From: Patescibacteria group bacterium
GTDB taxonomy: Bacteria; Chloroflexota; Anaerolineae; Promineifilales; Promineifilaceae
Length of the DNA stretch: 64,000 nt
Direction of reading: 5' to 3'
Assembly: GCA_035527655.1 (NCBI GenBank)
Contig: DATLAB010000014.1
Span: 33,099-97,098 of the forward strand
Shown here: in pieces, positions 1 to 64,000 of the stretch
How the letters are laid out: each line of letters starts with the position of its first letter
Position numbering within the stretch: position 1 is the first letter of the stretch
Notes under the pieces: generated by a model
The model's database searches: none
The model's input: only the letters and a program-made list of their open reading frames with translations
What the model was told of the DNA's origin: nothing
Translations under genes and position numbers: made by a program

Positions 1-649
1 TCTGGCTCTTGTGAAGATAGCAAGCTTTAAGAATGCTCTGCTCATCCTGGTTTTTTTCGCAACCACCGTCATAGCGGGTGTTTTGCTTATTGATCCCCCT
101 AGTAGCCACCGTCTGCTTATAGCCCTGCCCGTTATTTGCCTTCTCATAGCCTCTGCCTTGTTGTGGCTGGCTGAAAAGTTTGTAGAAACGACCCATATTT
201 CATCCCGTTTCGTTGCCCCCACCCTTATAGCCATCGTTCTTCTGCTAGCTATTATCGATGTCTCTTTCTATTTCGGCAGGTATCGCGTGGAAGCAATTTA
301 TGGCGACAGAAACACAGAGGTCGCATACCGAATTTCCAATTATCTGAATAATTTAGATGGCCAATGGGATGGATATTTTTTCGGGCCACCAAGCATGTTT
401 ATTAATTTCCCGACCTTCGCTTTTCTGATAGACGGGTGGCAATCCGAAATCAATCTGGCCGATGTTGCCGAAGAGGCTGATCTTCCACAGACAAATTTGG
501 GCCACAATACCGTATTATTGTTCCTTCCTGAAAGAGCTAACGAAATCGAGCAGATGGACCAACTCTATCACGACACCCGGCTTTTAACTTTTTCCGGTTC
601 GAATGTTGATCCTCTCTTCTATGCCCTTGAAATTCCAGCAGATAATTAA
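1..649 (+). CDS. Polytopic membrane protein, C-terminal fragment (5' end outside window)
   Basis: The frame of the listed 11..649 ORF stays open back to nt 2, so the gene probably begins upstream of the window. Hydrophobic helices (LLILVFFATTVIAGVLLI, LLIALPVICLLIASALLWL, TLIAIVLLLAIIDVSFYF) are followed by a soluble tail, with a TAA stop at 647-649. The family cannot be assigned from this fragment; the context suggests another envelope GT-C-like protein. Confidence 0.5.
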   Translation, partial: LALVKIASFKNALLILVFFATTVIAGVLLIDPPSSHRLLIALPVICLLIASALLWLAEKFVETTHISSRFVAPTLIAIVLLLAIIDVSFYFGRYRVEAIYGDRNTEVAYRISNYLNNLDGQWDGYFFGPPSMFINFPTFAFLIDGWQSEINLADVAEEADLPQTNLGHNTVLLFLPERANEIEQMDQLYHDTRLLTFSGSNVDPLFYALEIPADN

Positions 650-942
650 TCATGATAATAGTTTTAACGATTTTGTCATTTTTGAACCGGGCGTTAGAAT
701 TTAAAGTTTGGCAGCTTTCCCGTCGCAAACCAACCTGCTTTGCTTAAATGGATAAAACAGATTAATACAATTGAAGTGGTATGGATTGAATTCATTAAAA
801 GCTTGAGTAAATGCTCGATCGCAGCCAGGGCCTAAGGCAAGCTATCGTTAAAGGCAGCCAGCTTGACCTTGCGCACTTCTAAGCCTATGCGTGTATCAAT
901 AATAGTAGTCAATCGGCCGTACGCCGTTTGCCTGGGAGAAGA

Positions 943-3900
943 ATGACGGCCGAGGAACAAGAAAACGGGGTCGATGATCTATCGCCCGCTGTTGAAAGCG
1001 AAGCACCACCGGCGACACAGCCAACGGAAATAGACCAGGATTCAGGTAAATCACTCCTAACGCTTAAGGTGTTGATTCCCTTCCTACTTCTGTTGGTTTT
1101 GATATTAGGCGCCTATTTCCGCTTTACTGGTCTTGATTGGGATAACACCTATCACCTTCACCCCGATGAGAGATTCCTGACCGATGTAGCCAGCCTTCTC
1201 CACTCCACCAATCCCATAACCTACCTGAAAACTTCGGAATCCCCGCTAAATCCTTATAATGTCGGCCGGACCTTCTTCGTCTATGGGAATTTTCCCATGA
1301 CGGCAACACGGTTGGTTGCTGAAGGTGTCGATTCGGTCTGCCAATCATTACCTGATTTATGCGAACGATCTTATGTTTTTTACGATGGGATCCACCTGGT
1401 CGGCCGGTCCTTGTCAGGGCTGGCAGACCTGGTTTCCATTCTCTTTATATTTCTGATTGGCAGACGGCTCTATGATTGGCGTGCCGGTATCCTAGGGGCT
1501 TTGCTGCTTGCCGCCGCAGTTCTACCAATTCAGCAATCCCACTTCTTCACCATGGACAATTGGGCGGCCGCGCTCGCCGTCATTACCATGTACGGCGCGG
1601 TTAGGGTCAGTGAAAATGACTCCAAATATCGCTGGTGGGCTTTTTTCGGAGTCCTCCTAGGTCTAACTGTAGCCTCTAGGATTAATCTGGCACCGCTGGC
1701 GGTCATGGCTGGTATAGCCGGCTTTGTGTGGCTGGCTCGCCGGGCGATTGACCATTCTCCAGAGCCTGGTTGGCGCTTCTTGTTAACAACCAAAGGCGGC
1801 CAAGACTTTCAACATGTCGTACTTGGCATCGCTATCGCAGCCATACTTTCAATCATCGTGTTTCGCCTGGCCCAGCCATATGCCTTCGCTGACAGCCAAA
1901 TAGTCAAGGAGGTCGTTAGCGCTGAAACCGGGCAACCACCTGGATTAATTGAAACGATCATCAAGTCTGTTTTCAGTTTTAATCCCCAATGGCGGGCGAA
2001 TATGACTGAAATCCAAAACCTGCAGAGTCCAGAGGCCAGCTTTCCACCGGCGCTACAATGGACCGACCGCTTACCAATTGTCTTCCCCTATTTGAATATT
2101 GTCTTGTGGGGCATGGGCCTGACCGCCGGTATCGCCGCGACCTTTGGCTTCTTTTGGGCCCTGTGGCGTATTATCAAAGCCAGACCAGATTGGACCTCCC
2201 ACCTCTTGATTGTCTCCTGGGTTGGACTGTACTTCATCTTCATGAGCACACGTTGGGTCAAGTCGATCAGATACTTCCTGCCGATTTATCCATTCCTGCT
2301 CCTGCTTGCCGGCTGGGCATTGGTGGAACTGTGGAACCGCGCCGGCCGAAGCAAAGCAAAAAAATCGATGGCGGCATTCGTTGCCCTCGTGGTAATTATT
2401 CCTTCGCTTCTGTGGGCAAATGCCTTCGTCGACACGTACAGGCAATCCGTCACTCGGGTCCAAGCCTCCCAATGGATGTTCGAAAACGTACCAACCGGTG
2501 CTACACTGCTCTATGAAAGTGCTGGTGAATCGCGGCAACTCCAGCTACCGTTGCGCCATTTTGAATTCATTCAGGATAGCATCCCGCTTTTTATTACCTT
2601 CAACATGCCGGAAACTGGGGATGTGACCGGCATTAGATTCAACTATTTGAGCGATCCTGATTCAGCGCTCGGAAGCGATAGTGGCGAAACTCTCAATGTC
2701 AGCTTGCTGGATGGATCAAACAACACAGCGCTTGTTGAAAAAGAATTGTCGCTGCAATTGGGCGATCAACGCCAATCTGCCTTATTGAACTGGTCAGGTG
2801 TGCCGGTTGCTCAAGGTTCTGTATACACACTATTGGCTGAAATAGGTCCTGGCGGACCAATTAGGGCGGGAACCAGCGTAATTGCCAATGAGCATTGGGA
2901 TGATTCTTTGCCTGTTCGATACGAAGGTCAGGACCCATTTGGCGGTTTTTACGACGGGACCGGTGATGGTCAGATCCAGATAACCCATCCGGATAGCGAA
3001 GAAAAGCGACAGAGCTTCTATCGCTGGCTAGAAGAATCAGATTACATTGTTCTGAGCAGCCAGCGCGCCGCTTGGTCGCTGCCAAGGCTTCCTTTTACAT
3101 TCCCCATGACCATCCGCTATTATGAGGCCTTATTTGGCGGCGAACTGGGCTTTGACCTGGTCAATGAGTTTCACTCAGATACCCATGTAGGCCCCTTATT
3201 TGTCAGTGATGTAGGCGGCGCCGTAAATTGGGGCGCTCCACCCGAGATTGGCTGGCCACCGCCTGGAATAATGGCTGCAGAAGAAGCCTTTAGTGTATAC
3301 GATCATCCACCGGTGTGGATATTCGAAAAAAGTGATCACTATAGTCCAGAATTGGTCCGAGACATTCTCGGGCCTGTTGACTTGAGGGATGTCATAGTGA
3401 TGTCACCCGGAGAAGCGACACGAGCGCCCAATGGGCTTCTCTTAGACGAATCAGACCGAGCGATTCAAGAGGCCAACGGCACTTTCAATGATCTATTTTT
3501 GACGGACGGTCTGTTAGCTCGTTACCCCGGGTTAGCCGCCGTTGTTTGGTGGTTGGTCGTCATCCTCTTGGGCTGGCTCTTTTTTCCGATCACCTTCATC
3601 GTATTTCGTGGATTGCCAGATCGTGGTTATCCACTGGCTCGAATACTCTCTCTCCTCCTTATCTCATATATTACCTGGCTCTTGGCCAGTCTGAAGATAC
3701 TTAGCCATTCGCGTTCAACCATAATTCTGGTCATTTTGGTTATGCTCGCTGCCTGCTTAGCCATCGCCATTTCCCAGAAAAGAGAGCTCCTAGGGTTCGT
3801 CAGAAAAAATCTCAGGCTGATCGGGCTGATCGAAATTTTGGGCATTGGTCTGTTTCTACTCTTTATCCTGATCCGGCTGGGTAACCCCGATGTCTGGGAT

Positions 3901-6045
3901 GTCATCTGGGGCGGCGAAAAACCTATGGATCTGTCATATTTGAACGCGGTTCTTAAGAGTACTTTCTTTCCCCCTTACGATCCCTGGTTTTCCGGCGGCT
4001 ATATCAATTATTACTATTATGGATTCGTATACGTTGGTTCTTTGATCAAACTATTGCAGATTGTGCCAACAATCGCCTATAACCTGATACTGCCGATGTT
4101 GGCCAGCTTTACGGGTCTCGCGGCTTTTAGTATTGCCTTCAATATTATCACTAAAAATGTAGGCCATCAGGCCAACAAAGTAGATGATGCAGACGGATTG
4201 AACGTACCAACCGCTCGTCTGTTACCCAATCGCCAGGCACTCTTTGGGGGATTCGTAGCAGCTGTTCTCATCCTGTTATTGGGAAATCTGGCAGAAATTA
4301 CGGTCGTATTCAATGCATGGTATAAGGCCGGCGAACTGTCCACTGCAACGGGCATCACGCCTATAGATGCCCTCCTTAGAACAGTCGATGGCGCGCTGGA
4401 TCTCTCCTTAACCGATGAAGTAGCCCCAATCTACCCTGGTGATTGGTTTTGGAACGCCTCCAGGACTATCAATGCCGATCCCGGGGAAGTACAACCTATC
4501 ACTGAGTTTCCTTTCTTTACGTTTCTATATGGCGATTTGCATGCCCACATGGTTGCCTTGCCTCTCACGTTACTGGCTCTCGGCTGGGCGGTTTCCATCG
4601 TTCTCCAGCATCTCGGCCAGGGCACTGATCCAGAGAAAGTTTTGCCTGTGTGGCAAAGGGCAATGCAGTTGTTGATTGGCGCTTTAGCTATTGGTGTGCT
4701 TTGGGCAACCAATACCTGGGACTATCCAACCTATTTATTCTTAGGTGTTTTGGCCATAGTCTATGGCGTCTATCTGCAGCGCAAGCGTTGGGGTTGGGGG
4801 ACAGTCGCTCAGGGCCTGTTCCAGGCCACCCTCCTGATCGTTGTGTCCTTCTTGTTATTCCTGCCTTTCACTGCCAACTACGGCCGAGGTTATAGTTCAT
4901 TCAGATTCTGGCCCGGATCTTACACGCAACTCGGTAATTACCTGCTCATTTATGGCCTGTTCCTTTTCCTTATCATCACCCATCTCGTTGTGGAATTTCG
5001 CCTTTGGACAAAAAGCTGGAGCCAAAAATCCTTAGAATATTGGGAACGCTTCGCCATTCCGGTTCTGCTTGGCCTGGTTCTTTATACCGCCATGCTAATT
5101 GTTTTATTGTCCAAAGGCTATTGGATCGCTCCTGTGGCGCTACTGTTATCAACATTGGCCGGGCTACTAGCCATCAGACCTGGTCTTCCGTTGGTTCGAA
5201 GAATCCCACTGGTGATGATCTCCTCTGCCTTGGCCTTGACCCTGCTTGTTGAGATCATCGTCCTCGACGGTGATATTGGGCGGATGAACACGGTATTTAA
5301 GTTCTATATGCAGGTCTGGGTATTGCTCAGCGTTGCTGCTGGTATTGTCATAGTCTGGGATTGGCCTTCGGTTTCAGCTCGGCCGACCGTGCGACGGGTT
5401 TGGCGGGTCGCCTTGATCATCCTGCTGTTCCTGGCGGCCTTATATCCTCTTTTGGCGACCAAAGCCAAATGGGACACTCGAATGAGCGATCAGGCCCCTA
5501 CGACCCTCGACGGAATGGCTTTTTTGCAAACAACCACGTACACAGATATCGCCAATGATGGCACCGGTCGCTTGATTGATCTCAACCAGGATTATCTGGC
5601 TATTCAGTGGATGCAACGAAACATCGAAGGGTCACCGGTAATAGCTGAAGCACATAGCGATAACCCCTACCGAGCCGCTGCCAATCGTGTGTCAATGTAC
5701 ACTGGACTTCCTTCGATAATAGGTTGGGATTGGCACCAGAGACAACAACGGGCTGTTTTACCGGGATCAATAGTTAGTGACCGTATTTTTGACGTGAACA
5801 CCCTGTTCAACACCCCAGATATCCCCCAAGCGATGGGTATTTTGGACAAGTACGGGGTATCGTATATTTATGTTGGACCTTTAGAGTGGACTTACTATAA
5901 CTCCCTCGGTTTATTAAAGTTTCAACAGATGGTCAGGGATGGCTTTATCCGGGATGTTTATAATGAAAATGGCGTCACAATCTACGAGGTCCTGGATCAG
6001 ACGGATGCCACGACAGCCCTACTTACAACGACTAGGAACCAATAA
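943..6045 (+). CDS. Giant (about 1700 aa) membrane protein: N-terminal GT-C/PMT-like glycosyltransferase-like region fused to a DUF2298 / Chlor_Arch_YYY domain
   Basis: The ORF is open from TTG 928, but ATG 943 preceded by GGGAGA is the likelier start. An acidic motif HLHPDERF follows the first TM, and many TM helices follow. The C-terminal half carries the DUF2298/TIGR03662 hallmarks INYYYYGFVY and FPFFTFLYGDLHAHM. The C-terminal soluble domain (IEGSPVIAEAHS...GLPSIIGWDWHQ) is paralogous to that of the next gene. Confidence 0.8.
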   Translation: MTAEEQENGVDDLSPAVESEAPPATQPTEIDQDSGKSLLTLKVLIPFLLLLVLILGAYFRFTGLDWDNTYHLHPDERFLTDVASLLHSTNPITYLKTSESPLNPYNVGRTFFVYGNFPMTATRLVAEGVDSVCQSLPDLCERSYVFYDGIHLVGRSLSGLADLVSILFIFLIGRRLYDWRAGILGALLLAAAVLPIQQSHFFTMDNWAAALAVITMYGAVRVSENDSKYRWWAFFGVLLGLTVASRINLAPLAVMAGIAGFVWLARRAIDHSPEPGWRFLLTTKGGQDFQHVVLGIAIAAILSIIVFRLAQPYAFADSQIVKEVVSAETGQPPGLIETIIKSVFSFNPQWRANMTEIQNLQSPEASFPPALQWTDRLPIVFPYLNIVLWGMGLTAGIAATFGFFWALWRIIKARPDWTSHLLIVSWVGLYFIFMSTRWVKSIRYFLPIYPFLLLLAGWALVELWNRAGRSKAKKSMAAFVALVVIIPSLLWANAFVDTYRQSVTRVQASQWMFENVPTGATLLYESAGESRQLQLPLRHFEFIQDSIPLFITFNMPETGDVTGIRFNYLSDPDSALGSDSGETLNVSLLDGSNNTALVEKELSLQLGDQRQSALLNWSGVPVAQGSVYTLLAEIGPGGPIRAGTSVIANEHWDDSLPVRYEGQDPFGGFYDGTGDGQIQITHPDSEEKRQSFYRWLEESDYIVLSSQRAAWSLPRLPFTFPMTIRYYEALFGGELGFDLVNEFHSDTHVGPLFVSDVGGAVNWGAPPEIGWPPPGIMAAEEAFSVYDHPPVWIFEKSDHYSPELVRDILGPVDLRDVIVMSPGEATRAPNGLLLDESDRAIQEANGTFNDLFLTDGLLARYPGLAAVVWWLVVILLGWLFFPITFIVFRGLPDRGYPLARILSLLLISYITWLLASLKILSHSRSTIILVILVMLAACLAIAISQKRELLGFVRKNLRLIGLIEILGIGLFLLFILIRLGNPDVWDVIWGGEKPMDLSYLNAVLKSTFFPPYDPWFSGGYINYYYYGFVYVGSLIKLLQIVPTIAYNLILPMLASFTGLAAFSIAFNIITKNVGHQANKVDDADGLNVPTARLLPNRQALFGGFVAAVLILLLGNLAEITVVFNAWYKAGELSTATGITPIDALLRTVDGALDLSLTDEVAPIYPGDWFWNASRTINADPGEVQPITEFPFFTFLYGDLHAHMVALPLTLLALGWAVSIVLQHLGQGTDPEKVLPVWQRAMQLLIGALAIGVLWATNTWDYPTYLFLGVLAIVYGVYLQRKRWGWGTVAQGLFQATLLIVVSFLLFLPFTANYGRGYSSFRFWPGSYTQLGNYLLIYGLFLFLIITHLVVEFRLWTKSWSQKSLEYWERFAIPVLLGLVLYTAMLIVLLSKGYWIAPVALLLSTLAGLLAIRPGLPLVRRIPLVMISSALALTLLVEIIVLDGDIGRMNTVFKFYMQVWVLLSVAAGIVIVWDWPSVSARPTVRRVWRVALIILLFLAALYPLLATKAKWDTRMSDQAPTTLDGMAFLQTTTYTDIANDGTGRLIDLNQDYLAIQWMQRNIEGSPVIAEAHSDNPYRAAANRVSMYTGLPSIIGWDWHQRQQRAVLPGSIVSDRIFDVNTLFNTPDIPQAMGILDKYGVSYIYVGPLEWTYYNSLGLLKFQQMVRDGFIRDVYNENGVTIYEVLDQTDATTALLTTTRNQ

Positions 6046-6057
6046 GTTCACTTAGAT

Positions 6058-8694
6058 ATGGCAAATTCAGAGATTCTAGCCGCGATTAGATGGTGGGCGG
6101 TCCTGATGGTGATCGGTGCCCTGGCCTTCCCACTCACTTATCGGCTCCTGCATCGCTTACCTGATCGTGGCTATGCATTTGTTAAGATGACCGGCTTGTT
6201 AGTCGTAGCCTATCTATTTTGGCTTCTCGGATCTCTCGGCTTTCTAAACAACTCGCTTGGCGCTATTCTCGTCGCCCTCTTTACTCTGTCCGCACTCTCA
6301 TTTTGGGTGCTTCGTACGGACAGTCGTAACCGTTTGGCTAACGAAACGGAAAACCAAGATTTGGGAGCAATTGGCTGGCTTCGCGAAAACTGGCGTTACG
6401 TTTTGGCCGTCGAACTTCTTTTCGCCATCATGTTTGGCGTATGGATCTGGGTTCGCGCCCAAAATCCGACCATAACTGGCACAGAAAAACCGATGGAATT
6501 CGCCTTCTTAAATTCTATCGGCCGCAGTTCCTCCTTCCCACCCCTGGATCCCTGGTTGTCTGGCTTTGGTATCAGCTACTATTACTTTGGTTACGTCATG
6601 ACTTCAGTTTTAGTACGTCTGGCAGCCGTTCCAGAACAGATTGCCTTTAATCTGGCCATTGCCTGGCTGGTAGCCGGAACTGCTTTAGGGGCATTTGGCG
6701 TTGTTTACAACCTGATCGCAGCCCAAAAAGATACAAGCCGGGTAAAGGCAACAATCTTCGGCTTTGTAGCAGCCATCGCGATCGCCGTAGCCGGCAATAG
6801 CGAGATGTTGCTTGAACTCCTGTATGCGAACGACATCGGCAGCGAGGGATTTTGGACCTGGCTGGATATTCGCGACTTGAATGAGCCGCCAGGACAAGGA
6901 GAAGAGGCTCGCTATCAAACCGCGGGGTGGTGGTGGTGGCGTTCATCTCGGGTCATCCATGAGTACCATCTTTCCGGGGTGCCAGAGGAAGGTTTAGAAC
7001 CCATCGTTGAGACACCGGCGTTCAGCTTCGTATTGGGAGATTTGCATGCCCATGTATTGTCCCTTCCATTTGCTTTCTTAAGCCTTGCCGTTGCTTTTTC
7101 CTGGTGGTTGAATCCAGATCCGCCAATATTTGATCTTCGGAAATGGTTTACCAGGCGGGGTTTTAGATATCAATTCGCGACCATAAAACGAGAAGATCTG
7201 GCGTTGTTTCTATTTACTATTTTAGTCTTGGGTGGGTTATCCTTTCTAAATACCTGGGACGTATTGATTCATCTGGTGATTGTCGTTGGCGCCTATTTAC
7301 TTGCACGATGGCGTACTGTCCAGGTCTGGAGCCGAGATCTATTGTTTGAGGCCTTCACCCTCGCCATGGTGCTATCGTTGCTGGCGATTATTAGTTATCT
7401 TCCCTTCTATCTCGGATTTCGCTCACAGGCCGGTGCACCATTTCTTTTGCCGATGGCCATGCAGCCGACGCGTCTGGCCCATGCCTTAACTGTTTTTGTC
7501 ATGCCCTTGAGTAGCATTTTGCTTTTGGTGGGATCGCTGATAGTTTGGTCACGCCACCAACCAAAAAACCTGATGCCAAGACGCCCTTGGATCATGGCAA
7601 GCGCTCTTACCGTCGCACTCATCATTGGCCTCTTCATCTTAATGCTGGTACTCGGCTGGGTTATCGCGGTAAGTCCCGAAGGCGAAGGAAGAATCGTCAA
7701 CCTGGCCAAAGAGCTTAATCTCGGATTAGCGCCCCTGCCGGGTAGTCAGGAAATTGGCGAGCGGATAACCTGGGCTACGTCGGCTGTTGGCGCCCTGGCG
7801 CCGACATTTTTATCTGCACGGCTTGGGCGACCGGCGCTCGTATTGCTTCTTTCTTTTTTAGTGGCCGCAGTAATCTTTCTGCTAATTCGCTTTCTGAACA
7901 AGGTGGAGGAGACAGAGGATCGACCACAACGGATCAGCACCGGCGAGTCGCTACCCTTTGCCCTGCTCCTGATCGGCACAGCCACAGTGTTGGTTCTCGT
8001 ACCAGAGTTTGTCTATCTACGCGATAATTTTGGTCAACGGGTTAATACGATATTCAAATTTTACTATCAGGCCTGGGTCTTTTTCGGCATCGCGGCTGTT
8101 TTTGCACTGGATTATTTATTGCGCAGATTTCGAACAACAGGAATTATTGTCACTGTTTGGTATGGAACTCTCCTACTAGTCGCCTTACTTTTTCCCGTGT
8201 TCGCCGTCCAGTCCCGGGCAATTGAATACCGGGGACAGCCCACCAACGAGTTCCGGCGACCAGCTACTCTCGATGGCCTGGCAAATCGCGATCCGGCCGA
8301 ACGAGATGCCTTGCTCTGGCTGCGCGAAAACATGGAGGGCACACCGGTCATTGTGGAAGCAGTGGGCGGGCAGTATTCCGACTATGGCCGCGTGGCATCC
8401 GCTACCGGTCTACCCACCCTGCTCGGCTGGGCTGGGCATGAATATCAGTGGCGTGGATACACCGACGAGCCCAGCCGGCGAGATCCCGTCATTAGAACAA
8501 TTTACAGCCCCGGGAACTGGGATACAACCGCACAACTCCTGGATGATTATAACGTCTCACTCATCTATTTTGGTTCACTTGAACGTCAGGATTTTGGTCC
8601 GCGGGCCCAAGAAAAACTGTCTCAGAATTTGGAAGTGGCCTATAGCAATGAAAGCGTGACGATATATCGCTGGCAACCGAAGGAAACGCCTTGA
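6058..8694 (+). CDS. DUF2298 / Chlor_Arch_YYY family integral membrane protein (878 aa)
   Basis: Carries the motifs ISYYYFGYVM and FSFVLGDLHAHV, about 15 or more TM helices, and a C-terminal domain MEGTPVIVEAVG...GLPTLLGWAGHEYQW paralogous to the preceding gene. It starts 12 nt after the upstream stop. Confidence 0.85.
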   Translation: MANSEILAAIRWWAVLMVIGALAFPLTYRLLHRLPDRGYAFVKMTGLLVVAYLFWLLGSLGFLNNSLGAILVALFTLSALSFWVLRTDSRNRLANETENQDLGAIGWLRENWRYVLAVELLFAIMFGVWIWVRAQNPTITGTEKPMEFAFLNSIGRSSSFPPLDPWLSGFGISYYYFGYVMTSVLVRLAAVPEQIAFNLAIAWLVAGTALGAFGVVYNLIAAQKDTSRVKATIFGFVAAIAIAVAGNSEMLLELLYANDIGSEGFWTWLDIRDLNEPPGQGEEARYQTAGWWWWRSSRVIHEYHLSGVPEEGLEPIVETPAFSFVLGDLHAHVLSLPFAFLSLAVAFSWWLNPDPPIFDLRKWFTRRGFRYQFATIKREDLALFLFTILVLGGLSFLNTWDVLIHLVIVVGAYLLARWRTVQVWSRDLLFEAFTLAMVLSLLAIISYLPFYLGFRSQAGAPFLLPMAMQPTRLAHALTVFVMPLSSILLLVGSLIVWSRHQPKNLMPRRPWIMASALTVALIIGLFILMLVLGWVIAVSPEGEGRIVNLAKELNLGLAPLPGSQEIGERITWATSAVGALAPTFLSARLGRPALVLLLSFLVAAVIFLLIRFLNKVEETEDRPQRISTGESLPFALLLIGTATVLVLVPEFVYLRDNFGQRVNTIFKFYYQAWVFFGIAAVFALDYLLRRFRTTGIIVTVWYGTLLLVALLFPVFAVQSRAIEYRGQPTNEFRRPATLDGLANRDPAERDALLWLRENMEGTPVIVEAVGGQYSDYGRVASATGLPTLLGWAGHEYQWRGYTDEPSRRDPVIRTIYSPGNWDTTAQLLDDYNVSLIYFGSLERQDFGPRAQEKLSQNLEVAYSNESVTIYRWQPKETP

Positions 8695-8801
8695 TTAATG
8701 TTATTGGTTTCAACCTGGCATCACTCTAAAATATCTACTTATCCTATAAAAGTGGGTAAACTAAAGGTGAGAGAAGGCAGGATATAACCGAGGCAAAGTT
8801 T

Positions 8802-10580
8802 GTGGAACTTGATGTGAAGTCATCGACGGAAGAAGAAAAACAGCAAGGCCAGGATGGGCTGCTCTCTCGGATCACCTTGGCCCATACCTTCTACTTTCTA
8901 ATTGTGATTACTGCGGCAATATTAAGATTATCAGACCTTAATTTGGTACCTTTATCCCCTTCCGAGGCTACCGAAGCCCTTGCAATATGGAATTTTTGGT
9001 TACCTGACTCAGAGGCCTTAACTTTCGCCAGCCCGCTATACTTCACCACGACAGCCTTTTTAACCCAGGTGTTAGGTTTTAACGATCCCATTATGCGGCT
9101 TGTACCTGCCTTGTTCGGGATTTGCCTGGTAATACTTCCATGGTTCTTGCGCCGAAGAATAGGAATTTTGGGAGCGATCCTTACCGGTCTGCTCTTCACC
9201 CTATCCCCTGGTTTGGTAGTCGCCTCACGCACCGCCGGTGGGCAATCTTCGGCTTTGTTCGCCGGACTGCTCTGCTTTATCGCCTGGTTACGCTACCAAG
9301 AAACCAGCGACAATAGATGGTTTTATATCCTGGCCCTGACTTTCGGTCTGGGTCTGGCAAGTGCTCCGATTTTCTACAGTCTCATCCTGGTATTCGCTTT
9401 AGCCTGGATTACTCATATGCTGGTTGGTCCGGCTCTGATAAGCGACGAGGAAGGACACCGGCAGGCTACGCGATGGCCAGGCCGGCAAACGATGATAGAA
9501 AGCGCCCTTATTCTGGCCGCTGTCCTGATCGTTGGGTCAACGGCATTTCTGCTGTCACCGGGCGGCTTGGGATCGACGGCCGATATAATCGCCGCTTGGA
9601 CAGGTCAATTCTTAAATTTTGTTAGCGCTCAACTCTGGTTGTCACCGTTCCTGGCGATAGGCCGGTATGAAATCACCTTAATTATCCTGGGATTGCCGGC
9701 CGTTATTTGGGCTTCTCGCAATGAGGCTAGCTTTCCGCCTTACCTGGTGGTCGCTATCTGTTGGGCTTTATTACTCATCTTGTTACAACCTGGTGAGATG
9801 AGCAATTTGCTTGTATTGGCTCTCCCAGGATACCTGCTAATTGGGAATTTTACCGGCCATATCTTTGACAAGATAGCCAGTTGGATTGATATTGCCGTGA
9901 TGATAATAGTGCTTCTTGCCGGTGGGATTGTTGTCGCTAATGTTATCCGCTACGGCCGCCTGGGTGGCTTTCAATCCTCCCAGACAGGCACATACCATCT
10001 GCTACTCGCTCTGACGGCGATCATCCTGGCAATTATTGTTATAACGATGATTTGGAGCTGGCGGGAACAAAGCGTCACTGCGGGCGTCACGGCCGGCTTG
10101 TCTCTATTATTGCTGGCATCGATGTGGAGCAATGCCTGGTGGTTCAGTCGAAGCGGGCTCAACGATACCCGCGAACTCTGGACCCAGACTGCCAGTGTTG
10201 ACGACGTTCGTTTGTTGGCCGAGAGCGTAAAAGAGATCTCCTGGCAATTTACCAATTCTGAGACAGATCTCGATATCAAGAGTACCGTCGATAGTCCAAG
10301 TCTCAGGTGGTATTTACGTGATATGGTTGACTTTAAAATCGTCGCCACATTGACCAATTCAGATTTCAGCCAGGTCCTCCTGACACCAATGTCAGATGTT
10401 CCTCCGTTACCGGCCGATTATATTGGTACAGATTTTACTTATCTCAGGACAGACACAAACCATTTTTTGACCGCTCAAGAGAGATTAAACTGGTGGCTGT
10501 TTCGAGAGTCACCGGTACCGATCACTGAAGAGGGCCTAATCTTATGGCTACGCGCCGACCTGGCTGGCGGATCCCTGTGA
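8802..10580 (+). CDS. Polytopic membrane protein, divergent paralog of the TIGR03663-like GT-C protein at 11814
   Basis: GTG start. The N-terminal 150 aa align by eye with the 11814 ORF (RLSDLNLVPLSPSEATEAL vs RLWGIGDRVVSHDESLHTQ; GFNDPIMRLVPALFGICLVILPWFLRRRIG vs GDNDTSARIPVALVGVLLVFMPYFLRGWIG). However, the DE dipeptide is SE here and no HGP motif is present. Confidence 0.7.
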   Translation: MELDVKSSTEEEKQQGQDGLLSRITLAHTFYFLIVITAAILRLSDLNLVPLSPSEATEALAIWNFWLPDSEALTFASPLYFTTTAFLTQVLGFNDPIMRLVPALFGICLVILPWFLRRRIGILGAILTGLLFTLSPGLVVASRTAGGQSSALFAGLLCFIAWLRYQETSDNRWFYILALTFGLGLASAPIFYSLILVFALAWITHMLVGPALISDEEGHRQATRWPGRQTMIESALILAAVLIVGSTAFLLSPGGLGSTADIIAAWTGQFLNFVSAQLWLSPFLAIGRYEITLIILGLPAVIWASRNEASFPPYLVVAICWALLLILLQPGEMSNLLVLALPGYLLIGNFTGHIFDKIASWIDIAVMIIVLLAGGIVVANVIRYGRLGGFQSSQTGTYHLLLALTAIILAIIVITMIWSWREQSVTAGVTAGLSLLLLASMWSNAWWFSRSGLNDTRELWTQTASVDDVRLLAESVKEISWQFTNSETDLDIKSTVDSPSLRWYLRDMVDFKIVATLTNSDFSQVLLTPMSDVPPLPADYIGTDFTYLRTDTNHFLTAQERLNWWLFRESPVPITEEGLILWLRADLAGGSL

Positions 10581-11206
10581 GCGGATCATCGATTCCTGCC
10601 TCTGTCCCACAACCATTACAAAAAGTGTCGGCGGCAGACATATTGGTCAGTCGCTGCCGATCAGGCGAGGAAGAAGCCTTTGTAGACGTGTATAACTATT
10701 ATGCAGGCTCGATCTATCGCTTATGCTTTAGCATCCTACAGCATCGGGAAGATGCCGAAGAGGTAATGCAGGATTCATTCGAGTACGCTTTTCGGCGAAT
10801 CAAAGTCTACGATGCCACCCGGTCTGCTTTTAAAACATGGCTGTATCAGATAGCGGTCAGTCGCTGCCGTAATAAGCGTCGCAGGAAATGGCTGACGGCG
10901 ATTCCCTTCAGCCAAATCCTTGGAGATCGGCTGGTTGATAACAGTATTATCCATCCAGACGAAAAGCTGGTCCTGGATGAGAGGCAGCGCAGGGTATGGG
11001 CTGCGTTAGGCCAATTGTCACCGAAGCTCAGGGAGACGGCCGTGCTTCGCTATTATGAAGGTCTGACTTATTCAGAAATTGGAGAGGTATTGGTTATTCC
11101 ACCAAAAACAGCAGAATCCCGAATGCGCCTGGCCCACACGTCGCTAGCAAAACTCTTAGAAGGAGAATTTGGCCAATTTGGGAGCGGAGGGCAAGATGAC
11201 ACCTGA
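10544..11206 (+). CDS. ECF-type RNA polymerase sigma factor (sigma-70 family, regions 2 and 4)
   Basis: Region 2 reads EDAEEVMQDSFEYAFRRI...FKTWLYQIAVSRCRNKRR, and region 4 HTH reads LRETAVLRYYEGLTYSEIGEVLVIPPKTAESRMRLA. The start is ambiguous: ATG 10544 overlaps the upstream gene by 37 nt, while an in-frame GTG at 10577 forms a GTGA overlap with the upstream stop. Confidence 0.9.
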   Translation: MATRRPGWRIPVSGSSIPASVPQPLQKVSAADILVSRCRSGEEEAFVDVYNYYAGSIYRLCFSILQHREDAEEVMQDSFEYAFRRIKVYDATRSAFKTWLYQIAVSRCRNKRRRKWLTAIPFSQILGDRLVDNSIIHPDEKLVLDERQRRVWAALGQLSPKLRETAVLRYYEGLTYSEIGEVLVIPPKTAESRMRLAHTSLAKLLEGEFGQFGSGGQDDT

Positions 11207-11756
11207 ATCAGATCAGCAACATGTCAATAAGATATTAACTGATTATGTGCTCGAACTTTTACCATTAGCAGAACATAAAGCAGCTACTCGGCATATAGCC
11301 CGCTGTGTAAACTGCCGGCAAGCGGTGGTGCGCGAGCGGCAGATAGGCCTGGTAGTAAAACAGACGCTGGCTACGGCAACGGCTGACAAGCGAAAACCAC
11401 TCAACAACAGTTGGAATATGCAGGTCAACCACCACCATTTCTGGAATCTTATAAATCAGGGTCGGAAGCAGATCTTCCTGGCTTCCTGCTTGCTCATCCT
11501 GGCCTTAGCCACTCTTGGAATACAGCTAAGATTACATCAGAATGATATACTGGCCACTACCCCGGCGATATTGTCGACAGCAATCCTGAACACCGAAACG
11601 CCAACGGCCACACTCCTGGCAACATCCGAAGGGATTCAAAATTCAGCCATTATTTCCCCGACACCCCCTTCATCAAAAACTATCCCGCTACCGGAGATAG
11701 CCCTGGCGCCGGCGGCCGTGTTCCCGGGTCAACTATTACCCAGATCATTCCAATGA
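11169..11756 (+). CDS. Anti-sigma factor, zf-HC2 type, single TM
   Basis: Has the HX3CX2C motif (HIARCVNC) at the N-terminus and one TM (IFLASCLLILALATLGI). It lies immediately downstream of and overlapping the ECF sigma gene. ATG 11196 (MTPESDQQ) is a plausible alternative start. Confidence 0.7.
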   Translation: MANLGAEGKMTPESDQQHVNKILTDYVLELLPLAEHKAATRHIARCVNCRQAVVRERQIGLVVKQTLATATADKRKPLNNSWNMQVNHHHFWNLINQGRKQIFLASCLLILALATLGIQLRLHQNDILATTPAILSTAILNTETPTATLLATSEGIQNSAIISPTPPSSKTIPLPEIALAPAAVFPGQLLPRSFQ

Positions 11757-11813
11757 TTCTTGCATACAGCCTAATACCAGACCACCATACCACTGTATTA
11801 ACCGAGGAAATTA

Positions 11814-14800
11814 ATGAGTGATTTGAGCGAGACAACTGACAAGTCTACCGACGAATTCCTGAGCCGACCATTGCTATCCGCGATCAACCTGGATGTTGAG
11901 AAAACGATATACCTGGTAATAATATTGTTGGCCCTGGCTACTCGACTTTGGGGGATTGGTGATCGCGTTGTCAGTCATGATGAAAGCCTTCACACCCAAT
12001 ATTCTTATCTTTACTACAATGGTGATGGCTACAACCATACGCCTTTGATGCATGGTCCGTCACTTTTCCATATTACGGCCTTATCTTATTGGCTTCTCGG
12101 CGACAATGATACCAGCGCCAGAATTCCTGTCGCTTTGGTTGGCGTATTGCTGGTATTCATGCCCTACTTCCTCCGGGGTTGGATCGGCAAGACAGGCGCA
12201 TTAGTCGCTAGTTTTCTCCTCCTAATATCGCCCTATATCACGTACTATTCCCGCTACATCAGGCACGACATCCTGATTATCACCTCGGCGCTATTAGTAT
12301 TCATTTCAATCGTTCATTATCTGCGAAAGCGTCAGGATAAATACATATGGTGGTTTGCACTGGGCATGGCCTTAATGTTCACCACCATGGAGACATCGTT
12401 TATCTATGTTGCCATATTCGGCAGTTTTTTAGTCCTGGCTCTTGCGGCCAAAATCTTTACAGCGTCCTGGTTTCTTGACCAATGGAGGCGGTTGCTGCTA
12501 CCACTGGGCCTCGTATTACTCGCCTTGGTTATATTTAGTATCGGATTTATGGGCCAAAGGGCTATCGAGAAGAGCGCCAACGCCCAAAGTGAGGCCACCG
12601 CAGTCGTTACCGACGAAGGCTTCGCCGCCGATCCCGACCAGGAGCTTGTCACAGAAGCCGATCAGGATTTGCCATCAGCCGACGATACTCTTTATCGTTG
12701 GTTGCAGATTGGCGGCATCATCGTACTCACCGGCGGGATGTTCTTGATAGCTTTCAGACTTCGTCCCTATATCGATGAAATACCCGAGTTTGATCTGGTT
12801 GTACTTTTCACCACTTTAACCTTGCCAACAGCGACAGCATTCCTCATCGTTATGGCGGGCAAGAATCCCCTGGCCTACACAATCAACAATTGTGAATTGG
12901 TAGGCCAGGAGACAATGTCCTCAATAAAACTGTTTTTTAATCAGGCGTTTAATGAAACCTGCCGCGATGCTTTCTTATCATCCTCAGTTTTAGTATCGGC
13001 CGGCTTCCTGATTTTAACGTTGCTGGTCTCACTCCTGGTTGGAATATGGTGGAACCGCCGCCGTTGGCTCATTGCGGCTGTCATCTATCATGGGATCTTC
13101 TTGTTACTCTTCTCCTCACTATTCTCCAATCCTGCGGGGTGGACCAGTGGCATGGTGGGCTCCCTGGGCTACTGGCTGGAACAACAAGCCGTGCAACGGG
13201 CTAACCAGCCCTCTTACTTCTATTTCATCGTATTACCGCTATATGAATTTTTACCGTTGTTGTTCATGCTGCTTGCCGGATTCTATTGGGCAGCCAAAAG
13301 CAGGCTGAACAAGATTTATGCCTACCTTTTCGGCTCGGTTCTCTTAGCTGCCTTCACTTACTATTTGATTAATCAACTAACGAATCAGGATGCCGTCCTT
13401 CGGGAAGAAATGACCAGGATGCCCGCTATGGTCGCCGCGCTGATCGTCATCACTCTGGCTGTGGTCTTGTTTATACTCCTCCTCATTCGTTGGATTCAAA
13501 CTGAGCGAATTGGGGATGGAGACGAGGATGATATCGACGGCGTCTGGGACAGGATGAACAGCGCCGTAAACGAGTTGTTTGACTTTGTTCCCTATCTCAT
13601 CTGGTGGTTCGTTGTATCCTGGGTTATTTACACCTACGCCGGTGAAAAAATGGCCTGGCTCAGCAGCCACTTTGTAGTCCCCATGGTTTTGATGGCCGGT
13701 TGGTATATCAATGAAAAGCTGACATCTGCCAATCTAGGTGAACTACGAACCCGGCGATTTGCCTTGTTAACGGCGCTTGACCTACTCTTCCTATTCGCCT
13801 TGGGCGTCGTCCTGGGGCCACTCTTGCTTGGCGATATTTCTATTCGAGGCCAAGAATTGGACAACTTGACCAATCTTGGCCGGCTGATTGGCAGTCTCAT
13901 TATTCTTGGAACAGTTGTATATTTTTTCCGCCGGGTTGGCCGGATTTTTGAGTCCGGCACTCGTAGGCGAGCCTGGATTTTCGCCATTTTTTTGTTCCTG
14001 GCACTGCTCACGATCCGCTTTACCTATATGTCCAGCTTTACCAATGCGGATAACGTCACCGAGTTTCTAGTCTACGCCCATGGCGCCCCGGCAACCAAGA
14101 ATGAAGTTCTGCCCCAGCTCGAAGAGCTTTCCCTGCGTCTGCATGGCGATAAGAGCATTCAGGTAGCTTTCGACAATGATTCCTCATGGCCATTTACCTG
14201 GTATTTGCGAGATTATCCAAACAGGATCTACTTCGGGGAAGAGCCTGGTCGAAATGTAACCGAAGCGCCTGTAGTTATTGCCGGCAGCCTCAATTGGAAC
14301 AAAGTCGAACCAATACTTGGAGATGATTACGAACAGAAGAACTATACATTCCTCTGGTGGCCGATGGAGGAATATCGAAATATATCCTGGAAAGCGATCC
14401 TCGGGGATCCTGATGCCGAGGCTGGGACCCGGCGCGGTCTTGGCAATCCCGACGTCAGAAAGGCTCTTTGGGATATATTCTTTTACCGAGACTATGAAAA
14501 ATATAGCCAAGTATACGGTGGCACATATACCGCAGGCCAATGGCCATTGCGCCATGATTTGCGAATGTATATTAGAAAAGATGTATTAACCACTATCTGG
14601 GATCATGGCGTGGATATTTTGGCAGCCGAGCCGCCGGTCGATCTCTATGCAGAGGGCGAATTATTATTGTCCCCATCACTTTCAATTGGAACAACCGGTT
14701 CAGAAGTTGGACAGTTGCTTCGGCCCAGGAACATGGCCATCGGTGAGGACGGAATGATCTTCGTGACCGATTCGGGCAATCATCGCATCCAGGTATTCGA

Positions 14801-15563
14801 TCAGGATGGATTCTTTCAATATAGCTGGGGTGAGTTTGGAATCGAACCAGGTCAATTTAATGAGCCCTGGGGTATAGCTGTTGACGATGATTTTGTCTAC
14901 GTTGCGGATACGTGGAATCACCGAATTCAGAAGTTTTCCCATGATGGTGAACTAATCGACGTTTTTGGCCAGAGCGGCTCCCCTACCCAAGACCAGGTAG
15001 GCGGAGGTCTTTTTTTCGGACCCCGAGATATCACCTTCAATTCTGATGGCCATCTGGTGGTCACCGACACAGGGAATCACCGGCTCCAAATATTCGATAC
15101 CGATGGCAATTTTATTGAAACGGTCGGTTCTCAGGGTAATTTACCCGGCCAATTCTATGAACCTGTTGGAGTTGCCACGATGGCAACGGGTTCTCTTCTG
15201 GTAGTCGACACATGGAATGGCCGCATCCAACGAATTGGCGGCAACCTGTTGCCTGAGACCGAATGGGCGGTAGACGCATGGTATGGGGAGTCAATTGAAA
15301 ATAAGCCATACATAGCAGTCGATCAGAATGACCGGGTCTATGTCAGCGATCCTGAGGGGTATCGTATATTGATTTTCGACACGACGGGCCAATACCTTGG
15401 TAGATTTGGTCAATTCAGTCTAGATTTGGATGGTTTTGGGCTACCGAATGGGGTTGCCGTCAGTCCAGATGGCAGCATCTTCGTAGCTGATGCCGGCAAC
15501 AACCGTGTCCTCAAGTTTGAAATCGACTTAAATCAAATACCATTGCCGCCGAGCGAGCCATAG
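11814..15563 (+). CDS. TIGR03663-like GT-C membrane protein fused to a C-terminal six-bladed NHL-repeat beta-propeller (1249 aa)
   Basis: SD GAGGAAATTAATG. The family's invariant residues are present (SHDESLH, MHGPSLFH). Many TM helices follow. The C-terminal roughly 290 aa hold six NHL-like repeats (GNHRIQVFDQDG, WNHRIQKFSHDG, GNHRLQIFDTDG, WNGRIQRI, EGYRILIFDTTG, GNNRVLKFE). TAG stop. Confidence 0.85.
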   Translation: MSDLSETTDKSTDEFLSRPLLSAINLDVEKTIYLVIILLALATRLWGIGDRVVSHDESLHTQYSYLYYNGDGYNHTPLMHGPSLFHITALSYWLLGDNDTSARIPVALVGVLLVFMPYFLRGWIGKTGALVASFLLLISPYITYYSRYIRHDILIITSALLVFISIVHYLRKRQDKYIWWFALGMALMFTTMETSFIYVAIFGSFLVLALAAKIFTASWFLDQWRRLLLPLGLVLLALVIFSIGFMGQRAIEKSANAQSEATAVVTDEGFAADPDQELVTEADQDLPSADDTLYRWLQIGGIIVLTGGMFLIAFRLRPYIDEIPEFDLVVLFTTLTLPTATAFLIVMAGKNPLAYTINNCELVGQETMSSIKLFFNQAFNETCRDAFLSSSVLVSAGFLILTLLVSLLVGIWWNRRRWLIAAVIYHGIFLLLFSSLFSNPAGWTSGMVGSLGYWLEQQAVQRANQPSYFYFIVLPLYEFLPLLFMLLAGFYWAAKSRLNKIYAYLFGSVLLAAFTYYLINQLTNQDAVLREEMTRMPAMVAALIVITLAVVLFILLLIRWIQTERIGDGDEDDIDGVWDRMNSAVNELFDFVPYLIWWFVVSWVIYTYAGEKMAWLSSHFVVPMVLMAGWYINEKLTSANLGELRTRRFALLTALDLLFLFALGVVLGPLLLGDISIRGQELDNLTNLGRLIGSLIILGTVVYFFRRVGRIFESGTRRRAWIFAIFLFLALLTIRFTYMSSFTNADNVTEFLVYAHGAPATKNEVLPQLEELSLRLHGDKSIQVAFDNDSSWPFTWYLRDYPNRIYFGEEPGRNVTEAPVVIAGSLNWNKVEPILGDDYEQKNYTFLWWPMEEYRNISWKAILGDPDAEAGTRRGLGNPDVRKALWDIFFYRDYEKYSQVYGGTYTAGQWPLRHDLRMYIRKDVLTTIWDHGVDILAAEPPVDLYAEGELLLSPSLSIGTTGSEVGQLLRPRNMAIGEDGMIFVTDSGNHRIQVFDQDGFFQYSWGEFGIEPGQFNEPWGIAVDDDFVYVADTWNHRIQKFSHDGELIDVFGQSGSPTQDQVGGGLFFGPRDITFNSDGHLVVTDTGNHRLQIFDTDGNFIETVGSQGNLPGQFYEPVGVATMATGSLLVVDTWNGRIQRIGGNLLPETEWAVDAWYGESIENKPYIAVDQNDRVYVSDPEGYRILIFDTTGQYLGRFGQFSLDLDGFGLPNGVAVSPDGSIFVADAGNNRVLKFEIDLNQIPLPPSEP

Positions 15564-15709
15564 GTTTCAATCAATTTGAGCATCATAGAGCCCAGGTAAT
15601 CTGGCAAAATAAGGCAGATCGTGATAGAAATCGGGGGGTGTCTTTAGGTCCATAGCTGTGGTTCGGCCACTACCAATCAGCCTTCTTTGCCATCAGGTCG
15701 GAGGTTCTT

Positions 15710-16048
15710 GTGAGACTCGTTGCCTATCTTCTAGCCGGCGCAATTGGATTGCTCGGGTTGGTATTTATCGTGGGCTGGCAAAACCAGGCTTCTCGCCTCA
15801 TCATAGGGGCAATTCTTATCGGAACAGCCTTCTTCATCGTCTATCTGAATCGTATCCAGGCCAAATCATCTACAACCACCATTCAACAAATAGATTTAAG
15901 TGGCGACGTCAATCTCGAGGAGATACGTTGCAATTCCTGCAACGCTCCCCTTAGTAAGGATGATATCGATGTGAAAGCGGGGGCGATCTTCGTCAACTGT
16001 GCCCACTGTGGGGCGACTTACCAGTTTGAGGAAAAACCAAAATGGTAA
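15710..16048 (+). CDS. Small membrane protein with two TM helices and a C-terminal CxxC...CxxC zinc ribbon
   Basis: GTG start 6 nt after GGAGG. TM helices LVAYLLAGAIGLLGLVFIVGW and LIIGAILIGTAFFIVYL are followed by CNSCNAPL...NCAHCGATY. Its stop overlaps the ATG of the next gene (ATGGTAA). Confidence 0.6.
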   Translation: MRLVAYLLAGAIGLLGLVFIVGWQNQASRLIIGAILIGTAFFIVYLNRIQAKSSTTTIQQIDLSGDVNLEEIRCNSCNAPLSKDDIDVKAGAIFVNCAHCGATYQFEEKPKW

Positions 16049-17694
16049 CCAGCAGGGTTTCCAACACGGGTCGCCAGCTACTAGCTTCTCTGCGCCAGGA
16101 TCTGTCAAGCTTAGCTGCCACTGTCTCCCAGAAGTCTGATATAACACCCGGTTTGTATACCTATAAGATCCCCCTTTCCGGCGGAAAACGACGTTTTCAC
16201 CTACGGATAGAGCAAGATGGTCAGGGAATACTATTTGTTGACGTCACGGATGTCGTCCATTTGAATCGCACCGCGGCTCAAATCACCAAAAATGCTTTGG
16301 ATGGTCTGCCCAAGCGAGTGACCATGGCTCAACTGGCGGCCAGGTATAACAATTTAGGCGTCAGTGATATCCTGGATGAAGTTAATACCATTTACGAGAT
16401 GATCGATCAATTTGGCGATCCCAGAGTTGATTGTCCTACGTGTGCGGTAGCTTCTCTAGACAGAGCCCCGCTCTTCAGTTTGCGAGCCAACGCCCCGTAC
16501 AAGGCCGATCTCGCTCTGACGTACGGTTGTAATAATCAATGCGCTCATTGTTATAACGAACCCGATCGCTTCAGCATGGCCTCTTTAAGCCGGAGCGAAT
16601 GGTACACGGTATTGGACCAACTCCATGAGGTCGCCATCCCCCATATCATTTTCACAGGTGGAGAAGCGACTCTCCATCCTGATCTACTCGAATTGATAAA
16701 TTATGCTGACTCCTTAGGCATGGTGACCGGCCTCAATTCAAATGGCCGGCGCATGGCTAGACTCACCTATGCCCGGGAACTTGTCGATTCGGGACTCAAT
16801 CACGTCCAGGTAACACTCGGCTCTCACCAGTCAGGGTTGCATGATGCTATCATGGGCGCCAGTTCATTTCATCAAACCGTAGCAGGCATCAAGAATGCCA
16901 TTTCGGTTGGTCTTCACTGCATTACCAATACGACGCTCATGCGCTGTAATATGGATCAGGTCGAAGCGCTCATCAACTTCATCTATGAGCTTGGTGTCAG
17001 GACCTTCGCCATGAATGGTATGATTTATTCAGGTGGCGGCTTCTCAGATCCTAATACCATTCCGGAAAGTGCATTACCACCACTCCTGTTGCGGGTTCGC
17101 GATCATGCTGCCACCAAAAACATGCGCTTCCTCTGGTACACGCCGACTGAATATTGTCGCATGTCACCGGTAGAGCTGGAAATAGGCGCTAAACGATGCA
17201 ACGCTGGTGAATATTCAATATGCATTGAGCCTAATGGCGATGTGCTGCCATGCCAATCCTTTTACACCGCTGCCGGGAACATCCTATCGGACAATTGGTC
17301 CGACATCTGGCAGGGAGATCTTTTCTTGAGTTTTCGGGAAAGAGAGGTCGATCCGCGATTAGCCGGTCTACCTGAAAAATGCTGGGAGTGTCCAGATTTG
17401 CCGTTGTGCGGCGGTGGCTGCCGCATAGAACGGGAAGCTCGCGAAGGAAAGCGCGCAGCCCTCAGCCTTGATAACCACCTGGCCTGCGGGGGCGGTTGTG
17501 GTACGGGTCGCACATCTCTGAAGGTAGATGGGAAGTTAGGGTATTCACCACCTCCAGGTGCGATAAATCCTCAATTGCGATCAACCGGCCAAGGAACCCG
17601 GTTGATCCCCCTGGCGGACCTTACAAACAGCCATAACGGGCACACCAACGCCAAAAACATGGTTGGTTCTGGAGATGGGCAGGAGATAGGATGA
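16042..17694 (+). CDS. Radical SAM / SPASM-domain enzyme with an N-terminal PqqD/RRE-like extension
   Basis: CX3CX2C cluster motif in LTYGCNNQCAHCYN and a GGE motif in IIFTGGEATL. SPASM signature CNAGEYSICIEPNGDVLPC followed by CWECPDLPLCGGGC (CX2CX5CX3C). The N-terminal roughly 130 aa contain a PqqD-like HLNRTAAQITKNALDG. There is a roughly 100-aa low-complexity C-terminal tail. Confidence 0.9.
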   Translation: MVTSRVSNTGRQLLASLRQDLSSLAATVSQKSDITPGLYTYKIPLSGGKRRFHLRIEQDGQGILFVDVTDVVHLNRTAAQITKNALDGLPKRVTMAQLAARYNNLGVSDILDEVNTIYEMIDQFGDPRVDCPTCAVASLDRAPLFSLRANAPYKADLALTYGCNNQCAHCYNEPDRFSMASLSRSEWYTVLDQLHEVAIPHIIFTGGEATLHPDLLELINYADSLGMVTGLNSNGRRMARLTYARELVDSGLNHVQVTLGSHQSGLHDAIMGASSFHQTVAGIKNAISVGLHCITNTTLMRCNMDQVEALINFIYELGVRTFAMNGMIYSGGGFSDPNTIPESALPPLLLRVRDHAATKNMRFLWYTPTEYCRMSPVELEIGAKRCNAGEYSICIEPNGDVLPCQSFYTAAGNILSDNWSDIWQGDLFLSFREREVDPRLAGLPEKCWECPDLPLCGGGCRIEREAREGKRAALSLDNHLACGGGCGTGRTSLKVDGKLGYSPPPGAINPQLRSTGQGTRLIPLADLTNSHNGHTNAKNMVGSGDGQEIG

Positions 17695-17747
17695 AATTCA
17701 AGATCTGTTGCGGGTAACAAATTAGACAGATCGGGCTAAGTAACGAT

Positions 17748-19046
17748 ATGGATAAATTTCTATTCTTACCAACCCCAAGAAAATTACCTCCCCAGATTCC
17801 CCACGGACTTTATCATTATATGCGGGAAGTAGATGGTAGTTTCACCAGGTTTCACCTCCGAGTTGAGCCAGACGGCCGGGGAATGCTCATGGCCAATGCT
17901 TCCGCAGCCGCCCGGTTGTCCCCGGTTGGGGTAAGAATGGCGAAAGGCTTGCTCGACGGAGAGACCAAAGATCAAATCTTAAACGAGACCAGGCAACGTT
18001 TTAGGGGCGCTTCGCCAGGTGCCATGGTGGAGGACTATCACCTCATAGAGAACCTTATTATCTCTCTGTCCTTACCCGGAGATAACTACCCGATTGTCAA
18101 TCTTGAAGATCCCGAAATCTCACCCTTCGACATTGAACTTATGGCTCCCTGGCAGGCAGATTTACCATTGGCCAGCCCACATGAAACCATCGCGATATTG
18201 GACCGTCTATGGGAAATTGGCATCCCCCATGTAACCATTTTTGTGCCACCGGAATTGGATCCTGATTACCTTATCCAAACGATTGAGCGGGCCGAAGATC
18301 TTGGCATGATCGCCGGTGTACGCGCTCGGGCAACAGATCTCAATGTTACAGGGTTATTGGATGATATATCCATGGCCGGTATCGATTACATAACATTGCT
18401 AGTTGCTTCAAATACAGCAATGCTGCATGACAGCCTGGCTGGGGTCGATGACCTGGCCAAGGTCTGGCCGCTCTTTGCCGCGATGTTAGAGTGTGAAATC
18501 GCCCCGGTGGCAGAATTACCGCTAACTCGCCGGACTACAGCCGAGCTTGAAGTCACATTAGAGAGATTGTTAGAGGCGCAGGTCCATAACGTAAATTTTG
18601 TTGCCTACGCTATACCAGACATTCTGGCTATAGAGGAAAATGAGGATTTTTTACCCGCATCAAGCCTGCCCCAGGTGGCGGACATGGTCGAGGAAATGGC
18701 TTCAGAACTGGAGGTTCGGTTCATATGGCAGCCTCCAGTCGGCGGCGACCCAAATATTTCACTTGGCGAGCAAATTGTCCGCGGTCCCCGATGTTCTGAC
18801 GACGCCTCTATTCGGGTAAACGCCAATGGCGATGTGATCCCTCCCCGAGGCGCCTCTCAGATAGCCGGTAACTTGCTCACAGATGATTGGGAGAAAATAT
18901 GGTCCAATACTTCTTTTGTGAGATATCGAGAAAGGCTTGAAAGGCCTACCAGGTGCGATGAGTGCCCGGGAATGGCCATCTGCGCGGCCGATTGTCCGCG
19001 GAATGTATCGGGCTGGTCCACTTCTTCAGGAGGTTATGATCGATGA
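17748..19046 (+). CDS. Radical-SAM-like paralog lacking the CX3CX2C cluster, with a retained SPASM-type CX2CX5CX3C motif and an RRE-like N-terminus
   Basis: The N-terminus is paralogous to the previous gene (FHLRVEPDGRGML vs FHLRIEQDGQGIL; RLSPVGVRMAKGLLDG). Where the cluster should sit, the sequence reads ADLPLASPHETIA with no Cys. The C-terminus keeps CSDDASIRVNANGDVIPP and CDECPGMAICAADC. Confidence 0.75.
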   Translation: MDKFLFLPTPRKLPPQIPHGLYHYMREVDGSFTRFHLRVEPDGRGMLMANASAAARLSPVGVRMAKGLLDGETKDQILNETRQRFRGASPGAMVEDYHLIENLIISLSLPGDNYPIVNLEDPEISPFDIELMAPWQADLPLASPHETIAILDRLWEIGIPHVTIFVPPELDPDYLIQTIERAEDLGMIAGVRARATDLNVTGLLDDISMAGIDYITLLVASNTAMLHDSLAGVDDLAKVWPLFAAMLECEIAPVAELPLTRRTTAELEVTLERLLEAQVHNVNFVAYAIPDILAIEENEDFLPASSLPQVADMVEEMASELEVRFIWQPPVGGDPNISLGEQIVRGPRCSDDASIRVNANGDVIPPRGASQIAGNLLTDDWEKIWSNTSFVRYRERLERPTRCDECPGMAICAADCPRNVSGWSTSSGGYDR

Positions 19047-20962
19047 TACAGGGTCGAAAGGAATTCCCTGCCAGCGAACGATCAAATCGACGATTTGTGA
19101 ACCGGCCCTTCTTGAGCGGTTCGCGACTTCTGATCGGCGCTCTTCTTCTGCTTGTGCTTTTACTGGCGCAACCGGCAACCGCAGCGGCACAAGGTTTGGA
19201 TTTTTCGGTACCTGAATTGAAAATGGAGGTCTACGTTCAACCGGACGCTTCTGCCAGAATCATTTATGATATTACCTTTGCTAACAGTCCAGTTGGTGGC
19301 ACCATTGACATCGTCGATATTGCCACATCCCATGATGGCTATGACCTCAACAATATGAGCGCTACGCTTAACGGATCTCCGGTGAAGGATATCCGGGTGT
19401 CTGAGTTTATTGACACGGGAGTCGAGATTCATTTAGGTGATCACGCCATAGCACCGGGTGATCACGCTACGTTACATTTTGAACTTACAATGCCCGACCT
19501 GGTTTTTCAGGATACAACCCGGGGCGATTACGCATCATTCCAGATCATGCCGACGCCTTTCGAACCAGGTTTCCTTCAAGGGACCTCCGATATTTGGATA
19601 GCCGTTCACATGCTGCCCGGCATAGCACTCGATGAGTTGTTATACCAGGATGTTCAATTTAGCGACAAGATAATTTTTAATGACCATTCAGTTGCTGCCT
19701 GGCGCTGGCCCCAGGAAGATCTCAACGATCTCCAAGCGGTTGGCGTTTCATTCCCCAGGCGGGGGATGAGCCGCGTAATTGAGCAATCATTCCTGGAACT
19801 GGCGGAAAAGTGGCTCGTAGACAATCCCTCGACACACTTCCTGTTAGGTATGCTTACTATCGTATTCTTCATCATTACTTACTTCCGATTCACCTGGGGA
19901 ACAGGTATCTCCGTATTTGTCGTGCTTACCGCCGGCCTTATCTGGATCTTGTATACCGTTCCCTTATTAGTGCTTCTTGCATTGCCGGTGATGATTCTGT
20001 TATTTGCGCTCAATGAAAGACGTCTCTATACCCAGAAACACCATTACTTACCGGCAATCGCCCAGGTCGAGGGCGGTGGCATCAAACGAGGGTTGACTGC
20101 TCCAGAGGCCGCCGTTCTCCTGGAACTACCGTTGAACAAGATCTTGACCCTGCTGCTTTTCGGCCTCTTGGAAAAGGGGATTTGCCAGCAACAACAAGAT
20201 ACGCCTCTTATCGTAACCATTTCACCCGAGTACACCGTAAATGAGGTTCCGAGTAAGCTCCAACGGGCAGAGCGACTCAAGATAGCTCAGGATTTAGGGG
20301 TCGTAATTCGCAGTTACGAACATGCTTTTCTCAAGCAGATCGAGGAGAACACGGATATTCCAGTCAAGGACATTGACTTTGCCGAACCCATGAAAAACCT
20401 CATTAGTAATACGGTCCGCCGGATGAAGGGTTTTGATCTTTCGGATACTCAAGAGTATTACCGCAAGATAATTACCCGCGCGATGAAAGAAGCCAGGAGC
20501 ATTGGCGAGATACCCGAACGTGAGCAATATTTGGACCGGCACCTGCAGTGGCTTCTTATGGATGACGACTACCCAACAGTTTTTTCAGCGAGACGTTACC
20601 ATTACCGCCCTGTTTGGGTCAGACCTTTCGCCAGCAGCGATCGCCTGGGTGGATCCTTTTCTAGGGTAATGGGCAGCCCCAACGCCCCTGGGGGAAAGAC
20701 ATCCTTCAGCGATGTGACTGCTTCATTTGCCGGCTGGACCGAGAATACCATGGGCAACCTGGCCTCATCTATCGCTCCTGGCGCTATCCGGATGGATGGT
20801 CCTGCTGGTAGGATTAACCTGAGTGGCGCAGACAAAGTAACCAAGGATGTATTCAAGGCTCTGACAACCTCATCAGGCGGTGGCCGTTCCGGTGGCGGCG
20901 GTTGCGCCTGTGCCTGTGCCGGCTGTGCCTGTGCTTGTGCATGCGCTGGCGGCGGCCGGTAA
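19043..20962 (+). CDS. Membrane protein (DUF2207-like architecture) ending in a Gly-rich then (Cys-Ala)n tail
   Basis: The ATG overlaps the upstream stop (ATGA). It has a signal/anchor (LLIGALLLLVLLLAQPATAAAQG) and an extracytoplasmic N-domain starting LDFSVPELKMEVYVQPDASARIIYDITF. Three TM helices sit mid-protein, followed by a cytoplasmic domain. The C-terminus is SSGGGRSGGGGCACACAGCACACACAGGGR. Confidence 0.7.
   Translation: MIQGRKEFPASERSNRRFVNRPFLSGSRLLIGALLLLVLLLAQPATAAAQGLDFSVPELKMEVYVQPDASARIIYDITFANSPVGGTIDIVDIATSHDGYDLNNMSATLNGSPVKDIRVSEFIDTGVEIHLGDHAIAPGDHATLHFELTMPDLVFQDTTRGDYASFQIMPTPFEPGFLQGTSDIWIAVHMLPGIALDELLYQDVQFSDKIIFNDHSVAAWRWPQEDLNDLQAVGVSFPRRGMSRVIEQSFLELAEKWLVDNPSTHFLLGMLTIVFFIITYFRFTWGTGISVFVVLTAGLIWILYTVPLLVLLALPVMILLFALNERRLYTQKHHYLPAIAQVEGGGIKRGLTAPEAAVLLELPLNKILTLLLFGLLEKGICQQQQDTPLIVTISPEYTVNEVPSKLQRAERLKIAQDLGVVIRSYEHAFLKQIEENTDIPVKDIDFAEPMKNLISNTVRRMKGFDLSDTQEYYRKIITRAMKEARSIGEIPEREQYLDRHLQWLLMDDDYPTVFSARRYHYRPVWVRPFASSDRLGGSFSRVMGSPNAPGGKTSFSDVTASFAGWTENTMGNLASSIAPGAIRMDGPAGRINLSGADKVTKDVFKALTTSSGGGRSGGGGCACACAGCACACACAGGGR
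20903..20947 (+). repeat. Seven TGYGCN hexanucleotide units (one GGC interruption) encoding the Cys-Ala repeat
   Basis: The sequence reads tgcgcc tgtgcc tgtgcc ggc tgtgcc tgtgct tgtgca tgcgct, in frame with the 19043 ORF. Confidence 0.9.
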
Positions 20963-20969
20963 CTTTTCT

Positions 20970-21776
20970 ATGACAGGCCCTGACCCTGACGGCCTTCCGG
21001 ACCTGTCAGAAAGCGAGCATCACAGAAATAAACTGTTGGAGTTCCCGGCTCTTCCCCGCAGGGAGCTTCTTGACTTCCAATCGTCCTGGCTTGCTCCGGC
21101 AAGATCCCGCATTCTTCGTCGTATCGCCATTGCCAGGAAGCATCGTATTCTAGATCTGGGAGCCGGGTATGGACAGGTAACCGTCGAATTGGCCCGCCGC
21201 TCATCGGGGCTGGTGGTTGCTTATGACTTGAATGAATTATCGCTACGCGAAACAGATAAGCTGCGAAGGATTGTTCGTGTAGCAGGCGATGCGGCCCTCC
21301 TACCCTTCGGGAGTGGTTCTTTCGATCTGATCTATTCCCAGTTTTCCCTGCTGTGGATCAAATCCTTGCCCCAAACCTTGGACGAGATAACTAGGGTACT
21401 CGAGCCGACCGGGGTTTTAGTTGCCCTGGAACCGGATTATGCGGCAATGATCGAATACCCACCGGCCGTAGCTACCAGGCAGATTTGGCTTGATGCCCTT
21501 TTGCGCTCGGGAGCCGATCCCAGGATCGGTCGAAAATTACCTGGTCAGCTAGCTGCTCTTGGTTTTTCGGTAAGGGTAAATTTATTGGAGCAGATTCAAC
21601 CACCTTCTCCCCAACGATTTGAATTCTTGGAAGGCCTGCCTCTGACCGATGTCGAGCGATCGAGATTACGAGATATTCGCAAGTTGGCCGTGGAGCATGT
21701 CACCGGTGATGGGCAACAGATCAGCCATCTGCCCGTATTCCTCATCACCGCTGTCAAACGAACGTCTAAATCGTGA
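20970..21776 (+). CDS. Class I SAM-dependent methyltransferase
   Basis: Motif I ILDLGAGYGQVTVELARR with an acidic loop VVAYDL, and post-I/II FDLIYSQFSLLWI. The listed ORF begins at 20880, but its first 30 codons are an out-of-frame reading of the Cys-Ala repeat. ATG 20970 lies 8 nt after the upstream stop. Confidence 0.85.
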   Translation: MTGPDPDGLPDLSESEHHRNKLLEFPALPRRELLDFQSSWLAPARSRILRRIAIARKHRILDLGAGYGQVTVELARRSSGLVVAYDLNELSLRETDKLRRIVRVAGDAALLPFGSGSFDLIYSQFSLLWIKSLPQTLDEITRVLEPTGVLVALEPDYAAMIEYPPAVATRQIWLDALLRSGADPRIGRKLPGQLAALGFSVRVNLLEQIQPPSPQRFEFLEGLPLTDVERSRLRDIRKLAVEHVTGDGQQISHLPVFLITAVKRTSKS

Positions 21777-21904
21777 ACACCGGCAAATCAGCAAGCCAGC
21801 TTGTGGCTACCCGTCCAATGGACTTCTTATTGGTTATTTGTTCCCCAAACTGATGGTGAAACCATGAACTATCTATTGAAGGTAATAGCCCTGAGAGACG
21901 TAAA

Positions 21905-22414
21905 GTGACATTCATTATTCTCCTGATTGTCACAGCGCTGATCATGGTGGTATTGAGTTTCACCGGGCGGAATCTGATTACAGATGCAGCGCCAGGCGGC
22001 ATCTTGTCTTACGAGCTGGCGGGGCATGAGGACACAGCCCAGGGAATCCTGGATTCATGGGATGATATAGCCAGAATCTATGCCGGCTTCAACCTGGGCT
22101 TTGATTATCTTTTTTTGATCTTCTATTCAACAACAATCGCTCTTGCTATAATATAGGCGAGTGATTTGCTTGAGCTGAGACGAAGTTTAGTACGGCTGGC
22201 TGTTCTCCTGGCCTTGGGACTGCTCATGGCTGCCCTATTGGATGCAATTGAGGATGCCGTCCTCCTAAAGATGTTGGATGCCGGTGTATCTTCACCTTGG
22301 CCGCAGATCTCTTTCGTCTGCGCCATCGTTAAGTTTGGCCTGATATTCCTGGGGTTAACCTTTGTTATCGTCGTGTCTGTTTATTATTTGTGGCATGCAC
22401 ATCGAAATTCCTAG
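21905..22414 (+). pseudogene. Small polytopic membrane protein split by one in-frame TAG (22154-22156)
   Basis: The listed ORFs 21905..22156 and 22166..22414 are in the same frame and are separated only by TAG plus three sense codons (ASD). Both halves are hydrophobic and read as one roughly 169-aa protein. Confidence 0.45.
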
Positions 22415-22498
22415 TGGGATAATCATTTTTACGCAGAATCGGTTACATTTTCCATTAAGAGCAACAAACCATCGATGGCTGCTATAATCAAATAGCCG

Positions 22499-25400
22499 GT
22501 GAATACAATTCTATCTAAACGCCATTTCAATTTGACCGCCTCAATGGTCGGGGCAGGACTTCTCCTGCTGACCGTCTGGCTAATGCTGGGCGGGCAACCT
22601 GTTCGCGCAGGCATGGAGGTCGTGATAGACCCCCTTCTGCTAGAGGCGCTGGAAACAGCCGAGCCGGGCGAACACCTTGAAATTATTGTCTATACGGATG
22701 AAGCAGAAAGCCCAATAGCCCCTGATTTCCCAGAAGATGGTTTGGCCAGGAGAATCGCCGTCGCAGAGAACTTAAAAAAGCAAGGAACCCTGGCGCTGAG
22801 CGGCGTTGTCAATCAATTGGAACGAGAGAAGCTCCAAGGAGATGTCTCCTCGATCAGACTCCTCTGGATTGTCAACGCGGTTCAAGTAACGGCAAATAAC
22901 GAGGCGATTGACGAATTGAGCAGCCATCCCGATGTCAGGTTAATCACTCTCGACCAGAAGATCCAGTTTCTTGAGCCAAAAGAGCTGTCATTAACCCAAG
23001 CCCCGATCTCCCTTAGCTGGGGAGTTGATATTATTCGATCAGCCTATGCCTGGCATGGACTTGGTGTAAGCGGTCAAGGTGTTACTGTGGCGATAATGGA
23101 TACCGGAGTGGATTGGGTTCATCCTGACCTATTAAATAATTATCGAGGGAATCCCGGAAACAATGACATTAAACACCTGGGAAATTGGTTTGACGCAGTT
23201 GATTCTTCCGTAGCACCCATCGATCCGAATGGCCATGGCACGCACGTCGCTGGTACCGCTGTTGGAGAAAATGGCATTGGTGTAGCGCCAGGCGCTGAAT
23301 GGATAGCTGTTCGTGTACTCGATTCGGAGGGCTACGGGAAAATCGGGGACATTCATGCTGGTTTTCAATGGCTTCTGGCACCGGACGGTGATCCAAACAA
23401 AAGCCCTGACCTGGTCAATAATTCATGGAGTGGTAGCACTCAGATGATCGATTTTATGACGGATATCTCAGCTCTACAATCCGCTGGAATTATTCCAATT
23501 TTTGCTGTCGGGAATCGGGGACCTTTTGAAGGGAGCGTTGGCGCCCCGGCCAGTTATCCTGGTACGGTTGCTGTGGGGGCCACCGATGATCAGGATTTGG
23601 TGGCCTGGTTTTCGAGTAGAGGACCATCACCATACACTGCCGATCCAAAACCGACCGTGGTTGCCCCGGGCACTAATATATTGTCTTCACTGCCCGATGG
23701 AAAATATGGTTTTTCCCTGGGTACTTCGATGGCTACACCCCATGTGGTCGGCGTTTATGCCCTCTTGCTCTCCGCCAATCCGGCTATGTCCGAGATTGAA
23801 GCGACAGCTATTATCACGAGAACAACCACCACGATCGACCTCGATCAGCCGAATCATGTCAGCGGATGGGGACGAGTTGATGCCTACGCTGCGCTATCTG
23901 AGGTTGCCGAGGGCGGTTTGATTGAGGGAACAGTTTTTCAAGATAGTGAGCCTCTCCCGGGAGCAACCATCGTAATAACGACCCCTCTTGGAATCCCTCT
24001 CGTATTCAAGTCTAATGAAGATGGTGTCTTCTCGGCCCACCTTTCGCCAGGCAACTATTCGCTAAAGATTGGGAATTTCGCCAGCACCGATCATTACTCT
24101 AAGGAAGTAGCCCTGATCGCTGGAGATAATATAAGATTCGATGTGTATCTCGAAAAGTTGCCAGGAGCTCGACTATATGGCCAGCTTCTTGATGGAACGA
24201 CTCTATCTCCTATCTCAGGCACACTTGAGATTCCTGGAACTCCTTTGGTGACATCTGTTGGGGACGATGGTCAGTACGATCTCTCGTTGCCCTTGGGCCA
24301 ATTTAAGGCAATTGCCAAATCGCTGGGTCACCTCAACGACCAGGATCTGGTCGATATCGGGGCGACTGATCTGCACCAGGATTTTTATTTAGAAAGGGCA
24401 CCGCGAATCCTGCTGGTTGACAGCGGTAATTGGTACTATCACGAAAAGCGAGAATACATATCAACTGCCTTAGCAGGATTGGACATCGGCTTCGAAACTT
24501 GGCCCATCCGCGATCCCTTTTTAGACATCCCCTCAAGTGAAGACCTGGCAAAATACGACATTATCGTTTGGTCTGCGCCCTTGGACTCTCCCGGATATAT
24601 TGGCGCGGGTAGCTCCTTGACTACCTACCTTGCAGAGGGAGGCAATCTGTTTATCTCGGGCCAAAATGTCGCCCTTTGGGATGGTAACCCCAGCCAACCA
24701 GAGCCTTGGTGGTATTCACAACTGAAGGGAGAATTTGTAAGGAAATCAGAGTTGCCCCTGACCATTGCGGGCGAACCCGACACTCTTTTCGCGGGGCTCG
24801 AGCTTGAACTAAATGGCCAGGATAGCGCAGATAATCAACTCTCAGTTGATATTAGTCAGCCGCAAACTAATAGCTTCACCCAAGTAGCATTTCGTTACGA
24901 CGATGGCAGCCCGGCAGCTCTCCAAGCGAGCTTGTGCGAACCCTATAGAATCGTTTATCTTGGCTTCGGTTTAGAAGGTGTTTCGTTTGCCAGTAAAAGA
25001 GAAGAAATACTTTCTCGCAGCTTCGACTATTTCGCCGTGCCAGCAAATGAAGCTGGTGTGTACTTGTCACCTGGTAGCCTGGATCAACTTGTTGCGGCGG
25101 GAAAAGAACACCAAATCGACGTCTTGATCACCAACCTGAGTGAGACTATCACCGATACCATTCAGCTAAGTCTGGAGCATGCTGAATGGCCTGCGCGAGT
25201 GATCACTGATTCTTTGACTCTTGGTCCTTGTCAAGCCGGGCAAATATCCTTATCAATTAGAGTTCCCACCGATCTAGCCGATGACTCCTTCGATGAGTTT
25301 GAGTTGGTAGCTACTTCCACCAATTCGCCTTCGAACCAAACGGTGATGCCCATTCGCCTAAAGACTCCCGGAAGAATATTGGTTGTGGACGACGACAGAT

Positions 25401-26764
25401 GGTATGACCAAGAAAAGCAATATGGGGATGTCTTGGATAAGCTTGGTTATCGCTATGATCTGTGGAATACGGACTATCCGCCAAATGGAAATGGCAGTCC
25501 ACCAGGGACTTTACTTAACCAGTACGAATTTGTGATCTGGTTCACCGCCTATGATTGGTTTCAACCTTTGACGGACTTTGAAACACTGACCCTCTACAAT
25601 TATTTGGAGGCAGGCGGTCGACTCTTCTTAACAAGCCAGGATTTTCTCTACTATCATCACAATGAGCCGTTGACGCTCGAATATTTAGGTATCCGAGACT
25701 ATCTTGAATCAGTCGAACCCAACAATGTATTTGGCAATCTTCGTCTGGGAATGCCGGTCGGACCATTGCCCCTCGATTATGCACCGTACCAAAATTTCAG
25801 CGATGGCCTAGTACCTTCGCCGTCGGCTGAGATTTTTGCCTGGCACGATGGAAGCGGAAGCGCTGCGGTAGCAAACAGTGGTAGTGATTGGCGAACAGTA
25901 TTCTGGGGATTGCCATTTGAGAAACTGCCGCTTGGTATTCAGCCGGAAGCTATGCGTCAAATATTGGGTTGGCTCAGTGATCTTGGCGACTCGACGTTTG
26001 AAAGCAGCAGCGAGCAAAGTAACAATCTGATTGGCGAAGATATCTTCGAGACTTACACCCTAACACTGCGAAATAGTTCTTCCGACACACCCGATAATTC
26101 GACAATAACCAACACACTGCCGCCGGCATTAACGATAGATCAAGATTCGATAACCGGTGGCGCCATCTATGATCCCGTAACTCGCCAATTATCGTGGTCT
26201 GGAGAGATCGCTGGTCGTGGCTCGCGGACGATCAGCTACCGGGCAACTACGGCTCCTGGTTTGACACCAGGAACCCAGATCAACAATCTTGTATCTGTGC
26301 TAGACTCACGACATGATCTAGCCTTTGAGCGCTCAGCGCCCATTTGGGTTGCCAGCGCAGACCTTAGTCAATCAGCGATCACGATCTCTCCCTCGGCCGT
26401 ACTACCTGGCGGGCTGGCAGAAATTCACGTTGACCTGCAGAATAATGGCGATAGATCGGCGACTATCAGCGCTACCATCCACATCGCCGCCGATCTGACG
26501 CCCATAACACCAACTATGTCAACAACGGATGGTTCGGTAACTATTACGGAGCAGCAACTTTCTTGGGGACTCGATCTGGATCCACATCAAGCAGCACAAC
26601 TGACGCTGGTAGTGTCCGCGACGAACGATGTTAGAACCAGGTGGCTACCTGCAACTTTGATTATTCAGGATGGCATTACCCATCCTATTTTCAAAGACGC
26701 GTTGCTGGAAATCAAGCCGGTGCAATTTTGGTTACCATTGATGGTTTTGGCTGATAGACCCTAA
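22499..26764 (+). CDS. Large secreted/anchored subtilisin-family (S8) serine peptidase with multiple C-terminal domains
   Basis: Catalytic triad motifs VAIMDTGVD, HGTHVAGTAVG and GTSMATPHVVG, plus an N-terminal TM/signal. The roughly 200-aa module is internally duplicated (PRILLVDSGNWYYHEKREY... and GRILVVDDDRWYDQEKQYG...). The C-terminus holds DUF11-like repeats (TNTLPPALTIDQDSITGG). The start is uncertain (GTG 22499 or ATG 22544). Confidence 0.9.
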   Translation: MNTILSKRHFNLTASMVGAGLLLLTVWLMLGGQPVRAGMEVVIDPLLLEALETAEPGEHLEIIVYTDEAESPIAPDFPEDGLARRIAVAENLKKQGTLALSGVVNQLEREKLQGDVSSIRLLWIVNAVQVTANNEAIDELSSHPDVRLITLDQKIQFLEPKELSLTQAPISLSWGVDIIRSAYAWHGLGVSGQGVTVAIMDTGVDWVHPDLLNNYRGNPGNNDIKHLGNWFDAVDSSVAPIDPNGHGTHVAGTAVGENGIGVAPGAEWIAVRVLDSEGYGKIGDIHAGFQWLLAPDGDPNKSPDLVNNSWSGSTQMIDFMTDISALQSAGIIPIFAVGNRGPFEGSVGAPASYPGTVAVGATDDQDLVAWFSSRGPSPYTADPKPTVVAPGTNILSSLPDGKYGFSLGTSMATPHVVGVYALLLSANPAMSEIEATAIITRTTTTIDLDQPNHVSGWGRVDAYAALSEVAEGGLIEGTVFQDSEPLPGATIVITTPLGIPLVFKSNEDGVFSAHLSPGNYSLKIGNFASTDHYSKEVALIAGDNIRFDVYLEKLPGARLYGQLLDGTTLSPISGTLEIPGTPLVTSVGDDGQYDLSLPLGQFKAIAKSLGHLNDQDLVDIGATDLHQDFYLERAPRILLVDSGNWYYHEKREYISTALAGLDIGFETWPIRDPFLDIPSSEDLAKYDIIVWSAPLDSPGYIGAGSSLTTYLAEGGNLFISGQNVALWDGNPSQPEPWWYSQLKGEFVRKSELPLTIAGEPDTLFAGLELELNGQDSADNQLSVDISQPQTNSFTQVAFRYDDGSPAALQASLCEPYRIVYLGFGLEGVSFASKREEILSRSFDYFAVPANEAGVYLSPGSLDQLVAAGKEHQIDVLITNLSETITDTIQLSLEHAEWPARVITDSLTLGPCQAGQISLSIRVPTDLADDSFDEFELVATSTNSPSNQTVMPIRLKTPGRILVVDDDRWYDQEKQYGDVLDKLGYRYDLWNTDYPPNGNGSPPGTLLNQYEFVIWFTAYDWFQPLTDFETLTLYNYLEAGGRLFLTSQDFLYYHHNEPLTLEYLGIRDYLESVEPNNVFGNLRLGMPVGPLPLDYAPYQNFSDGLVPSPSAEIFAWHDGSGSAAVANSGSDWRTVFWGLPFEKLPLGIQPEAMRQILGWLSDLGDSTFESSSEQSNNLIGEDIFETYTLTLRNSSSDTPDNSTITNTLPPALTIDQDSITGGAIYDPVTRQLSWSGEIAGRGSRTISYRATTAPGLTPGTQINNLVSVLDSRHDLAFERSAPIWVASADLSQSAITISPSAVLPGGLAEIHVDLQNNGDRSATISATIHIAADLTPITPTMSTTDGSVTITEQQLSWGLDLDPHQAAQLTLVVSATNDVRTRWLPATLIIQDGITHPIFKDALLEIKPVQFWLPLMVLADRP

Positions 26765-27243
26765 TCGGCTACATCAAGAATCGTGGGATTGACCACCTGG
26801 ATCAGGTCGCTTACCCGCATACATATTTGGATTCCCCGCTGTCCTGCGCTAAGGACAATCTCCCCTCGATCTCGGGCGGATTGGTCCAGTATTATCTGAA
26901 ATCCTTTGTTCAATAAAGCCAATGGCGAGATGCCGCCCACCTGCAGCCCAGTCAATCGCTCCGCTTCTGCGTGACTGGCCATTTTTACTTTCTTTTCTCC
27001 GACTCCCTGTGCCAGTTTCTTAAGAGACAGTTGCCGGTCGGCCGGCACCATCACTAACAAGGGTTTATTTGGCTGTCGCACTACGACCAGTGTTTTAAAC
27101 ACCTCTTCGGGAGGGACCCCGACATCAGCAGCGATTGCAAGCGCATCTCGCTCACTCTTATCATAAGTCATGCTGCTATAATGAATATCTTGGCTATCGA
27201 GTATGCGCATTGCCTGTGTTTTTTGCACCATGATATTATCCAT
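26761..27243 (-). CDS. ybaK: Cys-tRNA(Pro)/Cys-tRNA(Cys) deacylase, YbaK family
   Basis: Full-length resemblance to E. coli YbaK as I recall it: FKTLVV, LSLKKLAQGVGEKKVKMA, TGLQVGGISPLAL, VLSAGQRGIQI. Confidence 0.85.
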   Translation of the reverse strand: MDNIMVQKTQAMRILDSQDIHYSSMTYDKSERDALAIAADVGVPPEEVFKTLVVVRQPNKPLLVMVPADRQLSLKKLAQGVGEKKVKMASHAEAERLTGLQVGGISPLALLNKGFQIILDQSARDRGEIVLSAGQRGIQICMRVSDLIQVVNPTILDVAD

Positions 27244-27569
27244 CCCTGTATTGGGGCTTAAGCTCAGAAAGCCAAAAATTTGGAATCTACTTTTAACTAC
27301 AAATATTAATCAAGCTGTCGACTTCTATCAACCTGAGTTAAAATGATTTATACTGACAGTAGGATAGGGGTACAAATAATGCAGTTCAGATACCAGACCA
27401 GGGCTTCACGGAGATTCCTGCTTAGGAATTCCGACCGGACCACTGGGTCTTGAAGCCGGGTAAATCAACGAAATGAATCTCGGTCCCCAATTAATAATCT
27501 GTATGAATTGGTATTCTCTAGCCTAAGCCAACCTCATATTGATGTTGGATATGCCATCGATATGCCATT

Positions 27570-29138
27570 ATGGTCAGAAAGAATCTTTCGAAAAATATCT
27601 TGTCACCAGTAGATAATGCCTGGTTGCGCATGGAGCTCCCTACAAATTTGATGATGATTACAGGGGTCTTCTTTATCGATCAGCCGATTGAGTTAGCCGC
27701 GATCAAAGAGATAATGGGAAGTCGGTTGCTCCGCTTCCAACGCTTTCGCCAGCGTATCAAACAGCCGAGGTTTTCATGGTTGCCGGCCTACTGGGAGGAT
27801 GATTCCCACTTTGATATCAACTCCCATGTGCATCGGATCGCCTTACCAGCTCCTGGAAATCAATCAGCGCTTCAGGAATTAATTAACGATTTCATGGCCA
27901 CTCCACTTGATTTTAGCAAACCACTGTGGCAGATTCACCTGGTTGAAAACTATGGTGATGGCTGTGCTTTGCTTTGCCGCTTACACCATTGTATCGGCGA
28001 TGGCGTCGCCCTCATGCGGGTTCTTTTCAGTTTGACAGATGATGTGGCTAATCCAGATGAACAACAAACAAATAAGACGGATCGCTCAAGATCCCGGACA
28101 ACCAACAACGGGCAAAAAGTTCGCCCGTTTAGCTCGGTACTTGCGCGCACAAGCAAAAACGGCAATTTGCTGGTGAAGAGGGGACTGGAAAGACTAGCTG
28201 ATCCAGGGCAATTGCTAGCCGGATTGAAGTTTGGCGCGGAGAGTTCGGCCGCCTTGGCGAACCTGTTGCTCTTGAGCCCAGATCCAGAAACGCCTTACAA
28301 AGGCGAGCTTGGCGTTGCTAAACGGTGTGCTTGGACTCGACCGTTATTGTTGTCCGATGTGAAAGAGGTAGGCCGGGTATGCGGTGGAACAGTCAACGAC
28401 GTCTTACTCACAGCCGTAGCCGGCGCGCTGGGAAAATACCTGCGCTCAAGGGGCGAGCCCATTGGCGGATTAAATTTCCGCGCTGTTGTGCCGGTCAACC
28501 TGCGCCCGGCCGATGAGGAGTTGAAGCTCGGAAACTCTTTCGGCCTAATTTTCCTCTCATTACCGGTGGGCATTGAGGACCCCCTTGATCGGCTGTACGA
28601 GCTAAAGAAAAGAATGGATGCGATAAAGGGCACGCCGGAAGCGATTGTTGCCTATGGCATTCTAAATGCAATTGGGATAGCTTCAAGGGAGATTGAGGAC
28701 ATCGTGGTTGGGCTATTTGGCCAAAAAGCCACGACAGTAATGACCAATGTCCCTGGCCCCAAAGAAGTAAGGTTTTTTGCCGGACGGCCCATAAAGGGGT
28801 TAATGTTTTGGGTACCCCAATCAGGTCGCCTGGGCCTCGGAGTTAGCATCCTGAGTTACGCAGGCACCGTCTTGATCGGCGTCGCCACCGATGCTGCACT
28901 GACTCCCGATCCCGAGAGCATTGTAGCTCTCATCCATGGAGAATTCGAAGAGCTGATGGACCTCGTTCGGATGGCTAAGGAAAGTGATGCAGAAATGGCA
29001 GGCGAAGAACCAGACCAGGAGCTTTGTGAGGCAATTACCTTATCTGGTAACAGGTGTAAAAACAAGGCCCGAGAGAACTCTCGCTATTGTTACAAACATC
29101 AAAAGTACGTTGTGCTTGACGCTTCAATAGCCCCCTAA
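27570..29138 (+). CDS. Wax ester synthase / diacylglycerol acyltransferase (WS/DGAT) family protein with a C-terminal CCCH knuckle
   Basis: Catalytic HHxxxDG motif in LCRLHHCIGDGVALM and a DUF1298-like C-terminal half (NDVLLTAVAGAL, TNVPGP). An extra C-terminal motif reads CEAITLSGNRCKNKARENSRYCYKH. Confidence 0.85.
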   Translation: MVRKNLSKNILSPVDNAWLRMELPTNLMMITGVFFIDQPIELAAIKEIMGSRLLRFQRFRQRIKQPRFSWLPAYWEDDSHFDINSHVHRIALPAPGNQSALQELINDFMATPLDFSKPLWQIHLVENYGDGCALLCRLHHCIGDGVALMRVLFSLTDDVANPDEQQTNKTDRSRSRTTNNGQKVRPFSSVLARTSKNGNLLVKRGLERLADPGQLLAGLKFGAESSAALANLLLLSPDPETPYKGELGVAKRCAWTRPLLLSDVKEVGRVCGGTVNDVLLTAVAGALGKYLRSRGEPIGGLNFRAVVPVNLRPADEELKLGNSFGLIFLSLPVGIEDPLDRLYELKKRMDAIKGTPEAIVAYGILNAIGIASREIEDIVVGLFGQKATTVMTNVPGPKEVRFFAGRPIKGLMFWVPQSGRLGLGVSILSYAGTVLIGVATDAALTPDPESIVALIHGEFEELMDLVRMAKESDAEMAGEEPDQELCEAITLSGNRCKNKARENSRYCYKHQKYVVLDASIAP

Positions 29139-29216
29139 CGAAAAAAAGCGATCAGAACATTCATGATCTGACGTCCTTAACTTTCTTGAACCTTGCTACA
29201 ACATTACGCCGGACGG

Positions 29217-32200
29217 TTACGGGCACATATTATTCTCGACAACCTGCCAAGTTCCGGCATCATCGCTCTTAGCGGCCTCAGGCCAAATCCCCAGACTACC
29301 TGAATACTGGACCAGCGTCATCAATGCAAATGGGTTTCCAGCCAACAAAGTTGGCAGTTCATTGGTAGCATCTATCTCCAATTCGATCGACCAGGAATCC
29401 ACGCCAGATTCGGCGACGACCGCATTCCACTCCTGACTCTCATATTCGGTTTTCCAATAGAGTCCATCTATGTTGGTGTTAATTCCGGTTCGCGCCATCA
29501 GGGTATTATCCCGAACAATCTGGAAGAAACGGTCGGAAGAATCAGGATCGCCGGCATTGTTGGAAGCATCGAAATAAACTCTTAGGGAATCGATCTTTTG
29601 GTCAACTGAAGGATCGTTGATTTCATATGCCAAATAAAGTTGATCGGCAACCCAACGGATGTAGCCTTTCACAAGCCGAGTAGGATCTTCATCAGGGGCA
29701 AATGTAAAAGCAGGATCGCTTCCCCACTCCGCCTCGGTTACGATGCCATCGAGGACAGGCGCTTCCAGGCTGCAGTCGGCTAGTGGTGTCGGCTGGGCAG
29801 TGGACGTCAGCGTGGGTGTGATGGTCGGTGTTTGGGAAGGTGTAGCCGACGGAGTCGATGTTGGTGAACTTGTTATCGTAGGCGTATTGGTCGGCGGGAC
29901 AGTCGGTGTACTGGAAGGGGTTGAGATCGGCGTCGCCGATGGGATTGCCGTTTCCGTGCTGATGGCTGTTGGGGGTGTCAACACTGGCGTTGGGCTGGCA
30001 GGCGGATCGAACGGATTTAACGGATCAGTGCCCGAGGCCACTTCGATGCCATCGGGGATGCCGTCGCCGTCTGTGTCTGGATTGGTCGGACTTGTACCAT
30101 AAGTACGTACTTCATCCCCATCCAGAAGAATATCGGTATCAGTATCTCTAATAAGCGGTTCCGTACCCCACGTGAGAACCTCCTCACCATCCAACAATCC
30201 ATCACTGTCGGTGTCAGGGTTATCAGGATCAGTTCCGATTATGCCCTCTTGAGCATCACTCAAGCCATCATTGTCACGATCGCCGATTATCTGGGCCGTT
30301 GCCGCGGCGGCAGTTGCCGCATCAGATGTAGCGATTACGGCCGAGGTTGCTGACCCACTGATCGCCGCGGTGGAAGTCATGGCGATGCTTTCGATCTCAG
30401 ATCCAGTGGCCGGTGGGAGTGTGCCAAGGCGATCACGCTGAAATACGAATAACAAGGCCGCGACAACACACAGGAAAATGGCCAGAAACATAACGATATA
30501 GATAAGTGCAGCCGGCAACAAGGATGATATGGTTGCTCGCCCCCTGGCACTTTGATTGGCGCCACTGGCAGTCGTCACATCTACTCGGAAGGGATAAACC
30601 TCTGATTTGCCAAACCATGCTCTATGCTTCGCCTCAAGTTCCAGGTCCACAGCGGCTGTTTGGCGAGGTTCCAAGCGTATCCGGCCGCGCTCGCCGCGAA
30701 AGTGAATCTCCTCTGCCGGGTCGCTGCCAATCACACTGAATTCAGCGTTCGCATTGCCAGTATTACGAATGGTTACTCGAACCAGAGCAGGCAAAGAAAT
30801 TTGCTTTGGCTCCATGGCCATTTCAAAGGCTTCGTAACTGCCTAAATTTAGCGTAGCGCCTGCCGCCAGCTCCATCCCTGGGTATTGTTGGGACTTGACT
30901 TCTATGCGAAAGCGCTGACGTCCTGCCGGAGTATTCGTTACCCGCGGCGGTCGTATTTGGATTGGAATTGTAACACTCTGACCAGGGTTAACCCGGACAA
31001 AACTGTCTGGCCCTTCGACCCATTGGTTGGGCAGACCCACGACGCGCAAACTAACCCGGTCTGCAACATTGCTTCGGTTAACAACATCAACCTTCAATTC
31101 GGAATTTCTGCCAGGTTCGACAACGAATGTATCGCGAGCAATATAAATGGAGAGAGGCTGTTCCGCAAACTCGGCCGTCTGCGCTTCGGTTATATTCGCT
31201 GCAGACCTAGTTTCGGACTCAGGGCTCTCCAGCCGGCGTGCCACTGTCGCTGCGGCAGCCAGGCTGGCAGAAGCACCATCGTCAGTCAATCGGTTGAGGA
31301 TAATCTGGTACGGTCCAATCTCCAGCATATCGCCAGTTGTGTAGTCAAGCGAAACACCTGGTCGCAATCGCTGCTCATTAAGCCAGGTGCCGTTTATTCC
31401 CCCCAGGTCGGATATCTTCCATCCACTCTCGGTTGCTTCTATACGCGCGTGATAACGAGATACCCCTTCAGCCGGCAAGACGATGACATTGTCCGCATTC
31501 CGGCCGATAGTCACCGATCCCCTGGTGAGAGTGGTATGGCTACTATTTTTACCCGGGGTCTCTATCTGCAACCAGTAGCTGCCTGAAATCAGAGCCGAGA
31601 GGCTTTGGCGTTGGCTTATTTCTTTTGGCCTTTCCAAGGTTTGGGTCGGCGCGCCTTCCAGGGAAAAGATTGCTGCCTCGAGGGCATCAGCCATCTCTAG
31701 GCCGGTAGCGAAGCGTTCATCAGTTGATTTTGCCAGGCAGCGCATTAACAAGGTGTCGACGATGGGTGGCAAGCCTGGGCGAAATTCGGTGGGCCGGGCT
31801 GGTAGCTCGCCGCGCATATGTGTACCGACAGCTTCCGAAAGCGATTTGAAGGCAAACGGCAGACGGTTTGTCAACAACTCATAGAGCACAACCCCTAAAG
31901 AATAGAGATCGCTCCTTCCATCCATTACCAGCCCTTCGCACTGTTCTGGTGACATGTATGTCGGCGTCCCCAAAGTGGTACCACTCTGGGTCATCGAATC
32001 GCCTTCCAGGAGTTTAACCAGGCCAAAATCAGTCAAGACCGCGCGAAAGGGCTGCGACGTCGTATCTTCTGGCCGGTTTAGCCGTTTAAGGATGATGTTA
32101 CTTGGCTTAACATCCCGGTGGACCACTCCTTGACGATGGGCATAGTCTAAGGCATCGGCGATCTGAACCCCTATTTGAAAACTCTGCTTCAGTGGTAAAA

Positions 32201-32528
32201 ATTGATTCCTACTCTGAAGTCGGTGTAAATGGGCTCGTAAACTTCCGCCGCCAATATATTCCATGGCGATGTACAATCCATCGTTATATTGGCCAAAATC
32301 ATAAATACCAACAATGGAGGGATGGCCTAACTGGGCAGCCGTTTTTGCTTCTTGGGTCAGGCGGGCGCGAAACTCAGCTCTCCGAGCATAATGGGCATGC
32401 ATGACCTTTACCGCCACAGTACGCTCCAGGTTCTGATCATGAGCCTTATATACAGTGCCCATGCCCCCTTCGCCAATCAGGGCATCGAGACGGTAATGGG
32501 CGATTACCTGACCAAGTAGATCCGTCAT
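29217..32528 (-). CDS. Ser/Thr protein kinase - FHA - TM - TSP3-like Ca-binding repeats - Pro/Thr/Ser linker - CBM9/DOMON-like domain
   Basis: Hanks kinase motifs GEGGMGTVYKA, VAVKVM, HRDVKPSNIIL, DFGLVK, GTPTYMSPEQ. FHA domain VTIGRNADNVIVLPAEGVSRYHARI, and TM AALIYIVMFLAIFLCVVAALLFV. Repeats are DRDNDGLSDAQE, DTDSDGLLDGEE and DTDGDGIPDGIE, followed by a long P/T/S linker. I chose the ATG at 32528 (GGAGGAGAAAATG, ATGA overlap with the ltaE stop) over the listed 32540. Confidence 0.9.
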   Translation of the reverse strand: MTDLLGQVIAHYRLDALIGEGGMGTVYKAHDQNLERTVAVKVMHAHYARRAEFRARLTQEAKTAAQLGHPSIVGIYDFGQYNDGLYIAMEYIGGGSLRAHLHRLQSRNQFLPLKQSFQIGVQIADALDYAHRQGVVHRDVKPSNIILKRLNRPEDTTSQPFRAVLTDFGLVKLLEGDSMTQSGTTLGTPTYMSPEQCEGLVMDGRSDLYSLGVVLYELLTNRLPFAFKSLSEAVGTHMRGELPARPTEFRPGLPPIVDTLLMRCLAKSTDERFATGLEMADALEAAIFSLEGAPTQTLERPKEISQRQSLSALISGSYWLQIETPGKNSSHTTLTRGSVTIGRNADNVIVLPAEGVSRYHARIEATESGWKISDLGGINGTWLNEQRLRPGVSLDYTTGDMLEIGPYQIILNRLTDDGASASLAAAATVARRLESPESETRSAANITEAQTAEFAEQPLSIYIARDTFVVEPGRNSELKVDVVNRSNVADRVSLRVVGLPNQWVEGPDSFVRVNPGQSVTIPIQIRPPRVTNTPAGRQRFRIEVKSQQYPGMELAAGATLNLGSYEAFEMAMEPKQISLPALVRVTIRNTGNANAEFSVIGSDPAEEIHFRGERGRIRLEPRQTAAVDLELEAKHRAWFGKSEVYPFRVDVTTASGANQSARGRATISSLLPAALIYIVMFLAIFLCVVAALLFVFQRDRLGTLPPATGSEIESIAMTSTAAISGSATSAVIATSDAATAAAATAQIIGDRDNDGLSDAQEGIIGTDPDNPDTDSDGLLDGEEVLTWGTEPLIRDTDTDILLDGDEVRTYGTSPTNPDTDGDGIPDGIEVASGTDPLNPFDPPASPTPVLTPPTAISTETAIPSATPISTPSSTPTVPPTNTPTITSSPTSTPSATPSQTPTITPTLTSTAQPTPLADCSLEAPVLDGIVTEAEWGSDPAFTFAPDEDPTRLVKGYIRWVADQLYLAYEINDPSVDQKIDSLRVYFDASNNAGDPDSSDRFFQIVRDNTLMARTGINTNIDGLYWKTEYESQEWNAVVAESGVDSWSIELEIDATNELPTLLAGNPFALMTLVQYSGSLGIWPEAAKSDDAGTWQVVENNMCP

Positions 32529-33628
32529 TTTCTCCTCCACCCGGCCAGGATGTCCCTTAGCCCAAGTACCAAGCGATCAACATCCTCGGATCCAACCCAG
32601 TAATGAGTCACAGCTCGAAATGTGTTTGGGCCGTTTATCCCAATCAGAATTCTTTCTTGTTCCCATAACCTGGCAGCGATCTCACTCGAATTAGGTCCAT
32701 TGTCAACTTCTATTTGAAAGAAGACAATATTTGTTTTGATTGCCGAAAGATCGATAACAACACCGGGTATATCGGCCACTCCTTCCGCCAGAAGTCGAGC
32801 GTTTGAGTGGTCTTCAGATAGCCGGCCGACCATTTCATTCAAAGCGATGAGACCGGGCGCGGCGATAATACCCGCCTGTCGCATGCTGCCACCTAGTGCA
32901 AGCCGGGCACGGCGAGCCTGGTGAGTAAATTCTGAGGACCCGCAGATTACTGAACCAACCGGTGCGCAAAGTCCTTTACTTAGACAAAAAGACACGGAAT
33001 CGACATACTGGGTCAGCTCGTGAGCCTCAATCCCCAGAGCCGTCACGGCATTGAATAGACGTGCGCCATCTAGATGAACAACGAGCCCGTGCCGGTCGGC
33101 TATCTCCTTGACATCACCAAAATAGGCTGTTTCAATAGGGTAACCATTTTTTGCCCCGTAGGAATTCTCAAGAAGAATAAGCCTTGACCTGGGGTAATAT
33201 GGTTCATCAGGGCTAATAGCCTGCTCGATGGCTATAAGATCCATCCGCCCTTCACTATCAGTAGATAGCGGCTGGGGAACAACACCGCCAAAGGCTGATA
33301 TCCCGCCCGCTTCACTCCTAAATGTGTGTGCATCCAGGCCAACAATCGCCCCTTCACCACGAGATGCATGGGCTAGGATCCCTATAAGATTACCCATGGT
33401 TCCACTGGATACAAGAACCGCGGCCTCTTTGCCGGTTAGGTGGGCGGCTAATTCTTCGAGTTCCCTGACCGTTGGATCCTCGCCATAGCCGTCATCGCCC
33501 ACGGCCGCCTCAGCCATCGCTTTCCGCATAGCGACCGTTGGCCAAGTTACTGTGTCTGAACGAAAGTCGATATGGTCCACAAAACGTAGTTTATGTAAAA
33601 ATGATACTCTTAGCAAGCGGATATGCAT
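32525..33628 (-). CDS. ltaE: Low-specificity L-threonine aldolase (PLP-dependent)
   Basis: IDFRSDTVTWPT...GDDGYGEDPTV...GTMGNL...HLDGARLFNA...SFCLSKGLCAPVGS (PLP Lys) is collinear with E. coli LtaE as I recall it. The ORF is open to 33697. Homology begins near GTG 33580, and ATG 33628 was chosen as a compromise, so the start is uncertain. Confidence 0.85.
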   Translation of the reverse strand: MHIRLLRVSFLHKLRFVDHIDFRSDTVTWPTVAMRKAMAEAAVGDDGYGEDPTVRELEELAAHLTGKEAAVLVSSGTMGNLIGILAHASRGEGAIVGLDAHTFRSEAGGISAFGGVVPQPLSTDSEGRMDLIAIEQAISPDEPYYPRSRLILLENSYGAKNGYPIETAYFGDVKEIADRHGLVVHLDGARLFNAVTALGIEAHELTQYVDSVSFCLSKGLCAPVGSVICGSSEFTHQARRARLALGGSMRQAGIIAAPGLIALNEMVGRLSEDHSNARLLAEGVADIPGVVIDLSAIKTNIVFFQIEVDNGPNSSEIAARLWEQERILIGINGPNTFRAVTHYWVGSEDVDRLVLGLRDILAGWRRK

Positions 33629-33781
33629 AAGCTTGCCAGAACAAACGAGCGGGTGAAGTTCTTCACCCATCAGCCACTTGGGCCAGCTCCCTAACAAAGC
33701 ACGCTAATTGAAAATTGGCGCGGCTTGTCTATAAGGAATAATGACCTAGCTCTACGAAGAATTGATGCTAATCCACCGCCA

Positions 33782-34755
33782 TCAGCCATCAAATGGCTCA
33801 GCCTGGCCCTGGAACAAATCAATTGGGGCAGTGCTCGGAACCAAAAGGCGAAGAGCTCCTGGGGCAAGACGGCAGCGTAAAGGCGTTTGGCCGACGGGAT
33901 CACCGTCGTGATGGACCGGACTTGGATTGTTGGTATTGACTTCAATCTGCCTGCCTCTGGTAGCCGTTATTCGAGGGTTACATATATGAGTTCCCTGCGC
34001 TAGCTCCAGCAGGTAGCCGGCAACATCGCTCCTTGTACTTCCTTTGGACATGCACACCTCAAAATAGCCATCGTCAAGAACGCTGTTGGGGCTGAGGACA
34101 ATTCGCCCTCCAGCATAACGCCGGATGTTACTGATTGTAACCATGACGTAGCGGCCCTCGTACATTTCAGCATCAATTGAGACTATCGCCTCTATTCCAA
34201 GAAAGTCGACCAAGGCCGGTAATCCCAGGGCAATATAGCCCACACTCCCCATGCGTCGCGTCCTACGATTTCGAGGTTCTATTCGCACCACTATATAGGC
34301 GTCAATACCAATCCCACTACACTGAAGCCAGTGACTGTTTTCGTTGCAGACATCGATATCGATTGACCTGACCTCCCCGGTTGAAAGCGCATCACACGCT
34401 CTTATCAGATTACACTTCCCGAGAAGATCTCGATGTGGCAGCGCCAGCTCTTTAGCAAACGAGTTTCCTGTGCCACTTGGAAGAGGAGCCAAGAGGCATC
34501 TGCTCTAAGCTAAACCTCCCACCACCTCGCCAAGCGGCCCATCTCCGCCGGCAGCCAGGATCATTGTGTGGCCTGCTGAAACGGCCCTGAGGCTCGAGCC
34601 TTTGCATGACTAGCGCACCGCGTTGCTCTGACTTCAAAATGCCAGCCACGATCCTGCCAGTAATCTACGATGGCCGATATCGTGGGATATACATCTAGCA
34701 TTCCGGCGAATGGATTATAAATTAACATGGCAAGACGGTCGTCGGCAGATTTCAC
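33782..34755 (-). pseudogene. Diacylglycerol/lipid kinase (DAGK_cat, YegS/LCB5-like) disrupted by one frameshift and one in-frame TAG
   Basis: N-terminus LAMLIYNPFAGM...EVRAT is in one frame (34755..34561). AVSAGHTMILAAGGDGPLGEVVGGLA is in a second frame and ends at TAG 34505-34507. The same frame then continues SRCLLAPLPSGTGNSFAKELALP into the listed 236-aa ORF. Confidence 0.75.
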
Positions 34756-34947
34756 ATGTGTATACCATTCTATTCCCAGTTATCGACAACCTTGTTTTGA
34801 CTGATAACCGGTTGGGCTGACATCTGCTTGGCCTCCGAAGAGCACGCGCCACTTTCCTGCGTTCTGAATCGATAATACTAAGGAGCTGTGTCTTCAGCAA
34901 ACCATGTCCTTGTCAATTTCTTGTCCTTATTAATCAAAATGAAGAAA

Positions 34948-34977
34948 TTGGCGTGACCAGACTTGCTAAGATATAAT
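34948..34977 (+). promoter_or_regulatory. Candidate sigma-A-type promoter upstream of rpsO (TTGGCG-18 nt-TATAAT)
   Basis: A perfect TATAAT lies at 34972-34977, with TTGGCG 18 nt upstream. It sits about 75 nt before the rpsO start. This is a pattern match only. Confidence 0.3.
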
Positions 34978-35053
34978 GCTGAGTTGCTCAGGGGTTTGAC
35001 GCTATCGGCGCGGCGGCTCACGGGCGATATCAAATAATATGGAGATTGTGACT

Positions 35054-35323
35054 ATGCCGTTAACACTGGCGGAAAAGACCGAAATTATTGAAGAATTTGC
35101 TATTCACCCTGGTGATACAGGATCACCTGAGGTGCAAATTGCGTTATTCGACAAACGGATAAAGCAGTTACAGGAGCATCTATCGACAAACAAACATGAC
35201 GAAAGTTCGCGAAGAGGCTTGCTAATGCTGGTCGGTAAACGCCGCCGCTTATTGGCTTACTTGCGAAAGACGCATCCAGAACGGTACCGGGTTATTCTGG
35301 GCCGCCTTGGCTTGCGGCGTTAA
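35054..35323 (+). CDS. rpsO: 30S ribosomal protein S15
   Basis: [47 protein letters not shown] is the canonical S15 sequence. ATG 35054 (MPLTLAEK) fits the family N-terminus; ATG 35039 is the alternative. Confidence 0.95.
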
Positions 35324-35338
35324 GCTTTGTGGAAATAT

Positions 35339-35370
35339 GCAGGCTCAGTTACACTAAGTCTGCTTTTTTT
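35339..35370 (+). terminator. Hairpin plus T-run after rpsO (intrinsic terminator/attenuator in the rpsO-pnp spacer)
   Basis: GCAGGCT (35339-45) pairs with AGTCTGC (35357-63), including one G-U pair, around an 11-nt loop. Seven T residues follow (35364-70). Confidence 0.45.
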
Positions 35371-35642
35371 ATTACCGCATATTGGGGTATGGAGTGTGCA
35401 TTTAGGAATTGGGAAATGTCCCGCAATATCAGCTAGACTATTAGCGAATGCGTGCCAGTTCCCAGTCCCTAAATCCTCCGCCCCTCCTATGATAGAAGAA
35501 AGATACGTGTCCGTAGCGCCTGATGCTTTCATATAACGTTATTAGGTTGCCCTCCCCTGGGTACCTATTTACGTCGATATGGCCAGCATCCATGGCCATC
35601 TGATGGCGACTTTTCTATCTACCAATAATCAATGGAGGAACT

Positions 35643-37847
35643 TTGATTATGTCAACAGAAAGTATTTTTAGAACGACCGTCGGTGGGCACGAATACATAC
35701 TATCCACCGGCAAACTGGCCGAACAGGCCGGTGGCGCTGTAACCCTCCGGGTTGGCGACAGCATGCTGTTGGCGACAGCTACCATGTCCAAGACAGTCCG
35801 TGAGGGGCTCGATTTTTTCCCTCTCAGCGTAGACTATGAAGAAAAGATGTATGCGGCCGGTCGCATTCCGGGTAGCTTCTTCCGTCGTGAAGGACGACCA
35901 AGCACGGAAGCGATCTTGATTTGCCGATTAACAGATCGTCCCCTTAGGCCGCTATTTCCCAAAGGAATGCGTAATGAAGTCCAGGTAATCATCACAACCC
36001 TATCTTCAGATAGCCTCTTTCACCTCGATACGATGGCCGTAAACGCGGCCAGCTGCGCGCTCACGATTTCGGATATCCCTTGGAATGGTCCAATTGGCGC
36101 GGTGCGCATCGCCCACATTGATGGCGAATTGATCGTCAATCCCACCATCGAACAGATGGCTGGTAGCACTCTCGATTTGCGCATGGCGGGTTCGCGAGAA
36201 GCGATTATCATGGTCGAAGCGGGCGGAGACGAGGTGCCTGAGGAGCTGTTAATTGAGGCGCTGGAGTTTGGTCACAAATCACTCCAGCCCTTTATCGATA
36301 TGCAAATTGAAATGCGCGAAGCAGTGGGTAAAGAAAAATTGGAAGTCCAAATCGCCGCATCAGATCCAGCGCTTGATGAACAGGTTCGCGCCCGACTGGG
36401 CGATCGCATCAAGAATATCATCGCCGAACAAACCGACCGCGGGGCTCGCAACGAACATATGGACCAACTGCGCGATGAAGTCGTCGACGGCTTTGTCGAA
36501 GGGGATAGCAAGATCGAGCCTAAAGATGTACGGGAGATAATTAGCACCGTTCTGAAAGAAGAGATTCGTAACCGTATCTTGTACGAGGGCATTCGCCCTG
36601 ATGGTCGCGGTTACTCTGATATCCGGGAGCTAAGCTCAGAAATTGAGATTAGCCCTCGAGCCCACGGTTCTGGACTTTTTCGCCGTGGAGAAACCCAGGT
36701 TCTATCGCTTGTCGCCTTAGGAACGCTTAGGGAAGCTCAAAAACTTGACGGTCTATATCCAGAGGATACTCGCCGCTTTATCCATCATTACAATTTCCCA
36801 CCTTTCTCAACCGGAGAAACCTGGTTCCTTAGAGGGCCAAAACGTCGAGAAATCGGACATGGGGCATTGGTGGAGAATGCTCTGCGGCCGATGGTCCCGA
36901 GTGAAGAAGATTTTCCCTACACGATTCGGGTTGTTTCCGAAGTGTTATCTTCAAATGGCAGCACCAGTCAAGCCAGTGTATGCGCGACAAGTCTGGCTCT
37001 GATGGATTGTGGTGTGCCGCTCATTCGTCCTGTTGCCGGTATCGCGATGGGTCTGGTTTCCGACGGTAACAAACACGCCGTGCTAACTGATATTCAAGGC
37101 TTAGAGGACCATCTCGGCGACATGGATTTTAAGGTGGCGGGAACAGTAAATGGGACTACCGCGCTCCAGATGGACATCAAGATTTCAGGTCTTTCACGCG
37201 AGGTGATGGCCCAGGCATTAGAGCAAGCTCGGATCGCTCGCCTGGCCATTCTGGAGAGTATGGGCCAAACGATGCCAGAACCCCGTGCAGAACTTAGCAA
37301 ATGGGCGCCAAGGATGGTGAGCATTAAGATCGATCCTGATAAGATCGGCGCCATCATTGGTAAAGGTGGTAGCACCATTCGCAGCCTGGAAGAAGAGTTT
37401 GAAGTATCTGTCGATATCCAAGATGATGGGACGGTCTATGTTGCCGGTGTTGATGGTGAACAAACCGATCTGGCATTGAAGAAGATTGGCTACCTGACAA
37501 GATCACCTGAATTGGGTCAGATATTCACTGGCAAAGTAGTCAGGACCACAGACTTCGGCGCCTTCGTGGAATTTACCCCTGGGGTTGACGGCATGGTCCA
37601 CATTTCACAGCTATCGTCAGATCGTCTTGATCGCGTGGAAGACGCAGCGGTTGTTGGAGATGAGATTATGGTTATGATCACCGATATTGACAAAGTGACC
37701 GGAAAGATCCGGCTTTCCCGGCAGGCCGTGTTGGAGGGCTGGACACTAGAAGAAGCCCAGGCAAGTGACTCGGTTCGTAGTTCCAGTGGCCGGGGCGACC
37801 GCCGCGGTGGCGGCAGCGGTGGTGGAAGACGCGGATCGCGTCGCTAA
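35643..37847 (+). CDS. pnp: Polyribonucleotide nucleotidyltransferase (PNPase)
   Basis: Two RNase PH domains, KH (IGAIIGKGGSTIRSLEEE) and S1 (GQIFTGKVVRTTDFGAFVEF), with a Gly/Arg-rich tail, in the classic rpsO-pnp arrangement. The start is either TTG 35643 or ATG 35649, after GGAGG at 35634-38. Confidence 0.97.
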   Translation: MIMSTESIFRTTVGGHEYILSTGKLAEQAGGAVTLRVGDSMLLATATMSKTVREGLDFFPLSVDYEEKMYAAGRIPGSFFRREGRPSTEAILICRLTDRPLRPLFPKGMRNEVQVIITTLSSDSLFHLDTMAVNAASCALTISDIPWNGPIGAVRIAHIDGELIVNPTIEQMAGSTLDLRMAGSREAIIMVEAGGDEVPEELLIEALEFGHKSLQPFIDMQIEMREAVGKEKLEVQIAASDPALDEQVRARLGDRIKNIIAEQTDRGARNEHMDQLRDEVVDGFVEGDSKIEPKDVREIISTVLKEEIRNRILYEGIRPDGRGYSDIRELSSEIEISPRAHGSGLFRRGETQVLSLVALGTLREAQKLDGLYPEDTRRFIHHYNFPPFSTGETWFLRGPKRREIGHGALVENALRPMVPSEEDFPYTIRVVSEVLSSNGSTSQASVCATSLALMDCGVPLIRPVAGIAMGLVSDGNKHAVLTDIQGLEDHLGDMDFKVAGTVNGTTALQMDIKISGLSREVMAQALEQARIARLAILESMGQTMPEPRAELSKWAPRMVSIKIDPDKIGAIIGKGGSTIRSLEEEFEVSVDIQDDGTVYVAGVDGEQTDLALKKIGYLTRSPELGQIFTGKVVRTTDFGAFVEFTPGVDGMVHISQLSSDRLDRVEDAAVVGDEIMVMITDIDKVTGKIRLSRQAVLEGWTLEEAQASDSVRSSSGRGDRRGGGSGGGRRGSRR

Positions 37848-37866
37848 TCTTTTGCTTTATCATATC

Positions 37867-37901
37867 AAGCCCTGATCTTCACCGGTCAGGGCTTTTTTTT
37901 T
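37867..37901 (+). terminator. Rho-independent terminator of pnp
   Basis: An 11-bp stem AAGCCCTGATC / GGTCAGGGCTT (one G-U pair) with a 6-nt loop runs into nine T residues (37893-37901), 20 nt after the pnp stop. Confidence 0.8.
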
Positions 37902-38056
37902 GCTTTTAAACCCGACCATTCACCGCTATAATGGCTGGATACTGCAAGTTGTATCGGCATATATCAGCGGTGTTGGATTTCGGTCGAATGGCAATTGGAC
38001 AGGGTTAACAATGCTACTCCAGATTCGAGCCACCTGTTAAAGTTGAGGAGAAAGGA

Positions 38057-38245
38057 ATGGCAGAACAAGATACAAGTGAAACGCTGGCAGAAACAGAGAA
38101 TCTTATCGCTTGGCGGAGCAAAGAGGAAAAAGGGTACGTCTATCATCTTGAACTCGGCCCGAGCTTCAGTCTTCACCTGATGGCTGATGAATGGGAGGAA
38201 TTGTTAATTCTCTTGGAGGATGCTGCTCGCAGCCGGTTACCGTGA
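38057..38245 (+). CDS. Small acidic hypothetical protein (62 aa)
   Basis: Good SD (GAGGAGAAAGGAATG). I recognise no family. Confidence 0.45.
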
Positions 38246-38276
38246 CAACCCACCTTATATCTCTTTAGGTGATCAA

Positions 38277-38990
38277 ATGAACTCAAATGAGCCGAAACCA
38301 GAATATATTCACATGATCAGGGATATGGCTGAAGGGGACCGGCCACGCGAAAGGATGTACCAAGCGGGAGAACGGGCTCTGTCCACTGTCGAGCTGCTGG
38401 CTATCACTTTACGCACCGGTGTTGGCGGTGAAAGTGTCATACGCCTGTCCGAGCGGCTACTTAATCAACTCAACGGCCTGCCCGGTCTGGCCAAGGCATC
38501 GATGAATGAACTCCAAGGTGTCAAGGGCATCGGACCGGCCAAAGCAGCAGAAGTAAAAGCAGCTCTCGAACTGGGAAGACGTCTCATGGCCAGCGCCCCG
38601 GAACAAAAGAGCCGCATTGCATCACCGGCCGATGCCGCTAATCTCCTGATGTCAGACATGGCTTTCTTGGAACAGGAACATTTGCGTCTGGTGTTGTTGG
38701 ATACACGAAATCAAGTGATATCAACGCCAACTGTTTATATCGGCAGTCTCAATACATCGGTAATTCGGGTTGGTGAATTATTCCGCTTTGCCATCAAGGA
38801 CAATGCAGCCGCCCTGATAGTGGCCCATAATCATCCGTCGGGAGATCCATCCCCATCTCCTGAAGATGTTCATGTCACCCGCCTGATAGTCAAAGCAGGC
38901 AAGCTCTTGGACATCGAGGTCCTTGATCACTTGATAATCTGCCGTCAACGATTTGTTTCTTTAAAAGAGCGGGGATTAGGGTTCGAGTGA
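38277..38990 (+). CDS. radC: RadC-family JAB/MPN domain protein (UPF0758)
   Basis: [10 protein letters not shown], the HhH motif [25 protein letters not shown], and the JAMM motif [18 protein letters not shown] 38277 is preferred over the listed 38220, which would overlap the upstream small ORF. Confidence 0.9.
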
Positions 38991-39015
38991 CAGAGATATG
39001 ATCTATTGCCTGGGA

Positions 39016-40269
39016 TTATTCCCTGGCCATTAAGGCAATATCAACAACCCGCGTGTCAAAAGTATGTCCGGAAGCAATTAAGGTCAGTGATTTGATTTGT
39101 TGAGGCTGTGCGTTAAGAAGCCGGAGCTTCTCCATCAAGTTATCTGATTCATAAAAAACCAATTGCTTGTATGGTACCCTTTGATGTTCATTAAGCGGTG
39201 GGGGGCAAGCTACACAGACATCGGGTGTCGTACTGCCAATTTCCCCAACAGCAAAAAAACCTTGCTGCCATATTTGGTCGACACCATTCATATCGACGTA
39301 TTCTATCCTTAGAATCAAAGGACATTCGCTACCCTGCTGTCCACAGACGCCCAAGCTTTGCTCCGCAACCTCCATGCTAATGGCCACACTTAGGCTAGAG
39401 TAATCGGTGACATCCTCGCCAATTATCTGACGCATCCCGGCATCCGCATGCCCCAATCCGACGCGACGGAAAATCAATATTGGCTCGTTGCCATCCATTT
39501 GAACGTCGACTTCGACTTCAGACTGGTCTGCAATCTCTACGTTCGGAGCAAGCCCCACCCACTCACTTAATCCATCGGCAAATCCGCCGTTAGTCACTAA
39601 ATTGCGCTCGGCGCCAAACGGTCCAGATATAGAACCGTCAGATAATAAGGCTACCCGCTGATCGGAAATCAAACTTATTTCAGCCTCGGCCGAAGTTACG
39701 GTAGCTTCTCCATCCAAGACGGCCACCAATGTTTCCGTATTAGAGCTTGAGATAGAATATTGTCCCTCTTGATTGAAGGAGATGACTCCCTGGGGAGTGG
39801 ACATGCGAACAGAAATATCTCTTTCCCCGATTTCAGGGACGCCAACAAACAATCGACCACCATTTAGCGTTAATGCGATATCGTGATTAGATGAGCTCGC
39901 CGAAAATCGTGGGGCCATCGCTCTATCTACGGAAACGTGAGTATTACCATAGATTTGAACCCGCATAGCCTGTGATTGATTGTCAGGGGTATTAACCAAC
40001 AAGAATGCTTGATCCGCGGCATTGGTCAAAACGGTGCTACCAGCATTTATTTCATACGCAGGATCACCGGTGAATAATGCGACAGTTTCTCCATCGCTTC
40101 GGAGAACACCAACTGTTCCTTGGTTGGCCTGGACCATTATATTTAGCGAACGTGTCGCCTCTTGAATAGTCCAGTTGACGGCGATAGGTATGGAAACCAG
40201 CATGCCCAGGAAGGCAATAAAACCGGCCAGGAGCAGGATCCAAGCCAGTCGTTGACGACGATCAATCAT
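39016..40269 (-). CDS. Membrane-anchored hypothetical protein (N-terminal TM; CBM4_9-like NGGFADGLSEW segment)
   Basis: TM LAWILLLAGFIAFLGMLVSIPIAV. The ATG overlaps the acyP stop (ATGA). The family is not firmly recognised. Confidence 0.6.
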   Translation of the reverse strand: MIDRRQRLAWILLLAGFIAFLGMLVSIPIAVNWTIQEATRSLNIMVQANQGTVGVLRSDGETVALFTGDPAYEINAGSTVLTNAADQAFLLVNTPDNQSQAMRVQIYGNTHVSVDRAMAPRFSASSSNHDIALTLNGGRLFVGVPEIGERDISVRMSTPQGVISFNQEGQYSISSSNTETLVAVLDGEATVTSAEAEISLISDQRVALLSDGSISGPFGAERNLVTNGGFADGLSEWVGLAPNVEIADQSEVEVDVQMDGNEPILIFRRVGLGHADAGMRQIIGEDVTDYSSLSVAISMEVAEQSLGVCGQQGSECPLILRIEYVDMNGVDQIWQQGFFAVGEIGSTTPDVCVACPPPLNEHQRVPYKQLVFYESDNLMEKLRLLNAQPQQIKSLTLIASGHTFDTRVVDIALMARE

Positions 40270-40541
40270 ATTGCACGAATCTCAAATTTTTTATACCTTC
40301 TACTAGATTCGGACCAGCTGATTTCAACCTTTTCCACACGGGCGGAATCTGGTCCCTGGTGAAGGAAATCAATCAAAGAGGATAAATGCTCCTTTGAACC
40401 TTCCGCCACAACCAACACTGAACCATCAGGCTCATTTCTTACCCATCCGTTTAATCCGAGACTTCGGGCTTGCTTTTGCGTGTAATAGCGGAATGCGACG
40501 CCTTGTACACGACCGTGAACATAAGCTGTAAGCTTATGCAT
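40266..40541 (-). CDS. acyP: Acylphosphatase
   Basis: VHGRVQGVAFRYYTQKQARSLGLNGWVRNEPDGSVLVVAEG is the canonical acylphosphatase signature, and the 91-aa length fits. Confidence 0.9.
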   Translation of the reverse strand: MHKLTAYVHGRVQGVAFRYYTQKQARSLGLNGWVRNEPDGSVLVVAEGSKEHLSSLIDFLHQGPDSARVEKVEISWSESSRRYKKFEIRAI

Positions 40542-40666
40542 ATTTCAATATTGCCTCAGGGCTAGAGCAACTGCTGTCCGCAGCTTGCCAGCCAAGTACG
40601 GATGTTCCATCTGCTGGAGAATTATACCCGGTATAGAGGGGCAACAAAATGGTGAAATACCAGGCT

Positions 40667-41050
40667 TCACAAGGCACGCATTGTACGACCAGCTACAGCC
40701 AGTCCTTGATAAATCAATCCAGTGCTTAGCTGGACCAACAAAACCCCAGCTGCCAACTTTTGCCGTGTATCCATTGCCGAAAATACGCCGCCAACACCAA
40801 TAACCGATTTTTGACCCTGTTCGGAATGGCCTATATAAGCAATCATATCGTTGCTTTTTTGGTCTGAATGAGTTCCCTTGAAGCCCCCGACCTCACTATA
40901 ATGTTGGCTCGATAATCCATTGCTGACTAAAGTTTTATAGATAGCCACAATATCGTCAATGTCTTGGCTGAGGGTGCTATCCAGGATCTGCTCGATCTCA
41001 TGAAAAGAGGGACAAAGCGCAATTTTGACGTGCAGGGCTTTATTTCGCAT
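40667..41050 (-). CDS. Hypothetical protein (127 aa)
   Basis: This is the only ORF of appreciable size between lepA and acyP on the shared strand. It has no SD and no recognisable motif. Confidence 0.3.
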   Translation of the reverse strand: MRNKALHVKIALCPSFHEIEQILDSTLSQDIDDIVAIYKTLVSNGLSSQHYSEVGGFKGTHSDQKSNDMIAYIGHSEQGQKSVIGVGGVFSAMDTRQKLAAGVLLVQLSTGLIYQGLAVAGRTMRAL

Positions 41051-41223
41051 CTCAAAGTGGTTAGAGCCAGCGAGAATTCACAAGAATGCACTGCCAACTA
41101 CACATCTTTGGTGCACCTTCAGCAATTGTAATGACCCTTTATGGGCTTTTTCTTCATCGTCCCGCTTTAGGACGAGGTAGATGAGTTGCTGATACATGTT
41201 GTTAAATCAAGTTGATGCTCAAT

Positions 41224-43035
41224 TTAGTTATCATCAAGTCTTAGAACCGCCATGAATGCCTCCTGAGGAACCTCGACGTTGCCAATCATTTTCATCCGCT
41301 TCTTGCCCTTTTTTTGCTTCTCCAACAGTTTACGCTTCCGGCTAACGTCACCACCGTAACATTTTGCGAGGACATCCTTCCGTAGGGCCTTAACATTAGC
41401 TCTACTCAATACCTTATTCCCAACAGAAGCTTGAATCGGCACTTCGAACATTTGGCGAGGTATCAATTTCCTCAAGGCTGTAACCATCTTTTGCCCCCGA
41501 TGATAAGCATCGTCTTGGTGCACAATCATTGCCAGGGCATCAACCTGTTGGTGGTTCACCAGGATATCCAGCTTAACAAGATCAGCTGGACGATAACCCA
41601 CAAACTCATAATCCATTGAGGCGTAGCCGCGGGTGGCACTCTTCAACTTATCGTAAAAATCTATTACAATCTCTGCCAAGGGAATGGCAAATTGCAGGAT
41701 AATTCGGCCGGGTGTGGGAAATTCCTGACCGATAATTTCCCCTCTCCGCTTCATCACGAGATCCATAACAATGCCATAGTATTCATCTGGCGTAAAGATA
41801 TGAACATCCATCCATGGCTCGCGAACCTCTTCAATTTGACTTGGATCAGGTAATTCTGCCGGGCTTTCAATTACTTTCACCTGAGCGGTGTGCTCGTACA
41901 CGACCTCATAGCGTACACTCGGCGCAGTCGCCACTAAATCAATATCGTATTCACGCTCTAATCGCTCCTGGATAATCTCCATATGAAACAAGCCCAGGAA
42001 TCCACACCGAAAGCCGAAATTCAAAGCGGTCGATATTTCTGGCTCATAGACCAGCGCGGCGTCATTAAGCTGCAACTTTTCTAGTGCTTCTTTGAGCAGT
42101 TGATAATCTTCACCTTCGGTTGGATAGAATCCTGCAAAAACCATCGGTTTTGCAGGCCGGTAGCCCGCCAATGGCACCTCGGACGGATTATGGACCGTAG
42201 TTATTGTCGCCCCAACACTGCATTCACGTACTGATTTTAGACCCGTGGCAATATACCCAACTTCGCCGGCGCTTAACTGGCTAACACGCTCCATTCCAGG
42301 GCTGAAAATGCCTATTTCAGCCGGTTCAGCTTCGACGTGATTAGACATAACCCGGATGATATCCCCATCGGCAATTTTGCCATCAAATACCCGAACGTAG
42401 GCAATCACTCCCTTGTAAGAATCATAATGGGAGTCGAAAACAAGGGCGCGCAATGGTTTTTCCGGATCACCAGCTGGTGGTGGAATCCGCTGCACGACCG
42501 CCTCGAGGACCTGATCAACATTTGCCCCTGTTTTTGCACTGATATGGAGGATCTCTTCAGCAGGGACCCCGATTAGATTCTCCAGATCCTCGGCTACTTC
42601 TTCAGGCATCGCGGCCGGTAAATCAATTTTGTTTATGACCGGAACAATCTCAAGATCGGCTTCCAAGGCCAGGTACAAGTTGGCCAATGTTTGCGCCTCT
42701 ATACCCTGGGTGGCATCGACAACTAGAATAGCACCCTCGCAACTATTTAACGCCCGGCTAACCTCATAGGCGAAATCCACATGTCCGGGTGTATCGATCA
42801 GATTCAACTCATAGTCAACGCCATCCGAGGCAGTATAAGATATTCGCACCGATGACGCCTTTATGGTTACGCCTCTTTCGCGCTCCAACTCCATATTGTC
42901 CAAAACTTGTTCCTGCATATCACGATCAGATATGGTGCCTGTGATCTGTAGGAGGCGATCGGCAAGCGTTGACTTACCATGGTCAATATGGGCAATGATA
43001 CAAAAGTTTCGGATATTATCTTGGTTCATACCCAC
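41224..43035 (-). CDS. lepA: Translation elongation factor 4 (LepA)
   Basis: [36 protein letters not shown] and the LepA C-terminal domain ...[18 protein letters not shown]. Confidence 0.97.
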
Positions 43036-43169
43036 AAGTATACAAATGTCTACGCTTCGGTGCAGCTATCAAACAATCACCTCGGTGGGATTGCGGTTGC
43101 AGACTGCTACAGGCTTATATGGTTGGGTTTGAAAAATTCAGCGCTGGCGTTCAGTGATAAAGTCAACTT

Positions 43170-43560
43170 CAAATGGACAGTGGCAATGTTGTAGTTACGG
43201 CTGCTGTTGCTTTCCATGTTCCACTTGTTGGCGGCGTTTCCGGTAGCTGGGATCTCGGCCTATCCGCTGACATACTAAACCTGCTGCCCGGTGAAGGTGG
43301 TGAACTTTGGGAGCGGAAATATCAGTCCTTTGCTATTCACCCAACTCTGAGGTGAACTTGGTCTAGATTTAGACCAGGTACTCCTCCTTGACCAGGCAGG
43401 CAATCTCGTCGATCAAACGCTTGTCAAGCCCATAGGGTGGCTATCTGCCCCGGCTCCCGCGAGCCAGCGCGTATGCCGATAACCTGTTAGCAACCCGCCA
43501 GTTTACCACAGTATCTACCCTGCTTTCCTCATGGGATTATTGTCCGATAATATTTCCATC
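43170..43560 (+). mobile_element. Possible heavily decayed IS630/Tc1-mariner-type DDE transposase remnant
   Basis: Across shifting frames there are GELWERKYQSFAIHP (cf. WAPKGQRP), VLLLDQAGNLVDQTLVKP (cf. the LDQAGWH...L.P block common in IS630-type transposases) and YLPRLPRAS...NLLATRQFTTVSTL (cf. PPYSPELNP...N.F.S..EL). Several stops and frameshifts are present and no intact ORF remains. The match relies on my recollection of family consensus only. Confidence 0.3.
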
Positions 43561-43667
43561 CTAGACCCAATGCAGCACATTTTATCGTTTTGTTCTTTCT
43601 TGTTCAATGTCACCCTTTCCATCATAGTGACACTTTCATTGAACAATAACAAAATCACAAATTCGGG

Positions 43668-43696
43668 TTGACTATTTTAGCCAATCCGTATATCCT
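43668..43696 (+). promoter_or_regulatory. Candidate promoter TTGACT-17 nt-TATCCT upstream of the small-peptide ORF
   Basis: TTGACT at 43668-73, a 17-nt spacer, then TATCCT at 43691-96, about 250 nt upstream of the 56-codon ORF in an AT-rich non-coding stretch. This is a pattern match only. Confidence 0.3.
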
Positions 43697-43697
43697 T

Positions 43698-43737
43698 TAG
43701 TACTAAGGTCATGTAGTACTGTAGTACCCTAGGTACC
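43698..43737 (+). promoter_or_regulatory. Cluster of four GTAC-core repeats (TAGTACT, GTAGTAC x2 tandem, GGTACC), operator-like
   Basis: The sequence is tAGTACTaaggtcatGTAGTACtGTAGTACcctagGTACC, immediately downstream of the candidate -10. AGTAC/GGTAC motifs recur at 45297-45301, 45357-45361 and 45365-45370, upstream of the kinase gene. Confidence 0.35.
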
Positions 43738-43948
43738 TTAATAGTTTAATAGACAGATGGTGTGTACGTGCTTCAGTTCCTGGAATTGATATTCGGTCCA
43801 TGTAATCCTTCGCCAGACCAGCCATTTATTTTTATGTAATCAATATTCTCTCATCGGCGAAAGATTGCCCGATTGTCAATGCCAAGTTTTTATTTATTGG
43901 AGAGTGGGATGCCCCACAATCCAACCCTTATGGAAAGAGGAGAAATAA

Positions 43949-44119
43949 ATGAGCGAGCAACTGAATATCAACACGTTCCATCAGCTATTAAACTCGGAAT
44001 CCGATCAAGGTTCACTTCTGGGTACGTTACGCAGTATAACGGAAGTAAACGATCCGGCAGACCTAAACCTGAAAGCTGGTGGTACGTCGCTGGGTACATG
44101 GGCGGGCTGGCGGAGATAA
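43949..44119 (+). CDS. Unlisted 56-aa ORF: candidate ComX-like (RiPP-type) precursor peptide, MSEQLNINTFHQLLNSESDQGSLLGTLRSITEVNDPADLNLKAGGTSLGTWAGWRR
   Basis: I translated it by hand. The SD GAGGAG at 43937-42 lies 6 nt before ATG 43949, and TAA is at 44117-19. It falls below the 60-aa cut-off of the ORF track. It has an acidic/polar leader, a Gly-Gly, then an 11-residue tail with two Trp. It is on the same strand as the IPPS-fold gene and 102 nt upstream of it. Confidence 0.55.
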   Translation: MSEQLNINTFHQLLNSESDQGSLLGTLRSITEVNDPADLNLKAGGTSLGTWAGWRR

Positions 44120-44221
44120 GCAACTGCAATCTATTAAGATAGCTTAAGATAATAGAAGTGGAATCGATGGTTCTGACGGCTTGTGAAGGCGGTCTGGTGA
44201 TGGCTATGGCGTTAGGTATTC

Positions 44222-45181
44222 TTGGCGGTAAATAGCTCAGAGATCAAAGAGATCCTCGGGACGTTTCCGGAAATTGGAAAGTGGCCGGATTTGGTCGGAG
44301 TTTTTGATCGTGCCGGGGACGTGAAGCGGCCGGATTGGGAGCTACCTATATTAGCCTGTCAGGCGGTTGGCGGAGACCGCTCCCAGGCTCTACCCGGAGC
44401 TGTTGCCGTTGCATGTCTCCAGTTGAGCATCATCATCGTTGACGATATTCTCGATGATGACTGCGGGGGTGTTCACTTCCTTTATGGGAATGGACCAGCG
44501 GCAAATATGGCGCTTGCCTACCAATCACTTGCGGCTTTGAGTTTGTGTCGCGCAGAAATAAGTGACTTTGACAAGGCAAGAGCCAGCGAGGCTCTGAACA
44601 GAGCGGCGTTAAAGACGGCAACTGGCCAGCAACTGGATGTTCAAAACCTTCGTGGTGAAGAAAGTTATTGGCTGGTTATACACGCGAAGAGCACACCTTT
44701 CTATGGCTTTGCCTTTGAGCTTGGTGCAATTCTTGGATCTGCATCAGCCAGTATCACCCAGGATATGTACTCTCTTGGAGTCGTTATTGGCGAGATCATC
44801 CAGGTTGAGGATGATCTTATCGATGCACTGGAAGTGCCTGCTAATGCAGACTGGAAGCAAGGGCGTAATAACTTGCTTTTGCTTTACGCTCAAACAGCGG
44901 AGCATGAAAAACGAGAACAATTCCTCCGGTTACTAACTAAAATTGATGATCCTGGAGCATTAGCAGAGGCCCAGCGGATCCTGGTTTCATGTGGTGCAGT
45001 TTCCTATGCATCTTACCAATTGATAAATCGTTATCGAAAAGCAATAAAACTCCTTAGGGGTATGTCCCTAATAGATCCGTCGGGTCTCCATCACGTGCTT
45101 GATGAGTACGCTGATTCCCTCCGAACCAGACTAAAATTGAGTGATATTGAGTTATTCAATGAATCGTTAAAGGATATCTAA
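44222..45181 (+). CDS. Polyprenyl-diphosphate-synthase-fold protein (trans-IPPS family) lacking IPP-binding basic motifs; candidate ComQ-like peptide prenyltransferase
   Basis: First Asp-rich motif IIIVDDILDDD (44441-44461), then GQQLDV, KST and the second Asp-rich motif IQVEDDLID (44810-44824). The canonical GGKRxRP is GGDRSQALP here, and the RRG following the first motif is CGG. TTG start (44222); the frame is closed just upstream by TAG 44213-15. Confidence 0.8.
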   Translation: MAVNSSEIKEILGTFPEIGKWPDLVGVFDRAGDVKRPDWELPILACQAVGGDRSQALPGAVAVACLQLSIIIVDDILDDDCGGVHFLYGNGPAANMALAYQSLAALSLCRAEISDFDKARASEALNRAALKTATGQQLDVQNLRGEESYWLVIHAKSTPFYGFAFELGAILGSASASITQDMYSLGVVIGEIIQVEDDLIDALEVPANADWKQGRNNLLLLYAQTAEHEKREQFLRLLTKIDDPGALAEAQRILVSCGAVSYASYQLINRYRKAIKLLRGMSLIDPSGLHHVLDEYADSLRTRLKLSDIELFNESLKDI

Positions 45182-45196
45182 ACCTCATCAGCTAAA

Positions 45197-45229
45197 TATT
45201 GCTGTTCTTTGTTGCCTTTTACAGCAATA
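45197..45229 (+). other. 9-bp perfect hairpin between the IPPS-fold gene and the kinase gene (no U-tract)
   Basis: TATTGCTGT (45197-45205) pairs with ACAGCAATA (45221-45229) around a 15-nt loop, 16 nt after the stop at 45181. It could be a processing site, a stabiliser or a weak terminator. Confidence 0.4.
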
Positions 45230-45408
45230 CCTCCTGCTTGTTATACCCAGTCAATTTCTTCAACTTGTTCATAATTACTCTTATACCATATCTGATAGTA
45301 CGAGATATCTATCCTACATAGGAACATAGTGGGATTGCAGATGACAACTGCAGGCAAGTACAATGGTACTATCGACTATAAATAACTGTTGAAATCGAAT
45401 ACGGACTG

Positions 45409-48237
45409 ATGAGTTACAAATTTAGGGGAAAATTCAGCCACTTAAATCGGTCGTTGCTAGCCTTTGCGATCTTAGTGCTAGGGGTGTACCTGTACTACAC
45501 CCTGAGTTTTATTGGTCTGACCCCATACCCCGGAATCGTATTTACGGCCATATCTGGCGGATGGCAGGTAAATGACTCCTCCCTGGCCTCTGTAGCAGTC
45601 GACGAAGTACTCGTCCAAATTGCCGACTTAACTTATGCTGATTACCGGCTTAACCCATTTAGTGTTCCTTTCGATGGATATACACCGGGTGACGCTGTGC
45701 CCGATGTGATTACGGAGTCCGGCGAAACTCTTTCGCTGGTCATGCCAATCCCAAGTTTTCAGGATCGCCTGCGACGCCTTGTCGGTACTTTGTGGTTCTT
45801 TCCATTCTGGATGGCTGGAACTGCCGTATTATTATTTCTAAGACCACGTGATCTGAGTTGGCGATTGCTGATTGCCTTTATGTACCTTGCCGCAACCTGG
45901 GCGCTTGTTGGAAGCATCGCCAATTGGCAAGTTGGCGCGTCCACTATTGTTTCCATTCTCGTTGCCTGGCTGATGGTTCCGTGTGTGATTCATTTGCATC
46001 TGACTGTGCCAAGCCCGATATTCGTCTCTTTTACCCGGCGGATAATGCCCCTCATTTATATTGGCTCAATCGCCATTGCCATTATTGAGATAACCCAAAG
46101 TTCCGACCGGCTCAGCATCAGTCTCCTGGCTTTAGCTCTGGCTGTAATGTATAGCATTCTGATTCTGGCGTATCGCTCGTTTCGCAAAGGTGCACCCATA
46201 TCAGACCGAAATTCAGCCCGATTGATGCTTTCGGGTATTGGCCTTGCCTTTGGGCCGGGCATTCTGGTCATTACGTTGCCCCAGGTGTCGGCATTGTCGG
46301 TGCCTCCAGGGTTCGGTGTGAGCCTGGCTTTCATATCACTGCCAATCTTTCCGATCTCCTACACCTATGCCATCTATAAACGTCAGTTGGGACAACTTGA
46401 ATTTAGGGCGAACCGGCTCCTCGGCATTTACAGTTTCATACTCCTCTATCCTACGATCTTTATTGTGGTTCTTCTCTTAGGCGAACAGTGGCTGGTTACA
46501 TCCAGCACCAAAACCTTTTATCTCTTATTCGTATCGATTATTTTTGTGATGGCAACGCCGCCAATCCTAAATTTTCTCCAAAAAACAATGAACCGATTGG
46601 CATATGGCACTGAGCATGATCCGGATGATATTCTGCGAGTATTCGCCAAGAATATTCCTTTGGCCAAGAGTCGCGCTGCACTCTCAGATTCGCTCAACAG
46701 AGATATATTACCAGCCCTGCTGATTAGACAATCAGCGTTATCATTATTCGATAGCGATGGGGTTGAGCTAATCTATGCAGATGGCATATCGCAATCCGCT
46801 GTTCCAAGCACATCGGATGAGCTTGAAAAACTGGGTCTTGCCGCTAGAGCCTACAGACCACCTGCCACGGAAAATATAATGGATCATGACTGGGTTCGTT
46901 TGGCCATACCCCTGATCACACCAGAGAAGGCAATTGGTGTCTGGTTGTTTGGGCGCAGAGATCCCGACGATTTTTACCCCCAGAATGATATTGACTTATT
47001 ACATTCCTTGGCGAACCAAATGGCGCCGGTTATCGAAAATGTCAGGCTTTATGAAGAATTGCAACGCCATGCCAACGATTTGACCGAAGAAGTTGCTAAC
47101 CGGACATCAGAACTTCGGGCGGAGAAAGACAGAACCCAGGCAATTCTTGACAGTGCCGGTGAAGGAGTATTCTTCACAGATCCAGCTGGCGTCATTCTTT
47201 ATGCCAATCAGGCCTTAGCCCATCAGTCCGGTTTTACGGCTGATGATCTTATCGGAAAAACTCTTGAATTATGGCAAACCGAGGAAGATGCCCATGATTC
47301 TTACAGAGATATGTGGACGGCGATTTACACTGGGCACGAATGGGGTGGCGAGATGCTTTTGCATCGGAAAGATAACACTTACTGTGATGTCAACCTCGTA
47401 ATGGCGCCGATTCTCTCGGAAGGTGGCAAGTTGTCCGGCTTTGTTGGTGTTCAATCTGATATTAGCAAGCTTAAGGAAGTCGACCGCCTCAAATCAAATA
47501 TTATCTCCAGCGTCTCCCATGAATTAAAAACCCCTCTCACCACAATTAAAACATACCTCATGCTCATACAGCGTGGTAAACCGGAGAAAAAAGATAGCTA
47601 TATGGTCGTATTAAACAGGGAAGCCGACCGACTAGCGATAATTATTGAAGATCTCTTGGATCTCTCCTCCCTGGAAACCGGCAAGATCCCGTCGCGACTT
47701 GAGCCAATGGATTTGTTATCAACCGTCGGGATAGCCATCACCAGTTGCCAAACATTAGCCAATACAAAGCAAATCTCAATCAACTCAGCTATTAATGGCG
47801 CGCTACCCATGGCCATCGCGGATAGCAGTCAAATGGAACAAGTATTAATGAATCTCATTGTAAATGCGCTAAACTACTCATTTCATGGTAGTTCTGTGAC
47901 GATTCGAACCGGTGAAGGTTCATTAAATAGCCATGAAGGCGTATGGGTGCGCGTCTCCGATAATGGACCCGGTATCTCGGAGGGTGACTTGCCTCATTTA
48001 TTTGACCGGTTCTATCGGGGTGAAGCAGCGCTTGAAAGTGGCGCTCCGGGTACAGGACTTGGGCTGGCTATTTGCAAGGAGATTATTGATCGCCATCAAG
48101 GTAAGATTGAGGTTGAAAGCAAACCAGGTGGCGGCGCGGCCTTCACGGTCTGGCTGCCGGCACTGAAACCGGCAAAGATGGAGCATGACCTTCTGACTCC
48201 GAAACCGGCTGTAAAATCTGTGGACACGACCGATTAA
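45409..48237 (+). CDS. Sensor histidine kinase: roughly 10-TM N-terminal sensor region - GAF - coiled coil - PAS - HisKA - HATPase_c
   Basis: About ten hydrophobic helices fall in residues 15-390, with a roughly 85-aa loop after TM1. GAF-like WVRLAIPLITPEKAIGVWLFGRRDP, PAS ILDSAGEGVFFTDPAGVILYANQA, H-box SSVSHELKTPLTTI, N-box NLIVNALNYS, G1 DNGPGI, G2 GTGLGLAICKEI. Confidence 0.9.
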   Translation: MSYKFRGKFSHLNRSLLAFAILVLGVYLYYTLSFIGLTPYPGIVFTAISGGWQVNDSSLASVAVDEVLVQIADLTYADYRLNPFSVPFDGYTPGDAVPDVITESGETLSLVMPIPSFQDRLRRLVGTLWFFPFWMAGTAVLLFLRPRDLSWRLLIAFMYLAATWALVGSIANWQVGASTIVSILVAWLMVPCVIHLHLTVPSPIFVSFTRRIMPLIYIGSIAIAIIEITQSSDRLSISLLALALAVMYSILILAYRSFRKGAPISDRNSARLMLSGIGLAFGPGILVITLPQVSALSVPPGFGVSLAFISLPIFPISYTYAIYKRQLGQLEFRANRLLGIYSFILLYPTIFIVVLLLGEQWLVTSSTKTFYLLFVSIIFVMATPPILNFLQKTMNRLAYGTEHDPDDILRVFAKNIPLAKSRAALSDSLNRDILPALLIRQSALSLFDSDGVELIYADGISQSAVPSTSDELEKLGLAARAYRPPATENIMDHDWVRLAIPLITPEKAIGVWLFGRRDPDDFYPQNDIDLLHSLANQMAPVIENVRLYEELQRHANDLTEEVANRTSELRAEKDRTQAILDSAGEGVFFTDPAGVILYANQALAHQSGFTADDLIGKTLELWQTEEDAHDSYRDMWTAIYTGHEWGGEMLLHRKDNTYCDVNLVMAPILSEGGKLSGFVGVQSDISKLKEVDRLKSNIISSVSHELKTPLTTIKTYLMLIQRGKPEKKDSYMVVLNREADRLAIIIEDLLDLSSLETGKIPSRLEPMDLLSTVGIAITSCQTLANTKQISINSAINGALPMAIADSSQMEQVLMNLIVNALNYSFHGSSVTIRTGEGSLNSHEGVWVRVSDNGPGISEGDLPHLFDRFYRGEAALESGAPGTGLGLAICKEIIDRHQGKIEVESKPGGGAAFTVWLPALKPAKMEHDLLTPKPAVKSVDTTD

Positions 48238-48245
48238 TTTAATCT

Positions 48246-49037
48246 TCAAACCTTCCGGGGTTCCAGGACAGAGGCGATCAGCACGGAGCAATCTAGTACA
48301 GTCGTTCCACCGATTTGCAACCAGACCAGAAACTCCAGATTTCCCTTTGCTCCGTCAATCGGTGAGCGAATCAATCCCATCACTGAATAACCATGAGTCA
48401 TTGTCCAATTCAGGATCTCCTTCAGGACGTCAGAATGCACCTCTCGATCTCGCACAACACCCCCCTTACCTACCTGAGCACGTCCCGCCTCAAACTGTGG
48501 TTTAATCAAAGCCACAACGTCAGCACCCTGGGCTAACCAGTTTAAGGTGGTCTCCAAGATTATCTTTAGCGAGATAAATGACACATCTATCGTCAGGACG
48601 TCAATTTGTTCAGGCATCGTTAACTGGTAACGCGCATTTGTGCGTTCCATCACTCTGACACGACTATCCTGCCGCAGCTTCCAGTCCAACTGGCCATATC
48701 CAACATCAATCGCATACACTGTCCGGGCGCCATCTTGCAGTAATACATCTGTGAAACCCCCTGTACAGGCGCCCACATCCGCACAAATTCGCCCCTCTAT
48801 TTTAATTAGAAAAGCAGTTAACGCCGCTCTCAATTTCAAACCGCCGCGGCTAACGTACGGCATCGGAGCAATTAACTCGATATCAGCCTCGATAGAGACA
48901 ATCCTTCCCGGTTTGATGGCCTTTTCTCCGTCAACCCGCACCTCCCCGGCCATAATCAATAAGCGACCGCGAGCTCGTGTCTCCACCAATCCGCGATCAA
49001 CCAACAAATTGTCCAAACGATCACGTTTTTTGGTCAT
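48246..49037 (-). CDS. tlyA: TlyA-family 16S/23S rRNA (cytidine-2'-O)-methyltransferase
   Basis: S4 domain RLDNLLVDRGLVETRARGRLLIMAGEVRVDG and FtsJ-like ADVGACTGGFTDVLLQDGARTVYAIDVGYGQL. ATG 49037 forms an ATGA overlap with the upstream stop and is preferred over 49058. Confidence 0.85.
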   Translation of the reverse strand: MTKKRDRLDNLLVDRGLVETRARGRLLIMAGEVRVDGEKAIKPGRIVSIEADIELIAPMPYVSRGGLKLRAALTAFLIKIEGRICADVGACTGGFTDVLLQDGARTVYAIDVGYGQLDWKLRQDSRVRVMERTNARYQLTMPEQIDVLTIDVSFISLKIILETTLNWLAQGADVVALIKPQFEAGRAQVGKGGVVRDREVHSDVLKEILNWTMTHGYSVMGLIRSPIDGAKGNLEFLVWLQIGGTTVLDCSVLIASVLEPRKV

Positions 49038-49984
49038 CCGGAAAGGGTTCCTAGCCATTCATTAAACACATCGCTCAACGATTGTGCCAGTGTAATCTGA
49101 GGTTCCCAGCCAGTCTCCCGCTGAAGCTTTGAGTAGCTACCAACCACGGCATTATTGTCTGCTGGTCGGACGCGATCTGGATCTTCTTCCACAGTTACCT
49201 TCACTCCGGCTATCTCAATAATCTTGTCCAGAATACCCCGGATTGACACTGTTTTTCCTGAACAGACAAGGTAAGTCTCACCTGCTCGTCCTTCCAGACC
49301 GAGTTTTCGATAAGCCTCGGCGACATCACGCACGTCGGTGAAATCTCTCCTGACTGAGAGATTGCCAACCTTGATAACTGGTTCCCGGAGACCGAGCTTT
49401 ATAGCTGCGATCTGGCTGGCAAAGTCCGGAACAACAAAACCCAGGGTTTGGCGTGGGCCGATGTGGTTAAATGGCCGTGCTTCGATAACCGGCAATCCAT
49501 AGCGTCGATAGTAGACGCTTACTAACTGCCCGGCCGCCCATTTGCTTATCCCATAAGGATCGGCCGGGGCCGGTATTGTCTCCTCCGTTATGGCCGTAGA
49601 GGAAAGGCCAATCGTTCCATACATATGGGCGCTGGTCACCACAACCACCCTGGGTTGGCCATTTTCCTGAGCGGATAGCAGGATATTAGCCGTTCCTCCT
49701 GTATTAACGGCAAATGTCTGCGCTGGTATTTCCCAGGATCGGACGGGTGAGGCTTGTCCTGCCAGGTGGTAAACCAGGTGGGGCTTTGCCAATAAAAAGA
49801 CCTTATCAACCTCATTTTGAACCAAAATATTGCCGGTGAGAGGGGTAAATCGATCGTGGTCGGGGCATGGTTGATGACTCGAGTCCGGATGAACTAGGCC
49901 GTAGACATCATGACCCGAATCAAGAAGCAACTCCGCAAGGAACGATCCTGCGAAGCCGGTAACGCCAGTAACGAGTATCCGCAT
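49034..49984 (-). CDS. NAD-dependent epimerase/dehydratase family protein (GDP-4-keto-6-deoxymannose reductase-like SDR)
   Basis: Rossmann motif MRILVTGVTGFAGSFL and catalytic YGISK (YxxxK). Length is 316 aa. Confidence 0.8.
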   Translation of the reverse strand: MRILVTGVTGFAGSFLAELLLDSGHDVYGLVHPDSSHQPCPDHDRFTPLTGNILVQNEVDKVFLLAKPHLVYHLAGQASPVRSWEIPAQTFAVNTGGTANILLSAQENGQPRVVVVTSAHMYGTIGLSSTAITEETIPAPADPYGISKWAAGQLVSVYYRRYGLPVIEARPFNHIGPRQTLGFVVPDFASQIAAIKLGLREPVIKVGNLSVRRDFTDVRDVAEAYRKLGLEGRAGETYLVCSGKTVSIRGILDKIIEIAGVKVTVEEDPDRVRPADNNAVVGSYSKLQRETGWEPQITLAQSLSDVFNEWLGTLSG

Positions 49985-50076
49985 CCCAATTACCCTCCTT
50001 ATAACTGGTATTATACCCAGGCTTATCGTGATCGCATTATTCGCTTCATGCAGGTTCGGTAGGTATAATCACTAGA

Positions 50077-51279
50077 ATGAACGGTGGGGCTACAAACAAA
50101 ACCATTGATGCTGTTCTAGATGCCCTGGGCGATCTGGGCCAGAATATTGAGGCCGTGTATCTTTATGGTAGTTTGAGTAACGGGACTTACCAGCCTGGTC
50201 AGTCTGATATCAACCTGCTTATTGTTCTTGATGAGGAAGAATCATTCCATCAGGCCCGAAAGGTACTTAGGCCAGTATGGTGCAATTTTGGTCCGGTACT
50301 GAAACGGACTCCGCTGATAGCGACTCAAAGCACCTTGAGGCGCCACCTGAGTTTCAACCCAGGACTTTCTCGCCATCTGAATGAGTATGGATCCTTATTA
50401 GCTGGACATCCGTGCTTGCCTGAACCCCTAACCCGCGACCCCATTGAACGACTTTCTGAAATGGCCAGAATTGCTATGCATGGGTCAGCAGCGATCACGC
50501 CATCACTCTTATCGGAAAGGGAAAACGCCGGAACAATTTCTTGCCTGAGGAGCCTGTCTCGCCAGCTTTTTGACCATGAGGTAAGTGAAGACGAACACGC
50601 CACGGCCTTATTTAGTCAGATTCAAGCCGATATATTAAGCAAGATGGAACAGCACCCTTCATTATTCTGGAAGGATCAGCCGATATCTGGTGCACCTCCA
50701 CTGGTAAAAGACCTGCGAGGCATCTACGAACATGAGAATCGGTTGGTTCTGCTCCTGCCAGACTCTGGCCCCGAAGATGTGGCCCGAAGAATAAAAAATA
50801 TAGATTGGAATGCGGTCGCCGGTCGAATCATAAGTCAGTATCGGGGTCTCTGGGTCACCACAGCTGCCCAACTGCGCATGATCATGTTATATGACTCTCC
50901 AGCGGCTTATCAGCTTGGTTCGTACAATCATGCCTGGGGACTTGATCCCCTGGTTGACTTAAAAGTAGATGCCTGGCGAATCTTCCGCAATTTCGGCCGA
51001 TCCCCATCAACCTTGCTGGTTGATACCCTCCCCCAAGCCTATACCATGAGTGAAGATTCAGACCTGGCAATGATGGTTCACAATCTACATAACAAACTTC
51101 TAAATGTCCAGCTCAAGAACGAGATTTATTGCCGGATGCAGGAGAGACCGATCGCCAAACCCCCTGGACATTTAACGGATCGCGATCTTCCAATGGAAAA
51201 GAGAATTGATGGCATTTACAACCATCTCGATTGGTGGTCAGGGCATTATGCCAACGAAATGGCGACAGCCCAGACGTAG
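50077..51279 (+). CDS. Nucleotidyltransferase (Pol-beta superfamily) domain protein
   Basis: The N-terminus AVYLYGSLSNGTYQPGQSDINLLIVLD matches the GS...D.D minimal NTase motif. The remainder is unrecognised. Confidence 0.5.
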   Translation: MNGGATNKTIDAVLDALGDLGQNIEAVYLYGSLSNGTYQPGQSDINLLIVLDEEESFHQARKVLRPVWCNFGPVLKRTPLIATQSTLRRHLSFNPGLSRHLNEYGSLLAGHPCLPEPLTRDPIERLSEMARIAMHGSAAITPSLLSERENAGTISCLRSLSRQLFDHEVSEDEHATALFSQIQADILSKMEQHPSLFWKDQPISGAPPLVKDLRGIYEHENRLVLLLPDSGPEDVARRIKNIDWNAVAGRIISQYRGLWVTTAAQLRMIMLYDSPAAYQLGSYNHAWGLDPLVDLKVDAWRIFRNFGRSPSTLLVDTLPQAYTMSEDSDLAMMVHNLHNKLLNVQLKNEIYCRMQERPIAKPPGHLTDRDLPMEKRIDGIYNHLDWWSGHYANEMATAQT

Positions 51280-52466
51280 ATCGCTTGATAATCTTTAATT
51301 GGTACAGCTACGGCGATAACTCACTTCGGGCCATTAGAAAGTCGGTTGTCAAATACCAGAAATATTTTCCACATCTGGGAAAAAATATTAGATTTGATCC
51401 TGCTCTACGACTATTAGTTCTCTCACTGTTTCTCGCCCTGATTCAGCCTGCTCCGATACTCATAGTAGCCGGACAACATGAAGCAGTCAGGTCGTCACAC
51501 CCTATTGTAGCGGTACATACTCGTTTAACCGACGAAGTTGAACCCTGGAAAATTCAACGAAGCCTACAAATGGTGCGAGAAATGGGGGCGAGCTCGATAG
51601 TTGAGTTTTTCCCCTGGGCTTACTATCATGGCCAAGATGGCGGCATCGCCTGGGAACATCCGGATCTTGTCATCGAGCATGCTTCAGCTCAGGGTCTAAA
51701 AGTGGTTGCCCGCCTTGGCTTAACCCCTGCCTGGGCTCGACCCACAGGAACGCCTTTAACCCATCTTGATGAAGGTGCTTATGATGACTTTGCCAGCTTC
51801 GCAGCCCAATTTGCTGCCCGCTACGAAGGTAAAGTGGACTCACTCATCATATGGAACGAACCTAATTTGAGTTACGAATGGGGATACAGGCAAACACCTG
51901 TTAGCGATTATGTTAACTTATTAATGAAGGCTTATCCGGCTATCAAAGAGGCGAATCCCGAGATGAGGGTCCTGGCCGGCGCTCTGGCCCCAACATTGGA
52001 ACCCGAGGGTTCTCCGTGGGGGCTTAACGACCTGATTTACTTAAACCGTATGTATGAAGAAGGAGCCGCAGATTATTTTGACGGATTGTCCGTACATGCC
52101 TACGGATTAACCTTTCCCCCAGATACACCGGCCGATCCAGGTTTGCTCAATTATCGACGCGTCGAATTAGTACGAGAGATCATGATCAAGAACAATGATC
52201 AAGAGACGCCGATCCTGATTACAGAAACTGGTTGGAACGATCATCCTCGGTGGACATTAGCGGTGAAACCTGGCCAACGAATACAGTATACAATCGACGC
52301 TCTGGAATTGGCGGAGAAAGAGTGGCCTTATGTTGAGATGGTAGCCATTTGGGCGTTCCGTTTACCGGCGCCCAGTAAGAGCTATATGGATTCATATACA
52401 TTGGTGACGCCCGAATTTGTGAAGAAGCCCATCTATGATACGCTTCAGGAGTACGCCGGTAATTAA
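51231..52466 (+). CDS. Membrane-anchored clan GH-A (TIM-barrel) glycoside hydrolase
   Basis: TM LRLLVLSLFLALIQPAPILIV, an acid/base motif IIWNEPN and a nucleophile motif ILITETGW. The start is uncertain: TTG 51231, GTG 51234 or TTG 51285, the last lying just after the upstream stop. Confidence 0.65.
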   Translation: MVVRALCQRNGDSPDVDRLIIFNWYSYGDNSLRAIRKSVVKYQKYFPHLGKNIRFDPALRLLVLSLFLALIQPAPILIVAGQHEAVRSSHPIVAVHTRLTDEVEPWKIQRSLQMVREMGASSIVEFFPWAYYHGQDGGIAWEHPDLVIEHASAQGLKVVARLGLTPAWARPTGTPLTHLDEGAYDDFASFAAQFAARYEGKVDSLIIWNEPNLSYEWGYRQTPVSDYVNLLMKAYPAIKEANPEMRVLAGALAPTLEPEGSPWGLNDLIYLNRMYEEGAADYFDGLSVHAYGLTFPPDTPADPGLLNYRRVELVREIMIKNNDQETPILITETGWNDHPRWTLAVKPGQRIQYTIDALELAEKEWPYVEMVAIWAFRLPAPSKSYMDSYTLVTPEFVKKPIYDTLQEYAGN

Positions 52467-52525
52467 CCATTCCGTAGCGCAAGCCGCACCTCTTCTAAGA
52501 TTACACTTTGTTGAGCCGATGAATA

Positions 52526-53302
52526 ATGAAACATAGGCGAATTACCTGGCTCCCGATCATAGTGGCCGCATTATGCTTTATCGGGACAACTTCGTGCCAG
52601 CAGGAACAAGATGCCTGGGACCGTATTCAAGAAAGTGGCATCCTCCGAGTCGGCCTTGATCCCACTTATCCACCCTTCGAGGTGCTTGCCGCGGATGGTG
52701 TAGCGGGCATTGATGTTGATCTGGCTCAAGCAATCGCCAAGGATTTAGGGCTTAGGGTTGAATTTACGTACTTCGGTTATGATGGTCTTTATGATGCGCT
52801 TGCCACGAATCAAGTCGATGTCCTTGCATCGGCTCTGGTTATTTCCATCGATAAATTCCGGGATTTCGCTTACACCACCAGCTATTTTAACGCCGGACAG
52901 GTGTTAGTCAGCCGGACCGATTTTCCGCACAAGGATCCGGCATCTCTTGTCGGAAGCACCCTTGCGGTAGAACTAGGCGCTCAAGGTCACGTAGAGGCTG
53001 CGATATGGGAACGACAGATTCATGAGCTCGAAATCATGCCGTTCGCCAGTACAACTGAAGCGCTAGAGGCACTATCGCGTGGCGACGCTGATGCAGCATT
53101 GGTGGATCACATTGGTGCCTTGGTACACCGAGACCAGGACAGTAGCCTGGTTATTGGCCCTGATCTTGTAACGGAAGAACCATTTGCCCTCGTGGTGCTC
53201 GCCGGTCAAGAGGAGTTACTCGATGTATTGAATGAAAGCCTGGTAAAAATGAGTGAAGATAATCAGCTTCAGATTATCCTCGATCGCTGGCTGGGGAAAT
53301 AA
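52526..53302 (+). CDS. ABC transporter substrate-binding protein, family 3 (polar amino acid type), probably lipid-anchored
   Basis: The signal peptide ends in GTTSC. Further motifs are GILRVGLDPTYPPFE, GIDVDLAQAIAKDLG and NQVDVLASAL. Confidence 0.85.
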   Translation: MKHRRITWLPIIVAALCFIGTTSCQQEQDAWDRIQESGILRVGLDPTYPPFEVLAADGVAGIDVDLAQAIAKDLGLRVEFTYFGYDGLYDALATNQVDVLASALVISIDKFRDFAYTTSYFNAGQVLVSRTDFPHKDPASLVGSTLAVELGAQGHVEAAIWERQIHELEIMPFASTTEALEALSRGDADAALVDHIGALVHRDQDSSLVIGPDLVTEEPFALVVLAGQEELLDVLNESLVKMSEDNQLQIILDRWLGK

Positions 53303-53329
53303 TTGCTTCTGTCGGTAGGTTGAAAGCTG

Positions 53330-53365
53330 TGCTATAATTTTTCTGGATTATCAATGATTCCAGAA
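53330..53365 (+). promoter_or_regulatory. Extended -10 promoter (TGcTATAAT) followed by a 7-bp inverted repeat TTCTGGA-N11-TCCAGAA
   Basis: TG at 53330-31, TATAAT at 53333-38, and IR arms at 53341-47 and 53359-65. It lies 35-70 nt upstream of the 53400 ORF. Confidence 0.4.
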
Positions 53366-53399
53366 TCGTCAAAGAGTCAAGTGAAGGAGCAATAGATAG

Positions 53400-53942
53400 A
53401 TGAAGGATTCTTATGTCCCTGATATGCATGACAAGATAGACAGTGAATCAACCGGCCTTGGCACACTTCTCGGGAAGCTTCCAGGTTTTAGTGGTTATAT
53501 CGAGAAAGGAAGAAGGCGTGAAGCGGACCAGATATTGCGTGATACAATCGCCTCTCGTCTAGAAGAATCTCGCCTTCAATTGGGCACTATTCATCAAGAG
53601 CTTAGTCGGGACATCGTCAAGGCAATCGATTATGCTGAACCGCTCGGCCGGGCGGACACTCGTTTGATGGGCTTGATTGGAAAAATCAAAGATGCACCAG
53701 AAGGGTATGCTGGCTTCTTTGATGCTGTAAAAATTAAGGAAGAGGAACTGGCCCAAGTGTACGCTTTTGACGAGGCAATGTTGGCCTTTAGCGATTCAAT
53801 TAGTGCGGAAGTGGCGGCGCTTGAAAAAGCAGTAATTGATGATGGTGATATTGATTTTGCGATTCGCGAATTGGATAATACCCTTAGGGAAGCTAACGTA
53901 ACCTACAATTCGCGCCAAGAGGTTCTTTTAGGGGTGTCGTAA
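53400..53942 (+). CDS. Hypothetical coiled-coil protein (180 aa)
   Basis: SD GAAGGAG. The helical, charged composition matches no family I recognise. It lies directly upstream of the SPFH gene. Confidence 0.5.
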   Translation: MKDSYVPDMHDKIDSESTGLGTLLGKLPGFSGYIEKGRRREADQILRDTIASRLEESRLQLGTIHQELSRDIVKAIDYAEPLGRADTRLMGLIGKIKDAPEGYAGFFDAVKIKEEELAQVYAFDEAMLAFSDSISAEVAALEKAVIDDGDIDFAIRELDNTLREANVTYNSRQEVLLGVS

Positions 53943-54026
53943 AAGTTGGTCTGGTGGATAAGCATTGAGGATTGTTATTTATTGAATACCAGTGCTGGTA
54001 AATGCATAGTCTAGGAGTGTGAGCGG

Positions 54027-55085
54027 ATGGCTCGAGTATTTGATCGCGTAAATGCAGAACCTTGGTTAACAGATGAAATTGTCCAGAAATGGCCCAAAGG
54101 CGGCCCCGGAGATATCCGATGGGGCTCCCCATGTATCGTCAACCCTGGCGAAACGGCTATCTTCGTGCGCGGAGGTGAGCCTATGGGCACATTCACCTCA
54201 GGCACGCATGTATTGACAACCGCAAATCTACCAATATTGGCCAACCTTATTGGGAAAGCTTTCAACGATAAGACACCCTTCACTGCCGACGTCTATTTTA
54301 TTAAAACCACCGATTTGGCCTACAAGTGGGGAACGACAGCGCCAATCATCGTCGAGCATGCCAATCGAGGACCAGGCGCCAGTGCTATTATCGGTAATGG
54401 CACTTATATCTCAAAGGTCAAAGAGCCATGGCGGTTCTTGACTGCCATGGATGCCTTCAGGACCAGCGTTCGCCTGCCCCAATTGAAACAGCGACTTGAT
54501 CCCATGTTGGGAGTAATGATCCAGGACAAACTCAGCGAGCTAGCCATTGCCAAGAATCTTGGCCCGGCCCAACTTCAATCTTTCTCCCAAGATCTAAACG
54601 ACTTATTAGTGGGCTTGCTCCAGGCTGACTTCGATGCGATTGGGATGGTCCTGGTTGATTTCAATATCCGAATGAGCCTGCATCCTGAGTCGATGGAAGT
54701 TGTGACTCGGATGGGTTATGGCACCAGCTATGCCCAGATGAAATCGCTGGACGTTGGCATGACTGCGGCTGAGTCAGGCGGCGGAGGCGGGCTTGGAGAA
54801 TTAGGCATGGGTATGATGGGTATGTCGGCCATGCAACAGCAGATGCAGCAACAGCAGCAACAGCAGCAACAACCCAGCCAACAGCAAGCAGCGGCCGCAA
54901 GTGCACCGGCAGGCGCATCAAACGAAATACCTGAAGTTATGACCCCGGCCCAGGCGGCGGCTTTTGTTCAAGTAGAGGAATCGGATATCCTGGCCGCCAT
55001 AGAATCTGGCGATTTGAAGGCTCGCAAGATTGGTACTGCCTTTAGAATCAGCAAGGCTAATCTTGAAGAGTTCCTTGGTGGATAA
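54027..55085 (+). CDS. SPFH/Band-7 (COG4260, YdjI-like) domain protein fused to a poly-Gln linker and a C-terminal excisionase-type HTH
   Basis: The N-domain (IVNPGETAIFVRGGEPMGTFTSGTHVLTTANLPILANLIGKAF...PFTADVYFIKTTDL) resembles the YdjI/virion-core-like SPFH family. QQQMQQQQQQQQQPSQQQ follows. The C-terminus MTPAQAAAFVQVEESDILAAIESGDLKARKIGTAFRISKANLEEFL is HTH_17-like. Confidence 0.7.
   Translation: MARVFDRVNAEPWLTDEIVQKWPKGGPGDIRWGSPCIVNPGETAIFVRGGEPMGTFTSGTHVLTTANLPILANLIGKAFNDKTPFTADVYFIKTTDLAYKWGTTAPIIVEHANRGPGASAIIGNGTYISKVKEPWRFLTAMDAFRTSVRLPQLKQRLDPMLGVMIQDKLSELAIAKNLGPAQLQSFSQDLNDLLVGLLQADFDAIGMVLVDFNIRMSLHPESMEVVTRMGYGTSYAQMKSLDVGMTAAESGGGGGLGELGMGMMGMSAMQQQMQQQQQQQQQPSQQQAAAASAPAGASNEIPEVMTPAQAAAFVQVEESDILAAIESGDLKARKIGTAFRISKANLEEFLGG
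54834..54887 (+). repeat. CAG/CAA trinucleotide tract encoding poly-Gln
   Basis: The sequence caacagcagatgcagcaacagcagcaacagcagcaacaacccagccaacagcaa is in frame with the 54027 ORF. Confidence 0.9.
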
Positions 55086-55211
55086 ATCCAGAAGTAATGA
55101 ATTGATCAGTTCAAAAACTGAATAGTCGACTAATATTTCTCGGACCAGGTTAGCACCAATCACAGGCTCTGTTGGCATCCCTTGGTGAGAGCGGTTCACT
55201 TCTTGGAAGTT

Positions 55212-57191
55212 CTATTTTCCGGCCAACGATTCATGCCAGGTAGCCCGGATCTGTTCATCTGACAAGCTAGATTCGAGCAACCAGCCAACCAGCGAGCCAC
55301 AGTCCGCACAAAATTCAGCACTGCTGGAAAATTTTATTTTTGTCGGCCGTACCCATTCGGGACTTGGGTTAATTGAAGTCGGCGCCAGAACCAATATGGC
55401 ATCGTCAGTAAGCGCTCGCAAATTATTGATGTGTACCGAGATTGGGTTTTCAGAATGAACGACATACCGATTTATCAGTGCGAAGCTGGCTCGCCTGAGC
55501 GCAATGGTCAGTGCCGCCCAGCTATCTGCCTTCCAATGATGAAATGTGAAAACCAAGCGAGCGTTGTCCTTTCGCATTACACGATGGCACTCTGCGAAGA
55601 TTCTGTACATCAATTCTACGTAATACTCGAAAGTCTCCGAAACTTGACCAGAAGTTGTTCTATCGCCGACAAAATGAGGAACTTCATAGTCCCAGTCGAT
55701 TTTTTCATCCGTCCCATTCCTAACTAATTGCCGGAGCCATACGCGAAAGAAAGCCGATAAATCGCCATATTCCACGCTATCGTAGTAAGGTGGGTCGGTC
55801 ACTACAAAGTCGACGCTTCCGTCAGCCAGGTTGAGAGATACGGAAGAGGTCTGGCGAAGGTAGAATTTGTGATTACCCGTCGTCAATTCGGCCGGATCAT
55901 CCACCTCAATGCCGCTGTCAACTTCGTCTTGAATGATAGCGAATTTCTTACCATCGCCAGAGATATTTCGTTCTCGGGGCAAGGCGGCCCACTTTCTCGC
56001 CTGGATTACCCGATCATAGAACAATTTCCGCAACGTGCCTGAGGACCTGGAGGGATACAGAGGATTATTCTCTAGCGCTGTATAGGGAAACGAGTATGCA
56101 TGATGCGAAAAAGCATGTCTTATCGCCCCGGCTCTCCGCTTTTCAGCCCCTTTATATCCACAAAGCATTGAGTTAAATTCTAGAGATGTAGAAACGAGCA
56201 GCGCCAAGGGCAATCTGATATCGGGATCGATTCGGTTTAAGTGATCAATGGCTGTTTTAAGATAGATCAGTTGCCGGCTTGAAAATAGATCTTTGTAGCT
56301 CTTAATGCCGCGCCGAAGGAGATCGTTGGATTTTGGTCCGGCAACAACAGTCAGATTGGTGTAAAAATTCAGCCCTTCTCGATGCGCATTAGCTCGCCGA
56401 ATTTGGTCAATATCTCGTTCCTCGACGCCTTTGAAGAAAGGACCGTGCTCAGCACACACACCGGCCGAAACCAGCGCCGTGTAGCGGCTGTAATAAGGTT
56501 TGTCGAGCTCCTCTTTAAATGCGCCCTTACATACCGCACATTTCTGGACCGTTTTGTCGAACACAGGGGTTAACGAAGGCGCGACCAAATGATTGGGACA
56601 CTGTTCAACATCATGGACTTGGTGACAATGGGAGCAAAACCTGATGATCGCCTGGTTTCCTTCGTGCCTTAAAACCAACGAATCCACATGAATCGCCGGA
56701 CCACATTGGCAATATCTTTGCAGGCCATATAGCGTATAGCGCAAAGAATCCTGGAGTTGACACGTTGGGCAGGCAACTATCGAGACAGGTTCGAGGTCCT
56801 GACGAATTGCCTCTACCAACTGAAGAAAAGGTCCTTCCAGATCGTCGGAGGGAATCCCTGACAATGATGCCCTGGCCTGCAGGATGGGTATTGGATCAAC
56901 GTCAAATCCGATAACATTAGCGCCCAGTCGAATCGCTTCGTGAACCGTCGTCCCACCACCCATCATCGGATCAAGAATAACAAGTCCATCAAGGCCACCC
57001 GGTGTATAAAAGTCGCGATCCAGATCGTTTTGAGCTAATTGTTTTAGAATCAGCCTAAAGGTGGTTCCGCAGCGTCGCGCCCACCACTTATGCAGGTACG
57101 TATTAGGGCGATAGAGGTGCTTATTGTATGATTCCAGGCGGGCGATTTTGTTCCCAAATTCCGAGTCAAAGGTCTGGTCAAGAGCGATCAT
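55212..57191 (-). CDS. DUF1156/COG1743-type amino-DNA methyltransferase with Zn-ribbon insertions
   Basis: The N-terminal HKWWARR is the DUF1156 signature. SAM motif DPMMGGGTTVHEAIRLGANVIGFDVDP, several CxxC pairs (CPTCQL...YCQCG, CSHCHQVHDVEQCPNH, CAVCKG) and catalytic VVTDPPYYD. The motif order I...IV is alpha-like. Confidence 0.85.
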   Translation of the reverse strand: MIALDQTFDSEFGNKIARLESYNKHLYRPNTYLHKWWARRCGTTFRLILKQLAQNDLDRDFYTPGGLDGLVILDPMMGGGTTVHEAIRLGANVIGFDVDPIPILQARASLSGIPSDDLEGPFLQLVEAIRQDLEPVSIVACPTCQLQDSLRYTLYGLQRYCQCGPAIHVDSLVLRHEGNQAIIRFCSHCHQVHDVEQCPNHLVAPSLTPVFDKTVQKCAVCKGAFKEELDKPYYSRYTALVSAGVCAEHGPFFKGVEERDIDQIRRANAHREGLNFYTNLTVVAGPKSNDLLRRGIKSYKDLFSSRQLIYLKTAIDHLNRIDPDIRLPLALLVSTSLEFNSMLCGYKGAEKRRAGAIRHAFSHHAYSFPYTALENNPLYPSRSSGTLRKLFYDRVIQARKWAALPRERNISGDGKKFAIIQDEVDSGIEVDDPAELTTGNHKFYLRQTSSVSLNLADGSVDFVVTDPPYYDSVEYGDLSAFFRVWLRQLVRNGTDEKIDWDYEVPHFVGDRTTSGQVSETFEYYVELMYRIFAECHRVMRKDNARLVFTFHHWKADSWAALTIALRRASFALINRYVVHSENPISVHINNLRALTDDAILVLAPTSINPSPEWVRPTKIKFSSSAEFCADCGSLVGWLLESSLSDEQIRATWHESLAGK

Positions 57192-57389
57192 GCTAATTCT
57201 TATTGAACCTAGGTTTAACGATATTTGGGACGATACTACTGTGGGCGATAGCCCTGCTTTAGTTTAGATGCAGCAAATACACAAATTGTAGCATTCATCC
57301 AACAATGTCCTCGATATCCATAATCAGTTTGAATTCTGCCCGACGACTCTCGTATGCTATTATTGTAACTACTCCAGGAGATTAGAGCT

Positions 57390-58337
57390 ATGGAAATAAT
57401 CGCTGAATTTGCCAGCAAGCTCGCAGACAACGTCGAAAAGGTCATAATTGGTAAACGCGAAGTCATCCACATGGCCATTATCGCTTTGCTTTGTGATGGC
57501 CATCTACTCCTGGAAGATGTCCCCGGAACCGGGAAAACCATGTTGGCCCGTTCTCTGGCCTTGTCATTGGGAGTAGATTTCAAACGTTTGCAGTGTACGC
57601 CAGATCTATTACCCAACGACGTAACAGGTGTTTCAATTTACAATCAAAGTGAGCAAGCCTTCAGCTTCATCCCTGGCCCAGCTTTCACAAATGTCCTCCT
57701 CTGCGACGAGATAAATAGAGCAACTCCGCGAACCCAGTCTGCCCTTCTGGAAAGCATGGGGGAACGCCAGATCACCGTTGACGGCACGACCTACAGTCTA
57801 AAGCGGCCATTTTTCGTCATAGCCACCCAGAATCCTATCGAGTACGAGGGCACCTTCCCCCTGCCCGAAGCCCAGCTTGATCGATTTATGATGAAGATCA
57901 GACTTGGGTATCTCGATAATCAATTGGAGAGCAGGATGCTGGTAAACCTGGGGAAAGAACACCCGGTAGAGAATCTAAACCAGGTTGTCGATGGTTACCA
58001 GATACCCGAACTGGCACGCCGGATTTGGGATGTCAATGTTGACCAAACCGTTCGAGATTATATTGTCCAGCTTGTCGTTGCTACCCGAGAGCATCCCAGC
58101 TTGGTTCTTGGCGCGAGTCCGCGCGGCAGCCATGCTCTCTACCGCGCTGCCCAGGCTCAAGCCGCCCTCAAGAATCGTGATTATGTTTTGCCCGATGATG
58201 TGAAGCAATTGGCCACGGTGGTCTTAGCCCACCGGTGTATTATACATCCGGAAAGCGCGCTCCGCGGTTTGAGCATGGATAGTATTATCACGGGCATCGT
58301 AAATGACACAGCTTTGGATATCGGTAAATTGACATGA
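57390..58337 (+). CDS. MoxR-family AAA+ ATPase
   Basis: Walker A in EDVPGTGKTMLARSLA, Walker B in LLCDEINRA, then TPRTQSALLESMGERQITVDG and VIATQNPIEYEGTFPLPEAQLDRF. Confidence 0.92.
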   Translation: MEIIAEFASKLADNVEKVIIGKREVIHMAIIALLCDGHLLLEDVPGTGKTMLARSLALSLGVDFKRLQCTPDLLPNDVTGVSIYNQSEQAFSFIPGPAFTNVLLCDEINRATPRTQSALLESMGERQITVDGTTYSLKRPFFVIATQNPIEYEGTFPLPEAQLDRFMMKIRLGYLDNQLESRMLVNLGKEHPVENLNQVVDGYQIPELARRIWDVNVDQTVRDYIVQLVVATREHPSLVLGASPRGSHALYRAAQAQAALKNRDYVLPDDVKQLATVVLAHRCIIHPESALRGLSMDSIITGIVNDTALDIGKLT

Positions 58338-59677
58338 CCGATTTACCCATCCTTATTGTCTTGCTGCTGGTCGTCGCCCTGCTTTTTCGGGTCGATTTCA
58401 TTTTCTACATCGTTTACGTAACTTTGGGTATCACCATCTGGAGCCATTGGTACACTCCTCGGGCATTGAGGCAACTGCACTTTAAGAGAGACTTCAATAG
58501 CCATGCCTTCCTAGGCGAAAAGATCTCGGTAAAGATCTTTGTGGATAATACCAGTTTTATACCTGTTCCCTGGTTACAGCTCGATGAGAGCATAGCCACC
58601 GAGCTAAGAGGGGGCAGAGAAATGAAGCAAGCTTTTACCCTTGCCGGGCGGTCAAGTAAATCTTTCAGCTACGATATTCGCGCTATGCGTCGCGGTTACT
58701 ATCAACTTGGACCGGGTCAAATTGCTGTGGGAGATTTATTTGGATTCAAAGAAAACAAGTCCCGCCTGCCACCGAACTATCTGACTATTTATCCACGGAT
58801 TGTTCCGATTTCCAGGATGCCCACCCAGGCTAAATTGCCTTTTGGAACAATAAGAACGAACCAGCGCCTGTTTAGAGATACATCACAGCCGGTTGGCGTT
58901 AGGAAGTACCAGCCTGGAGATTCTTTACGTCACATCAACTGGAAAGCCAGCGCTCACGCCGATGATCTGCTGGTCAAGGCGTACCAGCCTGTTATGTCCC
59001 TCGACACGATGATCCTGGTTAACCTGAATGTTGAGGAATTCAGCGCCAGAAATCGAATCGATGGACCAGAGTGGGCGATTATTCTAGCCGCTTCCCTGGC
59101 CACCTACCTCATAGAAAACCGCCAGGCTGTCGGTATGGCTTCAAACGGCTTTGATCCACTGCGAAAGAATTCCGATTTGGAGATGGAACCGGCGTTTTTT
59201 GATAAAGACTCTGGTCGCTTAAGCTCAAAATCCTCATCCAACGACCAGCATGGAGATACGGAGGAGAAAGGCATCAACACCAAGGGTATCTTTCCGCTGC
59301 CTATTCAACCAAATCCCGGCCGGTCACATCTAATGACAATCTTGGAGACACTGGCCCGTATCGAGGCCGGCCACGGTGAAATATTTTCAACTTGGTTGAC
59401 CGACGCCGTCTCATTTTTGGGTTGGGGCGTCACGATCCTGGTCATCAGCCCGACCGGTGACTTAAAAACATGTCGTTCGCTGCACAGTATGGTTCGTCGT
59501 GGATTCAACCCGATTTTGGTTAACCCTGAACCCTATGCGGACTTTCAGAGCATTCAGCGTAGAGCCCGGCCGTTTGGCTTCCTAGCCGTACATCTCAGCT
59601 CCGAGACAGAACTGCGGCGCTGGCTCAAGCCCCCTGACCGTGTCCAGATCTTTAATACGATGGGTTATTCCTCATGA
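58334..59677 (+). CDS. DUF58 domain protein (MoxR partner, vWA-like)
   Basis: The ATGA overlap with moxR, two N-terminal TM helices and VRKYQPGDSLRHINWKASAH are typical of DUF58. Confidence 0.85.
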   Translation: MTDLPILIVLLLVVALLFRVDFIFYIVYVTLGITIWSHWYTPRALRQLHFKRDFNSHAFLGEKISVKIFVDNTSFIPVPWLQLDESIATELRGGREMKQAFTLAGRSSKSFSYDIRAMRRGYYQLGPGQIAVGDLFGFKENKSRLPPNYLTIYPRIVPISRMPTQAKLPFGTIRTNQRLFRDTSQPVGVRKYQPGDSLRHINWKASAHADDLLVKAYQPVMSLDTMILVNLNVEEFSARNRIDGPEWAIILAASLATYLIENRQAVGMASNGFDPLRKNSDLEMEPAFFDKDSGRLSSKSSSNDQHGDTEEKGINTKGIFPLPIQPNPGRSHLMTILETLARIEAGHGEIFSTWLTDAVSFLGWGVTILVISPTGDLKTCRSLHSMVRRGFNPILVNPEPYADFQSIQRRARPFGFLAVHLSSETELRRWLKPPDRVQIFNTMGYSS

Positions 59678-61371
59678 AGAAGGGGCAGGATCTCTCTAGC
59701 CAGGATAGCGACGGCATGTTCAAGACCGAGGTTGGCAATTGGCAGTTATTTCTCATTTCAGTCGTCGTTCTAATGCTTTTCATGGGTCCTACAGTCCTGC
59801 TAGGAGAGATTATCCCAAGTGGGAACTGGCAGATCCTACCCCTATTAGTGGCGATTGTAGCGGCCGAGGGTGCCCGGACTACCCGATGGCTTCGTTCCGC
59901 CCAGCGTGGTCTCAATCGATCTTTTTACAGGCTGGCCGAAGCAATTTTCCTAATCGTCGTCATCACTCTCTTCTACTGGCTAACGACCGACACGAACATC
60001 CGCGGCAAAATGCTCGATAATTTTCTCGTGGCGCCGTTGTCTATTTTCAATACCAACCTGATTATCTTGATCAGCCTATGCCTGTTAGCCTGGGCATGGA
60101 GCAACCAATTGACGGGCATCTTTTCGAAGCTTGTTGTGAGTCGAGATGAATTAGAATATTTCACCACGCCATCATCTGAGCGAATTGAAAGAGGAATCGC
60201 CCCAGTCGTGCCTGTCTATCGAAATCGGCTATATCATGAATTCATCCACCATTGGGCCATTGGTGGCTTGCTCTTAGCCTTCTTGGCTATGGTGACCACC
60301 ATCGAAATGACGAGCGGCAATATTGAGGCCATTCAATCATTCGACTTTCGTGTTGTGACCCGATTAGGATTGCCACCGGTGATACTCATAGCTTTGGTTA
60401 TTTATTTCAGCGCTGGTTTCTGGTTGGCAAGCCGAGCCCGCCTGGCTGTTATGCAAGCCCGTTGGGTAGCCGGGGGACTTGAAATCGAATCCTCCATCCT
60501 ATCGAGTTGGCGCCAACAGGTAATCATCATCATCCTCGTCGTCTCGGTGCTGGCCGCTTTTCTACCCATTGGCTCAACGCTGGCGATCTCTGAGATTATC
60601 CAAGTAATACTAACCTATTCAATTACCGCCCTAAGCATTTTGCTTGGTCTGGTTCCGCTCCTCATCGCCGGATTGCTATCGCTATTTTCAAGCAGCATCA
60701 CGGCGTCAGAACCTTTGCCGATTGAGAAGATCTCGCCCATCGTACCCAATGCCGAGAGTTCTGAGCCGATATTCGAAATTCCGCCAATTATATTTCAAGG
60801 ACTATTCATCGCCAGTGTGTTGATTGTGATCCTGGTGGCTCTGTTATACTTTCTCAGAAATCGCGAGTTCAGATTTGACCTGGCCCGATTAATCGAGCCC
60901 TGGTCAAGATTAATTTCTCTGATATACAGATTGTGGCGCCGAATTTCAACTGGATCAACGGAACTGGTTGGCTCTATACGAATGAGATTGGAGACAGTAA
61001 CTTTACTAGGCCGTGAGCAGGTAACTCCCTGGCGGTTTCTTCCCATTCGCGGCCGATCTCCCAGGGAGAGAATACGCCATTATTACTTGTCTGTCTTGGA
61101 TCAGGCTGAAAAGCAAGGGGTTAGACGGGCGCCGGGCGAAACACCCCTTGAACATCAACAGAATCTGAGGAATAGTTGGCCCGAAGTAACAAGGGAAATA
61201 AACGATCTCACGCAACTGTTTCAAGAAGCCCGCTACAGTGGCCAGCCCATCACACTCCAAGCAGAAAATGAAGCAAAAACTATTTCCCAGCGATTACGGG
61301 CAGCCGTTCGTAGGAGTATTCAGAAGGTGCCGGTATCAGAGGAAGTCGATTCAGAGACAGTGGATCCTTAG
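59674..61371 (+). CDS. Polytopic membrane protein with a C-terminal DUF4129 domain
   Basis: It has an ATGA overlap with the DUF58 gene and many TM helices. The C-terminus RHYYLSVLDQAEKQGVRRAPGETPLEH...LTQLFQEARYSG is DUF4129-like. Confidence 0.65.
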   Translation: MKKGQDLSSQDSDGMFKTEVGNWQLFLISVVVLMLFMGPTVLLGEIIPSGNWQILPLLVAIVAAEGARTTRWLRSAQRGLNRSFYRLAEAIFLIVVITLFYWLTTDTNIRGKMLDNFLVAPLSIFNTNLIILISLCLLAWAWSNQLTGIFSKLVVSRDELEYFTTPSSERIERGIAPVVPVYRNRLYHEFIHHWAIGGLLLAFLAMVTTIEMTSGNIEAIQSFDFRVVTRLGLPPVILIALVIYFSAGFWLASRARLAVMQARWVAGGLEIESSILSSWRQQVIIIILVVSVLAAFLPIGSTLAISEIIQVILTYSITALSILLGLVPLLIAGLLSLFSSSITASEPLPIEKISPIVPNAESSEPIFEIPPIIFQGLFIASVLIVILVALLYFLRNREFRFDLARLIEPWSRLISLIYRLWRRISTGSTELVGSIRMRLETVTLLGREQVTPWRFLPIRGRSPRERIRHYYLSVLDQAEKQGVRRAPGETPLEHQQNLRNSWPEVTREINDLTQLFQEARYSGQPITLQAENEAKTISQRLRAAVRRSIQKVPVSEEVDSETVDP

Positions 61372-61375
61372 TGAC

Positions 61376-63169
61376 CTATCTCGGATCTGGCATTTTCCGA
61401 AGACTATCCAGCTCAACAATAATGGTAGGCCGGCCGCCTATGGCATACAGAACAGGGTCCCAGGGAGCATTTTGGTTGGTTGCTCCAGGCAGGTTCAACT
61501 CGTAATAGCCATTCGCCGGGTAAATGATCTGGCTCGTGCCATCGGGTAATATCTTAAGCGCAGAATTGCCCGTTGCTTCGAGCCTGGCGATCTGATCGCT
61601 CCCAACCCTTGACCACAAGCCGATGATTCTCTGACGTGACGCCGGCCGGTAGAAGGCTATCCACTCTTGCGGTCCGTTGTAGGGATCTGCTCCACCCGGA
61701 CGAAGACGCCAATACGGTTCGATCTCAGTAAAAATGGTGGTCAACAGCTTGAACGCTTCGAAATTATGTCTCGGTGATTCTGGCTGGGGATGTTGCCGGA
61801 AACACGCCGCATCAGTGGGATTGCTGAATAGACCGTTGGCATCCCCCGCACAGATTGGATAAGCCGGATTGCCGCACAATTCCCCCTGATGCGGTGGAAA
61901 GTCGGTTCCCCGAGGTTGATTTCCACAAGCATCGTACAGTTGGAAATGAAATATTGCATCAGCGCCGGCGAACATGGCATAAAAGGCCGTCTGAATTGTG
62001 TAATGAGCTTGCTCCACGGTGGATGCACGTAAAGCGCTGTTGGAGTCCCAGACTGGACCCGGATAATCATCCCAGGCGGGAACGCCTGTTTCGTTAAGCC
62101 AAATTGGCTTGTCCAATCCAAAATCCTTCATCACGCCGACGGCTCGGTAGACATGATACCATGACTGCCAGGCATAGAAATAACTATGCGTGGCCAAGAT
62201 ATCATGATAATAGCCTCGAGACGTGGCCTGAGGGTCGGTCGCGAATATTTGTAATACTTCTTCGTAATAGGTCAGGTGATTAACATTGTTAGCTAAAGCG
62301 CCGAATAAAACATGGGCCTCCGGATCGGCATGCTTCACTGCTAAATAACCAACCTTAAGCAATCGGGCATAGTCAGCCAAACTGCTGTCCCAAAACCAAT
62401 CCAAATCAGGCTCATTCCATATTTCCCAATAGGAGACGCCTGCTCCCAGAGGCAAATGATGTAGGCTAGCCAGCTCCCCTGCCGGTCTGTAACGACTAAC
62501 GGCAGAATATACAAATTTTGCCCAGACATTATTTTCGTTTATTGCTTTTCCCGGTAAGGGAATATCGGTGCCATCACTAAACACCGGCTCGAACAATCCC
62601 ACGGGGGATGCCGCCTGGGGGGATTCCATCAAAAACATACCCCGTTGGGATGGCCGGTCGGCCAGCGAATCACTCCCCGTTTGGTAAAATGATGGCGTTC
62701 CCAACAATATCGCATCGGTCTGGAACCCATGGGCCAGATCGCCGAGTACAACCCGATCTTGCGCCTGCCAATCGTATAAACCCTGCTCCAGTTCGACGCC
62801 AAACCAATAGATAGGCCAACGGTTAAAAGACGCCCCGGTTGCCCTCCCATTGGCATATTGTTGATCGTCGGCCGGGTCTTCGGCCGAGCTTATGAAATTC
62901 ACCCCATAAATCGGTCCCAGATCCTTCGTGGGTGGCAAGAGAATAATGGGAAAGTAGTATTGTTTGTCAGTAACCGGTATTTCGCCAGCCTTGAGGTTCG
63001 CTGAGGGATTCAAATTGTAAGCGGTCGATAAGAATAGGCATACGGCCGCTATCACAAGCAAACCGATTATTTTTCCGGCCAAGCTAGGCTCATCTCGGAG
63101 AGTCATGGGTGAGACTGTCAGTTTACTCCTCGATTTGCCGAGGTCCCCTTCTTCGGTTATCTTAACCAC
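61376..63169 (-). CDS. Membrane-anchored clan GH-A glycoside hydrolase-like protein
   Basis: TM IIGLLVIAAVCLFLSTAY, then YWEIWNEPDLDWFW (acid/base) and IWLNETGVP (nucleophile). It belongs to the same broad family as 51231..52466. Confidence 0.6.
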   Translation of the reverse strand: MVKITEEGDLGKSRSKLTVSPMTLRDEPSLAGKIIGLLVIAAVCLFLSTAYNLNPSANLKAGEIPVTDKQYYFPIILLPPTKDLGPIYGVNFISSAEDPADDQQYANGRATGASFNRWPIYWFGVELEQGLYDWQAQDRVVLGDLAHGFQTDAILLGTPSFYQTGSDSLADRPSQRGMFLMESPQAASPVGLFEPVFSDGTDIPLPGKAINENNVWAKFVYSAVSRYRPAGELASLHHLPLGAGVSYWEIWNEPDLDWFWDSSLADYARLLKVGYLAVKHADPEAHVLFGALANNVNHLTYYEEVLQIFATDPQATSRGYYHDILATHSYFYAWQSWYHVYRAVGVMKDFGLDKPIWLNETGVPAWDDYPGPVWDSNSALRASTVEQAHYTIQTAFYAMFAGADAIFHFQLYDACGNQPRGTDFPPHQGELCGNPAYPICAGDANGLFSNPTDAACFRQHPQPESPRHNFEAFKLLTTIFTEIEPYWRLRPGGADPYNGPQEWIAFYRPASRQRIIGLWSRVGSDQIARLEATGNSALKILPDGTSQIIYPANGYYELNLPGATNQNAPWDPVLYAIGGRPTIIVELDSLRKMPDPR

Positions 63170-63260
63170 TTACACCAACCCTTATATCAAAAAAATGCGC
63201 TTTTCTCACTACCAAAAGATTATAGCCCGTTAGCAAATTATCGTTGATGAGGATCAATTG

Positions 63261-64000
63261 ATGCAAACTCAGATTCATCCAGAAACAGCAATTGGCGTTG
63301 TTTCGCTAAATGTCAGGGAAATGTCTCAATCTATAAATTTCTATGTAGATGTTCTTGGTTTTCAAATACATAGTCAAAGGGGCAACCAGGCCGCACTTGG
63401 GGCCGGTGAACAAGACCTATTGATTCTTAACGAAGTCACAGATGCTATCCGTTATCCAGGAATGACCGGTCTGTATCATCTGGCGATCTTGGTTCCCTCT
63501 CGTCGGCAACTCGGTTTAAACCTCCGGCAGCTTGCTGAAAGCCGAACGCCAGTACAGGGATTTGCGGACCACTGGGTTAGTGAAGCTATCTATCTATCAG
63601 ATCCCGATGGCAATGGAATCGAGATCTACCGTGACAGGCCACGGGACGAATGGCCACGGATCGACGGTCAACTACAGATGAGCACTGAAACTCTGGATAT
63701 CGCTGGGATCATGGACGAACTTGATCACCAGGAAGTTAGCTGGTCAGGCCTGCCGCCCGCGACGAAAATCGGTCACGTGCATCTTCAGGTGGCCGATATC
63801 GCCGCCGCTGACGCCTTTTATACTGGGGTGCTGGGATTCGATTTAGTCATGCATTATGGCGGAGCTGCCGGATTCGTCTCGGCCGGTGGTTATCATCACC
63901 ATGTAGGTTACAATACCTGGTCCTCTCTCGGCGCGACCCAGGCACCGGCTAATGCTATCGGCTTAGCCTGGTTCTCCATCGAATTACCAGCCCAAACCGC
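63261..64000 (+). CDS. VOC-family (glyoxalase / extradiol dioxygenase-like, two-domain) protein, 3' end outside window
   Basis: I translated it by hand from ATG 63261: MQTQIHPETAIGVVSLNVREMSQSINFYVDVLGFQI...GLYHLAILVP...SEAIYLSDPDGNGIEIY...IGHVHLQVADIAAADAFYTGVLGFDL...GGYHHHVGYN. There is no stop before nt 64000, so it is absent from the ORF track. Confidence 0.8.
   Translation, partial: MQTQIHPETAIGVVSLNVREMSQSINFYVDVLGFQIHSQRGNQAALGAGEQDLLILNEVTDAIRYPGMTGLYHLAILVPSRRQLGLNLRQLAESRTPVQGFADHWVSEAIYLSDPDGNGIEIYRDRPRDEWPRIDGQLQMSTETLDIAGIMDELDHQEVSWSGLPPATKIGHVHLQVADIAAADAFYTGVLGFDLVMHYGGAAGFVSAGGYHHHVGYNTWSSLGATQAPANAIGLAWFSIELPAQT

Follow-up and report, generated by a model that had tools for sequence, protein, structure and literature searches.

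A tightly packed operon of five co-directional genes, situated at positions 15710-21776 of the 64,000-nucleotide stretch of DNA analyzed here (the window), suggests that a membrane protein carries on its tail a modification made by enzymes and not described so far. The operon encodes a radical SAM/SPASM enzyme with a putative RRE-like domain (B) and its inactive paralog (C), which accompany a polytopic membrane protein (D), a small membrane protein (A) and a methyltransferase (E). The apparent substrate is formed by the last 19 residues of D. This tail is more strictly conserved than any other part of the cassette, in at least three phyla and hundreds of uncultured lineages. To our knowledge, RRE-bearing radical SAM/SPASM enzymes are known almost solely to mature short peptides that have genes of their own, and the few protein substrates of such enzymes that we know of are all soluble. 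A literature search found no paper describing the cassette.

Organization of the operon

The five genes are as follows.

15710-16048, + strand: gene A, an ORF of 112 aa, with two TM helices at the N-terminus and a zinc-ribbon/rubredoxin-like knuckle (CxxC...CxxC) at the C-terminus
16042-17694, + strand: gene B, an ORF of 550 aa, predicted active radical SAM/SPASM enzyme that begins with an RRE-like domain
17748-19046, + strand: gene C, an ORF of 432 aa, about 25% identical to its paralog B and with no CxxxCxxC
19043-20962, + strand: gene D, an ORF of 639 aa, membrane protein with the C-terminal end CACACAGCACACACAGGGR
20970-21776, + strand: gene E, class I SAM-dependent methyltransferase of about 268 aa, counted from the ATG at 20970

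These coordinates agree with the overlaps and very short spacers described in an earlier note on this DNA. The start of B overlaps the stop of A (ATGGTAA, 16042-16048, as seen in the sequence), a gap of 53 nt separates B from C, and C and D overlap in ATGA (19043-19046). The gap between D and E, previously given as 8 nt, measures 7 nt (cttttct, 20963-20969) ahead of the ATG at 20970. The longest ORF of E opens at a GTG at 20880, within D. The ATG is the likelier start, because the alignments of homologs begin at about residues 27-57 of that ORF. Gene A has a GTG start with GGAGG upstream.

The + strand has intergenic gaps of 146, 53 and 7 nt, which are too small for a separate precursor gene, in agreement with the earlier statement that the spacers contain no short precursor ORF. 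The number of internal terminators found in a terminator scan is not above chance expectation. The motifs quoted previously are all present, namely HLNRTAAQITKNALDG in B (residues 73-88), RLSPVGVRMAKGLLDG in C (residues 56-71), GGGGCACACAGCACACACAGGGR in the tail of D and CNSC...CAHC in A.

Conservation of the cassette

The cassette was found in 42 genome loci with B as the seed and in 80 metagenome loci with D as the seed. The operon is kept in Chloroflexota and is present in some Planctomycetota and Acidobacteriota bins. The gene order can be A-B-C-D-E, A-B-C-D-D-E, A-D-B-(C)-E or B-D-E, with B and D remaining linked throughout. Gene A adjoins the cassette in most loci; E lies beside D in most, sometimes in divergent orientation. 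Several type-2 loci are without C, showing that C is not universally required.

Synteny is found in the 42 B-seeded genome loci, and the tail is present in all 30 of the B-seeded loci that reach across the C-terminus of D. A true radical SAM B is found in 19 of the 22 D-seeded loci having at least 4.5 kb on each side, while three D loci are without B within 7 kb. The gene-neighbourhood comparison thus establishes the cassette as a conserved unit. Neither the cassette nor the tail is due to chance, as each is found again in other phyla.

Two natural fusion proteins imply that the products of neighbouring genes associate physically. The B-C fusion P0107 occurs on five contigs from at least three sequencing runs and has a "faint" match to PF05402. 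In the C-D fusion P0257, C is joined to the N-terminus of D before the first helix, which further implies that the N-terminus of D is cytoplasmic.

The radical SAM/SPASM enzyme and its paralog

Protein B belongs to the radical SAM superfamily (PF04055, 75 bits against a cut-off of 29.5) and has a SPASM domain (PF13186, 39.1 bits against 21.5). It has more than 3000 homologs, the majority of them in Chloroflexota. The cysteines of both regions are fully conserved.

16528-16551, + strand: radical-SAM [4Fe-4S] motif of B, C163-x3-C167-x2-C170, each Cys being present in all 121 sequences of the alignment
17155-17421, + strand: SPASM domain of B, residues 372-460 (PF13186), with C372, C386, C394, C404, C447, C450, C456 and C460 all 100% conserved

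Two auxiliary clusters are expected in the SPASM domain from its sequence. The best PDB sequence matches of B are PqqE, at the top, SkfB and SuiB; the tetraether-lipid synthase GDGT-MAS is also among them.

Failing to match the cassette to any named SPASM system, the earlier note had proposed an HMM search against NCBIfam. In that search all scores lie far under the cut-offs, and none of the five cassette proteins reaches any equivalog. At best, B reaches 57-116 bits where 231-850 are required, the models compared being those for PqqE (TIGR02109), MftC (TIGR03962), the GeoRSP radical SAM enzyme (TIGR04303), NirJ/NirJ2/AhbC/AhbD, AlbA, SkfB, StsB, ScmE/F and the ACGX radical SAM enzyme.

B and C find each other reciprocally in tblastn. 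C has no PF04055 match and no radical-SAM cysteines, and is thus a homolog but not a functional member of the radical SAM superfamily. Its SPASM matches are borderline (21.3 bits against 21.5 for PF13186 and 25.6 against 27 for TIGR04085), and its best NCBIfam match is GeoRSP_rSAM at 30 bits. Nevertheless, a CxxCx5Cx3C motif (residues 403-416, nucleotides 18954-18995) is kept in 94% of the homologs, with one further Cys partly conserved, and C probably retains one auxiliary cluster. The previous description of C as "cluster-less" is therefore true for the SAM cluster, whose CxxxCxxC is absent, but not otherwise.

RRE-like N-terminal domains

Both proteins begin with a domain that resembles PqqD and other RREs.

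16144-16416, + strand: PqqD/RRE-like domain of B, about residues 35-125, with strands followed by three helices
17805-18062, + strand: RRE-like N-terminus of C, about residues 20-105, homologous to the N-terminus of B

The two N-termini match each other with an hhalign probability of 99.7%. A Pfam PqqD match (PF05402) is found in 10 of 26 B homologs, the best having an E-value of 2.4e-5; the N-terminus of B from the window itself has none at E-values up to 10. The best PDB match of the B family profile is TfuB1, a lasso-peptide RRE, with an E-value of 0.011. In the AF2 model of the N-terminus of B (pLDDT 79.8), the elements follow the order b-b-b-b-a-a-a, with strands at 8-16, 19-27, 33-37 and 41-45 and helices at 47-57, 62-72 and 78-95. 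This order of strands and then three helices fits the winged helix of PqqD, in which a three-stranded sheet precedes three helices. Low-rmsd Foldseek matches are limited to TbiB1 (probability 0.9, rmsd 2.4-2.7 Å, TM to target 0.58-0.63) and PqqD (5sxy), with E-values that are not significant. By sequence profile and predicted fold the two domains thus appear PqqD/RRE-like, as had been suggested from their signatures, although the assignment is borderline. The domain of B is followed by an invariant CPTC (C131/C134).

The membrane protein and its Cys-Ala tail

The predicted layout of D is as follows.

N-terminus: basic, with a signal/anchor helix (residues 26-41)
Residues 54-238: extracytoplasmic beta-sandwich
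Residues 262-332: three TM helices
Residues 353-393: cytoplasmic winged-helix-like domain
Residues 404-514: helical domain, followed by a disordered linker and the tail

The AF2 model of D has a pLDDT of 80, and Foldseek matches its N-domain to the M1-aminopeptidase N-domain and to ribophorin I. D has no Pfam or NCBIfam match, and no family recurs among 71 of its homologs at E-values up to 1. Thus D does not match PF09972 or a related model, as a DUF2207-type membrane protein with a low-complexity tail would. The homologs of D form at least 812 clusters, and all the matches listed carry the source name "hypothetical protein". The tail is predicted to be cytoplasmic, since in the model three TM helices follow the outside domain and basic residues follow the third of them.

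Two conserved elements are found close to the C-terminus.

20789-20878, + strand: pre-tail element of D, residues 583-612, G.INLSGADKVTKDVFKAL, with high column conservation
20903-20959, + strand: near-invariant core of D, residues 621-639, CACACAGCACACACAGGGR, at the extreme C-terminus

A variable Gly/Ser linker (residues 613-620) lies between them. The pre-tail element differs with the type of cassette, reading ".DL.G.D..T.D" in types 1 and 3 and "FT..VT..TNPPP" in type 2, and is proposed to be a leader-like recognition segment. The whole arrangement resembles a leader, a linker and a core.

Of the 120 best D homologs, about 50-80% identical elsewhere, 98 have exactly the tail CACACAGCACACACAGGGR and 21 have it shorter by one CA unit. 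Its codons vary synonymously at most positions, with TGC and TGT, the GCN codons, and CGN and AGR freely exchanged, showing that selection acts on the tail peptide. The sequence occurs once in the window. Among 1.84 billion representative proteins it has 37 matches, all of them C-terminal and nearly all in D or fragments of D. With a pLDDT below 50 the tail is modelled as disordered; this is compatible with a substrate but also with other roles. Its near-invariance, synonymous codon usage, near-exclusivity to D and predicted cytoplasmic location strongly favor the tail as the substrate.

Genes A and E

Only weak zinc-ribbon matches to Pfam and NCBIfam are found for A. Its four cysteines and an "IDLSGDV" segment are conserved in 37 homologs. 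E is a class I methyltransferase (PF08241, 62 bits against 21.2; PF13649, 55 against 27) that reaches no specific NCBIfam equivalog, its best score being 54 bits against cut-offs of 155-327.

Proposed maturation of the tail

Gene content, conservation, domain assignments and fusions, as observed above, suggest a membrane-associated protein-maturation system akin to RiPP maturation. The likely course, favored here with better than even confidence and by analogy with known enzymes, is that a complex of B and C performs radical chemistry, most plausibly forming thioether cross-links, on the cytoplasmic tail of D under the guidance of the leader-like segment, and that E then methylates the product. 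D would be embedded in the membrane with its beta-sandwich outside and a C-terminal region of about 300 residues in the cytoplasm, which presents the recognition element, the flexible Gly/Ser linker and the core CACACAGCACACACAGGGR. The RRE-like N-terminal domains of B and C would dock on the pre-tail element. B would convert SAM into a 5'-deoxyadenosyl radical, which may abstract a hydrogen within the Cys-Ala repeat, and the SPASM clusters may finish the reaction. C might hold the substrate or relay electrons, while A, translationally coupled to B, might tether the enzyme at the membrane or supply electrons.

SPASM enzymes are known to act on Cys in peptides and proteins, examples being AnSME, AlbA, and QhpD, which acts on the subunit QhpC (PMC10114670). 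Purely by analogy with AlbA, CteB and QhpD, the likeliest product would be one or more intramolecular Cys thioether cross-links. The modified tail would probably not be released as an antibiotic but stay on D, as a fixed module with a structural, redox or metal-binding role. A more specific proposal is offered tentatively: the (Cys-Ala)n-AGGGR tail may be the precursor of a new membrane-tethered, protein-derived module, in the form of a thioether ladder or of some other change to Cys/Ala with subsequent methylation. The membrane protein would be sensor-like, and at its cytoplasmic face the module would act as a cofactor in redox reactions, metal handling or signalling.

Modification of the tail, if real, would be new among the post-translational modifications of proteins, and the resulting protein-derived cofactor or structural motif would probably be new as well. 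It would also give a function to a large family of "hypothetical" membrane proteins (at least 812 clusters) and provide a simple model of cooperating active and inactive radical SAM paralogs with two RREs. Should the tethered module exist, the modification would be a housekeeping one in many Anaerolineae-type Chloroflexota and some Planctomycetota and Acidobacteriota, and would found a new class, "RiPP chemistry on a full-length membrane protein". Precursor-hunting tools limited to short ORFs overlook substrates that are fused to large proteins.

Alternative roles of the tail

The tail might instead stay unmodified and serve as a ligand set in metal or Fe-S assembly, where D receives a cluster or metal that B/C and A build, insert or exchange, or itself passes sulfur or metal to them. 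Seven closely spaced cysteines alternate with Ala in the tail, so that in an extended strand all thiols would point to the same side; C retains only an auxiliary-cluster motif, A has four invariant cysteines, B has the extra invariant CPTC, and one complete genome has rhodanese and DsrE-like genes upstream. These sulfur-trafficking neighbours, however, are not kept in other loci. Metal-binding tails are usually variable and of low complexity, whereas this tail is fixed residue by residue up to its terminal AGGGR, suggesting an enzyme register, and RRE domains are peptide-recognition modules. The proposal is considered improbable, though it fares best among the alternatives.

It is less probable still that B and C have a membrane-located small molecule or lipid as their substrate, with the RRE-like domains merely docking on D and A as scaffolds and the tail having an unrelated role. 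B is about equidistant from non-peptide SPASM enzymes (NirJ2, AhbD, BlsE-like) and peptide maturases, GDGT-MAS is among its PDB sequence matches and the RRE evidence is borderline. However, no further biosynthetic genes are conserved beside the cassette, and the near-invariance and family-restricted occurrence of the tail would be left unexplained.

The earlier note had regarded the tails encoded in the operon as the best substrate candidates. This stands for the tail of D, near-invariant, D-specific and predicted to be cytoplasmic. The C-terminal zinc ribbon of A, a protein that the B-D-E loci and some others do not encode, is for this reason the weaker candidate and is quite unlikely to be the substrate or a second one. 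A is translationally coupled to B and well conserved, and its "IDLSGDV" resembles "INLSGADKV" in the pre-tail element of D; but the likeness is short and not found in type-2 D, and CxxC...CxxC ribbons are common structural zinc sites.

It is very unlikely that D is a giant precursor whose modified tail is cleaved, for example by a neighbouring S8 peptidase, and released as a diffusible natural product. The C-terminus does have the leader/linker/core arrangement, and a subtilase of 1421 aa is encoded downstream in the window as well as in L001 and CP070688.1. However, the core is fixed, as in cofactor-type systems, while antibiotic RiPP cores are normally hypervariable, the peptidase is a neighbour only among close relatives, and no transporter is conserved beside the cassette. 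Moreover, the S8 protein is apparently secreted, unlike the tail, which is predicted to be cytoplasmic.

Comparison with known systems

Modification of the D tail by B and C would have close parallels in the sactipeptide and ranthipeptide maturases with fused RREs (AlbA, SkfB, CteB and PapB), the chemistry of which has been reviewed (PMC10114670). Like B, these consist of an N-terminal PqqD-like RRE, a radical SAM core and a SPASM/twitch domain, and they act on Cys-rich cores downstream of a leader. However, B scores far under the cut-offs for AlbA (71.5 against 850), SkfB (68.6 against 300) and StsB (96 against 625). Their substrates are short peptides with hypervariable cores, whereas the candidate substrate here is the near-invariant tail of a 639-aa polytopic membrane protein, and the cassette has an obligatory-looking inactive paralog.

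PQQ (PqqE/PqqD/PqqA) and mycofactocin (MftC/MftB/MftA) biosynthesis also combine a radical SAM/SPASM enzyme and an RRE with a short invariant core, typical of cofactor-type systems and shared with the cassette. The mycofactocin core lies at the extreme C-terminus, as does the tail of D, and PqqE is the best PDB sequence match of B. Nevertheless, the scores are low (103.7 against 381 for TIGR02109 and 91.7 against 265 for TIGR03962), the partners PqqB/C and MftD/E/F are not among the conserved neighbours, and the core chemistry of these systems involves Glu/Tyr or Val-Tyr instead of Cys-Ala. The cassette product, moreover, probably stays on the protein.

GeoRSP and the TIGR04347 "pseudo-SAM/SPASM" family, both uncharacterized, combine a radical SAM/SPASM enzyme with a PqqD-family element and a SPASM paralog without the SAM-cluster motif. 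The scores are far under the cut-offs (104 and 30 against 400, and 99 against 525), and we know of no Cys-Ala-tailed membrane protein in these systems.

QhpD puts Cys thioethers into a protein, QhpC, which stays a functional subunit (PMC10114670) and is not a released peptide, as proposed for D. QhpC, part of quinohemoprotein amine dehydrogenase, is small, soluble and periplasmic, with Cys-Asp/Glu links and a quinone cofactor, and its system is without the membrane protein, Cys-Ala repeat and pseudo-enzyme partner that the cassette has. The QhpD model is absent among the NCBIfam matches listed. AnSME is a SPASM enzyme that alters Cys in a full-length protein substrate (PMC10114670), as would be the case here; however, it has no RRE, and the sulfatase motif C/S-x-P/A-x-R is not in the tail of D. 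The anSME model TIGR03942 is matched by C alone, with 14 bits against 349.

Organization of the operon

The interval 15710-21776 holds five co-directional open reading frames, designated A to E:

A, 15710-16048, + strand: 112-aa membrane protein with two transmembrane (TM) helices and a CxxC...CxxC zinc ribbon
B, 16042-17694, + strand: 550-aa radical SAM/SPASM enzyme
C, 17748-19046, + strand: 432-aa paralog of B
D, 19043-20962, + strand: 639-aa membrane protein
E, 20970 (ATG, the most likely start) to 21776, + strand: class I methyltransferase

The sequence GGAGG is situated six bases 5' of the GTG start of A. The junctions described in the earlier note, namely ATGGTAA at 16042-16048, the 53-nt gap between B and C and ATGA at 19043-19046, are all present; the spacer between D and E is 7 nt long, not 8 nt. 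The cassette shows no compositional break within the window, which has a G+C content of about 50%, and in the operon interior a terminator scan found no excess of sites over shuffled sequence. The absence of a short precursor gene, also noted earlier, is borne out. Such a separate gene is rejected because the gaps between the genes are too short and because the Cys-Ala motif that terminates D is found a single time in the window and is absent from every other reading frame of the 42 loci retrieved from 185,579 species genomes with B as the seed.

The enzymes and their N-terminal domains

B matches the Pfam families Radical_SAM (75 bits) and SPASM (39 bits). Its cysteines C163, C167 and C170 (CxxxCxxC), the eight SPASM cysteines (372-460) and the CPTC pair C131/C134 are 100% conserved in 121 sequences. 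The best hits of a PDB sequence search with B are PqqE, SkfB, BlsE and SuiB. Neither B nor C comes near the cut-off of any NCBIfam equivalog: the best scores of B are 116 bits for NirJ2, 104 for GeoRSP, 104 for PqqE, 102 for AhbD, 96 for StsB, 92 for MftC, 72 for AlbA and 69 for SkfB, against cut-offs of 265-850. These scores place B at about the same distance from every named SPASM subfamily, and the cassette fits no named SPASM system, in agreement with the earlier reading. A known cofactor or housekeeping pathway (PQQ, mycofactocin, heme d1/Ahb, MoaA or anSME) is rejected on the same scores and because the partner genes are not conserved. A defence system was also considered and rejected, the PADLOC hits being generic only (radical-SAM-core, methyltransferase).

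C is about 25% identical to B across some 430 residues, with reciprocal hits in every locus. It was previously called cluster-less, which holds for the radical-SAM cysteines, all of them absent, and not for the auxiliary-cluster motif CxxCx5Cx3C (403-416), which is kept in 94% of homologs. With this motif, and with a score slightly below the SPASM thresholds, C is a pseudo-radical-SAM protein in which one auxiliary cluster is probably kept. E is a generic class I methyltransferase (PF08241, 62 bits). A has weak zinc-ribbon hits only in Pfam and NCBIfam, and its four cysteines are invariant across 37 homologs.

Both B and C had been proposed to start with a PqqD-like peptide-recognition domain (RRE). 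The N-terminal profiles of the two proteins align with a probability of 99.7% (E 4.6e-27) and make up one domain family. The N terminus of the window's own B has no Pfam PqqD hit; homologous N termini have one in 10 of 26 cases (best E 2.4e-5). The best PDB hit of the B profile is the lasso-peptide RRE protein TfuB1 (E 0.011), in an alignment spanning the 'LN.TAA.i...L.G' helix that had been singled out earlier. In an AlphaFold model of B 30-150, built from a 44-sequence alignment (pLDDT 79.8), four strands precede three helices. With this model as the query all Foldseek E-values against the PDB are non-significant, and the only low-rmsd matches with good target coverage are leader-bound TbiB1 (probability 0.9, rmsd 2.4-2.7 Å) and PqqD. 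These lines of evidence, each weak and with borderline statistics, converge on a winged helix of the RRE type that has an additional hairpin at its N terminus.

Architecture of D

D has no hit in Pfam or NCBIfam, and even at E <=1 a set of 71 homologs shows no recurrent family; assignment as a DUF2207-like protein lacks Pfam support and was dropped. An AlphaFold model (71-sequence alignment, pLDDT 80) predicts the following organization.

Predicted architecture of D (residue numbers; AlphaFold)
N terminus and 26-41: basic N terminus and hydrophobic helix
54-238: beta-sandwich
262-284, 289-305 and 309-332: three TM helices
353-393: winged-helix-like unit
404-514: helical domain
530-559 and 611-639: disordered stretches

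The beta-sandwich alone is matched by Foldseek, to the M1 aminopeptidase N-domain and ribophorin I/OST1 (E ~3e-7). Because three TM helices follow an external domain, and the basic segment 'NERRLYTQKHH' follows the third of them, we infer that the C-terminal 300 residues and the tail are cytoplasmic and would lie within reach of the Fe-S enzymes B and C.

The C terminus of D reads like a RiPP precursor: a strongly conserved pre-tail element (583-612, G.INLSGADKVTKDVFKAL) comes first, then a Gly/Ser linker, which is variable, and last the fixed core. A second type of D (type 2), which pairs with B proteins only about 40% identical to that of the window, has a distinct conserved pre-tail element, 'FT..VT..TNPPP', as expected if leader and RRE co-evolve. 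A conserved segment of A immediately before the zinc ribbon, 'IDLSGDV' (15914-15934, A residues 69-75), resembles 'INLSGADKV' in the pre-tail element of D (20813-20839, D residues 591-599). The system has two RREs, and one such strand might be the ligand of each, although the motif is short and type-2 D proteins lack it.

Two fusions have been found. P0107 (901 aa; L044-L046), known from 5 contigs that derive from three or more sequencing runs, is a fusion of B and C and is followed by D and E. P0257 (948 aa), a single protein cluster, is a putative fusion that joins C without its SPASM remnant to the N terminus of D. If real, it would argue that C associates with D and that the N terminus of D is cytoplasmic.

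The tail of D

The last 19 residues of D (621-639) contain a Cys-Ala repeat. All 30 genome loci that have the C terminus of D on the contig end in (CA)n-G-(CA)n-GGGR, and 22 of them have exactly CACACAGCACACACAGGGR, while the overall identity of these D proteins is 26-90%. Among the best 120 homologs of D, 98 end exactly in CACACAGCACACACAGGGR and 21 in CACAGCACACACAGGGR; one is different. Type-2 cassettes have the mirror arrangement CACACACAGCACACAGGGR. The tail codons vary freely (TGC 124 and TGT 81; GCC, GCG, GCT and GCA; CGG, CGC, CGA, AGA and AGG). Synonymous variation at nearly every position of a fixed peptide indicates that the constraint is on the peptide and not on DNA or RNA, and on this ground a nucleotide-level cause (TGCGCA palindromes, an RNA hairpin or a terminator) was rejected. 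The terminator-like hit at 20945-20960 is one of a group whose size does not exceed the chance expectation.

When 1.84 billion representative proteins were searched exhaustively with HMMER, the query being the C-terminal 42 residues of D, 37 hits reached E <=0.001, all of them C-terminal and nearly all D or fragments of D. The tail as a portable tag on other families was rejected on this small total and because most of the short hits examined are D fragments at contig ends. In four short proteins (P0243, P0249, P0261 and P0269) the exact tail follows an unrelated or minimal N terminus, the kinds seen being a single TM helix, a porin-like signal sequence and a UMP-kinase-like segment. These proteins may have arisen as assembly chimeras, or they may be rare alternative tail carriers.

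Conservation of the cassette

The 42 B-seeded loci are labelled, on their MAGs, as Chloroflexota, Anaerolineae/Anaerolineales, Promineifilaceae, Ardenticatenaceae, Caldilineales, 'Chloroflexia', Pirellulaceae/Planctomycetales and Acidobacteriota. The order A-B-C-D-E is found in nearly all of the complete ones, at 40-65% identity to the window, and in the complete 4.46-Mb Chloroflexota genome CP070688.1 (L043). In L014, L019 and L022, and in the incomplete L031, the system is split over two clusters with every component retained and a short tail-less paralog of D added. In this variant layout, which includes L011, the active B adjoins the paralog, which corresponds to the TM and cytoplasmic region of D and has 285-345 aa. 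The tailed D is in the second cluster with A and the pseudo-enzyme in L014, L019 and L022, the loci that reach far enough; L031 has the pseudo-enzyme only.

A metagenome search with D as the seed gave 80 more loci and the further orders A-B-C-D-D-E (tandem D), A-D-B-(C)-E and B-D-E. Among the D loci, 22 extend at least 4.5 kb to either side, and of these 19 have a true radical-SAM B (corrected for B fragments at locus ends), 16 have E, 13 have A and 11 have C. B and D thus make up the constant pair, and C, A and E, though frequent, are dispensable in some lineages.

Tandem D genes occur in L050, L052, L053, L058, L060, L065, L080 and L126, often with one CACACAG... tail and one shorter CACAG... 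tail. An insertion of about 3 kb separates B from C in L050, L080 and L126. The D protein P0121, 100% identical to that of the window, has the NCBI source label 'Patescibacteria group bacterium' (VMZ24_03665). The related loci are all Chloroflexota-like. The genome nearest to the window is L001, an 'uncultured Chloroflexia' MAG with 87-94% amino acid identity; the Patescibacteria label is probably due to mis-binning.

Proposed function

With moderate confidence, we propose that B modifies the tail of D. The RREs of a B/C complex would dock on the pre-tail element, B would make a 5'-deoxyadenosyl radical and abstract hydrogen within the Cys-Ala repeat, and the SPASM clusters would complete the reaction. 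By analogy with AlbA, CteB, PapB and QhpD (PMC10114670), a set of Cys thioether cross-links would be the most likely product; thioether chemistry specifically is a tentative suggestion, and epimerisation of alternate residues or oxidation at Cys C-beta are possible alternatives. C would be a non-catalytic partner that holds the substrate or relays electrons, A would be a membrane tether or a rubredoxin-like reductant, and E would methylate the product. Given a core that is fixed, not hypervariable, and the lack of a conserved protease or exporter, this product would be expected to remain attached to D and serve as a functional module, in the manner of cofactor-type systems.

The tail might instead bind a metal or Fe-S without covalent change, which is unlikely. 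It is less likely still that B and C act on a small molecule or lipid, with D and A as scaffolds. The zinc ribbon of A is an improbable substrate, and cleavage and release of the tail peptide is very improbable.

The cassette would work like the radical SAM/SPASM maturases with a fused RRE. Its substrate would be a protein, as for QhpD/QhpC and AnSME, and its core is invariant, as in PQQ and mycofactocin. The cassette fails every NCBIfam equivalog test, D belongs to no described family, and a full-text literature search for this cassette or tail found only reviews of SPASM enzymes. What would be new is that RiPP-type radical-SAM maturation takes place on a polytopic membrane protein, at its tail, and that the enzyme has a pseudo-enzyme paired with it.

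Flanking genes

Very large membrane proteins, of a kind typical for envelope glycosylation, form a run upstream of the cassette (928-15563); they are a 1705-aa ORF, an 878-aa DUF2298 protein, a 592-aa PMT_2-like protein and a 1249-aa PMT_2 protein with NHL repeats. An ECF sigma factor is situated within this run, at 10544-11206. The 1249-aa protein, the sole upstream member compared across loci, is common to the closest relative L001 only. The cassette is followed (22499-29138) by an S8 subtilase of 1421 aa, in which CarboxypepD_reg and DUF11 domains are present, and then by a WS/DGAT wax-ester synthase, an order repeated in CP070688.1 and absent from most other loci. The NHL/PMT_2 and S8 peptidase genes were considered as parts of the system; they are limited to close relatives and are therefore treated as local synteny.

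A gene for a small multi-TM protein lies 3' of E (21905-22414), and its homolog is a 182-aa gene at the same position in CP070688.1 and L001. At 22154-22156 the window has an in-frame TAG in place of the Trp codon (TGG) of both relatives, which is either a nonsense mutation, making this a pseudogene, or a sequencing error.

Follow-up and report, generated by a model that had tools for sequence, protein, structure and literature searches.

X, a small peptide with tryptophans in its tail, Q, a remodelled relative of the prenyl synthases, and P, a membrane kinase related to ComP, form a conserved module of the Chloroflexota, which is therefore probably a system of lipid-tagged peptide signalling of the ComX type outside the Firmicutes; the prenylation is inferred and its chemistry is untested. 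The three genes lie in a row on one strand of the 64,000-nucleotide stretch of DNA that was analysed (the window), and all of the features which the original prediction had described for them were found in the sequence at the positions it had given (Table 1). Its ComX/ComQ/ComP-like reading is supported in silico, and the best explanation of the locus, put forward here with reasonable though by no means complete confidence, is a three-gene signalling module working like Bacillus ComQXP. In the Bacillus system, ComQ prenylates a Trp of ComX, at C3 and with ring closure, and ComP and ComA sense the pheromone so made.

Table 1. Features of the X-Q-P locus; positions are counted from the first nucleotide of the window
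Feature	Position	Strand	Remarks
Conserved non-coding stretch ahead of X (leader, with the Shine-Dalgarno)	43656..43948	+	89.5% identity to family locus L001
Sigma-70-like promoter candidate	43668..43696	+	TTGACT-17 nt-TATCCT, then TTAGTACT; function inferred
Shine-Dalgarno of X	43932-43942	+	GGAAAGAGGAG; AGGAG 6 nt ahead of ATG
X, 56-aa precursor-like peptide	43949..44119	+	ATG start; 56-codon ORF; C-terminal end ...KAGGTSLGTWAGWRR
X leader			approximately residues 1-43
X tail			residues 44-56
X W-x-G-W motif	W51 44099-44101; W54 44108-44110	+	
Q, 319-aa trans-IPPS-fold protein	44222..45181	+	TTG start; putative peptide (Trp) prenyltransferase
Q FARM	44441-44461	+	DDILDDD, D74-D80
Q SARM	44810-44824	+	DDLID, D197-D201
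P, 942-aa ORF	45409..48237	+	
P sensor module	45409..46608	+	about 10 TM helices (residues 15-390), from a hydropathy scan
P PDZ-like extracytoplasmic loop	45520-45780	+	residues 38-124
P cytoplasmic part	46669..48237	+	GAF-like ~421-545, PAS 575-686, HisKA 695-758 (SHELKTPL), HATPase_c 805-918

Linkage of the three genes and the X peptide

Of the 51 family loci with enough upstream sequence, 47 have X, as located by an HMM of the peptide, on the strand of Q and at a distance of 30-332 nt upstream; three of the remaining four have it slightly further upstream, and one gave no HMM match. As the peptides counted are those from which the HMM was made, the count shows their position and is not an independent detection; the X ORFs beside Q homologues were also found without any model. 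A sensor protein adjoins Q in all 44 loci with enough flank, and none of the other neighbours is conserved. The synteny check proposed with the original prediction, that a short Trp-tailed ORF should be conserved beside homologues of the enzyme, was borne out: all three genes stay together over the whole range of Q identity, from 100% to as low as 36%, and also where P is inverted, in a distant clade. The arrangement is far beyond chance, and the three genes are real and strictly co-conserved. The Q family comprises about 252 clusters at 50% identity, mostly from Anaerolineae-type MAGs.

The 56-codon ORF with a strong Shine-Dalgarno, which had not been listed as a gene, is present as described, and the Shine-Dalgarno is kept across all clades. 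X is under purifying selection (dN/dS 0.08-0.24 in 10 of 11 pairs); between the window and locus L001 it is constrained like its neighbours (X 0.12, Q 0.15, kinase 0.08). Its leader segment is conserved, F10 being invariant in an alignment of 39 peptides, as is one Trp in 39-48 relatives, and W-x-x-W is found in both main clades; in the window the C-terminal end is W-A-G-W-R-R, which puts Trp at positions -6 and -3. The AF2 model has helices at residues 7-15 and 20-31, while the tail, with pLDDT < 50, is predicted to be disordered. All 54 database relatives of X are unnamed or 'hypothetical'. No match to X was found in Pfam, including the ComX family PF05952, no NHLP model matched any of 39 X peptides, and a profile of X has no detectable similarity to five real ComX sequences (hhalign probability 0.3%).

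The non-coding leader upstream of X is 89.5% identical to that of L001, as against 54.5% in the 96 nt further upstream, and the genes flanking it show dS of 0.26-0.35; it has no match in Rfam. The promoter candidate within it has counterparts (TTGACT, 17 nt, TAxxxT, then TAGTAC) about 250-280 nt upstream of X in five loci, L001 among them. Such promoter-like sites are not enriched over shuffles in the region.

The layout of X, with a leader and a C-terminal core, resembles that of a RiPP precursor, and one possibility is that X and Q make a prenylated RiPP, such as a membrane-active lipopeptide, that is not mainly a signal and that P regulates or self-senses. Weak matches of Nif11-leader models to two or three X peptides could be taken in the same sense, as could the tandem Q paralogs and duplicated X copies that occur in the family and the account of PalX/PalQ in Paenibacillus as a RiPP cluster with a kinase among its members (PMC10853753). 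There is, however, no conserved transporter, immunity, protease or further tailoring gene nearby, and the sole partner that is always there, a receptor with homology to the pheromone receptor ComP, is wired to varied signalling outputs; a RiPP as the main product is considered unlikely.

The sensor kinase P

The third gene had been described as encoding a 942-aa histidine kinase with about 10 TM helices in its first 400 or so residues, and a hydropathy scan does give about 10 hydrophobic segments in residues 15-390. The order of TM1, a PDZ-like loop and nine further TM helices is the same as in ComP. Pfam PDZ_2 matches 6 of 17 P-family members, the window copy not being among them, and a profile of the loop finds mostly PDZ domains in the PDB, with marginal E-values; ComP itself has a Pfam PDZ match at residues 33-101. 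When the P sensor was aligned with the N-terminus of ComP by hhalign, a probability of 92.4-92.6% was obtained (E 5e-7, 281-319 colinear columns), against 0.2-10.7% for reversed or block-shuffled controls. Judged by these profile alignments, the sensor of P is homologous to that of authentic Bacillus ComP.

The cytoplasmic part carries, as predicted, a HisKA core with the H-box SHELKTPL plus GAF and PAS modules, not HisKA_3, though the GAF match in Pfam is weak; the GAF-like segment is kept together with the sensor in all loci. HisKA_3 kinases are found in a distant clade of the family (L051, L054 and L060), and a REC-GerE (NarL-type) regulator is adjacent in L042, L047, L049 and L054; going by domain matches, the HisKA_3 core and NarL-type regulator of the distant clade complete a ComQXPA-like set. 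Sensors of the P type also occur joined to HD-GYP or to a hybrid kinase as output, which points to the sensor, and not to the kinase core, as the partner of X and Q. The statement that no response regulator lies in the window could be upheld only for the ten flanking ORFs scanned (35.6-53.9 kb of the window), none of which encodes one.

So large a membrane domain would also be suited to sensing a lipid, and X might then be an intracellular modulator of Q or P, its predicted helical leader acting as a binding module, while Q makes an isoprenoid ligand or lipid, not a peptide, for P to sense within the membrane; the absence of export and processing genes would be in keeping with this. Yet nothing in X is better conserved than the Trp motif of its disordered C-terminal tail, as is typical of a substrate core, and the type of tail co-varies with the active-site motifs of Q. 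The homologous ComP sensor, moreover, reads a peptide, and a published model gives it 10 TM helices and a PDZ domain, the suggested binding site of ComX, with the loop facing outward (PMC9620489). The chances of X being such a modulator appear slim.

The Q enzyme and its place among prenyl synthases

The second gene encodes, as had been proposed, a 319-aa polyprenyl-synthase-fold protein with both Asp-rich motifs, and the HMM search that had been suggested as a check gave 67.4 bits against PF00348, where the cut-off is 27. Its AF2 model (pLDDT 89.8) matches the IPPS fold; in Foldseek the best structural matches are GGPP synthases (TM about 0.78 to 5jfq and 1wy0), with 0.71 to Ord1. As aligned, the FARM (DDxxDxD), K156, Q194 and the SARM are invariant in the family, as is P206, and the SARM DDxxD was recognised in 262 of the 269 Q-family sequences, no motif being matched in the other seven. 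Aligned with HepT-type synthases, Q shows loss or variation of the basic residues that those enzymes conserve in regions I, II and VII. In place of the region I motif GGKRxRP it has a variable stretch that closes with an invariant D38-W39; of RRG one R is left in the family, with G in the window copy, the second R being lost or variable, and so is the K of GKP. The basic residues of GGKRxRP, RRG and GKP contact IPP and the diphosphate in solved FPPS structures. On this alignment evidence, the Q family makes up a branch of its own within the trans-IPPS fold, without the canonical basic residues of the IPP site.

None of the NCBIfam equivalogs comes near its cut-off with Q, the best giving 77.9 bits against 450 and IdsA 76.5 against 468. 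In hhalign comparisons the Q family scores 76.9 with HepT (E 3.6e-10) and 67.8 with ComQ (E 8.6e-9), and ComQ scores 66.5 with HepT; by these scores the three are mutually equidistant, and Q is no closer to ComQ than to canonical synthases. That Q is simply a GGPP or FPP synthase engaged in chain elongation, with X and the kinase as mere neighbours or as regulators of isoprenoid metabolism -- the outcome that would have refuted the original prediction -- is very improbable, for although Q passes the PF00348 threshold with both Asp-rich motifs intact, has relatives named 'geranylgeranyl pyrophosphate synthase' in databases and finds its best sequence and structure matches in the archaeal GGPPS 1wy0 and 5jfq, the cut-offs of the NCBIfam synthase equivalogs all lie far above its scores, the GGKRxRP, RRG and GKP residues are replaced or lost, and its strict pairing, in every locus examined, with a Trp-tailed peptide and a ComP-type sensor would be without a housekeeping rationale. 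Q thus shares with canonical trans-IPPS (GGPPS, HepT; PF00348) the fold, both Asp-rich motifs, the Lys of KT and the Gln ahead of the SARM, but differs in its regions I, II and VII, in falling below the equivalog cut-offs and in being always paired with X and P, and as far as sequence can tell it does not belong to the canonical synthases. According to a review (PMC13290415), Trp is the target of every trans-IDS-like transferase that has been characterised.

Proposed mechanism and comparison with known systems

In the signalling module that we prefer, the translation product of X would be a precursor of 56 aa, made up of a leader with two helices and a flexible core at the C-terminus that contains W-x-G-W. 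Q would work as a dimer of the trans-IPPS fold, still using its two Asp-rich motifs to bind an allylic prenyl diphosphate, with the IPP acceptor site given up; it would dock the X leader and alkylate one or both tail Trp with a geranyl, farnesyl or geranylgeranyl group, which would sit in the fragment AGGTSLGTWAGWR. The enzyme-substrate relation of Q and X and the role of Trp as acceptor are inferred, as are the length and position of the prenyl chain and the processing and export of X. The tail would be cleaved and released by functions encoded outside the locus; in the Bacillus system, the functions for cutting and releasing the peptide are likewise not encoded in the locus. The lipidated peptide would then be read extracellularly by the ComP-type sensor of P, with its PDZ-like loop and 10-helix membrane bundle, and the GAF, PAS and HisKA/HATPase domains would pass the output to a response regulator encoded elsewhere. 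The pairing of the X product with P as ligand and receptor, and a role in cell-density signalling, are also inferences. It counts against the signalling module that no chemistry of X prenylation has been observed, and that no protease, exporter or regulator gene is present in the locus.

Filamentous Chloroflexota dominate activated sludge, sediments and mats, but to our knowledge no system of cell-to-cell signalling has been defined in them. The receptor homology between P and ComP links the family to Bacillus and prompts one to ask if ComQXPA is of ancient origin or has passed between phyla, and the Q family may yield new catalysts for peptide lipidation. A broader proposal, for which the case falls somewhat short of even, is that ComX-type prenyl-peptide signalling is an old and widespread Chloroflexota system and not a Firmicute speciality, with a ComP-homologous receptor, its own enzyme branch with a full SARM, a W-x-x-W core that is maybe doubly prenylated and an outward PDZ loop reading the peptide tail, rewired to two kinase classes and to HD-GYP (c-di-GMP). 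Were this broader proposal to hold, no peptide quorum-sensing system would have been defined in the phylum before it.

In a PDB sequence search with Q, the indole prenyltransferase Ord1 was the third-best match (E 4e-16). Q and Ord1 have in common AVGGD...ALP..A..C.Q ahead of the first Asp-rich motif and, at the second one, Q-x-x-D-D, and Q194 and D197 of Q match Ord1 Q216 and D219, which are catalytic and required for indole prenylation (PMC12510300). The Q-x-x-D pair permits an Ord1-like assignment but does not discriminate, because canonical synthases have it too. Ord1 differs from Q in keeping GKP, in having DDxxxxD, not DDxxD, and in acting on free indole or tryptophan in oridamycin-type biosynthesis; we know of no report that pairs it with a precursor peptide or a sensor kinase. 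PalP, PalX and PalQ of Paenibacillus alvei likewise combine a kinase, a precursor and a Trp prenyltransferase of the isoprenoid-synthase superfamily, with the peptide gene ahead of the enzyme gene, but PalX has an NHLP leader and its acceptor is the very last residue, while PalQ is annotated as terpene-synthase-like and forms its own cluster (PMC10853753).

The view that ComQXPA-type loci have been catalogued essentially only in Firmicutes is out of date, as activity has been demonstrated for a ComQ homologue with its cognate peptide, StheQ and StheX, of the Chloroflexi species Sphaerobacter thermophilus, with Trp farnesylation in vitro, in a preprint of August 2026 (bioRxiv 10.64898/2026.08.29.745113). 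The novelty of the present module is tempered because this pair, in a Chloroflexi species, and PalPXQ, in Paenibacillus, were already known. The likenesses are the shared phylum, an IPPS-fold enzyme adjoining a short peptide whose C-terminal end carries Trp residues, and an ordered leader with a disordered tail in StheX as in X; StheX differs from X in its 69 aa, its position downstream of the enzyme gene and its W-W-x ending, and StheQ differs from Q in having D-E-x-x-D and a pseudo-SARM, N215-D216-x-x-D219. Our X profile search did not find StheX, and among 288 retrieved proteins the best agreement with the StheQ fingerprint (D82, D85, E86, D89, D91, D153, A167, K174, Q212, N215, D216, D219, T267) was 7/13, a comparison of the fingerprint only, which does not exclude remote kinship; no mention of a receptor kinase was found in the text accessible. 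According to the same preprint, the second motif is N-D-x-x-x in both ComQ and StheQ, and changing the N to D removes 90-98% of activity (bioRxiv 10.64898/2026.08.29.745113). Because Q keeps DDxxD at this place, its catalytic details must differ from those of ComQ, and the contrast between a complete DDxxD and the Asn-requiring enzymes is a natural one for following the IPPS fold from chain elongation to indole alkylation.

Bacillus ComQXPA shares with the locus a short precursor (56 aa in X, about 55 aa as the type) with a conserved Trp near the C-terminus, an IPPS-fold enzyme beside the peptide gene that has the first Asp-rich motif and is without the canonical IPP-site motifs, and an adjoining polytopic kinase whose sensor has 10 TM and a PDZ loop between TM1 and TM2; in the distant clade only, a HisKA_3 core and REC-GerE regulator are added, as in ComP/ComA. 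It differs in its host, here one of the Chloroflexota, and in its overlapping Q-X-P-A genes, the order here being X-Q-P, as predicted, with spacers of 102 nt (X stop to Q start) and 227 nt (Q end to P start). Q has a true DDxxD SARM, whereas ComQ has a pseudo-SARM N/G-D-x-x-x (Q-I-x-[GNS]-D-Y at the second motif of real ComQ); the window X is unrelated to ComX in sequence and has two Trp, in W-x-G-W; and the window kinase has GAF, PAS and HisKA, with no HisKA_3 and no adjacent NarL/GerE regulator. As to the suggestion that the system is analogous or distantly related, not orthologous, to ComQXPA, the enzyme is equidistant from ComQ and canonical synthases and the peptide is unlike ComX, but the receptor side is closer to ComQXPA than had been assumed, because the sensor of P is homologous to that of ComP and the distant clade has HisKA_3 and REC-GerE.

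Organization of the X-Q-P locus

The three genes of the locus, encoding a short peptide (X), a trans-IPPS-fold protein (Q) and a sensor histidine kinase (P), were found again at exactly the positions assigned to them in the original prediction (see the table). Its claim that no response regulator is present also held for the ten flanking ORFs scanned, none of which encodes one. The flanking genes in the window are of a housekeeping kind: LepA, an FtsJ/S4 methyltransferase, an epimerase, PNPase and RadC. A 127-aa ORF at 40667-41050 on the minus strand matches only the C-terminal part of dihydroorotate dehydrogenase (profile positions 157-284 of 291), and is either a truncated gene or one whose start codon was placed too late in the ORF listing.

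Features of the X-Q-P locus, in window coordinates
Feature	Position	Strand	Description
Promoter-like element	43668-43696	+	TTGACT-17-TATCCT; recurs in relatives
GTAC-rich repeats	about 43700-43745		within the region 5' of X
X	43949..44119	+	56 aa, C-terminus KAGGTSLGTWAGWRR; ATG start, AGGAG 6 nt before the ATG
Q	44222..45181	+	319 aa, TTG start; PF00348 67.4 bits; DDILDDD and DDLID
P	45409..48237	+	942 aa; PAS, HisKA (SHELKTPL), HATPase_c; GAF match weak

For comparison, one syntenic genome locus (L001) and 80 metagenome loci were collected, about 56 of the latter carrying family members that are complete or nearly so, with identities of 36-100%. L001, from a MAG labelled uncultured Chloroflexia bacterium, has a Q that is 91% identical; it alone was recovered by the single-protein search of genome contigs, since single queries reach close relatives only. 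Other than the sensor gene, no conserved neighbour was seen across the collected loci.

The roughly 290 nt 5' of X (43656-43948) are 89.5% identical to L001, with 54.5% identity over the adjoining 96 nt further upstream. A TTGACT-17-TAxxxT element followed by TAGTAC lies about 250-280 nt 5' of X in four other loci (L003, L008, L019 and L016), and the strong Shine-Dalgarno sequence ahead of X is kept among relatives. A conserved promoter and a long constrained leader or operator ahead of X are suggested by the sharp change in identity and the recurring element. Promoter and terminator scans gave no enrichment over shuffled sequences, no Rfam family was detected in 43.1-45.45 kb, including the region 5' of X, and the RNA structure of the X-Q spacer is not unusual (z = -0.18).

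When ORFs were listed mechanically in the 700 nt preceding each enzyme gene, one of 45-65 codons and like design turned up in nearly all loci. Its N-terminal segment follows the pattern h-x-x-F-h-x-L-L...L-L-x-A-L-R-x-L-T...P-E-E, and beyond a variable linker comes a Trp motif at the extreme C-terminus, in tails such as WAGWRR, WTGWS, WSGWSW, WGGWY, WDIWR and TWFIWWKPEE; F10 and one Trp are invariant. In 47 of the 51 loci with enough upstream sequence, an HMM built from these same peptides, which shows their position and is no independent detection, matched on the strand of Q, 30-332 nt upstream of it. Three of the other four have X slightly further upstream, and in L012 the search gave no match. 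In the comparison of the window with L001, X has a dN/dS of 0.12, Q one of 0.15 and P one of 0.08; for X it lies at 0.08-0.24 in 10 of 11 pairs. The check put forward in the original prediction, whether a short Trp-ending ORF is kept beside homologues of Q, came out in its favour on the ORF listing and the HMM matches.

AF2 predicts leader helices at residues 7-15 and 20-31 of X, and its tail (residues 44-56) comes out as disordered, with a pLDDT under 50; the tryptic fragment spanning W51 and W54 is AGGTSLGTWAGWR. The window peptide has no match in Pfam or NCBIfam, and all 54 of its database relatives are unnamed or "hypothetical". Weak matches to Nif11-type RiPP leaders occur in 2 or 3 of 39 X peptides (TIGR03798, E 0.036; PF07862, E 0.0032), so the leader could be distantly related to the Nif11 type. 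The X profile showed no similarity to real ComX by hhalign (0.3% probability). A second X-like ORF lies upstream of X at L041:4204-4413, and in one database protein, P0337, X is repeated in tandem within a single fused chain.

The Q enzyme

An HMM search of the 319-aa protein matched PF00348, in line with its original assignment to the polyprenyl-synthase fold. A word-index search gave 272 relatives, and a full profile scan of 1.84 billion representatives separated 252 clusters (E <= 1e-30) from a background of about 11,000 generic IPPS matches; those members that carry a name come from MAGs of Chloroflexota, Anaerolineales and Promineifilaceae. Judged by sequence, Q is a member of a coherent family. 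None of the NCBIfam synthase equivalogs came close to its cut-off (77.9 bits against 450).

Family members were aligned with canonical heptaprenyl synthases (HepT) that had been retrieved as weak matches. Invariant in the Q family are the first Asp-rich motif, or FARM (D74, D75, D78, D80), K156 (the Lys of the KT motif), Q194 and a full second motif, or SARM (D197, D198, D201). Where the canonical synthases have GGKRxRP, the Q family has a variable stretch that runs up to an invariant D38-W39; of RRG a single Arg remains (a Gly at that place in the window Q), and the Lys of GKP is lost, with an invariant PANxDW following. In FPPS, as solved structures show, IPP and the diphosphates are held by these basic residues.

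Authentic ComQ sequences were retrieved: B. subtilis ComQ is 100% identical to protein P0121, relatives of which bear the name ComQ. Profile-profile scores were 67.8 between the Q family and ComQ, 76.9 between the Q family and HepT, and 66.5 between ComQ and HepT; on these scores Q falls outside the ComQ family and makes up a third branch. In place of the DDxxD of the Q family, ComQ has Q-I-x-[GNS]-D-Y. In both ComQ and StheQ, according to a recent preprint, an N-to-D change at that position abolishes 90-98% of activity (bioRxiv 10.64898/2026.08.29.745113). As predicted from these motifs, the mechanism of Q cannot copy that of ComQ; its own chemistry is inferred, none having been shown. The indole prenyltransferase Ord1 has Q-x-x-D-D, of which Q216 and D219 are needed for catalysis (PMC12510300); it has AVGGD..ALP..A..C.Q in common with the Q family and ranks third among the PDB matches. 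The AF2 model of Q is confident (pLDDT 89.8), and Foldseek gave it a TM of about 0.78 to GGPPS and 0.71 to Ord1, which does not tell synthases and Ord1 apart. Two tandem Q paralogs lie behind one X at L011:1067-3024, and apparently also in L012, where the contig is cut.

The sensor and its outputs

A hydropathy scan of P gave about ten hydrophobic segments within residues 15-390. Wherever the flank is long enough, the first 420 residues, with the GAF-like segment behind them, lie directly beside Q: the sensor gene is downstream in 37 loci, divergent upstream in 7 and absent in none. The TM1-TM2 loop (residues 38-124) has a Pfam PDZ_2 match in 6 of 17 members; that of the window P has no PDZ_2 match of its own. 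Against PDB, the sensor-loop profile matched mostly PDZ domains, with marginal E-values.

Four authentic comQXPA loci were retrieved. One Bacillus ComP among them (L086:5134-7434) meets the Pfam PDZ thresholds at residues 33-101 (PDZ_6 27.8 bits, PDZ_2 27.0, PDZ 25.3), the other pherotypes scoring weakly. This agrees with the 2022 AlphaFold study in which ComP has ten TM helices and, between TM1 and TM2, a PDZ domain proposed to bind ComX (PMC9620489). With hhalign, the sensor profile matched the four-sequence alignment of ComP N-termini at a probability of 92.4-92.6% (E 5e-7) over 281-319 colinear columns, from TM1/PDZ to TM9, against 0.2-10.7% for reversed or block-shuffled ComP alignments. 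One ComP sequence alone gave 0.7%; the signal comes from the four-sequence alignment only. We take the two sensors to be homologous, with the reservation that the ComP profile is shallow.

What follows the sensor varies. In a distant clade (L047, L049-L054, L060), with Q about 36% identical, the kinase is sensor-GAF-HisKA_3-HATPase, of the same length as ComP, and a REC-GerE regulator is also found beside Q, which gives a four-part ComQXPA-like set. In L054, for example, a divergent HisKA_3 kinase and a REC-GerE regulator (2358-4631 and 5922-6671, both minus strand) flank X-Q, an arrangement also seen in L047, L049, L051 and L060, on contigs of Chloroflexota type. L042 has a REC-GerE gene behind the kinase, and the kinase of L022 is a hybrid one. 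X and Q are always partnered by the sensor, and the output can be exchanged for another. At L006:5899-8382 and L010:5960-8764 the same ComP-like sensor ends in GAF and an HD-GYP-type domain (Pfam HD_5) where others have a kinase. The signal presumed to be carried by the peptide would in these loci pass into c-di-GMP turnover.

The peptides of one sub-clade (L024, L026, L038, L040, L042) have the single-Trp tails PTWY, PMWW, PTWS and PSWF. Its comparable Q genes (all but that of L040) encode GVNVNIYDD, GVNLNIYDD or GGIVQIYDD rather than GEIIQIEDD, and IKW, IHW or VKW rather than PDW. Peptide tail and predicted enzyme motifs thus co-vary in this sub-clade, with no correction for phylogeny.

Proposed pathway and related systems

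Transcription would probably begin at the promoter-like element, which is kept in relatives together with the constrained leader of about 250 nt. X would be translated and its leader bound by Q, which would prenylate the tail Trp or Trps with an allylic diphosphate as donor. Functions unlinked to the locus would release the tail, to be detected by the ComP-type sensor of P, with the signal passing to an unlinked regulator. We regard this model as a whole as reasonably probable; what has been shown reaches no further than the genes, and the chemistry, the export and the pairing rest on inference from homology and linkage. The ComX/ComQ/ComP-like reading of the original prediction is to that extent supported in silico, by a conserved X, a non-canonical Q and a ComP-like sensor.

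The statement that ComQXPA-type loci had been catalogued essentially only in Firmicutes fits the 2014 census, which found comQXPA-like loci there alone (PMC4008528), but not the 2026 report of StheQ/StheX in Chloroflexi. In Paenibacillus, PalPXQ combines a kinase with a peptide of NHLP type and a Trp prenyltransferase that resembles terpene synthases (PMC10853753). In the preprint, which includes crystal structures, StheQ of Sphaerobacter thermophilus is shown to attach a farnesyl group to the penultimate Trp of StheX (bioRxiv 10.64898/2026.08.29.745113, 31 Aug 2026). ComQ-like chemistry in Chloroflexi had thus been reported just before this work. A 13-residue StheQ fingerprint was not found among the Q relatives (the StheQ sequence was not compared directly), nor was StheX found by the X profile among family relatives. 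StheQ has a pseudo-SARM while the SARM of Q is full; the StheX gene lies downstream of its enzyme gene while X lies upstream of Q; StheX has 69 aa and ends in WWx, against the 56 aa of X; and no receptor is mentioned for StheQ/StheX in the parts of the preprint consulted, whereas X-Q is adjoined by a sensor gene. As read from its genes, the X-Q-P family is a large branch in Chloroflexota that lacks annotation; it has an enzyme type of its own, a core of the form W-x-x-W and a receptor shown to be ComP-like. The complete X-Q-P module, the breadth of the family and the homology of its receptor to ComP are new here, and directly testable.

Follow-up and report, generated by a model that had tools for sequence, protein, structure and literature searches.

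There are experimentally established precedents for enzymes of the IPPS fold that prenylate tryptophan, which include ComQ of Bacillus subtilis and its relatives, PalQ of Paenibacillus alvei (PMC10853753) and, according to the accessible part of the preprint, the StheQ/StheX pair of Sphaerobacter thermophilus, a member of the Chloroflexi (bioRxiv 10.64898/2026.08.29.745113). In P. alvei, a kinase, a precursor and a Trp prenyltransferase of the IPPS superfamily are clustered as PalQ-PalX-PalP (PMC10853753). StheQ is shown in the same part of the preprint to prenylate a Trp near the C-terminus of StheX, an adjacent peptide of ~69 aa, and its authors propose a role related to quorum sensing (bioRxiv 10.64898/2026.08.29.745113). 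The all-alpha-helical indole farnesyltransferases Ord1 and XiaM of Streptomyces (PDB 9V4G; PMC12510300) are further relatives. The Gln before the second Asp-rich motif has been proposed to recognise indole in both Ord1 (PMC12510300) and PalQ, in the latter by binding the indole NH (PMC10853753).

The present analysis concerns a cassette of three genes, here called X, Q and P, that lies within a window of 64 kb, by which the whole stretch of DNA analysed is meant. Q encodes an IPPS-fold enzyme, X a small peptide with two Trp residues near its C-terminus, and P a polytopic kinase. As judged from sequence comparisons, the most likely role of Q is to link a prenyl lipid to a Trp of X, and the prenylated X is probably a signal for the adjacent ComP-like kinase. 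The probability of the whole reading, in which Q prenylates a Trp of X and the modified X is the ligand of P, is put at about 0.68.

The cassette and its precursor peptide

The features of the cassette are collected in Table 1. A strong RBS lies 5' of X. The spacers measure 102 nt between X and Q and 227 nt between Q and P; no stable RNA structure was found in the former (z=-0.57), and promoter and terminator scans performed no better than on shuffled sequence.

Table 1. Features of the X-Q-P cassette, numbered from the first nucleotide of the window
Feature	Position	Strand	Remarks
X-Q-P cassette, three genes	43949-48237	(+)	
Shine-Dalgarno-like GAAAGAGGAG	43933..43942	(+)	6 nt 5' of the X ATG; read from the sequence
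X, putative precursor peptide, 56 aa, MSEQLNINTFHQLLNSESDQGSLLGTLRSITEVNDPADLNLKAGGTSLGTWAGWRR	43949..44119	(+)	Leader and C-terminal W-x-G-W core
X, predicted core LGTWAGWRR	44090..44116	(+)	W51 = 44099-44101; W54 = 44108-44110
Q, IPPS-fold (trans-IDS-like) predicted peptide Trp prenyltransferase, 319 aa	44222..45181	(+)	TTG start
Q aa 31-37, AGDVKRP	44312..44332	(+)	Equivalent of the GGKRxRP loop; MAFFT, global hhalign, AF2 loop 32-36
Q aa 49-52, VGGD	44366..44377	(+)	Loop preceding the FARM helix; aligned with Ord1 'AVGGD' and the IspA 'GHMFGVS' loop
Q aa 74-85, DDILDDDCGGVH	44441..44476	(+)	First Asp-rich motif and shortened, Arg-less RRG segment; hhalign vs IspA
Q GQQLDVQN (aa 135-142) and KST (156-158)	44624..44695	(+)	Allylic-diphosphate-binding residues
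Q aa 194-201, QVEDDLID	44801..44824	(+)	Gln and intact second Asp-rich motif
P, sensor part, aa 1-440	45409..46728	(+)	TM1, ~85-aa PDZ-like outer loop, ~nine more TM; hydropathy
P, cytoplasmic part	46729..48237	(+)	GAF 442-544, PAS 575-685, HisKA 695-758, HATPase_c 805-918; Pfam

The X-Q-P trio is a conserved unit. In a survey of about 75 (74-75) Chloroflexota loci with relatives of Q, the order X-Q-P was found in 49, often with a gap of just 0-6 nt between Q and P, and a P homologue adjoins Q in ~55. The kinase gene may also lie upstream and divergent (four loci), upstream on the same strand (one) or downstream on the opposite strand (one), and five loci carry X and Q without a P homologue. 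The trio is kept where the flanks differ, the flanks being common only to the closest relatives. In the locus L001, whose Q relative shows 91% identity to the Q of the window, X is 93% and the sensor 96% identical to its counterpart; the 28 substitutions in Q lie dispersed and none of the three ORFs is broken, a picture that agrees with purifying selection. Hypervariability of the pherotype kind was not found in this comparison.

Equivalents of X were recovered in 66 of the 75 loci by an HMM built from 13 homologues, which the peptide of the window matches with E=2.4e-21, and their lengths across the Chloroflexota loci range from 47 to 62 aa. Three residues, F10, W51 and W54, are invariant among 43 X sequences. 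The pattern W-x-x-W is present in 57 of 65 distinct C-termini; the tail after the second Trp is 0-5 aa long, usually 1-2, and Trp is the last residue in just three of the 57. Pfam and NCBIfam scans of X and 43 homologues gave no family match, with a faint Nif11 hint in two of the 43 (E=0.12). Likewise, an NHLP-type leader had no NCBIfam match among the 43 peptides, and X did not match the ComX Pfam family. Both W51 and W54 are candidate prenyl acceptors. Gly stands directly before the second Trp in 38 of the 57 W-x-x-W peptides, and PalQ prefers Gly before its acceptor Trp (PMC10853753); W54, with its Gly at position 53, is favoured over W51.

The sensor kinase and the proposed signal

P is a kinase of ~10 TM whose sensor part aligns collinearly with the sensor of Bacillus ComP, TM1 and the PDZ-like loop included (hhalign profile-profile E=1.3e-5, probability 80%, 391 columns). 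Reversed and block-shuffled controls reached scores of 18-26 and E=0.02-0.25. Pairwise BLAST and phmmer between P and ComP were not significant, nor was single-sequence hhalign (E=0.1). The sensors of P and ComP thus appear to be remotely homologous, at a significance that is only moderate. No REC domain was detected in the 64-kb window by tblastn with CheY and PhoB queries (E<=1e-4), and with these queries no response regulator was found consistently near the cassette, which itself encodes no protease, exporter or response regulator.

The preferred reading may be set out as follows. Q would bind and ionise an allylic prenyl diphosphate, probably of C10-C20, by means of its Asp-rich motifs together with K156 and R215. 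The prenyl cation would then pass to the indole of a Trp in the C-terminal W-x-G-W of X, instead of being added to IPP; W54 would be the likelier acceptor, and a ring closure of the ComX type is conceivable. Removal of the leader and export of the modified X would depend on factors outside the cassette, and the processed peptide would most likely be the ligand of P, which in turn would signal to a response regulator encoded elsewhere.

The same enzymology could, however, serve another end. Instead of an autoinducer, the product of Q and X may be a prenylated natural product of the RiPP class, such as a lipopeptide that acts on membranes or as an antimicrobial, and P may regulate or sense something else. 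This is unlikely. PalQ/PalX are likewise without a known biological role and prenylated peptides can be antimicrobial (PMC10853753), but the cassette has no conserved genes for immunity or export. The five loci with X and Q and no P homologue would suit such a product, whereas P adjoins Q in the ~55 loci noted above and is often translationally coupled to it. Similarly, the want of a response regulator adjoining the cassette and of pherotype-like divergence between the window and L001 fits a product other than a signal, while the alignment of the P sensor with that of ComP, whose own ligand is a prenylated Trp peptide, argues for the signal.

Donor and IPP sites of the enzyme

Q is a real IPPS-fold protein, as the initial annotation had read it: Pfam PF00348 (E=1.4e-18, 67.4 bits where 27 is the cut-off), the AF2 model (pLDDT 91.3, all-alpha, 18 helices) and Foldseek (TM 0.77-0.79 against the archaeal GGPPS structures 5JFQ and 1WY0) agree. 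The donor-site motifs that it had listed as kept are all legible, which include both DDxxD motifs (DDILD 74-78 and DDLID 197-201, the latter within QVEDDLID 194-201), GQQLD 135-139 and KST 156-158. The residues D74, D75, D78, K156, Q194, D197, D198, D201 and R215 are invariant among 38 family members, N142 is conserved in the family and aligned with an invariant Asn of ComQ, and Q keeps an FQ-like IQ. The family comprises at least 253 clusters (50% identity) in Chloroflexota at E<=1e-30, and the source annotations mostly say 'GGPP synthase' or 'polyprenyl synthetase'. The best NCBIfam matches of Q are archaeal IdsA/GGPPS models, which it hits with 77.9 and 76.5 bits where the cut-offs are 450 and 468.

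The closest solved structure by sequence is that of Ord1 (phmmer E=4e-14). In hhalign, Q gave E=6e-13 with Ord1 (30% identity over 203 columns), E=1.5e-8 with ComQ (237 columns) and E=1.6e-7 with IspA, values that are asymmetrical in that ComQ entered as a profile and Ord1 and IspA as single sequences. Q and Ord1 share a segment AVGGD...ALP...C.Q, a Gln before the second Asp-rich motif (SARM) and, following that motif, 'GR' instead of 'GK'; Q194 is aligned with Q216 of Ord1, and an equivalent Gln is present in canonical synthases as well. This likeness is what speaks for Q prenylating a small molecule in free form, be it indole, tryptophan or some other aromatic compound, in the manner of Ord1/XiaM, with X not being its substrate. 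Such a role is improbable: terpenoid or indolosesquiterpene tailoring genes are not found nearby, and it would leave unexplained the gene for an invariant double-Trp peptide that stands 5' in 66 loci.

The IPP site has fared differently. The initial annotation held that the basic IPP-binding residues are lost, and took GGDRSQALP (aa 50-58) as the counterpart of GGKRxRP. Rather, the GGKRLRP of IspA falls opposite A31-G-D-V-K-R36-P37, a placement with four supports: MAFFT, the spacing to the FARM, the AF2 secondary structure (loop 32-36, helix from P37) and global hhalign, which is of low confidence in the N-terminal region and is backed there by the AF2 secondary structure. VGGD (49-52) belongs to a common segment 'alGGd..alp.A.a.E' that is also present in Ord1. 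In human FPPS, K57 and R60, which correspond to K45 and R48 of IspA, bind the diphosphate of IPP (PMC4106277). The Lys is lost in Q, where D33 takes its place (D/S/N in the family), and the Arg is kept as R36 (among 118 family members, 74% have R and 19% have H at this position). Beside R36 stands K35, which is rare in the family.

The second basic element follows the FARM by four residues in human FPPS, where R112 of the RRG binds the allylic diphosphate and R113 that of IPP (PMC4106277). Its loss is accurate for the Q of the window, which reads DDDCGGVH and has no Arg after the FARM, but not for the family, whose consensus DDxLDDDPRGxH has a shortened loop with a single Arg. Position 82 is R or K in 114 of 118 family members, and G82 occurs only in the window and L001. 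The downstream 'GD' is replaced, as claimed, though by A97-L98 and not by 'AY', and Q is without a basic C-terminal tail. The change from H77 of IspA to Q67 was considered as a sign of IPP-site loss and rejected, because human FPPS carries at that position Gln96, which hydrogen-bonds IPP (PMC4106277).

The K45 equivalent, the RRG spacing and the GD are thus gone, whereas R36 survives, as does R82 in most family members. The IPP site has therefore been lost in part only, and less cleanly than the initial annotation had it, and the pocket that once took IPP could still accommodate a diphosphate. As the Q of the window is without the R82 of 114 of its 118 relatives, its activity could be altered. 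It could even be that, in the lineage of the window and L001, R82G has impaired Q, leaving a non-catalytic binding partner or a decaying cassette. The restriction of G82 to these two among 118 relatives is in line with this, but the other invariant residues and the three ORFs are intact, the substitutions are scattered, and K35 in the neighbouring loop might compensate, so that impairment is very improbable. It is very improbable that Q elongates chains as a true short-chain prenyl diphosphate synthase (GGPP synthase), with X and P as chance neighbours. Both DDxxD motifs, GQxxD, KST, the IQ, R36 and the R82 of most relatives are in place, the best NCBIfam and Foldseek matches are archaeal IdsA/GGPPS, and the annotations name a GGPP synthase. 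The NCBIfam scores, however, lie far below the cut-offs (77 vs 450-500 bits), Q has lost K45/K57, the RRG spacing, 'GD' and the basic C-terminus, and a housekeeping role would not account for the strictness with which Q stays linked to X and P while the flanks vary.

From the peptide X, the synteny, the likeness to Ord1, the ComP-like sensor and the described precedents we infer, in agreement with the initial annotation, that Q would be a prenyl donor to a peptide Trp rather than an enzyme of IPP condensation. An intact SARM is a feature of canonical synthases and is degraded in ComQ, StheQ and Ord1. The intact SARM of Q accordingly counts against the proposed role.

Wider meaning and comparison with known systems

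It is possible, and put forward here tentatively, that X-Q-P is a widespread and hitherto unrecognised system for quorum sensing by peptides in filamentous members of the Chloroflexota (Anaerolineae, Caldilineae and Ardenticatenia, with wastewater genera such as Ca. Amarolinea), in which the autoinducer would be a prenylated double-Trp peptide and the enzyme and the sensor would have a common ancestry with those of Bacillus ComQXP. If so, prenyl-tryptophan signalling would be an ancient or horizontally shared language of two phyla; the ComP-like sensor suggests that enzyme and receptor may have travelled together between them. On the preferred reading, the 253 or more clusters of the family would be re-assigned to peptide Trp prenyltransferases. 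Since the W-x-G-W substrate family comes with a candidate receptor, cell-cell signalling in these filamentous Chloroflexota, abundant though hard to culture, is directly testable. With its intact second Asp motif, the Q family would also offer a handle on how the IPPS fold was turned from condensing IPP to prenylating indole, and it could serve as a source of new biocatalysts for lipidating peptides.

ComQXPA of B. subtilis and relatives (ComQ family IPR033965) has the same trio of an IPPS-fold enzyme, a Trp precursor of ~55 aa and a polytopic kinase. ComQ and Q are both without the RRG spacing and both have an Asn after GQxxD, whereas the second motif is degenerate in the ComQ profile (xGDYx) and a full DDLID in Q. 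The order in Bacillus is Q-X-P-A, against X-Q-P here. ComX has one Trp and no W-x-G-W, and X has two Trp within W-x-G-W. The transmitters are likewise different, ComP having HisKA_3 and an adjacent GerE-type ComA, and P having GAF-PAS-HisKA with no regulator nearby.

PalQ and StheQ are compared with Q by their published features and not by their sequences. PalQ and Q both keep the Asp of the SARM with a Gln three residues earlier (Q197/D200 in PalQ, Q194/D197 in Q; PMC10853753). PalX carries a leader of the NHLP type and ends in Trp (PMC10853753), whereas the leader of X is unclassified and its Trp residues are two. PalQ is remote from trans-IDS in similarity networks (PMC10853753), and Q scores 67 bits on PF00348. 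StheQ-StheX, as far as the accessible part of the preprint goes, is like Q-X a Chloroflexi IPPS-fold enzyme with a neighbouring two-Trp peptide. According to that part, the second motif of StheQ is a pseudo-SARM (N215-D216-x-x-D219) in which no metal is bound, where Q has an intact SARM; StheX lies downstream of its enzyme with adjacent Trp residues at -3/-2, where X lies upstream with W-x-x-W; and no linkage to a kinase is described there for StheQ, where Q is linked to P (bioRxiv 10.64898/2026.08.29.745113).

Ord1, the closest solved relative by sequence, keeps, unlike Q, RR after the FARM and the 'GGD', and its second motif is DDxxA with no bound metal (PMC12510300), in contrast to DDLID. 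The substrate of Ord1 is free indole, within a terpenoid pathway, and no peptide or kinase is linked to this enzyme, whereas Q is linked to X and P. With the canonical short-chain trans-IPPS (IspA, 1RQI; archaeal GGPPS, 1WY0/5JFQ), Q has in common the fold, both DDxxD motifs, GQxxD and KT/KST, and it differs in having lost the GGKRxR Lys, the RRG spacing, 'GD' and the basic C-terminus and in being tied to a peptide and a kinase. The cassette is of the ComQ/PalQ/StheQ kind, and it stands apart by the absence of an adjacent regulator, by the GAF-PAS-HisKA architecture of its kinase, by its X-Q-P order and by its intact second Asp-rich motif.

Conserved context of the IPPS-fold gene

The genomic context is the decisive evidence for reading the flagged IPPS-fold protein (Q), whose gene lies between those of a precursor peptide (X) and a sensor kinase (P). 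A scan of one genome per species gave 75 loci, one of them an outgroup (L075), from Anaerolineae, Caldilineae, Ardenticatenaceae and Promineifilaceae MAGs and from Ca. Amarolinea aalborgensis. Homologues of the sensor part of P (aa 1-540) adjoin Q in about 55 loci, and the complete X-Q-P order is found in 49, often with a Q-P gap of just 0-6 nt. The most divergent members (L051, L055, L058 and L063; 40-44% identity) carry the P homologue upstream on the other strand, divergent from X-Q, and therefore the linkage survives rearrangement. P lies upstream on the same strand in one locus, downstream on the opposite strand in one, and is absent from five. Only in the five closest loci is the cassette bordered by lepA and a tlyA-like gene, and hence the X-Q-P trio is the conserved unit. 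None of the three ORFs is disrupted in either the window or the MAG locus L001, lineages whose Q proteins are 91% identical.

Features of the cassette and of related loci
Feature	Location	Strand	Description
X	window 43949-44119		56 aa; X HMM match, E=2.4e-21
Q	window 44222-45181	+	319 aa, TTG start
Codon 82 of Q	window 44465-44467; L001 6241-6243		Gly
P	window 45409-48237		downstream of Q; 942 aa; ~10 TM segments, then GAF, PAS, HisKA, HATPase_c
Sensor aligned with ComP	window 45409-46728		kinase aa 1-440
ORF of unknown function	window 40667-41050	-	127 aa; between acylphosphatase-like gene and lepA
Tandem X-type genes	L019 5245-5445, 5376-5744		upstream of single Q
X-type ORF with tail	L006 5681-6010		continues into long unrelated tail
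comP, Bacillus mojavensis	L076 7172-9501		two reading frames, 309 + 474 codons

An X-type gene was detected in 66 loci besides the window by an HMM made from 13 small upstream ORFs; eight of the nine loci lacking a match have too little upstream DNA or a divergent peptide visible by eye, and the ninth is the outgroup. The peptides (47-62 aa) share the leader pattern M..TIE.F..LL.S......LL.ALR.LT....PE, and Pfam and NCBIfam scans with X matched no family. F10, W51 and W54 are invariant among 43 aligned sequences, and W-x-x-W occurs in 57/65 distinct C-termini; Gly immediately precedes the second Trp in 38 of the 57, and 0-5 residues follow that Trp. The X gene of the window has a strong RBS, GAAAGAGGAG, 6 nt upstream of its ATG.

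Several individual loci depart from this pattern. Both tandem peptides of L019 end in ...PLG[PS]WSGWSW. In L006 the P homologue begins ~1.1 kb after Q; this and the tailed X could stem from a frameshift or an insertion in the MAG. X and Q are kept without a P homologue in L059, L067 and three Caldilineaceae/Truepera-binned MAGs (L044, L053, L060); in the latter three, X ends in NRWGWC or NRWGWW and a receiver-domain gene adjoins Q on the opposite strand. Typical X-Q(-P) cassettes also occur on contigs binned as Zixiibacteriota (L018), Promethearchaeota (L025) and Truepera (L044), for which mis-binning is probable and horizontal transfer possible. In 7 loci the cassette is preceded, about as far upstream, by a homologue of the 127-aa ORF (35-43% identity).

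Fold, family and active site of Q

Residues 43-240 of Q match PF00348 (polyprenyl synthetase, E=1.4e-18), and its scores against the named NCBIfam synthases (IdsA, GGPP synthase, encapsulin-cargo prenyl transferase) are about 77 bits or less, with curated cut-offs of 275-600 bits. The AlphaFold2 model, made from an alignment of 38 homologues, is confident and all-helical (mean pLDDT 91.3, pTM 0.90); Foldseek matched it to archaeal and bacterial prenyl diphosphate synthases (TM 0.74-0.79), with the indole prenyltransferase Ord1 at rank 21. By sequence, the nearest solved structure is Ord1 (9V4G, E=4e-14), above Pyrococcus and Geoglobus GGPPS. The Q family profile was aligned by hhalign with a ComQ profile (E=1.5e-8, 237 columns), with E. 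coli IspA as a single sequence (E=1.6e-7, 157 columns) and with an Ord1 fragment (E=6e-13, 203 columns). Because the three alignments are asymmetrical, all they establish is that Q is a diverged member of the IPPS fold, no further from indole/peptide prenyltransferases than from a canonical synthase. The B. subtilis ComQ query was 99-100% identical to database proteins, and its more distant matches bear the name ComQ or ‘isoprenyl transferase (pre-ComX modification)’.

Searching 5.8 billion proteins with Q gave 270 matches at E<=1e-5. The best 120 of these all have E<1e-87; many bear the label ‘geranylgeranyl pyrophosphate synthase’ or ‘polyprenyl synthetase family protein’, and the rare entries with a named organism are from Chloroflexota. 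With the family profile, 253 proteins were found at E<=1e-30 among 1.84 billion cluster representatives. Among the invariant residues peculiar to this family are D38-W39 (directly after R36-P37), N95, N142, Y149-W150, D210-W211 and R215-N-N. The profile matches the first 246 residues of one 655-aa representative (P0167), possibly a fusion protein or the result of a frameshift that reads through into an adjacent gene.

The Asp-rich and allylic-substrate motifs are kept, as the initial annotation stated: DDILD (aa 74-78), GQQLD (135-139), KST (156-158) and QVEDDLID (194-201). Its further claim, that the IPP-binding basic residues are lost, is correct in part. The segment after the first Asp-rich motif (FARM) reads DDCGGVH, free of Arg, and the IPP-binding Lys (K45 in IspA, K57 in human FPPS) is D33 in Q and D/S/N across the family. 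R36 preserves the Arg (R48/R60), a position that is R in 74% of 118 relatives and H in 19%; GGDRSQALP had been wrongly equated with GGKRxRP. Four lines of evidence instead place IspA GGKRLRP opposite A31-G-D-V-K-R36-P37: the MAFFT alignment (IspA sequence 100% identical to 1RQJ), global hhalign (of low confidence in that region), the spacing to FARM, and the secondary structure predicted by AlphaFold2 (helix 23-31, loop 32-36, helix 37-48, loop 49-52, helix 53-77). VGGD (49-52) was rejected as the equivalent; it is the next loop, a common ‘alGGd..alp.A.a.E’ segment also present in Ord1. Compared with IspA, the canonical downstream ‘aGD’ is indeed replaced, by A97-L98 rather than the ‘AY’ proposed, and Q has no basic C-terminal tail. 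The change of IspA H77 to Q67 is uninformative, because human FPPS has Gln96 there, which hydrogen-bonds IPP (PMC4106277). The family consensus after FARM is DDxLDDDPRGxH, with one Arg/Lys kept in 114/118 members; only the window protein and L001 have Gly at codon 82, replacing the Arg/Lys of the single remaining ‘RG’. As read from these alignments, the IPP site is eroded, not erased.

Proposed reaction and signalling route

Homology and synteny suggest that Q prenylates the peptide (probability about 0.75). Q would bind and ionise an allylic diphosphate through the Mg2+ cluster of FARM and the second Asp-rich motif (SARM), with K156 and R215. The carbocation would then be presented to the indole of an X Trp seated in the remodelled IPP pocket, likely W54, which directly follows Gly as PalQ prefers; Q194 and D197, judging from Ord1 and PalQ, probably orient its indole NH. 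Caution is warranted mainly by the intact SARM, the retained R36/R82 and the lineage-specific G82 of the window protein. The view that Q donates a prenyl group to a peptide Trp, already advanced in the initial annotation, is supported, although part of the residue-level reasoning behind it was mis-aligned. Processing and export of modified X, followed by its sensing by P, is a weaker proposal, with chances at best even.

Relation to ComQXP and other tryptophan prenyltransferases

Tryptophan prenyltransferases with an IPPS fold (‘trans-IDS-like’) form an established class that began with ComQ. The gene for PalQ, from Paenibacillus, is clustered with those of a kinase and a precursor; the enzyme has conserved Asp residues in SARM, and a Gln ahead of them has been put forward as binding the indole NH (PMC10853753). 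A further example is the ChrPC P domain (PMC13290415), and Ord1/XiaM perform the same chemistry on free indole (PMC12510300). In Sphaerobacter thermophilus (Chloroflexi), as LC-MS/MS and crystallography showed, StheQ prenylates the penultimate Trp of StheX and binds Mg2+ at FARM, its pseudo-SARM being metal-free (bioRxiv 10.64898/2026.08.29.745113). Full-text literature searches, with most subscription journals outside their coverage, found no description of the Anaerolineae-type cassette.

The sensors were compared using the Bacillus comQXPA locus and collected ComP homologues; the comP of B. mojavensis has an apparent frameshift, its gene-caller product being 461 aa only. Aligned pairwise, the window kinase and ComP gave no significant score. 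A profile of 50 P sensor regions matched that of 14 ComP sensor regions (probability 80%, E=1.3e-5, score 49.4, 391 collinear columns) across TM1, the PDZ-like outer loop after it and later TM helices; reversed and block-shuffled ComP alignments scored 18-26 (E=0.02-0.25). Both share LAFgPG...P and P..Y.YA.YK..LG.LEF.ANR, and the ComP outer loop has a faint Pfam PDZ match. Hence, the sensor modules are likely remote homologues. Bacillus ComP has a HisKA_3 transmitter with ComA adjacent, whereas P has GAF-PAS-HisKA and no response regulator nearby; ComQ has xGDYx at the second motif where Q has DDLID. Large and mostly mis-annotated, the Q family is a predicted variant of the known tryptophan prenyltransferases that has a precursor class of its own and is paired with a ComP-like sensor.
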